DNA of 64,000 nt from Bugula neritina (Eukaryota > Animalia > Bryozoa), in assembly GCA_964035545.1 (NCBI GenBank), contig OZ037767.1:19360628-19424627 (forward strand). The letters run 5' to 3'. Each line of letters opens with the position of its first letter. The stretch's first letter is position 1. Below are positions 1 to 64,000 of this stretch, one piece after another. The position numbers and the translations under genes are program-made. Under the pieces are notes generated by a model, which had not been told where the DNA came from, made no database searches, and saw only the letters and a list, made by a program, of their open reading frames with translations.

Positions 1-571
1 TAAAAAAAGTAAAAATTGCAACACAACTTTTAATAATAATCTGTTTATAGTAATTCCCTAAAACCAACCTTGAGTGATGCTTTCTATGTCATCACAGCAA
101 GTGTATCGTTATTTTAACTACCTTCTATTAATATTAAATTTGAGTTTTTAACTTTTGTCTTGAAAAATTTAAAATGTGTATATAACTTTTTCAACACTAA
201 ACAATTAACAAATAAAGTTTATAAATATTGTACATTGTTATTTTGCTTATTGAGCAAAGTCTTACAAAACTTAATGGATTGTTTTTGCTCAACAAATTTT
301 AATGCTGGTCCAGCAAGAAGTAAATTCTTTATAAAAAAGCTTTGGTTTGTTAAGTAAATGTTAAGCAGCCCAAAACTGTAAACTGTGGCATTTACAGAAT
401 GATGACTTGGCATCCAGTGATTTGCTTAGCAAGAGTTCATACTATCCCTCTTAGCCGTATTTTGCCACTCAAAAGTTGTGTTACCTTGTATGGAGCATCT
501 CAGCACGCCACATCTCTTTGTTTGAGAGTTGTATTTCCCTGTCTGAAGTATTTTATTATTCTCTATTTCAG

Positions 572-776
572 TCTGTCCCGCATCTTGTGGACGTGGATGT
601 CAATACTATAACCACACAGTCTACCAGAGGGAGGAAGTGTGAGTTTATAATAGATTAGATAATAGAAGTTTTCTTCTTTTGTCTTAGGCTCACTGCATAT
701 CTGTATTGTAATTATTTTATTATATTAAATATATCATATTTTATTAACAGCATTTACAGACAACTTACCTCCATGA
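572..776 (+). CDS. pepA: 3' part of a secreted prepropeptide gene (exon 1 outside window). Exons 572-638 and 751-776: SVPHLVDVDVNTITTQSTRGRK|SFTDNLPP*. Truncated member or pseudogene
   Basis: ttcag/gtgagt and aacag splice sites; phase-1 junction; exon 2 homologous to pepB exon 2 and exon 3 homologous to pepC exon 3; TGA at 774-776 replaces the motif Gly while homology continues in frame (NQKTTHHRNYRKSNTLQDILRRIAN). Confidence 0.7.
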
Positions 777-1677
777 AATCAAAAAACTACTCATCACAGA
801 AATTACAGGAAATCAAACACCTTACAAGATATTTTGAGAAGAATTGCTAATAATATGGTAGATGTTACTTTAGAAGAAACATACTTTTATTTATACAATT
901 AAAACAAATAGAATATCTTTATATTAATGTTTTCTTGTATTTCGAAGACAACATAATGTTTAAATAAAATATTGTGATGAGCTTTACAGGTCTTGTTTTG
1001 GTACTCAATATACTTTCTGTGCTGTTTGTGTATTATATATAAGGACAAACTACTAGTCATTGGTTTGAATATGAATAACAAGTAGCTGTCGAAAGTAGAC
1101 TTTTGGAGTAGATTGTAACACATGTAGATGTATTTACTTTTTTTGAATCTTAATTAAAGATATAATAGACTATAGAGGAATAATTTGAAAATTGCTACAA
1201 TGTTCAAAAATACTCTTTCTCATTGTAAGGTGTCTCAAAATACAATTTTATGAAATTGAAATGACATACCATAAACACAATGATCAACTTTTCTCATTAT
1301 CTATAAACAAAGCAAAGATTAAAATGTGCTATTTCTAAATTCTAGCAGTTTTTAATATTTACTCTCAAAAACTGAAAGTTTATGTAACTCAGTAAAGATG
1401 AAGATACACTTAACGCAGCAAACATAATGCAAGCTGTGTTTATGATTTCTTAAGAAAATGTTTTGTAAATTAATTAAACCTTTTGCAAAACATCATGTTT
1501 TTTCAAAGAATAATAAAATTAACTATAATATGTCATAAACTAATAGAAAAATTAGAGTTGTGGTAGAATATCATATTATTGTGAAGCATGATGTAATCAT
1601 TTAAATTAGTGAGTTTCTAACAGAAATAAAGTAACAGAATACTAGAAGGGTTGTGTTAGTATTTTTACTCTCTTCAG

Positions 1678-1832
1678 CATTTCAATCATTACACAATCAA
1701 GCCACAAAAACGGGAGTCCAGGCCCTTCTCGTGACCTATGAAATTTTATTAGATTTGGAGGAGCATTTAGTTTGCACAAGTTTATTTAATAGCTTAGATG
1801 ACCTCACATTATTAGCTATGGAATTGAGCTAA
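1678..1832 (+). other. Candidate orphan terminal exon (phase 1): (S)FQSLHNQATKTGVQALLVTYEILLDLEEHLVCTSLFNSLDDLTLLAMELS*
   Basis: Strong polypyrimidine acceptor (atttttactctcttcag) followed by 50 stop-free codons in AT-rich DNA; no upstream exon securely linked. Confidence 0.3.
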
Positions 1833-2058
1833 CTGCAGTCTTACTATGTATAGATAAGACTATGATATGATAGATAAAACGTTATTGAAAGCTCCTACAA
1901 TAAACTCACCATTAACTGTAACAAAACATAGTAACATTTATAGAAACACTAATGGCATTGTTTCTGTTACTTACTCTTCTCAGTAACTAAACATTAATTG
2001 TATAGGGGCACTGTAATGCTATGTTTTTTGTTGCTAGGTAGTGACAGCTTGTAATGTG

Positions 2059-2910
2059 ATCACGTGACTGGTCACATGATAGTTATGGAACAGCTAGCAG
2101 CCCTTTCATAGAATATATTACTCAGTAACTTTGAGGCAGTTCAGGTTTGTAGAAGGTAAAGTTTATAATATTATTTTCATCCAAGTTCGCACCTATATTA
2201 CTATATGCTATAGGTAAAATAATATGTGTAAAAATCCCTGATCTCTTGGAATCAGGTTTTACAGTACAAGAGTTGCCTAATTTGTAGATAATAACTGCAC
2301 ATCTATCTTTCTACATAACATCAGCAGAGCTGCATTTGAACTGGAGCATTTCAGCTATATACTTCATGTACTTTTTATTTGCTAGCAAAAAGCTTGCCAT
2401 CAGATGGCATTCACTGTGCATTTAGAACGTGACTTTACAAATCTGTACTAGACTGAAGACTATAAAATAGAGGCTATGTCATTATTTGACATGCATGTTA
2501 TTATGTTTAATTTTGACAGTTCGGATGCTAATTTATTTTTTATATTTGCTCATACATGTTATTTATTTCTATTATTATTCACGTGCAGCAAATAATCAAA
2601 AAGTTTTTACCAATAAACAACTAATTATAATTTAACTTATCACAGGATGAACTCTTGCCTTAAAGTTACAAAAATGTAACAGAAGTTGATTTTTGCTCAT
2701 CTTTGATCTCTAAACATGATCTGCTGTTTAATCAATGACAAACTCATACTCGCTCAGGAAGAACTTCTGGTAGAAAGTTTTGTCCTAAATTCTGGCTCCA
2801 CAAGATGTAGGGTTACTGTCTGATTGTTTTATATAAAAGAGAACACATTACTAACAGATATTCTGATTGGCTGACATAAAACAGAGTAACCTTACATGAT
2901 TGGCTGATTC
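2059..2910 (+). promoter_or_regulatory. Possible promoter elements upstream of the LRR gene: paired E-boxes (~2059-2080) and two inverted CCAAT boxes (~2865, ~2897)
   Basis: gatcacgtgactggtcacatgat; tgattggctga twice, about 32 bp apart; motif match only. Confidence 0.25.
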
Positions 2911-3471
2911 CACATTATGGCTGAAAGTAAGACAGTTTCGGTAAACGGTGTCTTATAATTTAGTAATCAGCTTTCTTCATAAGAATAGGCCATGAATAAC
3001 CCAGCAAAAGAAAAGTGAATGAAAATTATAACGATATCTCACCATTCTAAAACACATCTGCTCAAAAACAGTTGTGCAATATTTTTATGTGAAATATTCT
3101 ATATATTTTAAATTTATAATTCTTGAGTTCATTTTCAGAACTCACAGTTTAAATATTTTAAAATTGTAGTTCAAAATTATATATCTGGAAGTTTAGGTTT
3201 TATGATAACAAACCAGTTTTGATTTGTAGTTTCACAGATCAGTATTATTCTATACATAATAAATTTAAATCTAACTGGTATTATAATGTAAAATATTTTA
3301 AATATCGAAATCTGACTGCGATAATACAATATGGAATATTTATATTTTTAGTTTTTTAGATGTGCATCTAATACTATGTCTAACTTGTAGGTATAGAATG
3401 TACCAAGTACTTCCGTTTTATGTGCATGTATTTATATTGTGTGTTTGATTTCTAGATAAAAATATAGAATA

Positions 3472-4260
3472 TTGTTTAACACTGCCAGTACAGATGAGCC
3501 TGGTAGAGATTGGATGAAGAATATTCCAGATAAAGGCTACACTATAAATGAGTTGAGACATGAAAGTAGACGTCATACTGTGATTCATGTTATTCTGTGG
3601 GAAGACATTCCTACAGATATTCACACTCTGTTCCTTCATCTGAGGTTGAAAGAGATGTTGTCCTATACTTTCTATAGAAGGTGGTATATAGTATATCAGT
3701 ATAAGTTTATACTATTATATTCTATATATAGTGTATACCAGTATATTGGATATTATCCTACTATTGGTCTATTATAGTGTATCTCAACTGAGAAATCTTC
3801 AAATACTGAGTATATCAAAGAATTGGCTTGCTGACAATCTGCCAGATAATATGTTTTCGTCTCTACAATCTCTGAGAGAGTTGGATATCAGTTACTGTAA
3901 ACTCAGGACTCTACCAAAAAGGTAAATTGATATCTAAAACTAAATCTTATTAATATTATTTTTAAAAAAGTATTTTGTTTGCTTCAGATCACATATATAA
4001 TTTATATTGCATAAGAGTAATTCAGCTTCACATATCAGTATACATGCATGATATGTGCTGTATAATGCTTATATTCTGAAAATATATGATATTTTACACA
4101 TATTTGTTATATTACAGCGTATCTCAACTGAGAAATCTTCAAATACTGAACATGTCATGGAGTAACTTGTCTGATAATCTACCAGATGATGTGTTTATTT
4201 CTTTACGATTACTGAGAAAGTTGACATCAGTGGCTGTGGACTGAGTGCTCTACCAACTTG
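3472..4260 (+). pseudogene. Leucine-rich-repeat gene, 5' exons (about 3472-3680, 3778-3921, 4118-4260), frameshifted
   Basis: 144-nt phase-2 exon VSQLRNLQILSISKNWLADNLPDNMFSSLQSLRELDISYCKLRTLPKR has two LxxLxLxxN/C repeats; the next paralogous exon is 143 nt (1-nt deletion at RKL/DISGCGLSALP). Confidence 0.8.
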
Positions 4261-5376
4261 GTGTGTACTGTATATATACATAGTATAATAACTATAATAA
4301 CATGAGACTGCATACTCTCCTCCAAGTCTGCAGTCAGTGAGAATATCTTGTGAAGTCCATAAAAATGTCAACGCATATGCTCAAATAAAATAAACTGATG
4401 GTTTTAACAAATTTCATTCAACATATTTGGCACTGATGATGAATATCAATAGTGAGAGTTAGTGATGTCACATGTATGAAAGGAGAATTAACATAGGAAC
4501 ATCAAGTAAACAACTATATAAGAATCAGCTAGTTCAAGCTTATGCGATTAGTGTGAAAAATTTGAGGGCTTCACTTATGAAGTTAGTGCATTTTATGTGA
4601 AAGCTTATACATTTATTTGTAATTAGTATGTTTTCTTCAAATTAATGTTATAGATGCAATAGCTCTCACTTAAGTAATTTTTTGTTACTAAAATTGAAAA
4701 GGTAAATTAGTGTGAACAGTTATAATTTAAGGCTATATATCAATGTTTGAACATGCAGTTGCAGCAACAATCTTTTTATGTAATAATGTGTATGCTAAGC
4801 ATTTTAAAATTTAAATCTCAAGTAACTTCTTTAGTATGCTTTAATTGGTTGCAACATTTTTGTAATGGAGATTCCCCAATAAAAATGGTAGAGTTGGTTA
4901 CTACGTATATCACATTACAACTGTAATATTATAATACATAGGAGTTATATAACTTTATGATTGATAAACTATATTAGTGGAAAGTTGACAAGACTGAAAT
5001 AGAATTAACCAGTAGCATTGTCAGCAGCAGCAGCCTAGGAAGTACAGCACTGACCTATGCAATGAGTCATGATTTTGAAGTTTGGCAGAGCTATGGGCAT
5101 TTGATTATAGTTGCTTCTGTGTTGCAACTAGACACTCTCTAACCATGTTTAGAGCCATAGCCTGTAACCTAATGACCATTTCATCATGAAATGAAGAATT
5201 TATATAAATAAGGTATCTAGTACTCTAATAGTGAGAGATTTATTATAAATATGTTTTAATTATACATAATAATTAATATATTAAATAATGACAAAAGTGC
5301 AGTTGCTGTGACATTTAGCTCAACAAGCTGTAGAATAGTATGTAGAGTTTAGTTCATATAAACGAACTCATTGGTG

Positions 5377-6049
5377 TCATGGTAACAAATACTTCCTCGC
5401 AACTTTTAGCAGTACTTCTCTGCTGGAAGCAGTGACTGTATCCAAATGCACATTTCCAGCTATTCCTGTCAAATGAGAATTATGTATAGCGTAATATTTA
5501 ATACATGTATTAATATACATGATATTATAAATACAAAGACTTTTAATATTAAGATATGTTTACAAAAAGTAATAAATTGCACAATTATAAGCATAATAGA
5601 CAAGTGTTGATAATTTGTGTTCTACACTGAACCTAGTTATAAACTGATCTCTCCTGTCTCGAATATGGTTTCTCCTACTGATGTTCAGCATGGATTTTCC
5701 CCCTAACTACAATACATACTATTATGTTACACACAACTATAAGTGTTGAAACATTTTTGTGTCATAATTTGAATAAATTAATATAAAATAGTTCTAATAA
5801 ATTTATAAATGAATGAAAACATGTTTTGAATTCACTGCTTTGTTGTCAAAATTTTATCAACCTAAAATTCTATATTATTTCTACTTCAAAAACTACCTTC
5901 CATTAGTTAGAATTATAAAAGCTTTTTTTTTAAATATAAACTATCAAGTATTAGTTCTACAAATAAACCAATATTATACTTACAAATCTTGCATTTGCAA
6001 TGCAGATGATAAGAAAGCAAAAAGTTATCAGAAACTTTATGATTTTCAT
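5377..6049 (-). pseudogene. pepP copy 1: MKIIKFLITFCFLIICIANARF|LGGKSMLNISRRNHIRDRR|GIAGNVHLDTVTASSREVLLKVARKYLLP*; exons 6049-5984, 5706-5649, 5465-5377; exon-2 donor mutated
   Basis: Hydrophobic signal exon with gtaagt donor; RDRR furin-type site; reading frames open, but the intron-2 donor reads ATCAGT where the paralog has GTCAGT. Confidence 0.75.
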
Positions 6050-6425
6050 TCTAAGAGTAAAGATTGTATAGCAGTTATCAAGACAGAAGAGTGAAAGAAG
6101 ATTTACCTCCAGCCAGGAGTGTAAGTTGTATACTGATACTGAAAGAAATGATGGCCACTCACATAGTATTATAATTAAGAAAATTGGCAGAGCAAATAAT
6201 TCTTTAATTCCTTAATTTTGTTAAGGATCCTATTAGTTACATAATGTTTTGTTATGTTAGCTGGAGTTAAACCTGAGTGCATCAACTGTTTATTATGTAA
6301 CAAAACAGACATAATTATAGGTGCCCTTGGGCTTGGCAGGTAAAGTTACCTAACAGAAATACAAACCCTAAACTCTTTTATCTGCTACTTCACCTTTTCT
6401 CCTCTTTGTGGTTTCTACTGCTATG

Positions 6426-7541
6426 GGTGCCATCCCAGATAGAAGGTTCTCAGTTAGATGCTAGGCTAAATTTCCCACTTAGAGGCTTTCCACATTTAAC
6501 TATTTCTTTATTTCAGTACAGCATATGTATTTTGTTTGTTTTTTTGCTTACCTCTTCTTAGCATTTAGTTATATTCTATTTTTGAAAGACTTAAAAGCAG
6601 AAGTTATTTGTAAATTAGGAAAATACCATCAGTATAATTTTAGGTTTGCATATTAGATCTTGTTCTGGAAAATTACTTATAATGAGTATTTAACTAAAAG
6701 TATTAGTTTTCATTGAAGTTTAATTTGTATAAAACCAGAACTAATTCCATTATTTTTCAAACAAAACAGTATACTGGTAGATTTCTGAATTTTCTAAGAA
6801 AAAGATTTACCATGCTAGTGTAATACTCTGACTGTATTATGGAAAGTGCTTAAACAGAAAGATAAAGTGCTTTTGTCTTTAGTTTTCATACCATCTAATT
6901 TTCAAGTTTAGTAGAGTAATAATTTTATAAATTATGAGTTTGTTTACTTATAAAGAACTGAAATTGTAAAAATAAGTAGTTATTGTGTGTTTAACATCAA
7001 TTACTAGTTTTAAGCACCCAATGCACTTAAAAGTATATAAATAGAGAGCATGTAACCTGTACACACATTTGTCTCTGAACTTCTCTTTGATATTGTGAAT
7101 ATCTCATTGACAAAATGAAACTCAAAATTCTCATATTTCTCTCCCTATCTATTATTCACTTTACAGAGACCAGACATGTAAGTATTGAACTTTTACTTGT
7201 AGTCTATAATATGTTGCTAACAAATTATACAATGTATAATAATGAAGCTAAATATTTTTTTAACTTTTCTATTACAAAGCACTTTTTCTTTTGAACATTT
7301 CTCGCTAAAGTTAAAGCACTTCTATGCAACTTTGATTTTTGTAACATTTCCCTGGAGCAAAAAAAGCATAAACACTTTTTGAGCTGCCTATCTCAATAAT
7401 ATTCAAATAAATTGCCTATAAAATATATATTGTACCAAAATAAATAAATGACGTCTAACTGGGAAGCGACCATGTGGGAAGCTTCTAAGTGGGAAATTTA
7501 GCTTAGCGTCTAACTGGGAAACGTCTATCTGGGATGACACC
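6426..7541. mobile_element. Left-end (6426-~6495) and right-end (~7390-7541) fragments of a small TIR DNA element family, inverted relative to each other
   Basis: ggtgccatcccagatagaaggttctcagttagatgctaggctaaatttcccacttag is the near reverse complement of 7480-7541; related pieces at ~48820-49240 and ~50495-50622; TA flanks. Confidence 0.65.
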
Positions 7542-8229
7542 GTATTTTTATTTCTGCTAAGCTCAATGCGCTTAAAAACTGCTAGAATTTAAAAGTATAG
7601 CATACTTTAATATTGCTCCTTAAGAAAAGTCTTGTTCAACTAAACGTTTTTATACTTTTGATTTGCCAATTAAATTTTGCATCCTCACGTCAAAAAATCA
7701 ATTCTTTTATAAAAAGCTTTCTGATATTTTAAGAGAATATTGAGTAGCAGTATAAACCTTTAAATGCTGTTTTTAAATAGCTCATTTAAAGATTCATTAG
7801 GCAAAATATTTTGGCCTATAACAAAAACATCATAAATAATTACCCTTTCTGGCTACATTTTATTACTTAAGAGTTATGCTACATTTCATTATTTAAGAGT
7901 TGTGTTTCCTTATCAGAATTACTTTATAATTCTCTATTCTAGCTAGTGCCTCATCTTGTGGACAGAGATGTCAATATAACCACACAGTCTACCAGAGTGA
8001 GGAAGTGTGAGTTTATAAAGGATTAATAATTAGAAGTTGTCTTCTTTTGTCTTATTTCCTTGCATACCTGTGAGGTAATTATTTTATTATATATCATTGT
8101 GAAACATTAATGGATAATAATTTTACAGCCCACATTGGAGGTAATGCTCCTGGTGGAGAACCTACTGTGATTCACCCAACATATGAGGAGCTGCTAGAGA
8201 TATTGAAGATTTACTTGCAAGCCCCTTAG
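7115..8229 (+). CDS. pepB copy 1, 75-aa prepropeptide: MKLKILIFLSLSIIHFTETRH|LVPHLVDRDVNITTQSTRVRK|SHIGGNAPGGEPTVIHPTYEELLEILKIYLQAP*; exons 7115-7177, 7943-8006, 8129-8229
   Basis: Canonical GT-AG sites, phases 0 and 1 give one open frame; TATA-like tatataaa at ~7034; frame conserved in paralog at 50915-51932. Confidence 0.85.
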
Positions 8230-8785
8230 TGTCTTATTATAATATCTTATAAGTTATACTGCAAAAGTATTTTCATTATAATATTGTTCATTTAATTATA
8301 ATAATATTCTTATTACAAAATACGCTCTCGAATTTTCATCAGTTATTATTTGAATTTCTCTTGAAAACTTTTATTTGTTATCTTAGAAAACTACAGTCTT
8401 TTTATGTTGTTATTGGTGAACCTCAAGGCCGTAACAATAATGACTCATAACTGCATCTCATCTGTTTGTCAACTTTGTCATTTGGTCAATTATAAATAAA
8501 ACTAAATTACCAAAAACTTCATTATTCTGTTAGCTGAATTTATTCTTAAATAATAAATTTTCAAGCATTGGCTTTGTGCATCCTAATTCATACATAACAG
8601 ATCTGTGCATAGAGTCTTTTTATGGAAGCTTGGCTTTTATCAAAAACTAGCATTAGATAATTTCAAGATTGCAGAATCTGTAACAGTGAATGCATTTCTT
8701 CATGGCATAGCGCTGAAAGTGGATATCACACACTCAAGTATTTTATAGACTGACATAGTAGATACTAGTAAATCACTGCAATTGA

Positions 8786-10042
8786 ATGGCTAGGATAAGA
8801 AATATGGTTCTACTATTCCTCTATCTGGCTGAATTCCACATCCTGAAAGTAGGACTTGTAAGTGCTTATGATATATTAAACATAAGGTTTAGTATATGGT
8901 ATGCTTTATTGTAATATAATGCCAAACATTTTTCTAGTGCTGATTTGTAACATTTGCAATTCCAATCTTTACATTTGTAGAGCTGAATAAGGAAACTTTT
9001 TCTTTAGTATTAAATATGTGAACTGCAGTTATATGTGCCAATGTTATTCAAAACAATTCGTTAGCAGCCAACCGGAGTATATTGATTAAACTTTCACTGC
9101 TGATTCAACTTTTCACAAATTTTTTTTCAAGTAATAATAAAATTTTTATGTATGACTGCAGAGAAATTGAAAATCAAAATTTTCTAAGGCATGGAGAATT
9201 ATCAAATTGCACTGAAAATAGTGAGTAATATGAAAAAAGCCTTTACAAGAGTCATTGAAAAGGCAAATGTTCAAAAATCTGTTTCATTCTGGTTAAAATA
9301 AATTTATAATCAGCAATTTAATTATGAGCAACTTGTGGTAAGAAGTTTACACCAGTTATGTCAGCCAACAGCATTTAACAGCCCATATTCTGAAAAACTT
9401 TCTTAGTTTAAACTGATGATAACCATTTTATTTGAATAATAATTCTACAAAGCCTGTTACTAATTTCAGATGACAACCAATTTGGGAGATCCAAACACAG
9501 GGATGAAGTCTGGAAGTTTCAGCTTAACCAGACTTGGTGGCTGTAATCAGATGCTAGTGACTTGTCCAGTGATAGCTCCTTTTACAATGATTAAACGAAT
9601 CAGAAGATGTAAAACAAATAATTATATTACTTTTCACTTTTCATTTTACTACACTTTGAGACCTTAATTATGTCACCCTCATGGTATATTGTACTCATAG
9701 GTCTCAAAGGGATACAAATTCACACTTATATATACTTTTCACTTTATTTCTATATTTTTCCTATAAATAAAAGTTTATTTTTACAATTTTAATTTTGACA
9801 AGTTTTTAGTATGGCAATTACATACATAAAATATTACTTTAAAAGCTAAATGGAAGTAGTACAAAAGCTACCTTAACTCTGTTACCAGTACTCTATAGCA
9901 AAGTTATTTTAATCTTGTTCTTTTAACAGCATTTACAGACAACCTACCTCTGGGGATTCAGCCAACTACACATCGCAGAAATTACAGGAAGTCAAGCACC
10001 TTACAAGATATTTTGAGAAGAATAGCTAATGGTAGATACTAG
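8786..10042 (+). CDS. pepC copy 1, 107-aa prepropeptide: MARIRNMVLLFLYLAEFHILKVGL|MTTNLGDPNTG...PFTMIKRIRR|SFTDNLPLGIQPTTHRRNYRKSSTLQDILRRIANGRY*; exons 8786-8857, 9470-9608, 9930-10042
   Basis: Exon lengths 72/139/113 fit phases 0 and 1; RIRR site at the junction; exons 1-2 same length in the paralog; intron-2 donor (gtaaaa) and signal peptide weaker than in other members. Confidence 0.75.
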
Positions 10043-10486
10043 TTTAGACGGAGGATACTTTTAGTTATACAAAATGAACAATAGAAATATTTTTATTTTG
10101 CCGTCTTTTTAGCTTTTTAAAAACAAAATAATGCTTAAATAAAAAATTGTGATGTGATGTACAGTCGTTATTTTGTTTTGGTACTCAATATACTTCATGT
10201 GGTGTTTGTGTATGATATATAAGGACAAACTACTATTCATTGATGTGAATCTGAATACAGCTTAGCCGTTGAAAGTAGCTTCTCAGAGCAGATAGTAACA
10301 AATACAGATGTTTTTACTCTTTTTGAATCTGAATTAAAAGTAGAATAGAGATAAAATTTTACCACTGCCGCAATGCACATAAATTTTTTTTTTTTTGTGA
10401 TTTCTCAAAATGAAATTTAATAAAATACAAATAGCCGCCCATAACATTATAGAAACAACTTTTTTCCAATATAAATTTATTTGACA

Positions 10487-11607
10487 CTAAAGAAAATAAA
10501 AAAGCCAAACAAAACTGATCAAAACATTATATTGAGCATGTAAGCATGAGATAGCACTAGAATTTGGCCTTTGATTCTTCTGTGTAAACCCAAAAGGTAC
10601 GTTGCCTGTATGTGCTGCAAAACGCATTAAATTAAGTACATCAAACATTGAAATATTATATTACATGATAATTCATCATAATAATATGTGCTTATATATA
10701 ACAGAACAAATTAAACATTATAGGTGCTCATCACCTTTGTTATTGAGTAATAATTCTTATATCTACCAGGTAATATCATATCTACAGGTAATCTTATATC
10801 TAACAGGTAATATCATATCTAGAGGTAATCTTACATCTTCGATTTCGACCAAATATTGCAGGATACGACAGATGCCACACTGGAATCACTTTCTCCCATA
10901 TTCCTACAGGTGGCAATTTGTTCTCATTGTTTGTTGAGTTGCTTTCTTTTAATTCTGTTTCAGTATTTTGACAAGCGCAGGAACTTAGTATTGTCTAAAA
11001 TCCATAAAAGTATTCATATAACAATTTTTCAATAAATTCTACAATTTGAAATGTACATATAATAAATATATATTAGAGCACAAAATATAAATTTAGCTCA
11101 AGAAACAGTAAGGTAATAATTCTTTTGTCAAATTTTGCACAAAATCACATGCATCAGGCTTGATTCAGCATTTCCCACACTCATGATGAAATTATTTGAA
11201 AACTTTGGTTGATTTTTTATATTTTGTTACAATCAGCTTTCATAAATTGCAACATTTTATATACTTTTACAATTCAGCACTATGGAAGGTGGTACTGTAC
11301 GAAAGACGCTCTATTAAACAGCTACATATATAAAAAGCTAGCGCAATTGGATGTCCAAAGAAGCCAAAAGTTAGAAAAAAAGCAGTTTTTTCAATAACGA
11401 GTTTGTTTAAATTAACAACTTTAGTTGCTTCTAAGCTGCATCATTTTAACTACTCTATTTGAATTTATTAAATAATATTTAAAATGAAAGGAAATAAAAG
11501 CTGATTACTTTATTGAGAATGAAATAAAATGAACTCACCCTGTTAGCCTGCACGGCAGAGAATACAATTGCACAGTGACATAGTAACATAAGCCTGTTCA
11601 CCTTCAT
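10487..11607 (-). CDS. pepD copy 1: MKVNRLMLLCHCAIVFSAVQANR|TILSSCACQNTETELKESNSTNNENKLPPVGIWEKVIPVWHLSYPAIFGRNRR|SHTGNVPFGFTQK...; exons 11607-11539, 10994-10835, 10614-10487; C-terminal tail frameshifted
   Basis: Canonical splice sites; RNRR at the phase-1 junction; net ~17-nt loss after the motif shifts the ancestral helix (QILVLSHAYMLNIMF*) out of frame. Confidence 0.75.
10760..10834. repeat. Short tandem repeat (~18-19 bp unit atctacaggtaatatcat) in pepD intron 2; paralog at ~54448-54544
   Basis: About 4 direct copies visible. Confidence 0.7.
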
Positions 11608-12180
11608 ATTAGTAGTGACTGTAATTTCTTTTATACTGTAACATTAAGGCTGAGAGTAAGTCTCTTGTTGTAACCATTCTGCTCTAGCTACTGTTTTATA
11701 TAGCAATGGTGTGTACTGCATATCTCGAGTATTTTAAATTCCACACTTTAGTAACCCCAAGTGGTGCTAGTTCTACGGATTTGTCTAACATTCTTAAACT
11801 ACAAACAATAGATTTTCCCTAAAAGCTGCATTTCCTGTAGCGTGGCGTTGCAAAGCTTCTCTGCTATCAATGCAGCAGGCAGTAGAGTCAAATGCTTATT
11901 AACTTATTCATGCACAATGACAAATGACTACTAATTATATAATCTGACATACCAACAATAATAATATTAATAAGTCAAATTATTTGTAATTCTACCGAGC
12001 GTCTAGTAATTATTACATTTATTTTGATACCATACATTTTGGGAATAAGCTATGAGCTGCGATAATCAGAAGTTGTCTTCCCTTGGTACATTATTTTCCT
12101 GTTTGTACTATGATGATGAAATATCTTTGATTTTACAAGTTATGTTTTATATAGCACTGTTTTAGTAAACACAGGCATGT

Positions 12181-12365
12181 GAGAAACCCCTGATAGAAAG
12201 GGTTTTTGTTAAAACGGGCTAAGGACTTATTTAAATGAGGCACAGGAGCAATTATGACTGGATGCTCTTCCTAACATCACCAATTGCTTTTGTCGGCAAA
12301 CGCATGACCTCGTGGTTACTAGGCAAACGCTCTAACCCCTAGGGCCTAGATCACGACTGCCCCCT
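12181..12365 (-). mobile_element. tRNA-derived SINE-like insertion
   Basis: Absent at the paralogous site (~55930); minus-strand head ggggcagtcgtgatctag...ggttagagcgtttgcctag is tRNA/A-box-like; related head fragment at ~23975-24015. Confidence 0.55.
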
Positions 12366-14559
12366 TGTTTAAATATGATATAGACGTTGCAATAACCTGG
12401 AAATTTAAATGTGTTCCATATAGTATATTAGTCTTCATACTGCCATTGCTGCTTTCAATTGCACTATTGGAGCATTCTGAACTCAAAGTATTTCCCTGTG
12501 TAGCTTTTTGTTTGCTTTTTAAGCCACGGTAGCTGTTACTTCTTATTATACAAAACAAGAGGTGTCTGTAAAGTATACAACTTAAACACATCCAAGACTA
12601 AATGACTTTGATGAGAGAACCCGACCCAATACTTTCTTTTCTTATTTTGATTAGTAAAAATTATTTGTACTGTACATTCGGTAACGTAATAGCTACACCA
12701 GTTGTTACTTTCTTGCTTTGCATAATTTCGTCAGCAGTTAGAAATTCAGAGTTATCTACCCATATTTTTTGTTGCACCATGGTAATCTTCTCTCAAAAGC
12801 AATATATCGGTATATTTGTCAACTTATTCTGAAACAACTCTTATAATAATGGTGAGAATTCTACATTCATGGGTGACTCTAGCTGATGTTGTGAGCTACT
12901 AGATAGGCCTCCTTTTTTACCATTTTCGATCACAAATATATATAGTTATAGCAAAACAATCCTCTTTTTTATATAATCTAATATGAAATCCTATCATTAT
13001 TGAAAATTTTACAGATAGTTTATCAACTTGAAGCAATGGCTACTTAATACTCACATTATAAGTAAAATGTATATGTATATATGTCCTTAGAATGTGATTT
13101 TAGATAATAATATTATCTATTTCTATTTTTATAGTCATATAAATTTCATTGCTGTATAATATACGTTATACAGCAATGTGACTTATAACTATATACACAA
13201 TATCTTCTTATATATTTTTATTAAATGCCAACACTTTGAATTTTACTCATAGACTGCAAAGTTATATATTAACACGATGTGGAGACTATATGGGAATTGT
13301 CCTTTTATGTCTAAATTAGGCATCTGGCACCCCATGGAATTTAAACAAACATTAACTATTTACGCGAATTAATTTAAAGTATTTCATAAACTAAGACAGT
13401 TGTAATAGCAAGTGGCACTAAATTATGAAAAATTGTGTTTTGATAAGTGCACAGATGCAGGCAGCGCATTTATCACATGGCAGAAAGCTATACTGACTGG
13501 TGGAAAGACAAAAAAAACCACATTGATACAAGCATAGAGTTTGAACGCCAGTAGCCTACTCAATTAGCATTGCCAAAAAGATCTAGTATTGAAAACATGA
13601 CAATAATGGGTTAAATTTAGTTGACCAAACTTATATGAAAACAACAAATTACCTGTCAGGAGTCGTCCCCCTTCTATCTTTAGTTTAACTGACAATAAAC
13701 TTCTAAACTGCTTGCAAATCACAAACAATGACTCACGTATATATTGTAATATTATAGTGCATAATTAAAGTTAAAGGCTGAAAAGTGATGCATTTTATTG
13801 TAATATTTATTTACTGATTTCTGTAAAAACATTGTAAATGATATATATATAAACCAGTCTTGCCAACAGTTCTAGCCTTCAGTTAAAAGAGTAGCAGGCA
13901 ATGGATAGATTAAGAGCCAATAAAATTAGAGCTTTTTGTATGTCCCAGACAGTTTCTAAGAGCTCTAAAATACAATCACACCAATCAGTGAAACTGCAGT
14001 TATAAAGACATTAATTGAAATATACAAGATAAAACTATTCAACTGTGTTCATGCCAATAACACTTGGCATACACACAACATAACAGAATAAATGATATAA
14101 ACACAATATTGGCAGCAACCATAAAAGCAGTAAAATTCTAAAAGGAAGTTCTCCATAACCTATAATATTTAGATTATAGAATAATATTTTTAGAAAGTAA
14201 GGGTTAACCAAAAGACATGTTACATAGTAAAGCTGTTTTATTACCCAGACTTATATGTCATATACAAAGAGAACAGCAGCAATTGGTTGAAATGAAAACT
14301 AGTAAAAATATCCTAATTTCATCTTCAACACTCTAGTGTTTATATAACGATAGCAGGAAGTAAATGTATTACTGTGCAGTCAAGAGATAGCCATATTTCT
14401 AGTGAAAGCTATAGTAGTTTTTCATCACGTTCTAATTAGAACCATCAAGTTCTCTGTCAATATCGTGTTACAAAAGCTAAATGCATAGAAAATATGGGAA
14501 GAAAAGATACAAATACTGTACATAAGTAGATTATTGTTTGTATTTTCCTTTAGGGATCT

Positions 14560-16165
14560 TTACTTTGTGGCCTGTAATATATTTTGTAATATTTCTAGCA
14601 ATGCTTCCTTCCCTGCAGGCTTTCTAGCGAATGGTGGATTGCCAACATGGGAGTTGGCTATAAGATAATTTCTTGTTTGAGCAACAATAATAATAAAGAT
14701 ACAGTGGAATTGTAAATATTTTATGCTATATTTTAAGCAAAAGTATAAAGAACCTTGTCTAGCAGGTTTTGTGGTACGAGGAGGGGGGCGGGGAGGGGGA
14801 GCTGGAGACCCATCCATTCCAGACATCATAGAAATCACCAAGCTATCTTTTTCCTTTAGTTTAGCAGTGCCTTCAGATTGCTTTATTGCTTCTAGAACTC
14901 TGTTAACCTTTAGGATCTGGTAAACAACAGAGTTCACCATATTCATATTTTATTCATTGCAAGGTCAAAAAACTCATGGTACTCTTTTCGATAAATGGAG
15001 TCAGTCTAAAGCATTTTGCATAAATGTAGCTTCTAATTTTCAGCTCTCAATTCGTTTTAAACTGAATGAAAACCAAGTAAATAAACACTAAGTAAAGAAG
15101 GTTTAACTTGCAAAAGTAAGTAAAAATATATCTATAAGCACACTGAATATATTAAATCATTTGATCTTACATTTGCAAATATCTATAAAATAGATTTCTG
15201 AATGCCAGTATATGAGGTGTCTGCATAATCACTCTAAAAATAAAATTATATAATGTGGTATGACATAAAATAATAATAACATATGAATATTATGATAAGG
15301 TGTGTTATAAGATAATATACTATAATTATCATAGGTGTCATAATGCTAGTATTTAATTTTTGTTTCAGAGTCTGGAAAAAAGTTATTTGAATGCTGTATT
15401 TAAATTTTTAAATCCAGTTCTGTAAAAAATTATCTCAGTCATAAATAAAACTAAAATGATAGATTTCTCTGTCAGAGACAATGGCTCATAATGGCAACGA
15501 AAACTCGAAATGACAGACATACTGAGAATAGAGTGTATTTAGTCAGGAACCAACCAGTGTCGTATTATGAGCCAGCAGTGATGGATGCTTGCAGGTCACA
15601 CCACGCACTCCTGAGCATATCTCGCAGTTAGGGGGCAGCTAAAATGTCCCCTTATTGGAATAGCAACTATTTAAAAACTTTCCGGGCTATTAAGTATTAA
15701 GAGTAGCATATATACACAAAAAACCTGACTAAATTTCTATAGTCTGAGGTATACTACAGTCTACACTCTACAGTTATGTTAGAGTGAAACTTGAGCAAAG
15801 TCAATTGGACATATGGTTAAATAATATATAGGGGGTACTGTTTGAGCACATGCTTATAGGGTGGGCTTTATATAAGCATATGCTTACAGTTTGAGTACTC
15901 TATACACATATGCTTACAGTGTGGGTTTTCGCTAAGCATATGCTTACAGGATGAATATCCTTTAATCCTGACAAATCTATAATTTGGAAATGTATACCTA
16001 ATAACATGGTGTTATAATTAATACTTCTTTCTAAGTGGTGCACACCTAGTTTAGTAAATCATGTGAAAAAAATGTAAAGGAAAAAATTTCAATACTGACA
16101 GATTTCCCATGTAAGTTGCAGACGGCAAATAAACAAAGTAGCATCATTCGAAGTTGAGTTTTCAT
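14560..16165 (-). pseudogene. pepF: four-exon long-form member; exons 16165-16100 (MKTQLRMMLLCLFAVCNLHGKS), 15233-15171, ~15005-14754 (Pro-rich), 14657-14560 (ANSHVGNPPFARKPAGKEALLEILQNILQATK*)
   Basis: Same 0/0/1 phase pattern and 63-nt exon 2 as pepG; exon 2 has an in-frame TAG (15185-15183) and exon 3 appears 1 nt short; last exon intact. Confidence 0.65.
15835..15950. repeat. ~30-bp minisatellite (core agcatatgcttacag), about 4 copies
   Basis: Direct repeats at 30-bp spacing. Confidence 0.7.
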
Positions 16166-16689
16166 AATGAAGAAACTAGATATTTCAGCACAAACACATG
16201 GAGCTGTTGAACTGCTGCAGGAAGAAGTGTGACACATAAACCAATTATTCTTTCTATTATAGCATGCCATTTAGTGACCTTGGCTACATTCTCACTGTAT
16301 ACATGCTGCCATACTGCAATCATATACGCTGCCATGCAACTTCCTGTTATGATGTAATTGACATATAATTCACATGAATGGAGCGGAGCTAATAAATGCC
16401 TTATCCTAAATATACTACAGCAGCTCAAGCTTAGGGATTATAATGCAAGTATGTTTATCTCAAGTAAAAAACTAGGAAATCTTCAAATATAATATTACTG
16501 TACTTTCTGTCAATTATATGCTGTAACAACAACTGATTTTAATGGTCATGATCATATAAAATATTAGTGTAACCTTGAGATTACCCAGTAACCCCTGTGG
16601 TGTATTGAGTACTGTAACAGCTAGCAGTTTGAAGATTGCTATGTTTTGAGAAAGCAACTCCAATTAACAGTTTTCGTTGGGAAAATAAT

Positions 16690-17165
16690 TTTTATTTGGT
16701 CTCCGCCGGTCGATTTGATCATGGAATGCACCCTATCATTGGACTGAGCAGCGGAGCCTGTGGCTGTGCCGACCAATGTGTGCGTGGCAGTCCTTGTCAC
16801 AAAGGTCACACTTGCAAGTGGACTCCGGTCTGTTGGTGACGGCCTGAGCCCTTCTGCGTGCTCCTTTTAGCCGCTGCATTGAGAAGTTTTTTTTCCCAGC
16901 TGTGAAATGGTATTTTAGTTTGCTCTTCCAACTCATGCAATCAAATGTGACATCTTCCTAGGACGCTGTGTCAATGCCGATAGCCGTCATATCCTTCTTG
17001 CAGGCATCTTTGTAGCGCTATATAGATTATCCTTGGAAATGTTGTGGGTTGAGCATGACCAAGCCAGCGCAGTCTGCGTCCCCTGAGCAGGGTAAAAACG
17101 CTTATGCTTCAATGATTGGGCTTATGCTTCAATGATTGGCGTCATCCCAGTTGACTTTGCTTCAA
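16690..17165 (-). mobile_element. 3' fragment of an RTE-clade LINE
   Basis: RYKDACKKDMTAIGIDTAS*EDVTFDCMSWK...CDLCDKDCHAHIGRHSHRLRC matches the RTE ORF C-terminus with its terminal Cys/His knuckle; absent from duplicate copy 2. Confidence 0.8.
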
Positions 17166-17924
17166 ACTAACCATGTGACATTGAAGTCTTTTATTGTATC
17201 ATTTATATCTATCACCCATATTTAGTGTAGCATAGCAGTTCTTTTGTTATATAACACACAGTTGCATCTACAGCTCAAATTTGTATTCGGAATCTGGCGG
17301 AATTTGCCTCAAAGTATAGATGAAAAAGCTGGACAAACATGTAATAATATATGTTATGGAAAATTCTATAATTATATATAATATGGTTATTGCTATAATA
17401 CTATGAAGAAAATTTGATGTATGTGTTTCAACGTGCAATCACTCCATACTGCGTAAACACAACTTCATGAAGTAACAACACACTAGCTGCTATAAGTATA
17501 TCAGCAATTAAATTATTTAGTTTAATACATTTACATATACGAATATTATAACAAGTGCAACAGCTATAGTGCAAGGCTAATTGTTCACCTCATTCAAGGT
17601 AGAGTAACTTATGAGTTTTATTTAGTGCTGTGTGACCACTGTAGGCATTATTCAATAAGTTTAATAATGTCTTGAATGATACTTGAAGACATTTAACTAG
17701 AACTATAATAATCGTTCACAGAGCTGCAATGTAGTTCACCAAAGTAATGTTTTTTATTGAGTCATGCCTATGATCATATTTAAGGATATTTCTATGTGAG
17801 AACAAAGCGAATGAGTCAATGTGATGAGTCAGCCTTCAGACTACTGTCTCCTTAAATAGGCAGTATGTACAGTATCAGTCATACAGTGAAGTAAGTCATC
17901 TATATGTAACTAACAATGTATATC

Positions 17925-18020
17925 AGCTGTTATTATATAATACACAGCTGCTATTATATAATACACAGCTGTGTATTATATAATATAAAATTGTTACTAC
18001 ATATAATATACAATTGCTGT
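17925..18020. repeat. 21-bp minisatellite (tattatataatacacagctgc), shorter paralog of 60685-60860
   Basis: Direct repeats. Confidence 0.7.
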
Positions 18021-20083
18021 CGTATATGAAGCTGTTAGTGTAAATCCCAAACAGCAAAACTTTGCATGGATGTGGTTGGTTTTGCTTATAGATGTAGTAT
18101 TTCATCGAACCTCACCAGGTCAATGAAGGTAGTTTAAATATATATGAACTTATGTTCAATATACAACATTATAGGGGTGCATGTATATATTATGTTTTAT
18201 AAATCCAAAATACTAAAATTTATAAAATACTTAATGTGCCAATGATTTGTCAAAAAGTTGCCAATAACTTGTCAATTTACTTAAAAGCAAATATTTTAGT
18301 TAATGTAAATGTATTATATAATTCAAAGAATAATGCAACTACTAATATGCTAGCTAACAACAATAGTGATAATATTTTAATACTTATAAAATATATTTTT
18401 ATTTCTTTTAGTTACCCATATAGAATTCGTTGAAGTACTTTATCACAGGCAACTTTTCATGTTAGTAGAATATTATAGCATTGTATATCAATATTTTTAC
18501 AAAAAACTACAAATCTAAATAACATGTAAAATACTTCATGCATGATTTCATTTTCAGCTTCTTTGACAGAACTGCAAAATTCAGCTAGTCACAGTTGGGA
18601 TAATGCCAAAATCTTTACATAACTTACTCACTTGCATAACTTACTCAACCAATGGCCATTACAGATCTAGCCTTGCATGTGTCAGTTTTCTATCGAGTGT
18701 TACTTATTACAGAAACCCAACACTGATCTTAGCTGCAGATTTATCTGTAAATGACTAATTTTATATCTCCTCATTTCAACATTTCAGCCAATGAAATACG
18801 CAGAATGCTGTTCTGTAACTTACAGCTGCATGACCTCATAACGTTTAAAATGCATAGTCAGTAGTTAGAAATATCTTTTCTAATATGCTAATGCATGTTT
18901 ATATCATGTACTCAGTTTGGCAAATGAGCTGTATTATTATATGCTCCCTAAAGTAAATATTTACTTTATGAAACAGATTAAAAACAAAATTCTTTTTATA
19001 TGCAGCCTAAAATCTTGCCACTAAATTCAGCTCGGTAGCAAGTGTATAAAACATTATGCTTTTCCTAAATCTGTACACCATGAGAGTTAATAGAAACCTA
19101 AGCTAAAAATCAACATCATTTATTATAAAAACATTAGAACCGTTTATAGCAATAGTAGGTGTTGGCAACGTCACGCTTTGCATTTCCTATGAAATGATAA
19201 TAACCGACTTGCCATAATACTCTTCACCAAATAGCAGCTATAGAGTTACTATTGTTATTATAGCCATCTATCTGTGGCATACTGTATTTCTGTTCTCCTA
19301 TTAGCATTTCACGTGGAACCCAACATGTGTACAGCAACTGTTTTAGAGGTTATCTCCTCACAAAACTGAGCACTATGGCACAAAGTATAGAAATTTTCCT
19401 GTCACAGCATAGAATTTAAAAGATGCATAAATTAAGACCAGGATAATCCAACATATGGTTAGTAAGTCACTGTGCTGCAATAATAGATTGGGATTACCCT
19501 GGTTTACAATTTTAATTAGGTATTTAATTTTTTATTTATACATAGACATATTATTTTATCCTTTTTCCTGAAAAGCTAGGATTATCTATTACTCATTTCA
19601 CCTAAACATGGACAAATTATAATAACCAATCATTTCCCTTCAACATTTCCTTATAAACATCAATCTCTTTACACACCATCTGTATATTTGATGCACTCAC
19701 TGCATCTATACTATAGTGTATGCAAAGCTGGCTAGCTTGCAGTGTGTGTAATATTAGACCACATTTACATCATACAAATATTTAGCAATGCACGCTTCTT
19801 AATAAAATGATGCATTTATGCTACTAATTATGTATCAATCTATCACTTATGAATAGTTAGAATATTTGTATATGAGCTGAATTTGTGTAATAAATAATGA
19901 TTAAGTACATTAAAAAATTCAATCTAGTTAGCCTAATTTGGCTGCAGATGTTGAGTTTTATGAAAAGCATTTGAAGGTAATTACGACTATGACAATAGAC
20001 CAATGTATACAGTCATCATACTTGATGTCTACAGTTATTGTACTTATATTTACGCATATATAAATATATACGTGTGTGTTTTT

Positions 20084-20572
<489 letters not shown>

Positions 20573-20644
20573 AAGTTTATCGGCTGATGTGTGTAGATAC
20601 ATACTCAAGCAATATATATGCTGCTTACCTGCATTGATTGCTTT

Positions 20645-22195
20645 AGTATAACTGACAATAAACTCCTAAAATGTTTGCAAATCACAAATGATGGCTCATG
20701 TATAAATTATAATATTAGAGTTGTATTGGTATGCCACCAATCCTTAAAGCTTTCTTGCTTTAACACACTCATCAAAAGCTATCATTAGCTGGCAGTGCTG
20801 TTGCTTTAGTTTACTGTCCTTAGCACAGCACAGGCAGTTGTTCTAATCAAACAGCCAAAGAGGAGCATTTACAACGTTATATGAGCACACAGTTATACTC
20901 CAATATTTACACTCTGAATAGACCATCGGTTTTGACATTGGGATGGCAAAGAACTTTATCTATGCATCAATATTGTAAGTTTTACTTGGATTATAATAGC
21001 TAATGTCATTTTGTTTGGATCTGTGCTGTTTTCATGGTGTTTCTCTGACTTTTGATTTAAATTGTTACTTATAGCAGTTTGTACAATTTCTATTTTTCCC
21101 ATTTTTCCATTTGAGAGTCAATAAACTTGAGAACCTGTTGCCAAGTTGGCTAATAGATAACAAATATTACACTCTAAGTCATCCAGACACTGACACAAAA
21201 CCGATACAATAGTTTATAAATAAAGTTAAAGGCTGAAAAGTGATGCATTTTATTGTAATATTTATTTACTGATTTCTGTAAAAACGTTGTAAATGGTATA
21301 TCTATAAACCGATCTTGCCAACAGTTCTAGCCTTCAGTTAAAAGAGTAGCAGGCAATGGATAGATTAAGAGCCGCAATAAAATTAGAGGTCCTTGTATGT
21401 CACAGACAGTTTCTAATCTAATACACTGAGCTCTAAAATACAATCACACCAATCACTGAAACTGCAGTTAAAAGAAATCAATTGAAACATAAAAGAAAAA
21501 ACTGTTCCACTGTGTTCATGCCAATAACAATTGGCATACACACAACATAACAGACTAAATGATATAAACACAATATCGGCAGCAACCATAAAAGCAGTAA
21601 AAGTCTAAAAGGAAGTTCTCTATACCCTATAAGCTTTAGATTATAGAATAATATTTTTAGAAAGTAGCGGTTAACCAAAAGACATGTTACATAGTATAAA
21701 GCTGTTTTATTACCCAGACTTATAAGTCATATACAAAGAGAATAGCAGCAATTGGTTGAAATGAAAACTATAGTCAAAATATCCTAATTTTATCTTCAAC
21801 ACTCTAGTGTTTATATAATGATAACAGGAAGTAAATGTATTACTGTGCAGTCAAGAGATAGCCATATTTCTAGTGAAAGCTATACTAGTTTTTCATCACG
21901 TTCTAATTAGAACCATCAAGTTCTCTGTCAATATCGTGTTACAAAAGCTAATAACGCATAGAAAATATTTAAAGGATTAAGATACAAATATTTTACGTAA
22001 GTTGATTATTGTTTGTATTTTCTCTTAGGATCTTCCCTTTGTAGCCTGTAATATCTTTTGTAATATTTCTAGCAATGTTTATTTTATTGCAAGCTTTCTA
22101 GCAATTGGTGCATTGCCAACATGAGAGTTGGCTATAACATAATTTCTTGTTTGAGCAAAAATAATAATAAAGATACGGTGAAATTGTAAAAATTA
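20645..22195 (+). repeat. Local duplicate of ~13680-14723, interrupted by a ~500-bp insert (~20720-21218)
   Basis: taaagttaaaggctgaaaagtgatgcattttattgtaat and following ~950 bp collinear with 13765-14723. Confidence 0.85.
22025..22131 (-). pseudogene. pepF2: isolated last exon ANSHVGNAPIARKLAIK*TLLEILQKILQATK
   Basis: Paralog of 14657-14560; premature TAA at 22081-22079; upstream exons missing where the (GT)n array lies. Confidence 0.75.
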
Positions 22196-22197
22196 TG

Positions 22198-22804
<607 letters not shown>

Positions 22805-23084
22805 TTTTAGGCATTGGAAGACTTTAAGACTAAACCATATATTCTGTAATGATTTATTTTATTGATACAAGTACTCCTTCTAATGCTAAATAATAAATAA
22901 GTAATGTTACTGAATAAAGAAAATAGGCTAAAAGGCTGTTAAAAATGCTGACTAATTTATTTTCCAACTGGATCTTCCGTTGAATTCTGTCGTGGAAAAA
23001 CCAGTATGATGGGAAAGTCCTACTATGAACAATGCTGATGGTGAGCTCTGTATTGAATATACATAGGGACAGTTGGTTTCCCTA

Positions 23085-23765
23085 ACCCCCTGTTCACACA
23101 TTGCCGCACCGTACGCCGTAACAGCAAATATCCGCCATCTTTGTTCACATCCGGACTGAATCGTATCCCGGTATACGATGCGGCGTTGATCAAGCAGTGC
23201 TTGATTCAAAAAATCACGGCGGGCTCCCATTGGGTAGAGTTGATCTAGTACTAAAATTTAAAGAACATTTTCGCTAGTTTATTTTAATCGCTTATTTTTG
23301 ATTTAATTCAACTAATTCAAAAGTTTTAAAAGATTAAAAAATCCTTATCCGGCTTGTTTGAATTTAACTCAACTTAAAAATCTAGCTTTCTCTAATCACA
23401 AAAGCATGCAAACAAAAAACTTAAATATGATTTGGACGGCTTAAATATTCGTTATTTAAATTAGCTTGCACAGTTATTTTAAAAACAAATATATTAAAGA
23501 GAAATTCTTTTTATGTAATTGCTTTTATGTAGTAAATAGCATTTATATAACATCTTTTGATAAGAATGCTTCGAATAATTTGTAAATAATATCCAAGTCA
23601 CCGCAGACAAAAATTAACCTCATTATGATTGGTCACAACTCAACGGCATGCGCTGTACTTTGCGTCAATGTGTGAACCCCCCCCCCCCTTCACAAAATGT
23701 AACAGTGGCGCCATTTTGTTTGTGCTGTTACGGTTTACGATGCGGCAATGTGTGAACAGGGGGGT
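23085..23765. mobile_element. MITE with ~40-bp terminal inverted repeats
   Basis: accccctgttcacacattgccgcaccgtacgccgtaacagca versus tgctgttacggtttacgatgcggcaatgtgtgaacaggggggt; TA flanks both ends (ctaa/ttaa also possible); AT-rich noncoding interior. Confidence 0.85.
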
Positions 23766-26032
23766 TAATCCTAGAGTTATTAAACTGAGTGATGATTGGC
23801 CACAATCTATTGAATCACCTACAGTAGCCTATAATTATGCAAACATATGAAGTAAAAGGAAGAAAGTTGCCAAATATATTTATTTGACTAATAATAGCTC
23901 AAATTGTTGCATTGCATACTGTAATGTTTCCTCGTTGCTAGAATATCTAAAGAAAAAGCTGGTATTTGGTAGCTTGTTAGGCAAACACTCTAACCCCTAG
24001 ACCACCGCTGCTCCCTTCATCAATTCAGCATGTGAGCACACACACCAAATTTATTAGAATACAAAATTGCTTCAGCACACAACCTTAAAATAGTATGTAG
24101 AGTATGTAGATATGAAAGCTAATATATATGTATGAACATTCTAATGCTGCATAATATAAGTAAAGTGTGCCAGGAATTCTTTAAGCAATAAGAATTTCCG
24201 TGGCTCTTAAAGATGATTATCTCATAACTGCATCAATTAACTGATTGTCTTGTGTCATCCTGGAGTACTATATATTTGCTGTGTCTGAAATAACTCTCTC
24301 TGTCGTCATTTGTCACATTTTTAACCTGTAAAAGCAGCCAGTTATAATAAAGCATTATTTGAGTCAATCATATCAAGTGTATGGCTGCAGTGTTTATGGG
24401 AGCCTAATGGTGTATAAACACTGCATATAAGAATTATAAGCAATTTTTATCTTTGTAGATTGTGTTACTTTAATTACCCAAATTACTTGAGAGCTAGGGG
24501 GAAGGGTGTAACTTAATGGTGTTATCAGCAGTGCTATTGGCTACTTCATTGCATGCCTGTTTACCAAACTATTGGCTCTGAGCCAATTTTGTGATTCAAC
24601 AATTCTTTTATAGAAAGTTTGAAGTAATTGCATGGCAGATGCTACTATATACAGCATTAAGTTATTTATATAGACCAAATGTTGTGATGATTGGTTAGTG
24701 GCATGGTACTGTACGTACATGTATTTAGTGTAGTAAAACTAGTTTATGTCTAGTATATCATTACAGCCATATTACATCAGCTCACACATACCCCATAGCA
24801 TTACAAATGAACATTCAACATTCTTCAACAAATCTTTTTGACGGAAATTATATAGATAAATTTAGTATGGCGCATCAGCTTGATTATGCTATTATAGAAC
24901 TTTAGAATGGTACGTGGTGTAATTTAATGAAATGTACAGCTATAGAAACATGTGTAGGTTACGCTAGCAGCTTTTGTAAAAATAATGTTTAAACTAATTT
25001 AAAAAGATTTAAACTATAATTAAGTTATTATTGTTTTGTTTTGGGTTTTATATGATATTTTTAGGAAGCCAAGTGTTGCTCAAAGTGTTGAATAATTAAA
25101 GACAGTTTCAAAATCTCAAATGCAAATGGTTGCATGATAACATACATATATGTTTACATATATGTTGATTATAATCTAGTACTCCTTTCCTTCTCCTTCC
25201 TCCCCCCTCCCCCTCCAGTTTGAACGTTCATCATGCTATATCAGCTCAACAGCCCCAAGTCTTGTCTGCTTTGATTCCATTTGCTCTATATTCACAATTG
25301 AGGGATAGAAGGTGTCATTTCGGCTCATTGAGTCTATAGACTATCAAACATTGTTTTTACTTTTGACATTTTATTAGCATATTGATGACTAATTTAATAA
25401 ACTATCAGATAATATACTTTGTAATGAATGTATAGATATTTGGCAACTTTAAACTTTGATCATGACTGATACAATTAGATATAAAGGAAAGTTTTCCCCT
25501 TTAATCATGTTGACGACATATTCAATGTATCCACACATTTTATAGTGTCCATATGTTATATAAGCATAAAGTTTGTGTTTGAGATGTGCATCATGGTAAA
25601 CAATGCTTATGAATAAATTACCTTAAAATAATTATTAATTATTATTTATTGCATTGGCGCGGAGGGTTGATCAAGCCCTTCATTAACATTATGTAAAAAG
25701 AATTGCCACGTAGACACTTATATGTCATAGTTAAAGTTATGCAATGCGTGCAATAGAGCTGAAGGTTACACAAGTATTTTATAATTTTAATAGTTTAGTG
25801 ATTAATAAAATATACATTGTTTGGATCCCATTTATTTAAAATGACTGCATGTTGTCTGTTATTACCTATATTATTGTGAATTCTATTTACTTTTAAGTAG
25901 TTTGATTTTCTGACATGATGGCATAATCATAATCCTTGTGTCCCAACATGTTGTGCACAGCCAAATGTTGAAACAATCACAAAAATGTTGTAACATAATG
26001 TTTGGATTCACAGTAATAGAGCTCCTATTGAA

Positions 26033-26121
26033 TTGCGCAACTATCTGAAAGCTAATCGAATGAAAACGCTATTTCCCTGTTGACCAGTATAAAAGTAGCT
26101 GGCACTAGGCTGTCAATCATT
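26033..26121 (+). promoter_or_regulatory. pepG1 core promoter: TTGCGCAA (26033-26040), TATAAAA (26088-26094), Inr-like TCATT (26117-26121)
   Basis: TATA-to-Inr spacing about 30 nt; ATG about 90 nt downstream; motifs retained in the duplicate (30406-30413, 30461-30467). Confidence 0.6.
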
Positions 26122-26209
26122 CTCAAACATTCAGTCGGACTAGTAGTAACTAGTAAACTAAAGACCGGAGCTCATTTCACTGGTTGTAGTAACTACAATA
26201 GCTAGTAGC

Positions 26210-27108
26210 ATGGAGATTAGAGGCCTGATATTGTTTGCTTTGTCAGCAATCTTCTACATAGAAGCCACCTCGGTGAGTTTCAACAGGTAGATTATAGAAA
26301 TATTCAAACTTGTCACTATAGCAATAAAAATATTTTCATCTCTCAACTTGAATTTGAATAGTTTTTATTTCTTTTTCAGGATCCAGTTGTGGCTACCCTG
26401 AAGTTAGATATAGGGAAGTTAATTCCTTTATTTCTCTCACAGGTGAGTTACAATACTCTTTGATTTGAAACTTTAAAAAGTGCAAAAAGTTAAGATCTTA
26501 GTAAACATAGCAGCTCTCTTAAAATCAATCTGCCATAGAATGCTGCATTCAAAACAAAATCATAAGTTGAGGAAATGCTTCAATTTGCAGAGTTATATAA
26601 TTGCTTTTCATAGATTTTAAAGAACTCAACCACCTTAGAAGTGGAGATTAGAGTCAGTGATTTTCAATTAAAGAATGACGACAGTCAAGTTTCATCAACA
26701 ACTAGTTCTTTGGTTGACCTTACGACACCGGCAGCACCTGTAGGACCTCCAGCCCCTCCACCACAGCCACAGCCTCCACCAGCATTGAGCAGATCTCTTA
26801 GATCAGCACCAACAAATATAACTAGCCAATGTGAGTATGCAGTGTATAGCTTTACATGCATCTAAGAAAGTTTAAGCTTTTTAATGATTTGACGCAGCTT
26901 TAGTAAAATTGTAAATAAATTTGATTTTTGCACAGATGGTGTGTACAAGTATTTATATTAAAATTATTAGTGTTTTCACAGTCATTGCAATATATAGTCT
27001 ACATATTTTCTTTTAGCAAAGTCATTTGTTGGAAATCCACCAATTGGAAGGCGAAGACGCAGTCTAAAGAACAACAAAAAATTGAAAATTCTTTTTGCCG
27101 GTTTCTAG
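26210..27108 (+). CDS. pepG1, 144-aa secreted precursor: MEIRGLILFALSAIFYIEATS|DPVVATLKLDIGKLIPLFLSQ|ILKNSTTLEV...PPALSRSLRSAPTNITSQ|SKSFVGNPPIGRRRRSLKNNKKLKILFAGF*; exons 26210-26272, 26380-26442, 26614-26830, 27017-27108
   Basis: Consensus splice sites (gtgagt donors), open frame across four exons, signal peptide, Ser/Thr/Pro-rich spacer, G-RRRR motif; indels versus the duplicate preserve frame. Confidence 0.9.
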
Positions 27109-28569
27109 AGCTGCTGATGACTGAACCACGTGGCAATGAAATAAAAATGCTATATATAGTCTATAGAATATTCTAGTGAAACTATCAAGTTGCAGTGAAT
27201 ATATTATAGTATTATTTATTTCAATCAGCAATATAAACAATTCAGTGTAGTTTAGGCTACTGTTGCACATAATATTTTGGTTTATTTATTTAACCGGTTT
27301 ACTATTTAAGCAAACATATATTATTATATAGCCTTCTAGTACATATTATAGTTTCTTGCTATTTTGTATTAGCTGAGCACTTTAGGCATAGGTTTTATGT
27401 CTTATTATGTGATTTATTTATTATGCCAAATTTTGTAAATAAAGTATTACAATTACCACTAAAAATAGCTTGTAAATAAATATATAAGCACAGCCCATAC
27501 TTAATCATCGTATATTATGCTCAAAGTTATATTATGCTTATTTGAAAGAAGCATTATTTTGTCGCATCATAAATATGTATAATTCCCTCATTATTCATAT
27601 TGCAAATATATACTATGCGACTACTTTGCTACCTGTCTATAAAAGATGTAGTATGTAGTTATAATCTATTGCACGATTAGAAGTAAGCTGTTTATAATAA
27701 ATGTGAACGCACAAACTGCAACCACATGTAACTCACAGGGCATAATATACAAAACTTTTTTAGTAGAAAAGTATTGCAAGTTCTAGTAGAATTTATTATC
27801 ACAAAAGTTGTCTTACTTTAAAATGAAGCAGTTGGGTTTCAAATGCAAATACCAGATCAAAAACAGTTAATACAAAGTCAAGCCAAGCATCTGACTTTCA
27901 CTGCTTTTCCAAGCTTCTCATTCTGTAAAAATGAAAAATCCATTTGATGTAATGGAAGTACAGTGTTTAACAGTAGGCTATTTGTTTTATATAAAATGGT
28001 GTGCAGGTAAACAGTGGCTGTGTATAATATTTAGAGTTACCTGCTTTCTTCTCAGCATGTTAAAGAGTTGAGTCGGTGGTTATGGGAGAAACAAAACTTT
28101 TTTTTGGATATGCAGGGAGCTTCTTTATTATAAAATTCTTTCACCAATCAAAAATACATTTATTTTCTAGTCTTCCTCATACAGCTTATTTCTCATATAC
28201 AATTGAATAACCCCATAGAAAGCAAACTATTTCAACATCCATAAGCTGCCATGGCACGTTGACAAATCGTCCACACAGCTAAATAAAGCATCATTTAAAT
28301 ATCAGGGTATTCTATAATAGTTTAAAATGCAAACATTTTTTTATTATTTTTGTATATATAATAGTTTTATGTACGTGCATCTTTCTACCACCATATATAT
28401 AGTCCAGATAATGCAACATCTATATATAACCATGTCATTAGAAAATGTATATTTATATTATTAACATTTTTTCATTGCCATTAAGTAGAATTGCTACATC
28501 ATTTACAAAGTTCCCAGTTTAAAAGATATTGTCAGAAAGACATTGTTCTTCTGCATTCAGGTATTATAT

Positions 28570-28812
28570 ATGTGAGACGTAGGTGAACAATAGGTGAAAA
28601 GTAAGTGAAAGGTAAAAAGATGTAGGTGAGATGTAGGTGAGATGTAGGTAAGATGTAGACCTTGTGAGATGTAGGCGAAATGTAGGTGAGATGTAGGTGA
28701 GATGTATGTGAAAGGTATGTGAGAGGTAGGTGAGATGTAGGTGAGATGTAGGTGAGAGGTATAGTTGAGAGGTAGGTGAGATGTAGGTGAAAGGTAGGGA
28801 AGATGTATGTGA
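28570..28812. repeat. 11-bp tandem repeat (gtaggtgagat)n; paralog at ~33080-33315
   Basis: Roughly 20 degenerate copies. Confidence 0.9.
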
Positions 28813-29108
28813 TAAAAACCATTCTTAGAAAATTGAGTTTATTGTTATATGTATAATCTTTAGAAAATTGCCTTCTCATTACAAGCAATGTAAAAAAGCT
28901 GCTAGGTTATGACCCCAACTTTAAATTAATATATTTAAAATGGATAATTTCTTAAAAAGTATATATAGCACCTATATAGCACATATATGATGTGTCCTAT
29001 ACACAGCTTGTGCAAGTTTATAGTCACCATCTATGATGGAAAGAGCTTTTTTAAGTCAGAAAAAGAACTTAGTCATATGTGGCGCATAAGCAATTAAGAC
29101 GGCGTGCT

Positions 29109-29149
29109 TATATATATACATATATATATACATATATATATACATATAT

Positions 29150-29242
<93 letters not shown>
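29109..29242. repeat. (TA)n microsatellite
   Basis: Direct observation. Confidence 0.95.
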
Positions 29243-29245
<3 letters not shown>

Positions 29246-29622
29246 ACACATGGCGTATGATATCGCAATAGTTATATTTTAAACAGTGAGGAAAATGTTT
29301 TGGAAAATTAAAATGCATTTCAAGTTGATTGAATCATCTTTTAGCTAGCATGGTAACAGAAGTATATAATGCAACATATGGCACCAAGTATGATAAAAGA
29401 CTTGCGCATAGGTTGACTCTGCTCTAATTCAGACTAAATTATAAATGCATGGTATTCCCCAGCGTTCTATCACTATAAATTATTATTACATGCAATCTTT
29501 TCAACACGGTGCTATATATAAAGTGTGGTAACTTTGTGTGTTGAATGAAACCAAGTGCTGAACATATCTTTTTGTAAGAGAGAACAAGATGCAGGGTAGT
29601 CTTCAGTGATATCGATTTTTAT

Positions 29623-30375
29623 TGCAGAATAATATAGTGGTCTTGAACAGGCGAGCTCCATGCAGTAGTCGACTGAATCTACGCTAGAACTCGCCTGCTT
29701 TTGTACAGACAGGACAAAGAAACTCGCACACAAAAGAATCCTTTGGTGTCCGAAAATCGAGAGCCCGAAATGCCGATCCTCGGGACTTCGGAATTTCGGG
29801 ATTCTGAAATGCCGAACTTCGAGATTTCGGTATTTTGGCCTTTCGGGACTCTGACTTTCAGGCAACAAAATTTCAGTATCAGAATTACAACACATCGATA
29901 AAAGTTACATTAGAGGAGATAACTCTACATTATGAATTTCCACTACAGAAGCTAGCATAACCAAACTTCTACCACACATTGTCTAAAGTCTTATTGCCTT
30001 ATGATATGCATTGAACATCGCAATCTAACACACCCCCTATCGGAAAGCCTACTTTTCGGTTAAAAAAACAAAGCGATAAAACATGTATACATAAAAACTA
30101 GGGATATTGAGACATAGAAAAAGAAAATAATAAAAAACAATAATTGTATTAAAGCACACCACACCCTAATTCCTGGTGCGTTCCAACCGGTTGACCCGCC
30201 TCCTCAGTTGTATCAGCTCTTCTTCACACCGCCTCAGCTGCCGCCACATACGCCGCACCTCCCCTTCTAATGGGGACTGAGTCTGAGTGGTCGTGGTACT
30301 GCACCTCGTCTGCTTCTTGTTTGTTGCTGAGGGCTGGGGGCCCTTGCTGAGGGCTGGGGGCCCAGGTCCCCAACG
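29623..30375 (-). mobile_element. Duplicated Gypsy 3' end: LTR (29623-30030), polypurine tract (30031-30040) and end of 3' ORF
   Basis: TG...CA termini; atagggggtg on the minus strand abuts TGTTAG; homologous to 33324-34215. Confidence 0.7.
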
Positions 30376-30581
30376 TGGATTCACAGTAGTAGAGCTCCAA
30401 TTGAATTGCGCAACTATCTGAAAGCTAATCGAATGAAAACACCATTTCCCTGTTGACCAGTATAAAAGTAGCTGGCACTAGGCTGTCAATCATTCTCAAA
30501 CATTCAGTCGTACTGGTAGTAACTAGTCAACTAAAGACCGAAGCTCATTTCATTGGTGTAGTAACTACAATAGCTAATAGC

Positions 30582-31527
30582 ATGGAGATTAGAGGCCTGA
30601 TATTGTTTGCTTTGTCAGCAATCTTCTATGTAGAAGCTACTTCGGTAAGTTTCAACAGGTAGAGTTTAGGAATATTCAAACCTGTCACTATAGCAATAAA
30701 AAGATTTTCATCTCTCAACTTGAATTTGAATAGTTTTTCTTTACTTTTCAGGATCCAGTTGTGGCTACCCTGAAGTTAGATATAGAGAAGTTAATTCCTT
30801 TATTTCTCTCACAGGTGAGTTACAACACTCTTTGATTTGAAATTTTAAAAAGTGCAAAAACTTAAGATCTTGTTAAACATAGCAGCTCTTTTAAAATCAA
30901 TCTGCCATAAAATGCTGCTATCAAAACAAAAGCATAGGTTGAGGAAAAGTTTCAATTTGCAGAGTTATATAATTGCTTTTCATAGGTTTTAGAGAACTCA
31001 ACCACCTTAGAAGTGGAGATTAGAGTCAGTGATTTTCAACTAAAGAATGACGACAGTCAAGTTTCATCAACAACTAGTTCTTTGGTTGACCTTACGACAC
31101 CGACACCAGCAGCGGCAGCACCTGCAGGACCTCCAGCCCCTCCACCACTGTCACAGCTTCTACTAGCATCAGCACCAACAAATATAACCAACCAATGTGA
31201 GTATGCGGTCTATAGCTTTTCATGCATCTAAGAAAGTTTAGGTTTTTTAATGATTTAATGCAGTTTTAGTAAAGTTGCAAATACTCAAAAACTCGTTAAA
31301 ATTTTAGGAGGGACCTAGATTTTTATATTTATAGCTTACAATTGATTTTTGCACAGATGGTGTGTACAAGTATTTATATTAAAATTGTTAGTGTTTTCAC
31401 AATCATTGCAGTATGGTTTACATATTTTCCTTTAGCAAACTCATTTTCTGGAAATCCACCAATTGGAAGGCGAAGACGCAGTCTAAAGAACAACAAAAAA
31501 TTAAAAAATTTTCTTGCCGGTTTCTAG
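30582..31527 (+). CDS. pepG2, 142-aa secreted precursor: MEIRGLILFALSAIFYVEATS|DPVVATLKLDIEKLIPLFLSQ|VLENSTTLEV...SAPTNITNQ|SNSFSGNPPIGRRRRSLKNNKKLKNFLAGF*; exons 30582-30644, 30752-30814, 30986-31196, 31436-31527
   Basis: Tandem paralog of pepG1 with intact splice sites and frame. Confidence 0.9.
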
Positions 31528-33852
31528 AGCTGCTGATGACTGAACCACGTGGCAATGAAATCAAAATGCTCTATAGCCTATAGAATATTTTAATGAAACA
31601 GTCCAGTTGTTGTGAATATATTATAGCACTATTTATTTCAATCAGCAATTTAAACAATTTAGTGTAGTTTAGGCTACTGTTGCACATATTTTGGTTTATT
31701 TATTTATTCGTTTTACTATTTAAGCAAACATATATTATTATATAGCCTTCTAGTACATATTATAGTTTCTTGCTATTTTGTATTAGCTGAGCACTTTAGG
31801 CGTAGGTTTTATGTCTTATTATGTAATTTATCTATTATGCCAGATTTTGTAAATAAAGTATTACAATTACCACTAAAATAACTTGTAAATAAATAGATGA
31901 GCACAACCCATGCTTAAACATCGCATATTACGCTCTAAGTTATATTATGCTTATTTGAAAGAAGCATTATTTTGTTGCATCATAAATATGTATAATTCCC
32001 TCATCATTCATATTGCAAATATATATGCGACTACTTTGCCACCGGTTTGAACAAATTTATGCGTATCACAGAGTCCAATAGGTCAATCTGTCTATAAAAG
32101 ATGTAATATGTGGCTATAATCTATTGCACGATTAGAAGTAAGCTGTTTATAATAAATGTGAACACACAAACTCCAACCACATGTAACTCACAGAGCATAT
32201 ACGAAGCTTTTTTAGTAGAAAAGTATTGCAAGTTCTAATAGAATTTATTATCATGAAAGTTGTCTTACTTTAAAATGAAGCAGTTGGGTTTCAAATGCAA
32301 ATACCAAATCAAAAACAGTTAATACAAAGTCAATTAGCCAAGCATCTGACTTTCACTGTTTTTTTAAGCTCCTCATTATGTGAGAATGAACAATCCATTT
32401 GATGTTTGAAACAGTTGAATTGAATGAAACTCCAGCCATAAGTTCATGCAAACCAAAATCACAAATTCATTCATTTGAAGTAATGGATTTACAGTGTTTA
32501 ACAGTAGGCTATTTTTTTTATATAAAGTGGTGTGCAGGTAAGCAGTGGCTGTGTGAAGTGTTTAGAGTTACCTGTTTTCTTCTCAGCATGTTAAAGAGTT
32601 GAGTCGGTGGTTATGGGAGCAGTAAAACTTTTATTTGGATATGCAGGCAGCTTCTTTAATGTAACATTTTTTCACCAATGAAAATTACATTTATTTTTCT
32701 AGTCTTCTTTACACAGCTCATTTCTCATATGCAATTGAACAAACCCATGAAAAGCAAATTTTTTCAACCACCATAAGCTGCCATGACACATTAACAAATC
32801 ATCCACACAGCTAAATAAAGCGTCATTGAAATATCAGGGTAACCTCTTATAGTTTAAAATGCAAACAGATTTATTACTGTTATATATATAATAGTTTGAT
32901 GTACGTGTGTCTTTTTACCACCATATATATAATGCAACAGCTATATGTAACCATGTCATTAGAAAATGTATATTTATATTATTAACATTTTTTCATTGCC
33001 ATTAAGTAGAGTTGCTACATCATTTACAAAGTTCCCAGTATAAAAGATATTTTCAGAAAGACATTTTTCTTCTGCATTCAGGTATATGTGAAAAGTAGGT
33101 GAACAATAGGTGAAAAGTAAGTGAAAGTTGGGAAGATGTAGGTGAGATGTAGGTAAGATGTAGACCCTGTGAGATGTAGGCGAATTGTAGGTGAGATGTA
33201 GGTGAGAGATAAGTGAGATGTAGGTGAAAGGTATGTGATATGTAGGTAAGATGTATGTGAGAAGTAGGTGAGATGTAGGTGAAAGGTAGGTCAGATGTAG
33301 GCGAGATGTAGGTGAATTTTTATTGCAGAATAATATAGTGGTCTTGAACAGGCAAGCTTTAGTGGTAAACTAAATCTACACTGGAACTCGCCTGCTTTTA
33401 TACATACAAGACAAAGAAACTCGCACACAAAAGAATTTTTTGTTGTTCAAAAATCGAGAGCCCGAAATGCCGATTGTCGGATTTTCGAGAGTCCGAAACG
33501 TCGAATTTTGGGATTTCGAATTTTTGGGTTTCTTAAATGCCAAACTTCGAGATTTCGGTACTTCGGCCTTTTGGGACTCTGATATCCGGGCAACAAAGTT
33601 TCAGTATCAGAACTGCTATATATCGATTAAAGTTACATTAGAGGAGATAACTCTACATTATGAATTTCTACTACTCACACCCTCTAATGGAAAGCCTACT
33701 TTCCGATAAAAAAACAAAGCGATAAAACATGTATACATAAAAACTAGAGCTATTGAGACATAAAGAAAAAGAATAAAAAACAATAATTGTATTAAAGCAC
33801 ACCACACACCCATCACCAGTGCATATATAGATGTAAACTGTCAAAAATGTTG

Positions 33853-35700
33853 CTAACTGCGCCTCTCATTTCTGGTGCGTTCCAACCGGTTGACCCGCCT
33901 TCTCAGTTGTGTCAACTCCTCTTCACACCGCCTCAGCTGCCGCCACATATGCCGCACCTCCTCTTCTAATGGTGACTGAGTCTGAGTGGTCGTGGTACTG
34001 CACCTCGTCTGCTTCTTGCCCGTTGCTGAGGGTAAGGGGCCTATGTCCGGTACATTGGGCCTGGCATCTACACTGACCCGTGCCAGCATGACCCGAAGAG
34101 GCTTTGTGGCCGCCGGTTTGTGAGCAGCGACGGGCTCCTCCTCATTTTTTTGCTCAGGCCAGCACACTGAGAACCTCTGGGCAAGAGAGGCTCGTTTACG
34201 GTGGTCCCCAACGTGTGGCAGATCTAGGTCCCAGAATTCGGAAACGTGGCCTCGTCCACCACTAACGTTGTGCTAGTGTGGCAGCGTGATATGCGCTGAT
34301 GGCGCAGCAGGTAATCCCGCTGATAAGACAATTTGCCACATGGGCAAAATACATTGACAAAATGCTGAGGGGCGTGTACCCGCAGCTGTCATGTGGAGGA
34401 AAACTTCCTCCGACACTGCTGGAAAATAGGGTTGCCCGACTTGCCACAAGCTGTGTCTACCCGGAGGTTATTATTCCGAGACACCCAGTACTGGCAGGTG
34501 ACCAAGACCTGAGGTAGAGCCAGCGCTGGGGAGACTTCTTCCTTTTCCAAGGAGAGCTCACTGAGCAGCATGCCCGGGTCTTCATCTGCGGCTAACTGGA
34601 GCTTGACAGATTTGGAGACATGGCCACTAGCGGTTGTGAGAAACTCCTCTGTGACGTAAGCTGCGCCCTTTGAGCTGCTGGGAGACGAATCAGGAGCCTG
34701 GGTAGAAGGGGAGTCGATACGACTCGCTTTCACCTTCTCGCACTCTATAGCAGTACCTACAACATTCAGTAGAGGTCGTGTATGGCCGGTCTTACTGTCG
34801 TCGAAATGGTGCCCTGTGAGAAACCGGGGGTCGCTGTGAATCACAGAGAGTGACTGACCCCACATCTTAATCTAACATGAAATCATAGAGAGTCATTTCC
34901 GAGATCCATGTCAACCTCAGGCTCTAACAGAGCAGACTCAAATGAATTTAGTGTCGACCAATTAATAGTATTTGGGTTAGACTCTTATACTGGAGGATCT
35001 AACCCTAACCCTTAACCAAATACCCTGCTGACTGGAAGTTTCTTCGAGCAGAATTATTCTCATATCATAGAAATTGGAATCAATTTAATTACTAAGAAAA
35101 TTAGAAACGCGTCTGTTTGCCGTGAAATTACTAACTGAAATGGCCGAGCCTGGTGTTTCAAACTTTTTACGTGCCGACTCTTCGGTCACGTGGCCAGCCA
35201 GAATTTCCATCGAGTTTTGAAGAGACAACTCTGATAATCGCGTGCCCTCCAAAATTCGGTTCAGCATTTCTTCTTTGGTGGACTTCTCCGGATTATTGGA
35301 AGGCATTTCCAACCAAAAGAGGGTAGTTGTCCGTACTAGATAGACTACCCTTCCGAGAAGGCAACTTTGGATGCCCTACACAATAGTCAGCCAGATATCT
35401 GGGTGGTCTTCTGTCTCTCTGGCTCCTTCCTAGAGAGACTGGCTATTGTGGTGTTGGTGGCTCTTTAATTACCAAGGTAGGGGCGTCCCTGCCTTCACCC
35501 GTACTTTGGTAAAGGTGCTGGCCCTGGGGTCTGCTGCTGTCTGTGTTGCTGCTGCTGCTGTCGTTCTTGTCGTTGTTGCTGTTCCAGCAGGGAAGACTGT
35601 TTTTGCTCTGGTCTCCTCCGGACAAAGATTTCTACTTCCCTGGGTTATTCTTGGGTTATTTTTGAGTTATTCTTGAGTTATTCTTCCCCGATGGTTAGGT
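33853..35700 (-). pseudogene. Gypsy 3' extra coding region with two C2H2-like zinc fingers and a terminal coiled coil
   Basis: FQQCRRKFSST*QLRVHAPQH and CPCGKLSYQRDYLLRHQRISRCH in one frame (~34425-34277); LEEEVRHMWRQLRRCEEELTQLRRRVNRLE near the end. Confidence 0.6.
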
Positions 35701-37314
35701 TGGCAGTTAGGCTTCAAGAGGGGTGGAGCCTGGCCTACCGCGTCCAAGCTGACATGGTATGATTTCAAGCGCTGCTCGCTTGATTGAAATCTGCCCAGAG
35801 CGCTCCACTTGGTTTGTGTAGTTGGGCAGCACTTTCACCACACATTAGGGACCCACGAATTTGGGCTGAAGCTTAACCGACTGTCCGCGTCCTCGACGAT
35901 AGCTCACCATAAAGACCCAGTCTCCCACCTGGTATAAGGGAGGTTACTCTGAGTCTTCTGTCCGGATCTGTCACTGTTGTGCTCGCAATGCATCATGAGC
36001 CTTGCCAATGATTTCTACTAGCTTCTTCACAAACTCATGTACTGGGAACTCGAGAGCTGGAACATGGTATGCTAGGTGGTCCGGAACCGGTGTCTCCCGG
36101 CTTAACATCAGAAAGTTTGAGATCTCCTGTGCACTGGAGTGCGGCAGCACCACATCCTATTCCTTCTGGCCTCGGCTTAAAAGCAGGCTCCTGAGAGCGT
36201 CACCCAACATCCTGTTTTTTCCTTGACTCCGTTCTCTTTCGGGTGATATAGGGTGGTCCAACTTTGATTCCCCCTCCATATTTGGCAGAGGTCTCCCATG
36301 AGCTGGGACTGGAACTGGGCCCTCTGGTGTGTATGTATCTGCTTCAGTAGCCTGAAGTAACAGAGTACATAATGATCCAACACAGTTAGTTTAAAGTCAT
36401 AACTTTCCAGATTCAGGCACTGCTTTATGTTATATATAAACAGTTTCCAAGGGATAACTCAAACAGTTTCTGTCTCAGATTAACAAACTATATATGAACA
36501 GATAGCTCTTTCATTCCTCTTTCATATAATCTTTTAATTTTTAAAAAAAAACTTGTTGATAAAGTTTTTACATAATAAGTAAAATTTTACACCCACCATG
36601 TCCCACTGCTGTAGCATAGGGGATTCATTTTATTAGGTCTAAAATTCAAACTTGACGTTCCTTGATATGTTTTTTTCTGATATACTTTTTTTCTTTTTTG
36701 AAATTTTGTTTATGCTCTTCACAATTTGGTCTAAACGTACACCATTTTACAAGTTTCATTGTATTTATCTAGACTCTTTGTATGGTGATTTTGGCTACGC
36801 TCTTGTGACTAATTATCATTTTCCTAGTACATTTGCCGCTCTGCACATCACAATAACATAGTACCCTCTCATGCTTATTGGCAATCTATTGGCATTTTTC
36901 CAATATAATGTTACTTATTTTACATTAGCACTGGTGGGCATTTTCTCACCATGTTATATTATATTTATTGAAAATGCTTCAGCACAACATAATTATTGGT
37001 TTGTTTGGCAGACTTAATTCCAGCTTAATTATCCACCCACTTCCTTTTACAGTCTTGTCAGTAAGTATCTGTCTATAGCGCAGCAGGTGTACTTTCAGTT
37101 TCTCAAATCCACATATATTTCAAGTACATCATATTCCATAAAACCGATTTAAGGTTAAGCCCAGTGTTCAGTATCAAATTGGTATGCATGTATGTATATT
37201 GTCTATCTGTTAAATTAAAAGTTAAAGAAATTCTACAGCTATAGCCATATTTACCCCATCACCATGATTACACATTTGAATGTGTAGCATTTGCATGAGT
37301 TCATGGAAAAAAAT

Positions 37315-37390
37315 TATGCTGAGGCAAGGGGCCGAACCTTGTCTTACAGTGAGCTAACCAGCGCCCTTAATCTTTGGACCACACAGGCTT
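37315..37390 (-). other. Degenerate tRNA-like/SINE head inside the CACAG element
   Basis: tggtccaaagattaagggcgctgg...ggttcggcccc resembles A and B boxes. Confidence 0.35.
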
Positions 37391-38629
37391 TGCTAAAATT
37401 CAAAGCACTATTTAAGTAACAATCATTACATAAATATCTGGAGGCACAGATGGGTATACAATTATTGTGTGTTGACTAGCAGTGGATAGCTGCCGATGAT
37501 CTTGAATAACTAACCCAAAAGTTGAAAAATAAGTAGCCTGCATATTACTAGCTACAAAAATATGTCTGAAATAGACCGGTATAGCATGCTCTTGTCTACT
37601 AGAGTTTGCAGTTATGCTCCAAAATATAGATTAAACTGTATGCTATTACATAAGCTAATGCTTGCAAAAATGTGAAGACAATACTGAGTTTGAGGAAAAC
37701 AACAACTAGAAGTAAACTTTGACAATAGTGTGTTATTTTCTTCATACAGTAGCACGCGAAGGGCCTATACTCTATAGCATAACTCTCTAATCATATGAAT
37801 CTTTATGAAGCCCACAGGTCATGTAAGGGTGGCAATGTAATTTAAAACTAAAAATTCGGTTGCTGATTTGTGTTTAAGGTATGTTATGGGGAAAAATTTG
37901 GTTTTAGTAGCTTACCCCAACGGCATTCCACAATGCAGCCCATATGCTAGCAGTTATAAGTACTCATAATAGCAAATTTACTATAGCACAGCTAGCTCTG
38001 TGAAGTATGTAACCTCTTGAATAATTTGGCCAATTTTTAACTACTGGAAATTTGCCAAGTTATCATATCGTAGCATAAGCCACCGGAGGCAAAGCATCAT
38101 AGCTACTCATATAATATTATACTAATGCACTTGGTAGCAGATTGGCTAATCAAATAATCTCTTATAGTTCAACACCCTTTACTTAGCGAATACAGCTTTT
38201 TTATAGGTTTACATAACAAACCATAAAAATATCTAAACTGATATTCTAATAATTTCGAGGTACATTTTGAAAACTAGGCTAATTGCATTTGTTTGCCCAA
38301 CAACAATAATAAAATATATATTATGCAATATAATAAAAAACACATGATATTATATAATATAATATTATAATGATAATAATATAATATTACAGGTACCATT
38401 ACTGCATGTTACAACTCGGATGGTTGCCAAAGAAATCTATCACACCAATTCTGTAGTTACATCAAAAATTATAATAAGAAAATAGAACTTATAGCTAGGC
38501 AGCAGATTGGATTAGAGTAGATTCCTAAAACATGAAATCATGATCTTATTTAGACCAACCAACTTAGGAATCTAAGATTGGGTTTTAGCTTTTGAGCCAG
38601 CAAAACTGGCAGTTGTATAAGCAAAGTTA

Positions 38630-39423
38630 AACGGGCTTTCCATGGATCGATCTCAAATCAATCCTAGCGAGACCGATCTGAGAAATGTGCTCAGATCGAT
38701 CATTTTTACATGAGAGTTTCAGATCGATCTCTCGGAGTTGCGTCCTTTTAAGTGAAGAATACTTTACTAGTATAATTTTTTTACCCAACTGAGTGATGAA
38801 AGCTACTCTACTGCTGTTGAAAAACAAAATTTCCATAGTCTAAAATTTAACGTCAGCTATAAACTCTGAGCAGTGAAGCTTTTAATATGAAGTAATTTGG
38901 CCAATTTAATATAATTAATTTTAATATTTTAGCTTGACAGCTTATATAAAATTAATAGCTGTTGTGCAGATTATTCATAAACTTACGGGACTATTAGGCT
39001 TAAAATTACGCAGCAAATAACTAATGACAGTGCGTTATACTAGTCGTTTAAATTCAATTTAAATGCTCCTACTTTTTCTATCTTCTACCATCTATAATTT
39101 TACATAATTAAGTTTTCTTAATCATTGTACTGAAAGTCAAAGTTTTGCCATCTGAAAAGGTGGCTATCTTAATTATTAAGTACTTTGCTTAGTAATTAAC
39201 AATAAGTTATCATTTTTATTAGCAGACAACATTTTAGCGAGCAGTCATTTTTCTACTTCTCGGATCAATCTTTCGTCTTTCCATGGTCTTATTGCCTTGA
39301 GATCGATCTGAGTTTGAGATCTACAAACTGACCAGCTCAGAACAATTGAGATTGATTTTTGCCATCTTTCCATGGATCAATCTCGCTGAGATCGATCTGA
39401 GATTGGTACATGGAAAGTCGGTG
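38630..39423. mobile_element. Nested MITE with imperfect ~48-bp TIRs rich in GATC palindromes
   Basis: ctttccatggatcgatctc... at the left and ...gagattggtacatggaaag at the right; TSD not resolved. Confidence 0.65.
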
Positions 39424-40419
39424 ATAGTGAAGCGAGACTAATGAGCACTCAAATACAAGGCATATCGAGATACAATAAAAAGTCAGGAGTGTATAAATTA
39501 GAAAGAATGTGGAAGGGGGACTATGTTTTTCAACAAGCTATATAACATAAACATGAATTGGCTTTTGAAAAAATTAAAAAAGTATATTGGAGAACATAAG
39601 TTTTTTTATTTTTCATACTTTTTCTGTTCCTGTGACATTCAACCTGTTCGAGCTACCAGTAGAACATTGTTCATATAGAGTGTAAAGCACCTGGCAAAGA
39701 GCCAGAAACTCAAAAAGCATGACCTTAAACTAACTGTGAAGACCCAGGCCACTGTGGGAGCCGACACATCCGGAATAGCCAAGGTGTCTGCCCACCAAGG
39801 GAAATGGTCCGTGAGCACCAGTATCCAGGTGTTCCCTCTGGCGGATAACGACATAGGCCCAATGAGGGCCACCGCCACTACTTGCCACGGTCGACCAGCG
39901 TACAGCCGGCATCGACCAGTGGTTTCCATAAGGTGGCTATACTTACTAACTTGGCAGACCTCGTATTGTCGTACTCGCAGCCGTACATTCCGAGTCATTC
40001 CGGACCAGTACTAACGCAGCTGCAGACACCTGATGACCTAACTGGCTCCAACATGCTATTGTTTATAGGTGTCCCAGATCAGGTCACGTCGGATGGCCCG
40101 TGGACAGACGACGCAGTCTCTTTTGCTGATGATTGTCAACTGTTAGCGTGAGCATCAGGAGGCCGTCAGGACTGACCTTGAGGGAATCCCAGCACTGACA
40201 GAGGAGTTGGAATTCAACGTCTCCCTGCCGATGCTGTTCTTTGTTAGATCATCAGCCTTCCTTCTTGGCTCGAAATATGTCCTCATACAGTGTGGGGTTG
40301 GCACGAAGTGCCTGGACGTCATCTGGGTACGTTTCGGTCCAAAGATGGCCGTGCTCCCACCGATAGACGGCGCCCTTCCTTAACTCTGTCGTGATGTCAA
40401 GGCGAGCGGGTCCCCCGTC

Positions 40420-42671
40420 CTACTTCTCAATGTGCAGGCATTGCTTGCAGTCCTCCACTGGCCAACAACTCATGTCGTTGGCATTCTCGTGCTTTTGGCC
40501 AGCACGGTGCTCTATCCAATAAGAGAACTCAGCAAGAATCTCCAGCCAACGAGCTACTTGGCTCAAAGGCTTCGCAAGTTTACACAGCCATATCAGTGAT
40601 GCATGGTCTGTTCGTAATCTGAACGTTCTCCCATACAGATATGGCTGAAAGTGCTTGATCGCCTTGACTACTGCTAGGAGCTCCTTCCAATTGGTGCAGT
40701 AGTTCTTCCCAACAGCTGCGAGAGTCTTGCTGTAGTAAGCTACAACCACCTCACTTCCACCCTGGACTTGAGACAGAACAGCTCCCAAAATGTGGTCACT
40801 GGTGTCGGTATCCAGGATGTACTCTTTGGCCGGATCAGGATACGCCAGAATTGGCGCCTCCATTAGACGTTGCTTGAGGTGGTCAAATGTCTGCTGCTCC
40901 TTCTGTCTTCACTGTCCACTGTGTCCACTGTGTCTACTGTGTCCACTGTGTTCACTGTCCTTTAGCGGTCAGCCGATTTACCGGCTGAGCCACCCGTGCG
41001 AACTCAGGTATGTACTGCGGGTAGTGCCCAACTAGACCCAGGAATGCCCGCAGCTCAGGGAGGTCAAGAGGGACAGCCCACTTCTTCACAGCCTGTACTT
41101 TCTCCGGGTCAGTAGCGACCCTATCCAGGCCAACTACATGGCTCTGGTACGTAACTTCTGCACACTTGGAGGGCTTTAACTTTAGTCTAGCTGCACAGAG
41201 GTGGTCAAAGACCTCTCGCAGGTGACTGATATGAGTCGTAAAGTCTGGGGAGACAACAATGACAACGTCCAGATAGATTAATAAGGTCTTCCAGTGTAGC
41301 CCACTGAGCACCTGCTCCATGAGTCGGAAAGTTGCCGGGGCAGATGTAAGTCCAAATGGCAGTACTTTGCACTTCCAGAGCTCGTTGCAGATAATGAGTG
41401 CTGCTTTGTCCTGCGCATCAGAACTGAGGTGCGCTTGCCAGTACCCGCTAAGCAGATCCAAAATACTAAAGTGCTTACTACCCACGAGGGCATCCAGAGA
41501 CTCATCTATCCGAGGGAGAGGGTAGGTATTGTGGATGGTAACGCTGTTGAGTCTGCGGTAGTCCACACAGAATCTCCAGCTACCATCCTTCTTTTTGACC
41601 AGGACTACTGAAAAGCTCTACGCACCGTAGGCAGGCTCAATCAGATCTCGGTCGAGAAGATCTTGCACTTGCCAGCTCACCTCCTTCTCCGGGCCTAGAT
41701 GTCGAATTGGCTGCCTGATGGGGGCGGTACCGGCTGTCAGGGGTATCTCGTGAGAAATAACCTTAGTCAGCCCCATGTTTCCATTGCCCTGACTAAAGAC
41801 ATCACTGTACTCTGTGAGTAGTTGAGCCAATACTTGGCGTTTAGTACTACTCGTACAGTTACCACACGCTTCACCATACAGATCAGCCACGTGCTCCGGG
41901 ACTGCTCCTCGACTGGTGCGAGGGGATTTTCCATGGGTGTCGGCCACTGTTTTCAGTGCCGGACCCACATATGCTTTCTGGATTGAGTAGTACTTCCCCA
42001 CCAGCACACTAGCCGAAAATCGGACAGGTTTCGTGAAGAGGTTGATATTCTGTACGAGGAGCTCTCTCGGCAGTCTAGCCGATTCAGGCTGTTTGCCAGT
42101 CGGATTGCTCCGTGCGTTTCCTCCACCACTCCCAGGCCGGCAATCTCCCTACATTTGACTCTGCGGCGGAGAGTCACCTGGAATCTTCCTGGAACCGTGC
42201 AGTTTTACACTACTTAGAGTCTACCCACCAAGGGCTTGCCAAACTTGTCAACAGAGACAAGTTCCTTCTCAGCCATCACCACTGCGTACTTCTGGAAATC
42301 CATATGGCACTAGTGTTTCTCCAAAAATGGCATTCCCAGGATGGCATCCTCTTCAGCTGACTTACTATAAACGTCTCATGAATCACCTGATCACTAACAC
42401 GTACAGGTAGAGTGATGAAGTCGTAAAAATGAATGCATGATCTGTCCGCCAACGTACCATGCGCACCTTTGTACGGCTGGAGGCTCGCCGGCTCTCGGGC
42501 CGCAAGGGTGTCAAAGAGATGCCTACTCAGCAGGTTTGTAGTGCACCCAGTTTCCAGTAGGAATGTGGCAGATTTACCCAAAATTTTTCCGGGCAAAAAG
42601 TAGCTGCTTCCATATGGCTGGGTGCTCCTGGAGCGGTTAGTCTCTGAGGGAGACACAACTTGGGTCCGCAC
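40420..42671 (-). pseudogene. pol: Gypsy pol: protease (~42276-42671), reverse transcriptase (~40952-41760), RNase H (~40420-40863)
   Basis: Domain motifs in the ORF track; catalytic DTG changed to ETG and YLDD to YLDV; 9-bp repeat expansion (cactgtgtc) at ~40910-40960. Confidence 0.93.
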
Positions 42672-43068
42672 AGCCGGCCTCCTTTTCGTCTTAGAGACAA
42701 CAAGGGTTTTTTGAAGTTAGAAGAGTAAGTTGGGATACTCCTGCAAGTAAGCTGAATCCTCCTTCATAACCTCCCCAGGCAACCTCGTAGACCGGTTACG
42801 AAGTGGCCAGGCAAGAGGATCGGGTAGATCTTGCGGTCTCCGTGATCTCCGGGGTGCCTGCCCTTCTGTGTCTTCTGACTTCATCCGGGCCTCGGGTGGC
42901 ATGGCTAGAGGATTGGGCAGACCTTTCGATCTCTGAGGTCTTCGAGGTGCCTGCCACTCAGTATCAGCAGACTCTATTAAAATCCTCCTGGTCAACTTCT
43001 GGTCTCTCTCTCGGATGGGGCTGGCTTAGGGCCCACAGTCGGCAGAAGTTACCGTGAGCTTCGGGTGT

Positions 43069-44734
43069 TTAAAGGTAGGCGGCCTTGTGTCTCCTTACAT
43101 GCCCTGACACACCACATTCCCAGCAGGTAAGCTGCGAGGGGCGGACAGGGTCGTCTCGCGACCGGAGAGTCCGCCTATCTGCCTGGTCTTGTTGCAACTC
43201 GGTCACCGTAGCCTGCAGGCCCTTCACCATGTTCATTAACGTGATGAGCTCCATCTGTTCCGGTGACTTGGTTGTTGCTGCTGACACTTGTGGAGTAGGA
43301 AGTGTGGCGGTCCCTTCATTTTCTTCAGCCAACTAGTGAGCGGTGAAACCTGCCCCCCCCCCCGAGGTCCCTCTACCTATAAATAGGCTTTACCCATCTC
43401 CAAGGCCTCTTCCAGACTGTTGACTTTAGATGCCAGCCACACAGGATAGTTAAGGGCAACCTTTTAGCTGCAACTGCCTTGCTGAGGTTTGCATTGTAAT
43501 CATATAAGAATTCAGTACCAGTAAAATAAAATCTCACCTAATTGTGCTAGAGTCAAAATTTAAAAACTATGCTGTAGATCTTCTTTTTCTCCAGGGTAAC
43601 TTTTTTGGAAATTTCAATTTTAATTTTTTTTGCAAAGTTATAGACAAAAAACTGCCCCATTTTGGCCAATTTTGCCTGAAAAGCTGACTTTTCAGTACCA
43701 GTAAAATATCTCAGCAGCAAAGCATGATATCTGAATAAAAATTGCACTGCTGGAATCCTGAGATATTTCTCCAGGGTAAGTTTTTTTCTTTTTCCAATAA
43801 CTCTTCTAGATTGCCCACAAATTGGTGATTTATACACTGAAAATGCCATATTTTTTCATAGTAAATTAGCAGCGCGCAGTGCTTCACGCTTCAATGAGCA
43901 CGTAGGGATGAGAAGATATTGGCGCGTACATGCTAATTACAGGCTTGCTAGCTGGCAGGCTATAATGAATAGCTTGCTTGGTACTTTGTTTATGTAGCTC
44001 CTATAATGGAATGTTGATAGATAACGCAGCCCTAATGAAGGTTGCTGCTTATTGGTTGTAGTTTGATCTTAGGCTAAACAATTGCAAGTAGGCAACACGC
44101 ATGCCACCCGCAGAGTAGTGTTATTCAAGAACCTAAACTACATTTTGGGAGAAATTTATGATATTCTTAGTGAGGATGCCCTTAACTATCCTGTGCAGTA
44201 GCGCTGCAAGTTTAGATTGTTGATGCTTCGGAAAAACGCATTGTACACCAGGCGTTCTTCTTTCTACCTGTGACCTGACTGAAGCTGCAGCCTGGGCCAA
44301 TCGTTCCACTTCATCAGGTTGATCCTCCAAGGGCATCCTCCGGTCCCTCATCATGGCTTGTAGTTGGTCTGAGGTTTCCTCAGTCGTCAGACCAAAATGA
44401 GTCCGGAGAGCCCGCATGATGTCAACTTCATCAGGCCCAAGAGCAAAACTTTTGGCCGGCCTGTCAAACAGGCCCGGAGCTGAAGGATGCGCACTGGTGC
44501 TGGCCATTCAGCGATGGTGACCACATCTTCAAACTCGCGGATGAACTGCTCAACATCTCCTTCGCCTCCGAAAATCGGGAGCTTGATGCGGTACCTGTCA
44601 CTAGGTGGCGCCTGACTAGTCTCCTGAAATTCTCGGAGAGCTGTTACCAGAGCCTCAATAGTGAGGGCTGGTCTCTCTCTCGCTTTAGGGATTGTTCTAT
44701 CTTCTTCCCCTGGGGCCATCTTGTTCTCCTTCAA
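43069..44734 (-). pseudogene. gag: Gypsy gag, split by the 43440-44195 insertion
   Basis: KLPIFGGEGDVEQFIREFEDV...LRACLTG; frame NLQRY-WLASKVNSLEEALEMG restored across the insert; zinc knuckle. Confidence 0.85.
43440..44195. mobile_element. Second CACAG-ended non-autonomous DNA transposon, 756 bp
   Basis: Perfect 19-bp TIR CACAGGATAGTTAAGGGCA; 2-bp TSD CA (43438-39, 44196-97); internal ~180-bp direct repeat. Confidence 0.88.
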
Positions 44735-44924
44735 TTTATAATCTACAAATTGTTTACATAAAGTTAGCTATTTTGGTTTTCCCAAGTTTATTCTACTATT
44801 TTTGAGCTGTCTATAATATTTAAAGTGCGTACTTTTGAAACAGATAGTGTAATATACTTACCTTGTAGTGTGATTGTGTTGTAACAGTAGAAAAATTATA
44901 TTATATGTGTCTCTTTTGTTACAG

Positions 44925-45810
44925 CATATTCCAACTAAGAACTCTCCAAACACTGGATATTTCGAAAATAAACTGTCTGATACTCTGCCAGATGATGTAT
45001 TCACATTTCTTCAACTACTGAAAAGGTTGAATATAAGTGACTGTGGACTCACTACTCTACCAAAGAGGTATGTACTGCATATCATATATGTAATATAAAA
45101 CTCATAGTATACTAGTACTTTATACTGTCCTATGAAAACAAGACAAAACCTAAACACTTTTATCATGTTTTGTTCATTAGGCTGAACACTTAAAACTTTT
45201 CATGAATTCGATTTTGTTTTTCATAGTCACAACTCACAATTACCATACAAACATATTCAGCTGAAATGCCATAAAATGTTAATAAACTCTGTTTTGCTTT
45301 TTTATATGCAGTAGCTCCACTTTTAAGTGTTGTACAACAAGTTTCAACCAATTACAAATTTTACTAATACACTGCTTTCCGGCACAAAAATAATGTTTCT
45401 ACTATAACTTTATGTGCCGTAAAGCTGGTATATAAGATTTACTCAATAAATATTTATAAGATACATTTTTGCATTATTCGCCTGTAAATATTTACTCTAT
45501 AAATTAAAAAATATATATAATTGTATGTAGTATTATTTTAGTATAAAGAGTCTAACAGAGTTGCAGAGACTGAAGGTAGCATGCAATAGTCTCACCAAGA
45601 TCCTATTTTATGTGTACACATTGCATTATCTGCAAAGATTAAATGTATCCAAAAATAAACTTCTACATTCTCCAGACCCTGAAATATTACAGGTAACTCA
45701 GCTTCAAAGGCTGGAAGCACATGGCTGTGATGCTCTCACTTCTCCTCCACTAGAAATGTGTAAGAGAGAGTTGGCTGCTGTGAGACAATAATATAAGGAC
45801 TTATAACCTT
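44925..45810 (+). pseudogene. LRR exons (44925-45067 and 45542-~45810) ending in a ROCO-like LRR-to-Roc hinge; disrupted
   Basis: 143-nt frameshifted exon paralogous to 4118-4260; next exon ends LTSPPLEMCKRELAAVRQ*YKDL*, resembling the PPxEVC..G..AVRxY motif before Roc domains; no Roc exon found. Confidence 0.75.
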
Positions 45811-46599
45811 AAGCTTCTGGTAAAAATATGGTTTGAAGTGTTTTTGGGGCTTGTCATTGAGGTGCTGAATGTTTACAATGATAAGTATTTCATTAAGAGT
45901 TTCTGCTATTTGTTTATGCCAAATTATGGCTTTCCTGTGTTTGATTGTTAATTTCTAATAAATCCTTATTCAGCTTTCTAAACAGTTAAAATAATTTATA
46001 TTACAACATTTTATAGTGCTGGTCTTTACATTGAATATAAAGATGTCTTCAAAACGTGTATTCAAAAATGCAAATTTTGGTTTAACTAGCCCCACCCTTC
46101 TCTATAGCTCATATTTTCGGGTGTATTTTTGTGTGTTTTGTGCTACACATGCAATGAGTTGTTTTGAACATTTTACAAATTAAAATAACAAAATACTATA
46201 CTATAGTATATACAATACAGCATATATAACACTAAACCACATGTAGAATATATTATGAGCACTTACAAGTCCTGCTTTTAGGATATACAATGAGAAAGAG
46301 TGTTTTTGAACTTGGCAGTAATTTTGAAATGATTCCTCCATTCTACTTTTAATTCTGATTCAAAAGAAGTAAATATATCTGCATGTGTTACAATCTACTC
46401 TAAGAAGCTACTTTCAACAACTAACTTGTATTTCCATTCAAACCAATTACTAGTAATTTGTCCCCATATATCATACACTAACAGCACATTAAGTATATTG
46501 AGTAATAAAGCAAAAGTGCCTGTAAATCACATCACAATATTTTATTTAAACATAATTCTGTCTTTAGAATACAAGAAATCATCAATTCTAATTGCTTAT

Positions 46600-47627
46600 T
46601 CTAAACTAATATTTATCATGTTAGCTATTCTTTTCAAAGTATCATGTAAGGTGTTCGATCCCTGTAATTTCAGTGATGTATAGTTGGTTGATTTCATGGA
46701 GGTAAGTTGCTGTGAATGCTGTTGAACGAATGTACCATAAACTCACACTTCCTCACTCTGGTAGACTGTGTGGTTATATTGACATCTCTGTCCACAAGAT
46801 GAAACACCAACTAGAATGGAGAATAATAAGTTACTTCAGACAAGGAAATACAACTCTCACATAATGAAATGTGGTATATTGAAATGCTCCATACAAGGGG
46901 ACATAACTCTTAAGTGATGAAATGTAGCTGGAAAAGATTATATGCAATCTTTAAACCATTTATGTAAAACTTGAACTCTTTAAATCACTTGGTGCCAAGT
47001 GATCACTTTGTAAATACCACATTTAGAGGTTTTGTACTTCTCAATAATTACTTAAAACCAAAGCTTTGAATAGATCAAGTTATGTAAGACTTTGTCCAAT
47101 AAGAAAAATACTGATGTGCTATATTTTCACATTTTAGAATGGTTGATCTTTTAGGCTTGAAAAATTTAGAATTCAATGATTTAATATCTTCAGGAGGAGG
47201 AAATACAAATTTTTTCCCAACCTTTGTTTATGGAAGTAGTCATTTCTCAGAAAAGTTTTTGTGTCAGGCTAGAAATAATCAAAAATGTTACTCAAGACAT
47301 GTGTAGGTCCATTTGGTGTAAATATGAACAAAATCTGAGACGAAAAGGCGTGGGACTTTCTGAAATTTGGTTGATTTGACACGGAATGACCCATTAATTC
47401 AATTGTATTATATTTTTAGCGTTTGTTAGCTTATTATATAGTACTATTGTTAGCTGAATAAATAATAAAAATTATTTTTTGGTTTCTAAAATGTTTGTAT
47501 AAAGTATTTCAACTTTTTCAAGAAACTCCCAAAATTATCACGGTATTATAGAAAATAGTACTTACATGATAATCTCTATAAGGTGAATAGTAAGTATGCA
47601 AAAATCTATGAAAAATATGAATTTTAT
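46600..47627 (-). pseudogene. pepH: inverted pepA-type copy; exons 47627-47566, 46810-46747, 46718-~46600
   Basis: ATG changed to ATA, 1-nt deletions in exons 1 and 3, intron 2 only 28 nt, same CCA-TGA as pepA; exon 2 LVFHLVDRDVNITTQSTRVRK intact. Confidence 0.85.
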
Positions 47628-48819
47628 TTTGCCAATGAGATAAGCAGAATACCAAGAGAAAAGTTGAAATGTGTGTGCAGGTGACATGCTCTCTGTCTAT
47701 ATACTCTCAAATGCATTGGTTGTTTAAAACTAGTAATTGATGTTAAACACGCACAACTACGTATTTTTACAGCTTCAGTTCTTTATAAGTAAACAAACTT
47801 ATAATTTATATAATTATTACTCTACTAAACTTGAAAATTAGATGCCATAAAAACTAGAGACCAAAGCACTTTATCTGCCTCTTTAAGCTCTTTCCATAAT
47901 ACAGTCAGAGTATTACACCTGCTTGGTACATCCTTTTGTTAGAGAAACTCAGAAACATAGCACTATGATGTTATGCTAGAAAAATATAGTAGTAAAATAA
48001 ATTGTTTTACACAAACTAAACTGGCAGGAAAACTAACACATAAAATGCAGTTAAATACTCATTATAAGTAATTTTTCAAGACTAACTATAATATATATAC
48101 AAACTTAAGATTATACCAACAGTCTTTTTTTATAATGAAAAACTGCTGCCTTTAAGTTCCTTTGTCTGGCTGAAAGTTTCTTGAATGCAGATTATAGTTA
48201 AATGCTAAAAAAAGGTAGCATTTAGCAAGAAAACGAGGAAAGTTATTTATAACTGTGAGTATTATAGCCTTGAGAAGGTGCTTTTTCCAACAAAAAACAG
48301 TAGAAAGTACTTGAATATAGTAATAGCTATCCTGTCTTATGGTGCATCCATACCTTTATTGACTGGATAACAGTTATTCTGGCTGAAAATCTTGAAGTAT
48401 AAACACACCTTCAGTGATGCTGAAATAACAAGTGCATACTGGTCTATGTTAGGTATTAATGTGCATATATTCTACCCTAGCTTGCAGCAGTCAGTTTCTA
48501 ACCAAATTGTTTAATGTTTAGCCATAATAGGGTATATGTAAAATGAAAAACCTACTATTCAAATACGTGTTAAAATAGGCATACTAAATAAATGCCTTCA
48601 AAAATGATGTGTTTTTTTCATTATTTAAAAAAGCAAATTCTCAACAATTTATAAAATAAATTTAGAAAAAAATATTAGTAGCCCTGCCAAAATGAATTTA
48701 ATAGAAATGAAGCTAAAGAGCAATTCTCATAACAAGATTTTCAAGTCTGTATTCTCTATATTAGTAGTAAAAATAGTTGAGCATGAAGTGGTGAGTTTTA
48801 AGTATTGGCAACAAATTTC

Positions 48820-49240
48820 GTGGTATTCCAGTTGGAAGCTTGCCACCTAGACGCTTCCCACATGGACTCTTCTTAGTTACTCGCTATTTTTTATTTTATA
48901 CTATTTTATAACAATTTTAGTTTTATAAATTTAATCTTGAGTTAAATTCCTTTAGTCTGCATTAGCTTATTAATTTTGCATTTTCTATACTTCTTGTGGT
49001 TTGAAAAGGTATTTTGTTGATAAGTATTCATTAAAGATCATATCTATTATTAATGTATTACTGCTTTTTTCCGTACACATATCTATGAAAATAATAAAAT
49101 TAATAAGTTTATGCAGATCAAAGAAATTTATTTATGTGCTAAATAACAAACAATTGATCCAGTTTATTTAAATATACATATAGTTCAATAACATTCAAAT
49201 AAATTGCACATAAAATATATATTGTACTAAAATACTAAAC
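48820..49240. mobile_element. Truncated member of the 6426/7541 TIR family, abutting the segmental duplication start
   Basis: Degenerate left end (ttccagttggaagcttgccacctagacgcttcccacatgg); 49188-49227 matches 7396-7435. Confidence 0.5.
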
Positions 49241-49446
49241 CACTTCATCAGGAAATGGAGAATTTATATAAATATATAAAGTATGTAAAATACTCTAATA
49301 GTGAGATATTTATTATAAACATATTTTAATTATACATAACAATTATTATATCAAATAAGCAGAGAAGTGTAGTTGCTGTGATATTTAGCTCTACAAGCTG
49401 TAGAATAGTATGTAGAGTTTAGTTCATATAAACAAACTCAATGGTG

Positions 49447-50128
49447 TCATGGTAACGCATACTTCCTAGCCACTTTTAACAGTATTTTTCTGCTAGGAGC
49501 AGTGACTGTATCCAAATGCACATTTCCAGCTATTCCTGTCAAATAAGAATATTATGTATAACGTAAAGTTTATTAAATATATCAATATACATATTATATA
49601 TACAAAGACTTTTTATATTAAGATATGTTTATAACAACTAATAAACTACAACTATAAGTATACATAATAATCAAGTTTATAAAGTTTATTTTTACACTAA
49701 ATTTAGTTAAAAACTGACCTCTCCTATTTCGAATATGGTTTCTTCTACTGATGTTCAGCACAGACCTTCCCACTAACTAAAATACAGACTATTATGTGAC
49801 ACACAACTACAAGCTTTTAAACATTCTTTCATCACAATTTGAATAGATTAATACCAACTAGTTCTAATGAAATTATAAATAGCTAAAAACATATTTTGGA
49901 TTTACCGTTTCATTGTCAAAATTTTATCAACGTAAAATTATATTTTATATTACTTCTACTTCTAGTCAAAAGCTGTCTTCCATCAGTTAGAATTATAAAA
50001 GTTTTTTTCAAGATATAAACTATCAAGTAATACTTGAACAAATAAACCGATATTATACTTACAAATCTTGCATTTGCAATGCAGATGATAAGAAAGTAAA
50101 AAACTATCAGAAACTTTATGATTTTCAT
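49447..50128 (-). CDS. pepP copy 2, 70-aa prepropeptide: MKIIKFLIVFYFLIICIANARF|LVGRSVLNISRRNHIRNRR|GIAGNVHLDTVTAPSRKILLKVARKYALP*; exons 50128-50063, 49776-49719, 49535-49447
   Basis: All splice sites canonical, frame open, RNRR at the junction. Confidence 0.85.
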
Positions 50129-50494
50129 TTTAAGAGTAAAGATTGTATAGCAGTTATCAAGACAGAAGAGTGAAGGAAGATTTACCTCCAGCCAGGAGTG
50201 TAAGTTGTATACTCATACTGAAGGAAATAATGGCTACTCACATAGTACTGTAATTAGGAAAATTGGAGGTGCAAATAATTCTTTAATTCCATTATTTTGT
50301 TAAACCTCATTTTAGTTGCATAATGTTAGCTGGAGGTAGAGCTGAGTGCATCAATTATTCATTGTGTAACAAAACAAACATAATTATAGGTGTCCTTGAG
50401 CTTGACAGGTAAAGTTACTTAACAGAAATACAAACCCCAAACTCTTTTATCTGCTACTACAGCTTCTCTCCTCTTTGTGGTTTGTATACTGCTA

Positions 50495-50622
50495 TAGGTT
50501 TCAGTCCAGTTAGACAACTCCCAACTAGACGACCTCCACCTAGACTGCTTGATTTAAAAAGCCTGTATCTGGGAAGCGTCCAAGTGGGAAATCTAGCCTA
50601 GCATCTATCTGGAATGACACCA
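50495..50622. mobile_element. ~130-bp MITE of the 6426/7541 family, both ends present
   Basis: ggtttcagtccagttagac...catctatctggaatgacacc; same position as the 6426 left end in copy 1. Confidence 0.6.
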
Positions 50623-50914
50623 GTAGAGTAATCATAGTACCCTCCCCCTCCTAAGTTACCACCTCTATGCCAACTATCTATCTGGACTGTAACCATTTCA
50701 GTCCTACTTAGTTCTGTAAAGTAATAATTACATGGATTATGGGTTTGTTTACTTATGAAGCACTGAAGCTGTAAGAATATGTAATTGCTGTGTGTTTAAC
50801 ATAATTTATACTAGTTTTACATAACCATTGCACTTGACAGTATATAGAGAGCATGTAAACTGCACACACACATTTGACTTTCTCTCTTGGTTTCCTGCAT
50901 ATCTTATTGGCAAT

Positions 50915-51932
50915 ATGAAGGTCAAGTTTTTCATATTTCTTTCCCTATCTATTATTTACCTTACAGTGGCCAGACATGTGAGTATTAAACTTGTAGTCTA
51001 TAATATGTTAACACATTTTATAATGTATATTGATGAAAATAAAATTTTTTTTTTTATTTTTTTATTTTGAAGCACTTTTGTATTTTTGTTATGAACATTT
51101 TTTACTAAAGTTGAAGCACTTCTATGCAACTTTGAGTTTAGTAACGCCTCCCTGGAGCAAAAGAGCATAAACAATTTTTGAGCCATATATTTTTTATTGT
51201 ATCACAAGTGTATCTTTATTTTTGTTAAGCTCATTGAGTTTAAAAACTGCTAAAATTTAAAAGTATAAAATATTCTAATTTTGCTTCTTAAAAAAAGTCA
51301 TGTTAAACTAAACATTTTTTTACTTTAGATTTGCCAATTAAATTTGCCTCCTCACATCAAAATGTCAATTTTTTTATTAAAAAAAAATTTCTGATATTTC
51401 AAGAGAATTGTGAGTAGCAATAAATTTTTAAATGCTGTATTTAAATAAGATGATTTAGCATTCCAAGATTCATTAGGCAAAATGTTTTGGCCTATAACAA
51501 AACATCATAAACAATTATCCTTTCTGGCTACATTTTATTACTTAAGAGGTATGTCACATTGTGTATAGTAATCCAATATACCACATTTCATTATTTAAGA
51601 GTTTTGTTTCCTTGTCAGAATTACTTTATAATTCTCCATTCTAGTTGGTGCCTCATCTTGTGGACAGAGATGTCAATATAACCACACAGTCTACCAGAGT
51701 GAGGAAGTGTGAGTTTATAATAGATTAATAATTAGAAGTTGTCTTCTTTTGTCTTATATCCCTTGCATATATGTGAGGTAATTATTTTATTATATATTAT
51801 TGTGAAACATTAATGGATAATAATTTTACAGCCCACATTGGAGGTAATGCTCCTGATGGAGAACCTACTGTGCTTCACCCAACACACGAGGAGCTGCTAG
51901 AGATATTGAAGATTTACTTGCAAGCCCCTTAG
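50915..51932 (+). CDS. pepB copy 2, 75 aa: MKVKFFIFLSLSIIYLTVARH|LVPHLVDRDVNITTQSTRVRK|SHIGGNAPDGEPTVLHPTHEELLEILKIYLQAP*; exons 50915-50977, 51645-51708, 51832-51932
   Basis: Intact splice sites and frame; same exon lengths as copy 1. Confidence 0.85.
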
Positions 51933-52476
51933 TGTCTTATTATATCTTATAAGTTATACTGCAGAAATATTTTCATCATAATATTGTTTATTAAATTATG
52001 CTATTCTCATTATAATTTTTTTCATGCTCATCACTTATGTTTGCATTTTTCTGGAAGGATTTTATTTGTTATCTTAGAAAACTACAGTCTTTTTATGTTG
52101 TTTTTGGTGAACCTCAAGGCCGTAACAATAATAACTCATAACTGCATCCCATCTGCTTTGTTAACTTTGTCATTTGGTCAATTATAAATAAAACTAAATT
52201 ACAAAGAATTTCATTTTTCTGTTGGCTGAATTTATTCTTAAATAATAAAATTCAAGCTTTGGCTTTGTGCATCCTAATTCATACACAACAGAGCTGTGCA
52301 TAGAGTCTTTTTATAGCCAAGCTTGGCTTTCATCAAAGACTAGCATTACATAATTTCAAGATTGCAGAATCGGTAGCAGCAAATGTATTTGTTTATGACA
52401 TAGTTGGAAGTGGATATCACACAGTCAAGTATTTTATAGACCGACATAGTAGATACTAGTAAATCACTGCAATTGA

Positions 52477-53399
52477 ATGGCTAGGATAAGACATATAGTT
52501 CTTCTATTCCTCTATCTGGCTAACTTCTACATCTTGAAAGTAGGACTTGTAAGTGCTTATGATATATTATACATACGGTTTAGTATATAGTATGCTTTAT
52601 TGTAATATAATGCCAAACATTTTTCTTATGCTGATTTGTGAAATTTGCGATACCAATCTTTGCATTTGTAGTATTGAATAAGGAGAAATACTCCTTTAGT
52701 TGAATATATGTGAAATGCAGTTATATATTATGTCAATATTATAAACAATTTTCAAGTAGAAAACGGAGTACATTGATTAAACTTTCATTGCTGATTCAAC
52801 TTTTTACAGAATTTAATATTTTTTTAAGTAATAATGAAATTTCTGTGTACGGCTGCAGGGAAATTAAAAATTAATTTTTTTTAAAGCATGGAGAATTATT
52901 AAATTGCACTGAAAATAGTGAGTAACATGAAAAGAGCCTTTACAAGAGTCATTGAAAAGACAAATGTTTAAAAATATGTTTTATTTTGGTTAAAATAATT
53001 TTATGATGACCAATTTAATCATGAGTAACTTGTGGTAAGAGGTTTACACCAGTGTGGTCAGCCAACAGCCTTTGACAGCCCATATTCTGAAAAACTCTTT
53101 TAGTTTAAACTGATGATAACCATTTTATTTGAATAATAATTCTACAAAGTATGTTACTAATTCCAGATGACAACTAATTTGGGAGATCCAAGCACAGGGA
53201 TGAAGTCTGGAAGTTTCAGCTTAACCATGCGTGGTGACTGTAATCAGATGCTAGTGGCTTGTCCAATGATGGCTCCTTTTACAATGATTAAACGAATCAG
53301 AAGATGTAAAACAAATATTACTTTTAAGTTTTCATTTTCATACAGATTTACCTTTGAGACTTTAATTGCGCCACCCTCATGGGATATTGTACAAATTCA

Positions 53400-53487
<88 letters not shown>

Positions 53488-53672
53488 CACACGTTACTTT
53501 AAAAACTAATTCATGGAAGTATACAAGTAATCTCTATTTTTTACCACTTACCAGTACTCTTTAGTAAAGTCATTCCAATCTTATTCGTTTGACAGCATTT
53601 ACAGACAACCTACCTTTGGGGATTCAGCCAACTACACATCGAAGAAATTACAGGAAGTCAAGCACCTTATAA
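52477..53672 (+). CDS. pepC copy 2: MARIRHIVLLFLYLANFYILKVGL|MTTNLGDPSTG...MIKRIRR|SFTDNLPLGIQPTTHRRNYRKSSTL*; exons 52477-52548, 53167-53305, 53596-53672; helix lost to a premature stop
   Basis: CAA changed to TAA at 53670-53672; everything upstream intact. Confidence 0.7.
53398..53488. repeat. (GCAC)n tetranucleotide microsatellite in pepC copy 2 intron 2
   Basis: Direct observation; absent in copy 1. Confidence 0.95.
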
Positions 53673-54058
53673 AATATTTTGAGAAGAATAGCTAATGATA
53701 GATACTAATTTAGACAGAGGATACTTTTAGTTATACAAAATATACATTAAGAATATCTTTATTTTGACGTCTTTTTAGTCTTTTAAAGACAAAATAATGC
53801 CTAAATAAAATATTGTGACATGATGTACAGGCGTTATTTTGTTTTGGTACTCAATATACTTCATGTGGTGTTTGTATATGATATATAGGGACAAACTACT
53901 AGTCATTGATGTGAATCTGAATACAACTTAGCCGTTGAAAAAAGCTTCTTACAGCAGATTGTAACTCATGCAGATGTTTTTACTCCTTTGGAATCTGAAT
54001 TTAAAATACAATAGAGATGACGTTCCCCTATTGCCAAGATGCTCAGGAAATTCCTTTT

Positions 54059-55326
54059 TTATTGTGATTTCTCAAAATAAAAATTTAATGAAATACAAAT
54101 AGCAGACCATAAAAATATATAAACATATTTTTTCCAATATGATTTTATTTGACGCTGAAGAAAATAAAAAAAACAAAAACAATGATTAAACATTAGACTG
54201 AGCATGTAAGCATGAAGTAGCACTAAAATTTGGCTTTTATGATTATGTTTTTGGTCCCTTCTCTGTGTAAACCCAAAAGGTACGTTGCCAGTGTGTGCTG
54301 CAAAGCAGATTATATTACTTATAGCAAGCATTAAAATATTATATTATATAATTCATCGTATGTGCTTATATATAACAGGATAAATTAATTAAAAATAAGT
54401 GTTCAGCGCCTTTGTTATTGAGTGATAATTTGAAAAAGCCTAAAAACGTAATATCATATCTACAGGTAATATTGTATCTGCCAGGTAATATATCTACCAG
54501 GTAATATATCTACCAGGTAATATTATATCTACAGGTAATCTTACATCTTCGAGCTCGCCTAAACATTGCAGGATACGACATGCTGTACTGGAATCACTTT
54601 CTCCCATGTCCTTACAGGTGGCAATTTGTTCTCATTATTTGTTGAGTTGCTTTCTTTTAATTCTGTTTCACTATTTTGACGGTAGGAACTTAGTATTGAC
54701 TAAAATCCATAAAAGTAATCATATAACAAATTTTAAATGAACTCTACAATCTGAAATGTGTACATATAATAAATAGTGAAATAGAAGATATATTAGTAGA
54801 GTACAAAATATAAATGTAGCGATCAAGAAACAGTAAGGTAATAAATTTTTTTATCAAGTTGTGCATAAAATTACATAAATCAGGTTTTATTTATAGTGGT
54901 ATAATTGCTATCTACAGCATTTCTGGCACCCTTAATGAAATTATTTGAAAACTTTGGTTCATTTTCATATTTTGTTACAATAATATTTAATCAGCTTTCA
55001 TAAATTGCAACATTTTATACTTTTACAATTCAGCACTTCGGAAGGTGGTACTGTACAAAAGACATTCTAATAAACATGCAGCTACTATATAAAAAGCTAG
55101 ATAAAGCAGTTTTTCTGTAATGAATTTGTTTAAATTAACAAATTTATTGCTTTTAAGTTGCATCATTTTACCTATTCTCTATTTTCGTCTGTTATATAAT
55201 ATTATATTTAGACTTTAGAGTGTAAGGAAATAAAAGCTGATTACTTTGTTGAGAATAGAATAAAATGAACTCACCCTGTTAGCTTGCACGGCAGAGACAT
55301 AGTAACATAAGGGTGTTCACCTTCAT
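54059..55326 (-). pseudogene. pepD copy 2
   Basis: 17-nt deletion in exon 1 (55326-55275) gives an early TAA; 2-nt deletion in exon 2; last exon (from 54297) still reads SHTGNVPFGFTQRRDQKHNHKSQILVLLHAYM. Confidence 0.85.
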
Positions 55327-56980
55327 ATTAGAAGTGACTGTAATTTGTTTTATACTGCAACATCAAAGCTGAGAGTAAGTCTCTTATTGTGACCATGCTG
55401 CTCTTGCTACTGCTTTATATATAATAGCCTTGCTATATGTAGGTATACTGCATATTTCAAGTATTTTACAAAAAATTGTACTTTAGTAACCCCAAGAAGC
55501 AGTGTTACCTATATATATGGATTTGTCTAACAGTCTTAAATTACAAACAATAGATTTTCTCTAAAATTAGCTGCATTTCCTGTAGCATATAAAAATCTCC
55601 TGGCGTTGCAAAGCTTCTCTGCTATCTGGCAGGTAGTAGTGTCAAATGTTTGACTTATTCATGTACAATGACAACTACCTACTTATAATAATATATTTCA
55701 ACATACCAACAATAATAATATTAATGAGTCAATTTATTTGTAATTCTACCAAGCATCTAGTAGTTATAGCATCTATCTTGATACCATAAATTTGGAGAGT
55801 AAGCTATGAGCTGCAGTAGTCAGGAGTTGTCTTCTCTTGGTACATTATTTTCCTGTTTGTACTATGATGATGAAATATTTTTGATTTTACAAGTTATGTT
55901 TTATATAGCACTGTTTTCGTATAAGCAGCATGTGTTTAAATATGATATAGACCTTAAAATAACCTGGAAATTTAAATGTGCTCCATATAGTACATTAGTC
56001 TTGATAGTATCGTGATTGCTGTGTTCCATAAAGTATATTATTATATTATTATACACTATCATTGCTCTATTTCAATTGAACCATTGACTTCTTCCAAAGA
56101 ATTTTCCTGCGTAGCTTTTTGTTTGTTATCTAAGCCACATGCAGTAGTTGTTATTATACAAACCAGGAGGTGTCTGTAAAGTAGGTATGCACCTTGAACA
56201 CTCACAAGACTAAATTACTTGGCAGGAGAACTCAACCTAATATCTTTTTTTGTTATATGGTTAATAAAACCTATTTGTACTATAAATAAATAACAGAAAA
56301 ATTTGCTTAACGTAGTAATTACAATAGTTTAGTTACTTTTCTGCTTTGCATATTTTTTTCAGTAGCTATAAATTCAGAGTTATCTACCCATATGAACTTG
56401 TTGCACCATGCATGGTAATCTTCTCTCACCAGCAATATACCTGTATATTTATCAAATTATTCTAAAACTACTCTTGCAATTATAGTGAGGATTCTGCCTA
56501 CATATGGGTGACTCTAGCTGATGTTGTGAGCTACTAGATATGCCCCCTTTTTTACTATCTTCCATCACAAATATATAGTCATAGCAAAATAGTCCTTTTT
56601 TATATAATATAAAATGAAATCATATCAATATTTAAAATTTTACAGATAGTTTCTCAACTTGAAGCAATGGCTACTTAATACTCACATTATAAGTAAACTA
56701 TATGTATATATGTGCTTAGAATGTGATTTTAGATAATAATATTATCTATTTCTATTTTTATAGTCATATAGATTTCATTGCTGTATAATATACATTATAC
56801 CGCAACGTGACTTATAACTATATGCACAATATCTTCTTATATATTCTTATTAAATGCCAACACTTTGAATTTTACTCATAGACTGCAAAGTTATATATTA
56901 ACACGATGTGGAGACTATGGGAATTGTCCTTTTATGTTTAAAAGCATCTGACACACCATAGAATGTAAACAAACACTAAC

Positions 56981-57205
56981 TCCACACTGCATCCCACCCA
57001 ATTCTCTGAACTCCACTGGTCTCTCTACTACTCCTTCAGTCATCAGGTTCTCCTGGCCTCTCAAATCTCTTTGAGTACTACTACTACACTTCACTAAAGG
57101 CCGAAATAGCTTGTAAAAACTTTGCCCCCACTGGGATTCGAACCACAGACCTTGGAATGCAAGCAGGCTAGCAAACCAATTACACCACAGGGGCTGCTGG
57201 GTAAA
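56981..57205 (-). mobile_element. tRNA-derived SINE-like insertion (tRNA-like head 57194-57124)
   Basis: A box TGGTGTAATTGG, B box GGTTCGAATCCC, acceptor-like stem GCCCCTG/TGGGGGC; absent at the paralogous site ~13350. Confidence 0.7.
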
Positions 57206-57674
57206 CTTAACAGTACATTTACGAGAATTAATTAGAAATATTTTATAAATCAAGCTCTAGTTGTAATAGCAAGTAGCAGTAAATTATGAAAAATGAATGT
57301 TTTTGATAAGTGCACAAATGCAGGCAGCTAGTTTATCACAGCACAGAAAGCTATACTGACTGGTGGAAAGACAAAAACAACCACATTGATACAAGCATAG
57401 AGCTTGAACACCAGTAATCAATTAGCATTGCCAAAAAGATCTAGTATATTGAATACATGATAATAAAGGGTTAAATTTAGTTGAATGCAACATATACCAT
57501 GTCATGAGTCATTCCCTTCCATCTTTAGTTTAACTGACAATAAACTCCTAAAATGTTTGCAAATCACAAACAATGGCTCACATATAGATTATAATATTAT
57601 AGCGTATAATTAAATTTGAAGGCCGAAAAGTATTGCATTTTTATTGTAATATATATTTACAACTTTCTATAAAA

Positions 57675-57793
<119 letters not shown>

Positions 57794-58527
57794 TCCTTGC
57801 CAACAGTTTTACCCTTCAGTTAAAAGAGTAGCAGGTAATGGATAGATAAAGAGCAAACAGAATTAGAGTTCCTTGTATGTTACAGACAGTTCTAATCTAA
57901 TACACTGAGCTCTATCACACTATCACTCTTATCAGTGAAACTGCAGTTATATAAAGACATTATTTGAAAAATGCAGGAAAAAGCTGTTCAACTGTGTTCA
58001 TGACAATAAAACTTGGCATAAGCACAACATAGTAAACTAAATGATATAAATACAATATCGCCAGCAACCATACATGTAGAAGCAGTAAAATTCTAAAAGG
58101 AAGTTCTCCATAGCCTATAAGCTTTAGGCTGCAAAGTGATATTTTTAGAAAGTAGCGGTTAACCAAAATACATGTGACACAACAAGGCTGTTTTATTACC
58201 CAGACTTATAATATAGTCATACAAAGAGAATAGCAGCAGTTGGTTGCAATGAAAACTGGTAAAAATATCCTCATTCTATTTTCAGCACTTCAGTGTTTAT
58301 ATATAACAATAGCAGGAAGTAAATGTATTGCTGTGCAGTGAAGATATAGCATGCAGTGAAACTATAAGTTACTGATCAGGTTCTAATCAAAAACATCAAT
58401 TTTTTTATCAAGTGTATGATAACATAATATTTTGTTACAAAAATAAAAAACACATAAAAAAGATGTAAAGAAAAGATATGAATGCTTTACATAAATCGTT
58501 CGTTTGTATATTGTCCATTGGGGATCT

Positions 58528-58575
58528 TTACTTTGTAGCCTCTAATATCCTTCGTAATATTTCTAGCAATGTTTC
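58528..58575 (-). pseudogene. pepF copy 2 remnant: only the 3' tip (TLLEILRRILEATK*) survives
   Basis: Sequence matching ~14560-14605 is joined directly to sequence matching ~16295, implying a ~1.7-kb deletion. Confidence 0.7.
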
Positions 58576-59068
58576 TTACTGTATATACATGTTGCCGTCA
58601 TGTAATTATATATACTGCCTGCTACTTCCTGTTGTGATGTAAATAACAGATATGAATGGGATGATGCCAATTAATGCTTCATCCTCAATATGCTAAATGC
58701 AGTAGCTCAAGCCAGGGAGTATAATGCAAGTATGTATATCTCAAGCAAAAAACCAGGAAATTTCCAAATATTATATTTATAAATAATTCGTCATTTATAT
58801 TCCGTAACAGCTGATTATAACGTGATCATATAAAATATAATTGTAATGTTGAGATTATCCAGTAGCCCCTGTGGTGTAATGAGTAATGTAACAGCTAGCA
58901 GTTTGAAGATTGCAAAATTTGGGAAAGCAACTCCCATTAACTGTTTGTTTTATGGAAAATATGTCATTCGTTCAATATACATCAATAATATGGTTAAATT
59001 TTAGTACTAGACAATTGAGCTATTCAACCGTAACAGCTCGGAAGTTGGCTGAGTATTGCGCCAGTGTT

Positions 59069-59910
59069 AGCGTAGGGCCATTTGACACGGGTTACCGAGC
59101 GGGACGTGTGAGAAAACTCGTCTAGCCCAAAAATGGGGCATGGTGTGCAAATTTTCTACGCGGATAACATGCTGAGCAGCAAGTGCAGAAAGCTTTTGCA
59201 GGTTTGATTTAATTGGCTGATTATTATTTAGCTCTTACACTTTTTTGATTTCATGTCGCGTTTAAGTTTTTAGTGAACTTAATTAAAACAGTGTCATATA
59301 GTTTACGTTTCTGCTCTTATAACATCTAAAGTCACTTTGCCGATGACGCAAGTTTAAGAAAAACGTCTGTAGGCGAGTAGTAAAGTTAAACTCCAAGATC
59401 ATTAGCTAATAAATTTCCGCACTCACAACACAAGCATTGTGTGTGGCAGGTCGCTCCTGGGATGAGTTTTCAAAAATTTTGAGGCTGTGTAAGCATAGGG
59501 CCACACGGCATGAGATTCCCCACGCGGGTTTAAATTGCAAGAAAACCCGTCCCGCAAGTGACCTACTACACACAATGTGTGTCTTGTGAGTGCAGAAATT
59601 TATTAGCTAAAGATCTTGGAGTTTAACTTTACTACTCGCCTACAGATGTTTGTTTTCAAACTACGTTATGAGCAAAGTGACTTTAGATATTATAAAAGTG
59701 AAAATGCAAACTATACGAAACTATTTTAATTCAGTTCGCTACAAGCTAAATCATGAATTAAAATAAAAAAGTGTGATATTAAGCCAATTAGATCAAACAG
59801 GCATGAGCTTGCCGCACTTCTTGCTCAGCATGTTAGACGCATGATTATCCGCACACGACGTCCCATTTTTGGGCTAAACAGGTTTTTTCGCCGTGTGGCT
59901 CTATGCTTAC
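59069..59910. mobile_element. Two adjacent, oppositely oriented copies of a ~420-bp DNA element
   Basis: 21-bp TIR gtaagcatagggccacacggc (59489-59509) / gccgtgtggctctatgcttac (59890-59910); 59100-59450 is the reverse complement of ~59560-59885. Confidence 0.75.
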
Positions 59911-60684
59911 ATTACATTCAAGTGTAGTCATAGCAATCAAAGAAATGTTATTGTATTATTTATATCTATCATCCATATTTAGTGTAGAATCGCAGTTCTT
60001 TTGTAATAAAACACACAGTTGCATCTACAGCCTAAATTTGTATTTGGACTCTGGATGCATTTGCCTCAAAGTAGGTCTATAAATAAAAACAGCTAGACAA
60101 ATATGCAATAATATATTGTGAAAAATCATATAATTATATAATATGGATATTGCAACTATAATAATGTTATGAAGACAGTCTGACCTATATGTATCAACAT
60201 GTGATAACTCCATACTGCCTAAATACAACTTCATGAAATAGCAACACAGTAGCTGTATTTAAGTTTATCAGCAATTAAATTCTTTAGTTTACTGCATTGA
60301 CATATATCTTTTTTATAACAAGTGCAAGGCTAATTGTTCATCTCATTCAAGGTAAAGTGACCTATATGGGTTTATTTAGCGCCATGTGACCACCTCAGGC
60401 ATTATTCAGTAAATTTGATATTGACGGCATGGCTTGAAGACATTTAAATAAAGCTATAATACCTGTTCATAAAGCTGCAATGAAGTTTGCCAAAGTGATG
60501 CATTTTATTGAGTCATGCCAATGATCATATTTAAGGATATGTCTATGTGAGAACAAAGCGAATGAGTCAATGTGATTAGTCAGCCTTCAGACAACAGTCT
60601 CCTTAAATAGGCAGTATATACAGTATCATTTACATTAACCCAGTCATACAGTGAAGTGAGTCATCTATATGTAACTACCATTGT

Positions 60685-60860
60685 ATAATACACAGCTGCT
60701 ATTATATAATATACAGCTGCTATTATATAATATAGAGCTGCTATTATATAATACACAGTTGCTATTATATAATACACAGTTACTGTTATATAATATACAG
60801 TTGCTATTATATAATATACAGCTGCTATTATATAATATCCAGTTGCTATTATATAATAGT
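60685..60860. repeat. 21-bp minisatellite, about 8 copies
   Basis: Direct repeats; source of the periodic YYIIAAV/YNIQLLL ORFs. Confidence 0.9.
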
Positions 60861-61420
60861 GTAAATACAAAACAGCAAAACTTTGCTTGAATGTGGTTGG
60901 TTTTGCTTATAAATGAAGTGTTTCATTTAATTTTCCCAGGTCAATGAAGGTAGTTTAAATATACAGTATATTATAAACTTATGTTCAATATACAACATTG
61001 TTTTATCCAAAATACTAATAAAAATGATGTGCCAATAATTTGTCAAAAAACTGCCAATACCTTGTCAATTCCCTTAAAATTCGAATATTTTACTTAATAT
61101 AAATGTATTATAGAATTCAAAAAGTAATGCAAGCACTAATATGTCAACATCAGTAGTTGTAATGTCTTCATACTTTTATAATGTTATATATGCTATGTTA
61201 TAACACGTTAGTTTCCAACTTGTATACTTGCAATATTTTATTTTTGTTAGCTGTCCATATAGAATTTGTTAAAATACTTTACAGACAATTTTTCATGTTA
61301 GTAGAATATTATAGCTTTATATATCAATATTTTTACAAAAAACTACAAATCTAAATCACATGTAAAAAACTTCATGATTTCATTTTCGGCTTCTTCAACG
61401 GAACTGTAAACTTTAGCTAG

Positions 61421-62238
61421 TAGTATCCTCGCCCAAGTATCACTTTATAGTCTTACTAAAACTCGTTGAAATCATATTGATTTGGAAACTCATCATATAA
61501 TACTGGAATACAACTCGATTTAATCGCTATTTGATGCTCTTTGAAAACATGGGTCACACGACAGGGAATTCCCCTCGCGGGTTTAAGTTGCGAGAAAACT
61601 CGTCCCGTGAGCAACTTGCCACACACAATGCATGTATTGGGAGTTCGAAAATTAAGTAGCTAATGATCTTGGAGTTTAACTTTACTGCTTGGCTACAGAC
61701 GTTTGTTTTTAAAACTACGTCATCGGCAAAGTGACTTTAGATATTATAAAAGCAGAAATGCAAACTATATGAAGCTGTTTTAATTCAGTTCGCTAAAAGC
61801 TAAATTGTGAATTGAAATAAAAAAGTGTTACTCAGCCAATTATATCAAACCTGCACGAGCTTGCCGCACTTCTTGCTTAGCATGTTATCCACATGAAAAT
61901 CCGCACACAACGTCCCATTTTTGGGCTAAACAAGTTTTCTCACACGTCTCGCGAGGGTTAAATCGTTTCGCTTAGTCAAGTTGACAGCATAAAAGCAATA
62001 ATTGAGAAAGGCTTACAGTATAATTATAAACATGAATACCTATGTATATCTACAAGGAGTTATCATTCCCATTGATTGTTATTTTGAAATCGACTGATTA
62101 AGTTATCACAAATTAAAAAAATTGATTAGTGGCCTTTACAATGCAATGCAACTCAATTAAATTTTAACTCGGCCAAATTGAATCTCTGACTGAAAATCTC
62201 GCAGGTTTAAACACACTAAAACTGCACCAGAACACTTT
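61421..62238. mobile_element. Insertion absent from copy 1, containing a third copy (~61550-61955) of the 59489-59910 element
   Basis: Copy 1 reads gctagtcacagttggga uninterrupted; shared gatcttggagtttaactttact and cccatttttgggctaaaca. Confidence 0.7.
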
Positions 62239-63656
62239 AGTCACAGTTGGGATAATTGCCAAAATCTTCACATAACTTACTCCCATAACTTACTTAACCA
62301 ATGGCCATTACATATCTGACCTTGCATGTGTCAGTTTTTCACGGTTTGTGATTAAACAGAAACCCAACCCTGATCTGAGCTGATGCAGGTTTATCTGTAA
62401 CTGACTCATTTTATATCGCCTCATTTCAACATTTTAGCCAATAAAATACGCAGAATGCTGTTCTGTAACTTACAGCTGCATGACCTCGTAACGTTTAAAA
62501 TGCATAGTCAGTAGTTAGAAATATTTTTTGTAATATGCTAATGTTTATATCATGTACTCAGTTTGGCAAATGAGCTGTATTATTATATGCTCCCTAAAGT
62601 AAATATTTACTTTATGAAGCAGACTCAAAACATAATTTTTTTTTATATGTAACCTAAACTCTTGCCATTAGTTTTAGCATGATAACAGGTTTTATAAAAC
62701 ACTATGCTTGTCTTAAATCTGTACGTCATAATAGTTAATAGAAGCCTAAGCTAAAAACTAACATTATTTATTATAAAAATATTATTACTGTTTATAGCAA
62801 TAGTAGGTGTTGGCAATGGCACATTTTGAATTTCCTATGAAATGATAATATGACCAACTTGTCATAATACTGTTCACTGAATCGCAGACAGAGTTACTTT
62901 TGTTATAGCCATCTATCTGTGGCATACCACTGCTGGGTCTCCTATTAGCATTGCCCATGGAACCCAACATGGGTACAGCAATTGTTTTAAGGGTTATCTC
63001 CTCACAGAACTGAGCACTATGGCACAAAGCATAGAAATGCTCCTGTCAAAGCATAGCATTTAAAAGAGGAATAAATTAAGACCAGGATAATCCAACATAT
63101 GGTTAGTAAGTCACTGTGCTGCAATAATAGGTTGGGATTATCCTGGTTTACAATTTTAATTAGGTATTGGATGTTCTAGGATTATACCAATGCCTATCTA
63201 CATGTATTTCTGATTATACCTAAACATAGACAAGATTACAGCTAACAGATTTATAGTTAATAACTAATCATTTCTCTTTAACATTTCCTTATGACATCAA
63301 TCTCTTTACACACCTTAATGCACTCACTGTATCTACTAGTGTGTATGCAAAGCTGGCTAGTTCACAGTGTGTGTAATATTAGATCATATTTACATCACAT
63401 AAGTATTTCGCAATCCACAGTTCTTAATAAAATGATGCATTTATGCTACTATATGTATCAACTTATAGCCTATGAATAGTTAGAATATTTGTATACGGGC
63501 TGAATTTGTGTAATCAATAATGATTGGGTACATTAAAAATTTCAATCTAGTTAGCCTAATTTGGCAGATGCTGCAGTTTATGAAGGGCATGGGAAGTTAA
63601 TTACAACTATTACATTAGCCCAATATGCAGTTATCATACTTGATGTCTACAGTAAT

Positions 63657-63659
<3 letters not shown>

Positions 63660-63752
<93 letters not shown>

Positions 63753-63810
63753 TATATTGTGTGCATATATATATCGTATATCTGTGTGTGTGCGTGCGTG
63801 TGTGTGTGTG
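63660..63810. repeat. (TA)n and short (GT)n microsatellites
   Basis: Direct observation. Confidence 0.95.
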
Positions 63811-64000
63811 CTTGAGTCTTTTAGGGTTTCGTATGAAGTTTATCGCGTGGTGTGTGTAGATACATACTAAAGCATATATACGCTGCTTTACGCTGCTTAC
63901 CTGCATTGATTGCTAATTTTGTAGTCGTTGGAAAATTTTAAAACTAAACCATAACCTGTAATGATTTATTTTATTGATACAAGTACTCCTTCTAATGCTA

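Follow-up and report, generated by a model that had tools for sequence, protein, structure and literature searches.

A fast-evolving cluster of candidate pro-peptide genes sharing one last-exon cassette in the bryozoan Bugula neritina

Why should a basic cleavage site, a short conserved motif and a phase-1 exon junction fall together in one small gene after another? The question is raised by a locus of Bugula neritina, a model for larval settlement and fouling among the bryozoans, whose peptide signals are almost wholly uncharacterised; the precursors reported from B. neritina number only 11 (PMC4990251). We followed the motif through a window of 64,000 nucleotides (the whole stretch of DNA analysed, on a chromosome-scale contig here called C3) and through the rest of the genome. 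On balance, we judge it probable that the locus holds a lineage-specific, fast-turnover family of secreted pro-peptides, in which the motif is presented at a chain end and has an extracellular signalling role.

The motif, hereafter the core, is encoded by a shared last exon and reads S-[F/H]-x-G-N-x-P-x-G over 8-9 residues. In this last-exon cassette it is followed by a linker and then by a second conserved block of LLEIL type. At least 21 copies of the cassette are packed into ~94 kb of C3, and none was found elsewhere in the 216-Mb genome; in fact, with a last-exon HMM, every match at E < 1 falls within C3:19.36-19.45 Mb. The genes form a tandem, partly inverted and recently re-duplicated cluster of small pro-peptide genes. 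Four of them, c2 to c5, occupy the interval 5377-11607, where the pattern was originally noticed:

5377-5465, minus strand: c2 last exon, GIAGNVHLD type, with phase-1 acceptor and stop at 5377-5379; its tail aligns with the LLEIL-type block
5649-5702, minus strand: c2 exon 2, ending RDRR plus G; bases 5648-5647 read AT, the donor being lost
6107-6164, minus strand: c2 putative exon 1, hydrophobic and phase-compatible; ATG directly followed by TGA
7115-7177, plus strand: c3 exon 1, putative signal peptide, donor GTAAGT; ATG and frame are kept in the duplicate c12
7943-8006, plus strand: c3 exon 2, ending RVRK plus T; donor GTGAGT, phase 1
8129-8229, plus strand: c3 last exon, (S)HIGGNAPGG motif and helical tail; stop 8227-8229
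8786-8857, plus strand: c4 exon 1, putative signal peptide
9470-9608, plus strand: c4 exon 2, ending RIRR plus T; donor GTAAAA, phase 1
9930-10042, plus strand: c4 last exon, (S)FTDNLPLG motif and tail; stop 10040-10042
10487-10614, minus strand: c5 last exon, (S)HTGNVPFG motif; tail frameshifted relative to the duplicate c14 (17-nt indel)
10835-10994, minus strand: c5 exon 2, ending RNRR plus T; donor GTAAGA
11539-11607, minus strand: c5 exon 1, putative signal peptide; donor GTGAGT, phase 0

The genes c3 (7115-8229) and c4 (8786-10042) look intact. The other two are damaged: c2 has its AT donor and c5 its frameshifted tail, which ends in a hydrophobic run where the family has the LLEIL block. 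The ATG-TGA that opens the sole phase-compatible first exon of c2 is also found in its duplicate, and a GT donor is retained only in the duplicate's exon 2 (RNRR, ~49719-49772; G|GTCAGT). The hydrophobic, signal-like N-terminal sequences of the first exons support the expectation that these are pro-peptide genes with putative signal peptides.

How exact is the coincidence at the junction? These short forms have three exons, and exon 2 ends in RxRR or RxRK plus one base, so that the split codon, T|CA or T|CC (Ser) in the family, is the first residue of the motif. A scan for R-x-[KR]-[KR] + 1 base + GT[AG] recovered family donors at 638+, 8006+, 9608+, 10835-, 46747-, 51708+, 53305+ and 54545-, each with an AG acceptor downstream that opens the motif in matching phase. 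All the junctions of the original prediction thus exist with phase-matched acceptors, except that the RDRR copy of the interval carries G|AT and not G|GT. The short-form sites, whether furin-type (RIRR, RNRR) or dibasic (RVRK, RGRK), indeed stop exactly where the motif begins. Furin and other proprotein convertases cut proteins of the secretory pathway at R-x-[K/R]-R right before the scissile bond; this consensus is matched by RIRR (c4), RNRR (c5, c11), RARR (c14) and RDRR (c2). At RVRK (c3, c12) and RGRK (c1) the P1 residue is Lys, a poor one for furin, and this counts against our explanation. The genome encodes proprotein-convertase P domains as well as copper monooxygenase domains. A cut at the short-form site would turn the motif into a new N-terminus.

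The cluster also contains long forms, of four exons, in which no basic site precedes the motif and the same phase-1 intron is kept. Because of this, the intron position is not tied to cleavage; every copy inherited the intron, and this is what puts the cutting site at the exon border. In the short forms site, motif and junction do coincide, and they do so through one inherited intron rather than by repeated chance. The remaining members within the window are as follows:

572-776, plus strand: c1, a chimera of c3-type exon 2 (RGRK + T at 638) and c4-type last exon (751-776)
14560-14946, minus strand: c6, long form; LEV/Pro-rich exon and last exon 14560-14657 (SN-SHVGNPPFA-RK-...)
22049-22132, minus strand: c7, duplicated c6 last exon; a stop separates motif from helix
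26210-27108, plus strand: c8, long form of four exons
26210-26272 and 26380-26442, plus strand: c8 exons 1 and 2, putative signal peptide and DPVVATL exon
26614 to ~26830, plus strand: c8 exon 3, LEVEIRVSDF/Pro-rich
27017-27108, plus strand: c8 exon 4, SK-SFVGNPPIG-RRRR-tail
30582-31527, plus strand: c9, long form of four exons, SN-SFSGNPPIG-RRRR-tail
46600-46878, minus strand: c10, c1-type chimera in inverted copy, a pseudogene; motif exon with a 1-nt deletion, intron collapsed to ~24 nt
49447-55326, mixed strands: second c2-c5 block, comprising c11 to c14
~49.7 kb, minus strand: c11, c2 duplicate; RNRR, intact GT donor
50915-51932, plus strand: c12, c3 duplicate, intact
52477-53708, plus strand: c13, c4 duplicate; premature TAA in the tail
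54155-55326, minus strand: c14, c5 duplicate; 17-nt deletion in exon 1 and more indels
58543-58590, minus strand: c15, relic of the c6 duplicate; helical tail remains, motif gone

Exon 1 of c1 lies just ahead of the window, out of frame with exon 2, and its last exon encodes SFTDNLPP followed immediately by TGA. The c6 intron between the LEV/Pro-rich and last exons is by chance open in frame, and a (TG)n array lies directly upstream of c7.

The original placing of the long-form motif two residues into the exon is confirmed by two AUGUSTUS-predicted GenBank models, P0002 (EB796_007243) and P0003, which are spliced exactly as we had modelled, with the motif two residues past the split codon. The B. 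neritina genome paper states that transcriptome hints were used (PMC7576161). What follows the long-form core is Gly-stop (twice, at window-equivalent positions 77702 and 85356, with no tail in those copies), Gly-KR (once, at 90961) or Gly-RRRR (three times, at 27022, 31441 and 70501, and once more in P0002). These are classical amidation signals, and in the listed contexts the long forms show what amidated precursors show, a peptide followed by Gly and a basic site or stop. The four short forms of the interval 5377-11607 have no such amide-donor Gly context. Thus, the idea that a new N-terminus is the active ligand holds as a prediction for the short forms, but the long forms predict an amidated C-terminus. 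For most long forms no N-terminal cleavage site is evident, a point against our explanation.

Is the core really what selection has kept? Mean pairwise identity over 8 sub-lineages is 48% for the core and 19% for the tail, in line with the expectation of a motif better conserved than its flanks. The agreement among copies is that of paralogues sharing descent, not of independent coincidences. The Asn is present in 21 of the 21 copies of the genome, with both AAT and AAC in use, and the core Gly and Pro are likewise conserved with synonymous codon variation, a pattern that points to constraint on the core at the protein level. The claimed invariance of Asn stands for this genome and fails in a related JGI metagenome contig, whose c6 counterpart has His instead; there, core Gly and Asn are both lost and the helix is kept, which speaks against our explanation. 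So does the weak constraint on the last exon between two Bugula assemblies (5 synonymous vs 9 nonsynonymous codon changes). In the recent c3/c12 pair, the exon 2 proteins are the same, with just 2 synonymous changes, and the last exons differ by 1 synonymous and 3 nonsynonymous changes, one of them in the core, again an unfavourable point. Nor is the tail a mere flank: the LLEIL-type block, overlooked in the original prediction, is an amphipathic helix in the AlphaFold2 model (residues 18-30 of the c3 last-exon peptide, pLDDT about 90). In charge the tails differ widely among copies, some being strongly cationic and others strongly anionic.

To explain these results, we propose that the proteins would enter the secretory pathway and be processed in two ways. 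In short forms, a proprotein convertase would cut after RxRR/RxRK at the end of exon 2, freeing a 29-37-residue peptide with a flexible N-terminal core and a helical C-terminal half. In long forms, the chain would be cut at Gly-KR or Gly-RRRR, or simply end at Gly-stop; once a carboxypeptidase and an amidating enzyme had acted on it, its C-terminus would be the amidated core (e.g. ...SFVGNPPI-NH2). The core would thus be N-terminal in short forms and probably C-terminal and amidated in long forms; since it would be exposed at a chain end in both sub-families, it may be the recognition element. The products are most likely extracellular signals of neuropeptide, hormone or cytokine type. Meanwhile, the inherited phase-1 intron may have allowed cassette swaps between paralogues, as in the c1 and c10 chimeras. 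We advance with more reserve, as a rather doubtful proposition, the larger claim that this is an undescribed bryozoan-restricted family showing a single core either N-terminally (short forms) or as an amidated C-terminus (long forms), with the phase-1 intron as recombination joint.

The family has so far appeared restricted to B. neritina and close kin (the B. neritina complex). No relative was found in Pfam, PDB, Atlas and 1.84 billion representatives; the sole database homologues are three "hypothetical" B. neritina proteins. Word searches of databases with short-form exon pieces matched no protein, which weighs against our explanation, and other word searches matched only gene-model or metagenome proteins. 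The family follows a rapid birth-and-death course: we see a 44-kb segmental duplication, copies in inverted orientation and chimeras, and at least 8 of the 21 copies are damaged. In the c3/c12 and c4/c13 pairs, exons 2-3 diverge by 3-6.5%, compared with about 8-15% in the surrounding DNA. High gene turnover is unusual for classical neuropeptides and, like the many broken copies, it counts against our explanation.

Could the peptides then serve host defence, or act as pheromones or other ecological peptides? Their active parts would be the variable pro-regions and the cationic or amphipathic tails (e.g. the +5 tail freed after RRRR), and the duplications, chimeras and pseudogenes would reflect arms-race or recognition dynamics. 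The birth-and-death pattern, the restriction to one lineage, the predicted amphipathic helix and the many nonsynonymous changes between assemblies all suit such a role. Yet what is best conserved is the short, neutral Gly/Asn/Pro core and not the charge pattern of the helix, the Gly-stop copies have no tail at all, and an amidation-type architecture is typical of signalling peptides. We therefore hold the defence or ecological role to be unlikely.

A separate proposal concerns origin and is compatible with our explanation: the core SFVGNPPIG could be an offshoot of the pedal-peptide/orcokinin (FDSIG-type) peptides, derived from the FDSIG-like peptide SFDSIGNGPIGL by a small deletion, with one copy per gene. 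The published BnFDSIG-like peptides (PMC4990251) have S-F, G-N and P-I-G in the same order, and an FDSIG-like gene encoding exactly these peptides also lies on C3, at 27.77 Mb. But this gene is 8.4 Mb away, carries many KR-flanked copies in one exon without a Gly-amide signal, and has no pro-region or tail in common with the cluster. The Asp typical of pedal peptide/orcokinin is missing from most core variants, and the 7-residue match was picked post hoc, so that no meaningful E-value is possible. We regard this descent as distinctly unlikely.

Finally, one could read the long forms as Pro-rich proteins secreted for a structural or matrix role, with function residing in the conserved N-terminal DPVVATL/LEVEIRxSDF module; the C-terminal cassette would then be a pro-piece or sorting signal that can be spared, and duplication would have left the short forms as decaying by-products. 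We hold this to be very improbable: the DPVVATL exon is indeed the most constrained between assemblies (7 synonymous vs 2 nonsynonymous changes, better than the last exon), the module recurs in two cassette-less genes at C3:22.53 Mb (P0006), the Pro-rich exons are long and of low complexity and several short forms are broken, but c3 and c12 keep all three exons, their splice sites and an identical exon 2, core residues are kept despite synonymous variation across sub-families with non-alignable pro-regions, and a mere sorting tail would hardly account for the Gly-stop, Gly-KR or Gly-RRRR that directly follows the core in seven copies.

The cluster reveals no new principle of processing. It does supply cheap, testable synthetic peptides (such as SFVGNPPI-NH2 and the c3 and c4 last-exon peptides), along with candidate orphan ligands. 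In addition, it illustrates cleanly the lineage-specific growth of a peptide family by tandem and segmental duplication, cassette exchange via a phase-1 intron, processing-signal switching and rapid pseudogenisation.

How does the family compare with known systems? A GPI-anchor signal, which the invariant Asn and the tail brought to mind, consists of a small omega residue, a spacer and a C-terminal hydrophobic stretch of ~15-20 residues; here, the tails have an amphipathic or charged character, in two copies the stop comes straight after the core, and a hydrophobic C-terminal run occurs only in the frameshifted c5 tail. Insect ENF peptides are 23-25 residues long, with an N-terminal Glu-Asn-Phe and one disulfide. 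The analogies originally drawn to them and to protease-activated-receptor tethered ligands find no sequence support: there is no ENF start, no Cys in the last exons of intact copies and no Pfam or PDB match. The likeness to ENF cytokines (GBP/PSP/PP) is one of architecture only, in that the ENF peptide is cut from the extreme C-terminus of a small secreted precursor and gains by proteolysis an N-terminus that matters for function, as would the short forms. The plant CLE-type families are similarly large and locally duplicated; they combine a signal peptide and a hypervariable pro-region with a single short, conserved Gly/Pro/Asn-rich motif at or near the C-terminus. In another kingdom and without homology, they too are an analogy of family architecture only. 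The FDSIG-like precursor (Wong et al. 2016, PMC4990251) shares the species group, a similar peptide length and the S-F start, but is not amidated and has neither a helical tail nor the modules DPVVATL and LEVEIR. The cluster has one core per gene where the FDSIG-like gene exon has at least 9 KR-flanked copies. The pedal-peptide/orcokinin core is F-D-x-I/L...G-x-G; the cluster's pattern S-F...G-N-x-P-I-G recurs in the BnFDSIG-like peptides, but most copies lack the Asp and the match is too short for statistics.

As judged by predicted secondary structure only, the short-form products would resemble class-B GPCR ligands (CRF/DH44/ELH, PDF, calcitonin/DH31), which combine a conserved, flexible N-terminus with a C-terminal amphipathic helix and also lie at the precursor C-terminus after an RxRR-type site. 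CRF/DH44/ELH peptides are ~40 residues long with an amidated C-terminus, whereas the short-form peptides (29-37 residues) are shorter and their helix end is not amidated, the tails ending without Gly. Eight exon peptides and three full-length proteins gave no Pfam match at all at E up to 10, CRF/DH44/ELH included. Nor was there a PDB match to class-B ligands at E = 10, and no peptide-hormone chain was among the matches of a PDB profile search. Lastly, the family departs from amidated neuropeptide and hormone precursors in having one core copy per gene, no gene with canonical sites on both sides of the core, and a fast-evolving cluster of ~20 copies instead of a conserved single gene. With them it shares the putative signal peptide, the furin-type or dibasic sites, the Gly signal after a short conserved peptide, a putative active element near the precursor C-terminus, and a genome equipped with convertase and copper monooxygenase genes.

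The basic site and conserved motif that were predicted to coincide at a phase-1 exon border do so, and the coincidence is inherited gene structure. We read the interval 5377-11607 directly and searched the two strands of the window for R-x-[KR]-[KR] with one base and GT[AG] behind it, which recovered eight family donors, each with an AG acceptor 24-320 nt downstream that opens on the motif in matching phase. The interval holds four family genes:

7115-7177, 7943-8006 and 8129-8229, plus strand: c3, three exons, appears intact
8786-8857, 9470-9608 and 9930-10042, plus strand: c4, three exons, appears intact
11607-11539, 10994-10835 and 10614-10487, minus strand: c5, three exons, tail damaged
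5702-5649 and 5465-5377, minus strand: c2, donor lost

All four models open with a short, hydrophobic, signal-like exon 1, and phases are consistent at every junction. The motif Ser is encoded by a codon split as T/CA or T/CC, except in c2, where G/GA gives Gly. Of these genes, c3 and c4 look intact, and c2 and c5 do not. At its donor position c2 reads G/AT, where its duplicate c11 has G/GTCAGT. In both, the one first exon of compatible phase begins ATG-TGA, and this lineage may therefore have been dead before it was duplicated. The c5 tail, in which a hydrophobic run replaces the second conserved family block, differs from that of its duplicate c14 by a 17-nt indel, and c14 has also lost 17 nt of exon 1 and carries more indels. 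The duplicate of c4, c13, has a premature TAA.

How far does the family extend? A motif scan combined with an HMM built on twelve last exons (alignment A2) yielded at least 21 last-exon copies, spanning from ~3 kb ahead of the window start to 91 kb beyond it, and genome-wide every HMM match at E < 1 falls within C3:19.36-19.45 Mb, on the contig carrying the window. A segmental duplication of about 44 kb repeats 5200-19500 (5.2-19.5 kb) at 49270-63200 (49.3-63.2 kb) with 82-97% identity over aligned blocks, and carries the entire c2-c6 gene set. Since then, donor loss, a nonsense codon, a frameshift or a deletion has disabled one copy in nearly all of the duplicated pairs. The duplicated blocks are separated by a broken retroelement, and two further damaged genes are chimeric:

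39600-44750, minus strand: broken Ty3/gypsy-type element, ~50% GC, with reverse transcriptase (RVT_1) and RNase H domains split across several open frames
572-776: c1, c3-type exons 1-2 joined to a c4-type last exon, damaged
46600-46878: c10, the same combination, inverted relative to c1, damaged

Both c1 and c10 stop directly after an 8-residue core. They are two old chimeras joined via the phase-1 intron, and their sequences read as direct evidence that paralogues exchanged exon cassettes.

Several repeats accompany the cluster. A ~70-90 nt interspersed repeat of TGGGAA-type units, possibly a MITE-like element, sits in introns and spacers (7450-7541; 6426-6495, inverted; 48840-48897; 50567-50612). 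Arrays with an 11-nt period at 28558-28772 and 33074-33299, one per c8 and c9 repeat unit, create a long artefactual minus-strand open frame. A (TG)n/(CA)n microsatellite of ~600 nt (22195-22830) is the source of a GC-skew spike; it adjoins the c7 last exon upstream, at the expected place of the upstream exons of that gene.

Four-exon long forms lie at 14.6 (c6), 27.0 and 31.4 kb in the window and at 65.6, 70.5 and 91.0 kb beyond it. Their exons encode, in order, a signal peptide, a 21-residue DPVVATL peptide, a Pro-rich segment starting LEVEIRxSDF and the motif cassette. A DPVVATL exon was looked for and not found in c6, so the four-exon structure of that gene is inferred. The 22.1-kb copy, c7, duplicates only the last exon of c6 and is broken, with the (TG)n array in place of the upstream exons. 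The original prediction placed the long-form motif two residues into the exon, and the GenBank models of two B. neritina proteins, P0002 (EB796_007243; 148 aa) and P0003 (125 aa), indeed splice so, with the motif two residues past the split codon. At the DNA level, short forms resemble long forms minus the six bases of these two codons. A third B. neritina protein, P0006, and its neighbouring gene stand head-to-head at C3:22526000-22533000 (22.53 Mb; L018, L019), with locus L017 on a GenBank contig. This pair shares the DPVVATL and IEVHIRASDF modules of the long forms without the motif cassette, an arrangement which suggests that the cassette was joined to the front part of an older gene for a secreted protein, and which hints at a broader family of secreted proteins, Pro-rich or His/Gln-rich.

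What does selection preserve in the cassette? Averaged over pairs from eight sub-lineages, identity is 48% across the nine columns of the core and 19% in the tail. The Asn predicted to be invariant is present in every copy of this genome, with AAT and AAC both used, but is lost from the c6 counterpart on a metagenome contig of a related Bugula, where the core Gly is also gone and the helix is retained. The flanking Gly and Pro of the core vary synonymously too; such codon variation with Asn, Gly and Pro retained suggests that the protein sequence was under selection in the past. In the tail, an L-L-E-I-L-type block is conserved, with Leu in 7/8 and 6/8 sub-lineages, and AlphaFold2 models the c3 peptide with a helix at residues 18-30 (pLDDT ~90) and a flexible core. 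Between this genome and assembly GCA_010799875.2, the DPVVATL exon shows seven synonymous and two nonsynonymous codon changes, and the last exon five and nine. Taken with the 48% versus 19% identity, the last-exon counts indicate a constraint on the cassette that is real in the long term and weak in the recent past.

This genome has 30% GC, and its 216 Mb fit the published B. neritina size of 214-221 Mb (PMC7576161). The database proteins nearest to the window are B. neritina gene models; P0002 and P0003 come from one GenBank contig, and their exons are 76-95% identical to window exons. Non-coding identity between this locus and GCA_010799875.2 is only 80-89%, so we place the genome within the B. 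neritina complex or as its close sibling, distinct from that assembly. Host-derived contigs in two JGI metagenomes (L009 and L010; samples 3300003318 and 3300002729) share 86-91% identity with the c6 region; they represent a related Bugula genome and could be used as an ortholog source for the cluster.

Exons were searched singly, and full-length searches used P0002, P0003 and P0006. Pfam gave no match for eight exon peptides and the three proteins, a PDB profile search gave chance-level matches only, and the ESM Atlas returned scores of 0.87 or less, a disordered model (pLDDT 0.48) and no related cluster. With P0002, HMMER against 1.84 billion representatives found only P0002, P0003 and P0006 as related sequences, all B. 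neritina "hypothetical proteins"; two further matches, P0004 and P0005, were taken as Pro-rich noise, only P0005 having been inspected. In word searches the c6 open frame matched nothing but a frameshifted JGI gene call from a related contig, and the c4 exon-2 frame had no match. In metagenome scans, none of the 85 stretches matched by a c3-type alignment was genuine, and the single stretch matched by a c4 exon-2 alignment (45% identical, on a contig of 44.5% GC, without the family motif) was judged spurious. Literature searches with PPIamide- and GNPPI-like strings gave nothing informative, and the main text of a lophophorate neuropeptidome paper holds no matching motif. The family may thus be called lineage-specific only in the sense that nothing more was found in the protein libraries searched, which lack other bryozoan genomes. 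Judged by sequence, it is a genuine, undescribed and fast-turning-over family of secreted peptides.

The core could act at a chain end. Just outside the window, two copies read core-Gly-stop and one core-Gly-KR; core-Gly-RRRR occurs in three copies of this genome and in P0002. All are textbook contexts for C-terminal amidation, and these genes have no dibasic site before the core, a single Lys at most. Short forms carry a furin-type or dibasic site before the core and no cleavage signal directly behind it. Such opposite contexts would place the core terminally in each sub-family, at the N-terminus in short forms and at the C-terminus in the others. The idea that cleavage exposes a new N-terminus acting as ligand is plausible in one half of the family, while the details of the other half, with its amidation-type contexts after the core, contradict it. 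Several loci of the genome carry proprotein-convertase P domains; copper type II monooxygenase domains, which are not specific to the amidating enzyme, are also encoded. We propose that these genes encode secreted signalling peptides, recognised through the core, whose cleavage, amidation and activity are all predicted.

Two other readings of the Asn were considered. Legumain, which cleaves after Asn, was set aside since the residue behind the core Asn is Pro, Ala, Val or Leu. A GPI-anchor signal was rejected, since tails are amphipathic or charged and two copies stop right after the core. Among known systems, the suggested analogies with insect ENF peptides and the tethered ligands of protease-activated receptors fail every testable defining feature. 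On visual comparison, the core comes closest to the B. neritina FDSIG-like pedal-peptide/orcokinin peptide, whose precursor at C3:27770400-27771000 (27.77 Mb; L012) has a single exon with nine or more KR-flanked copies, of which six are exactly the published peptide. That precursor differs in being multi-copy, KR-flanked, non-amidated and 8.4 Mb away, and we take the FDSIG-like peptide as a lead on origin only.
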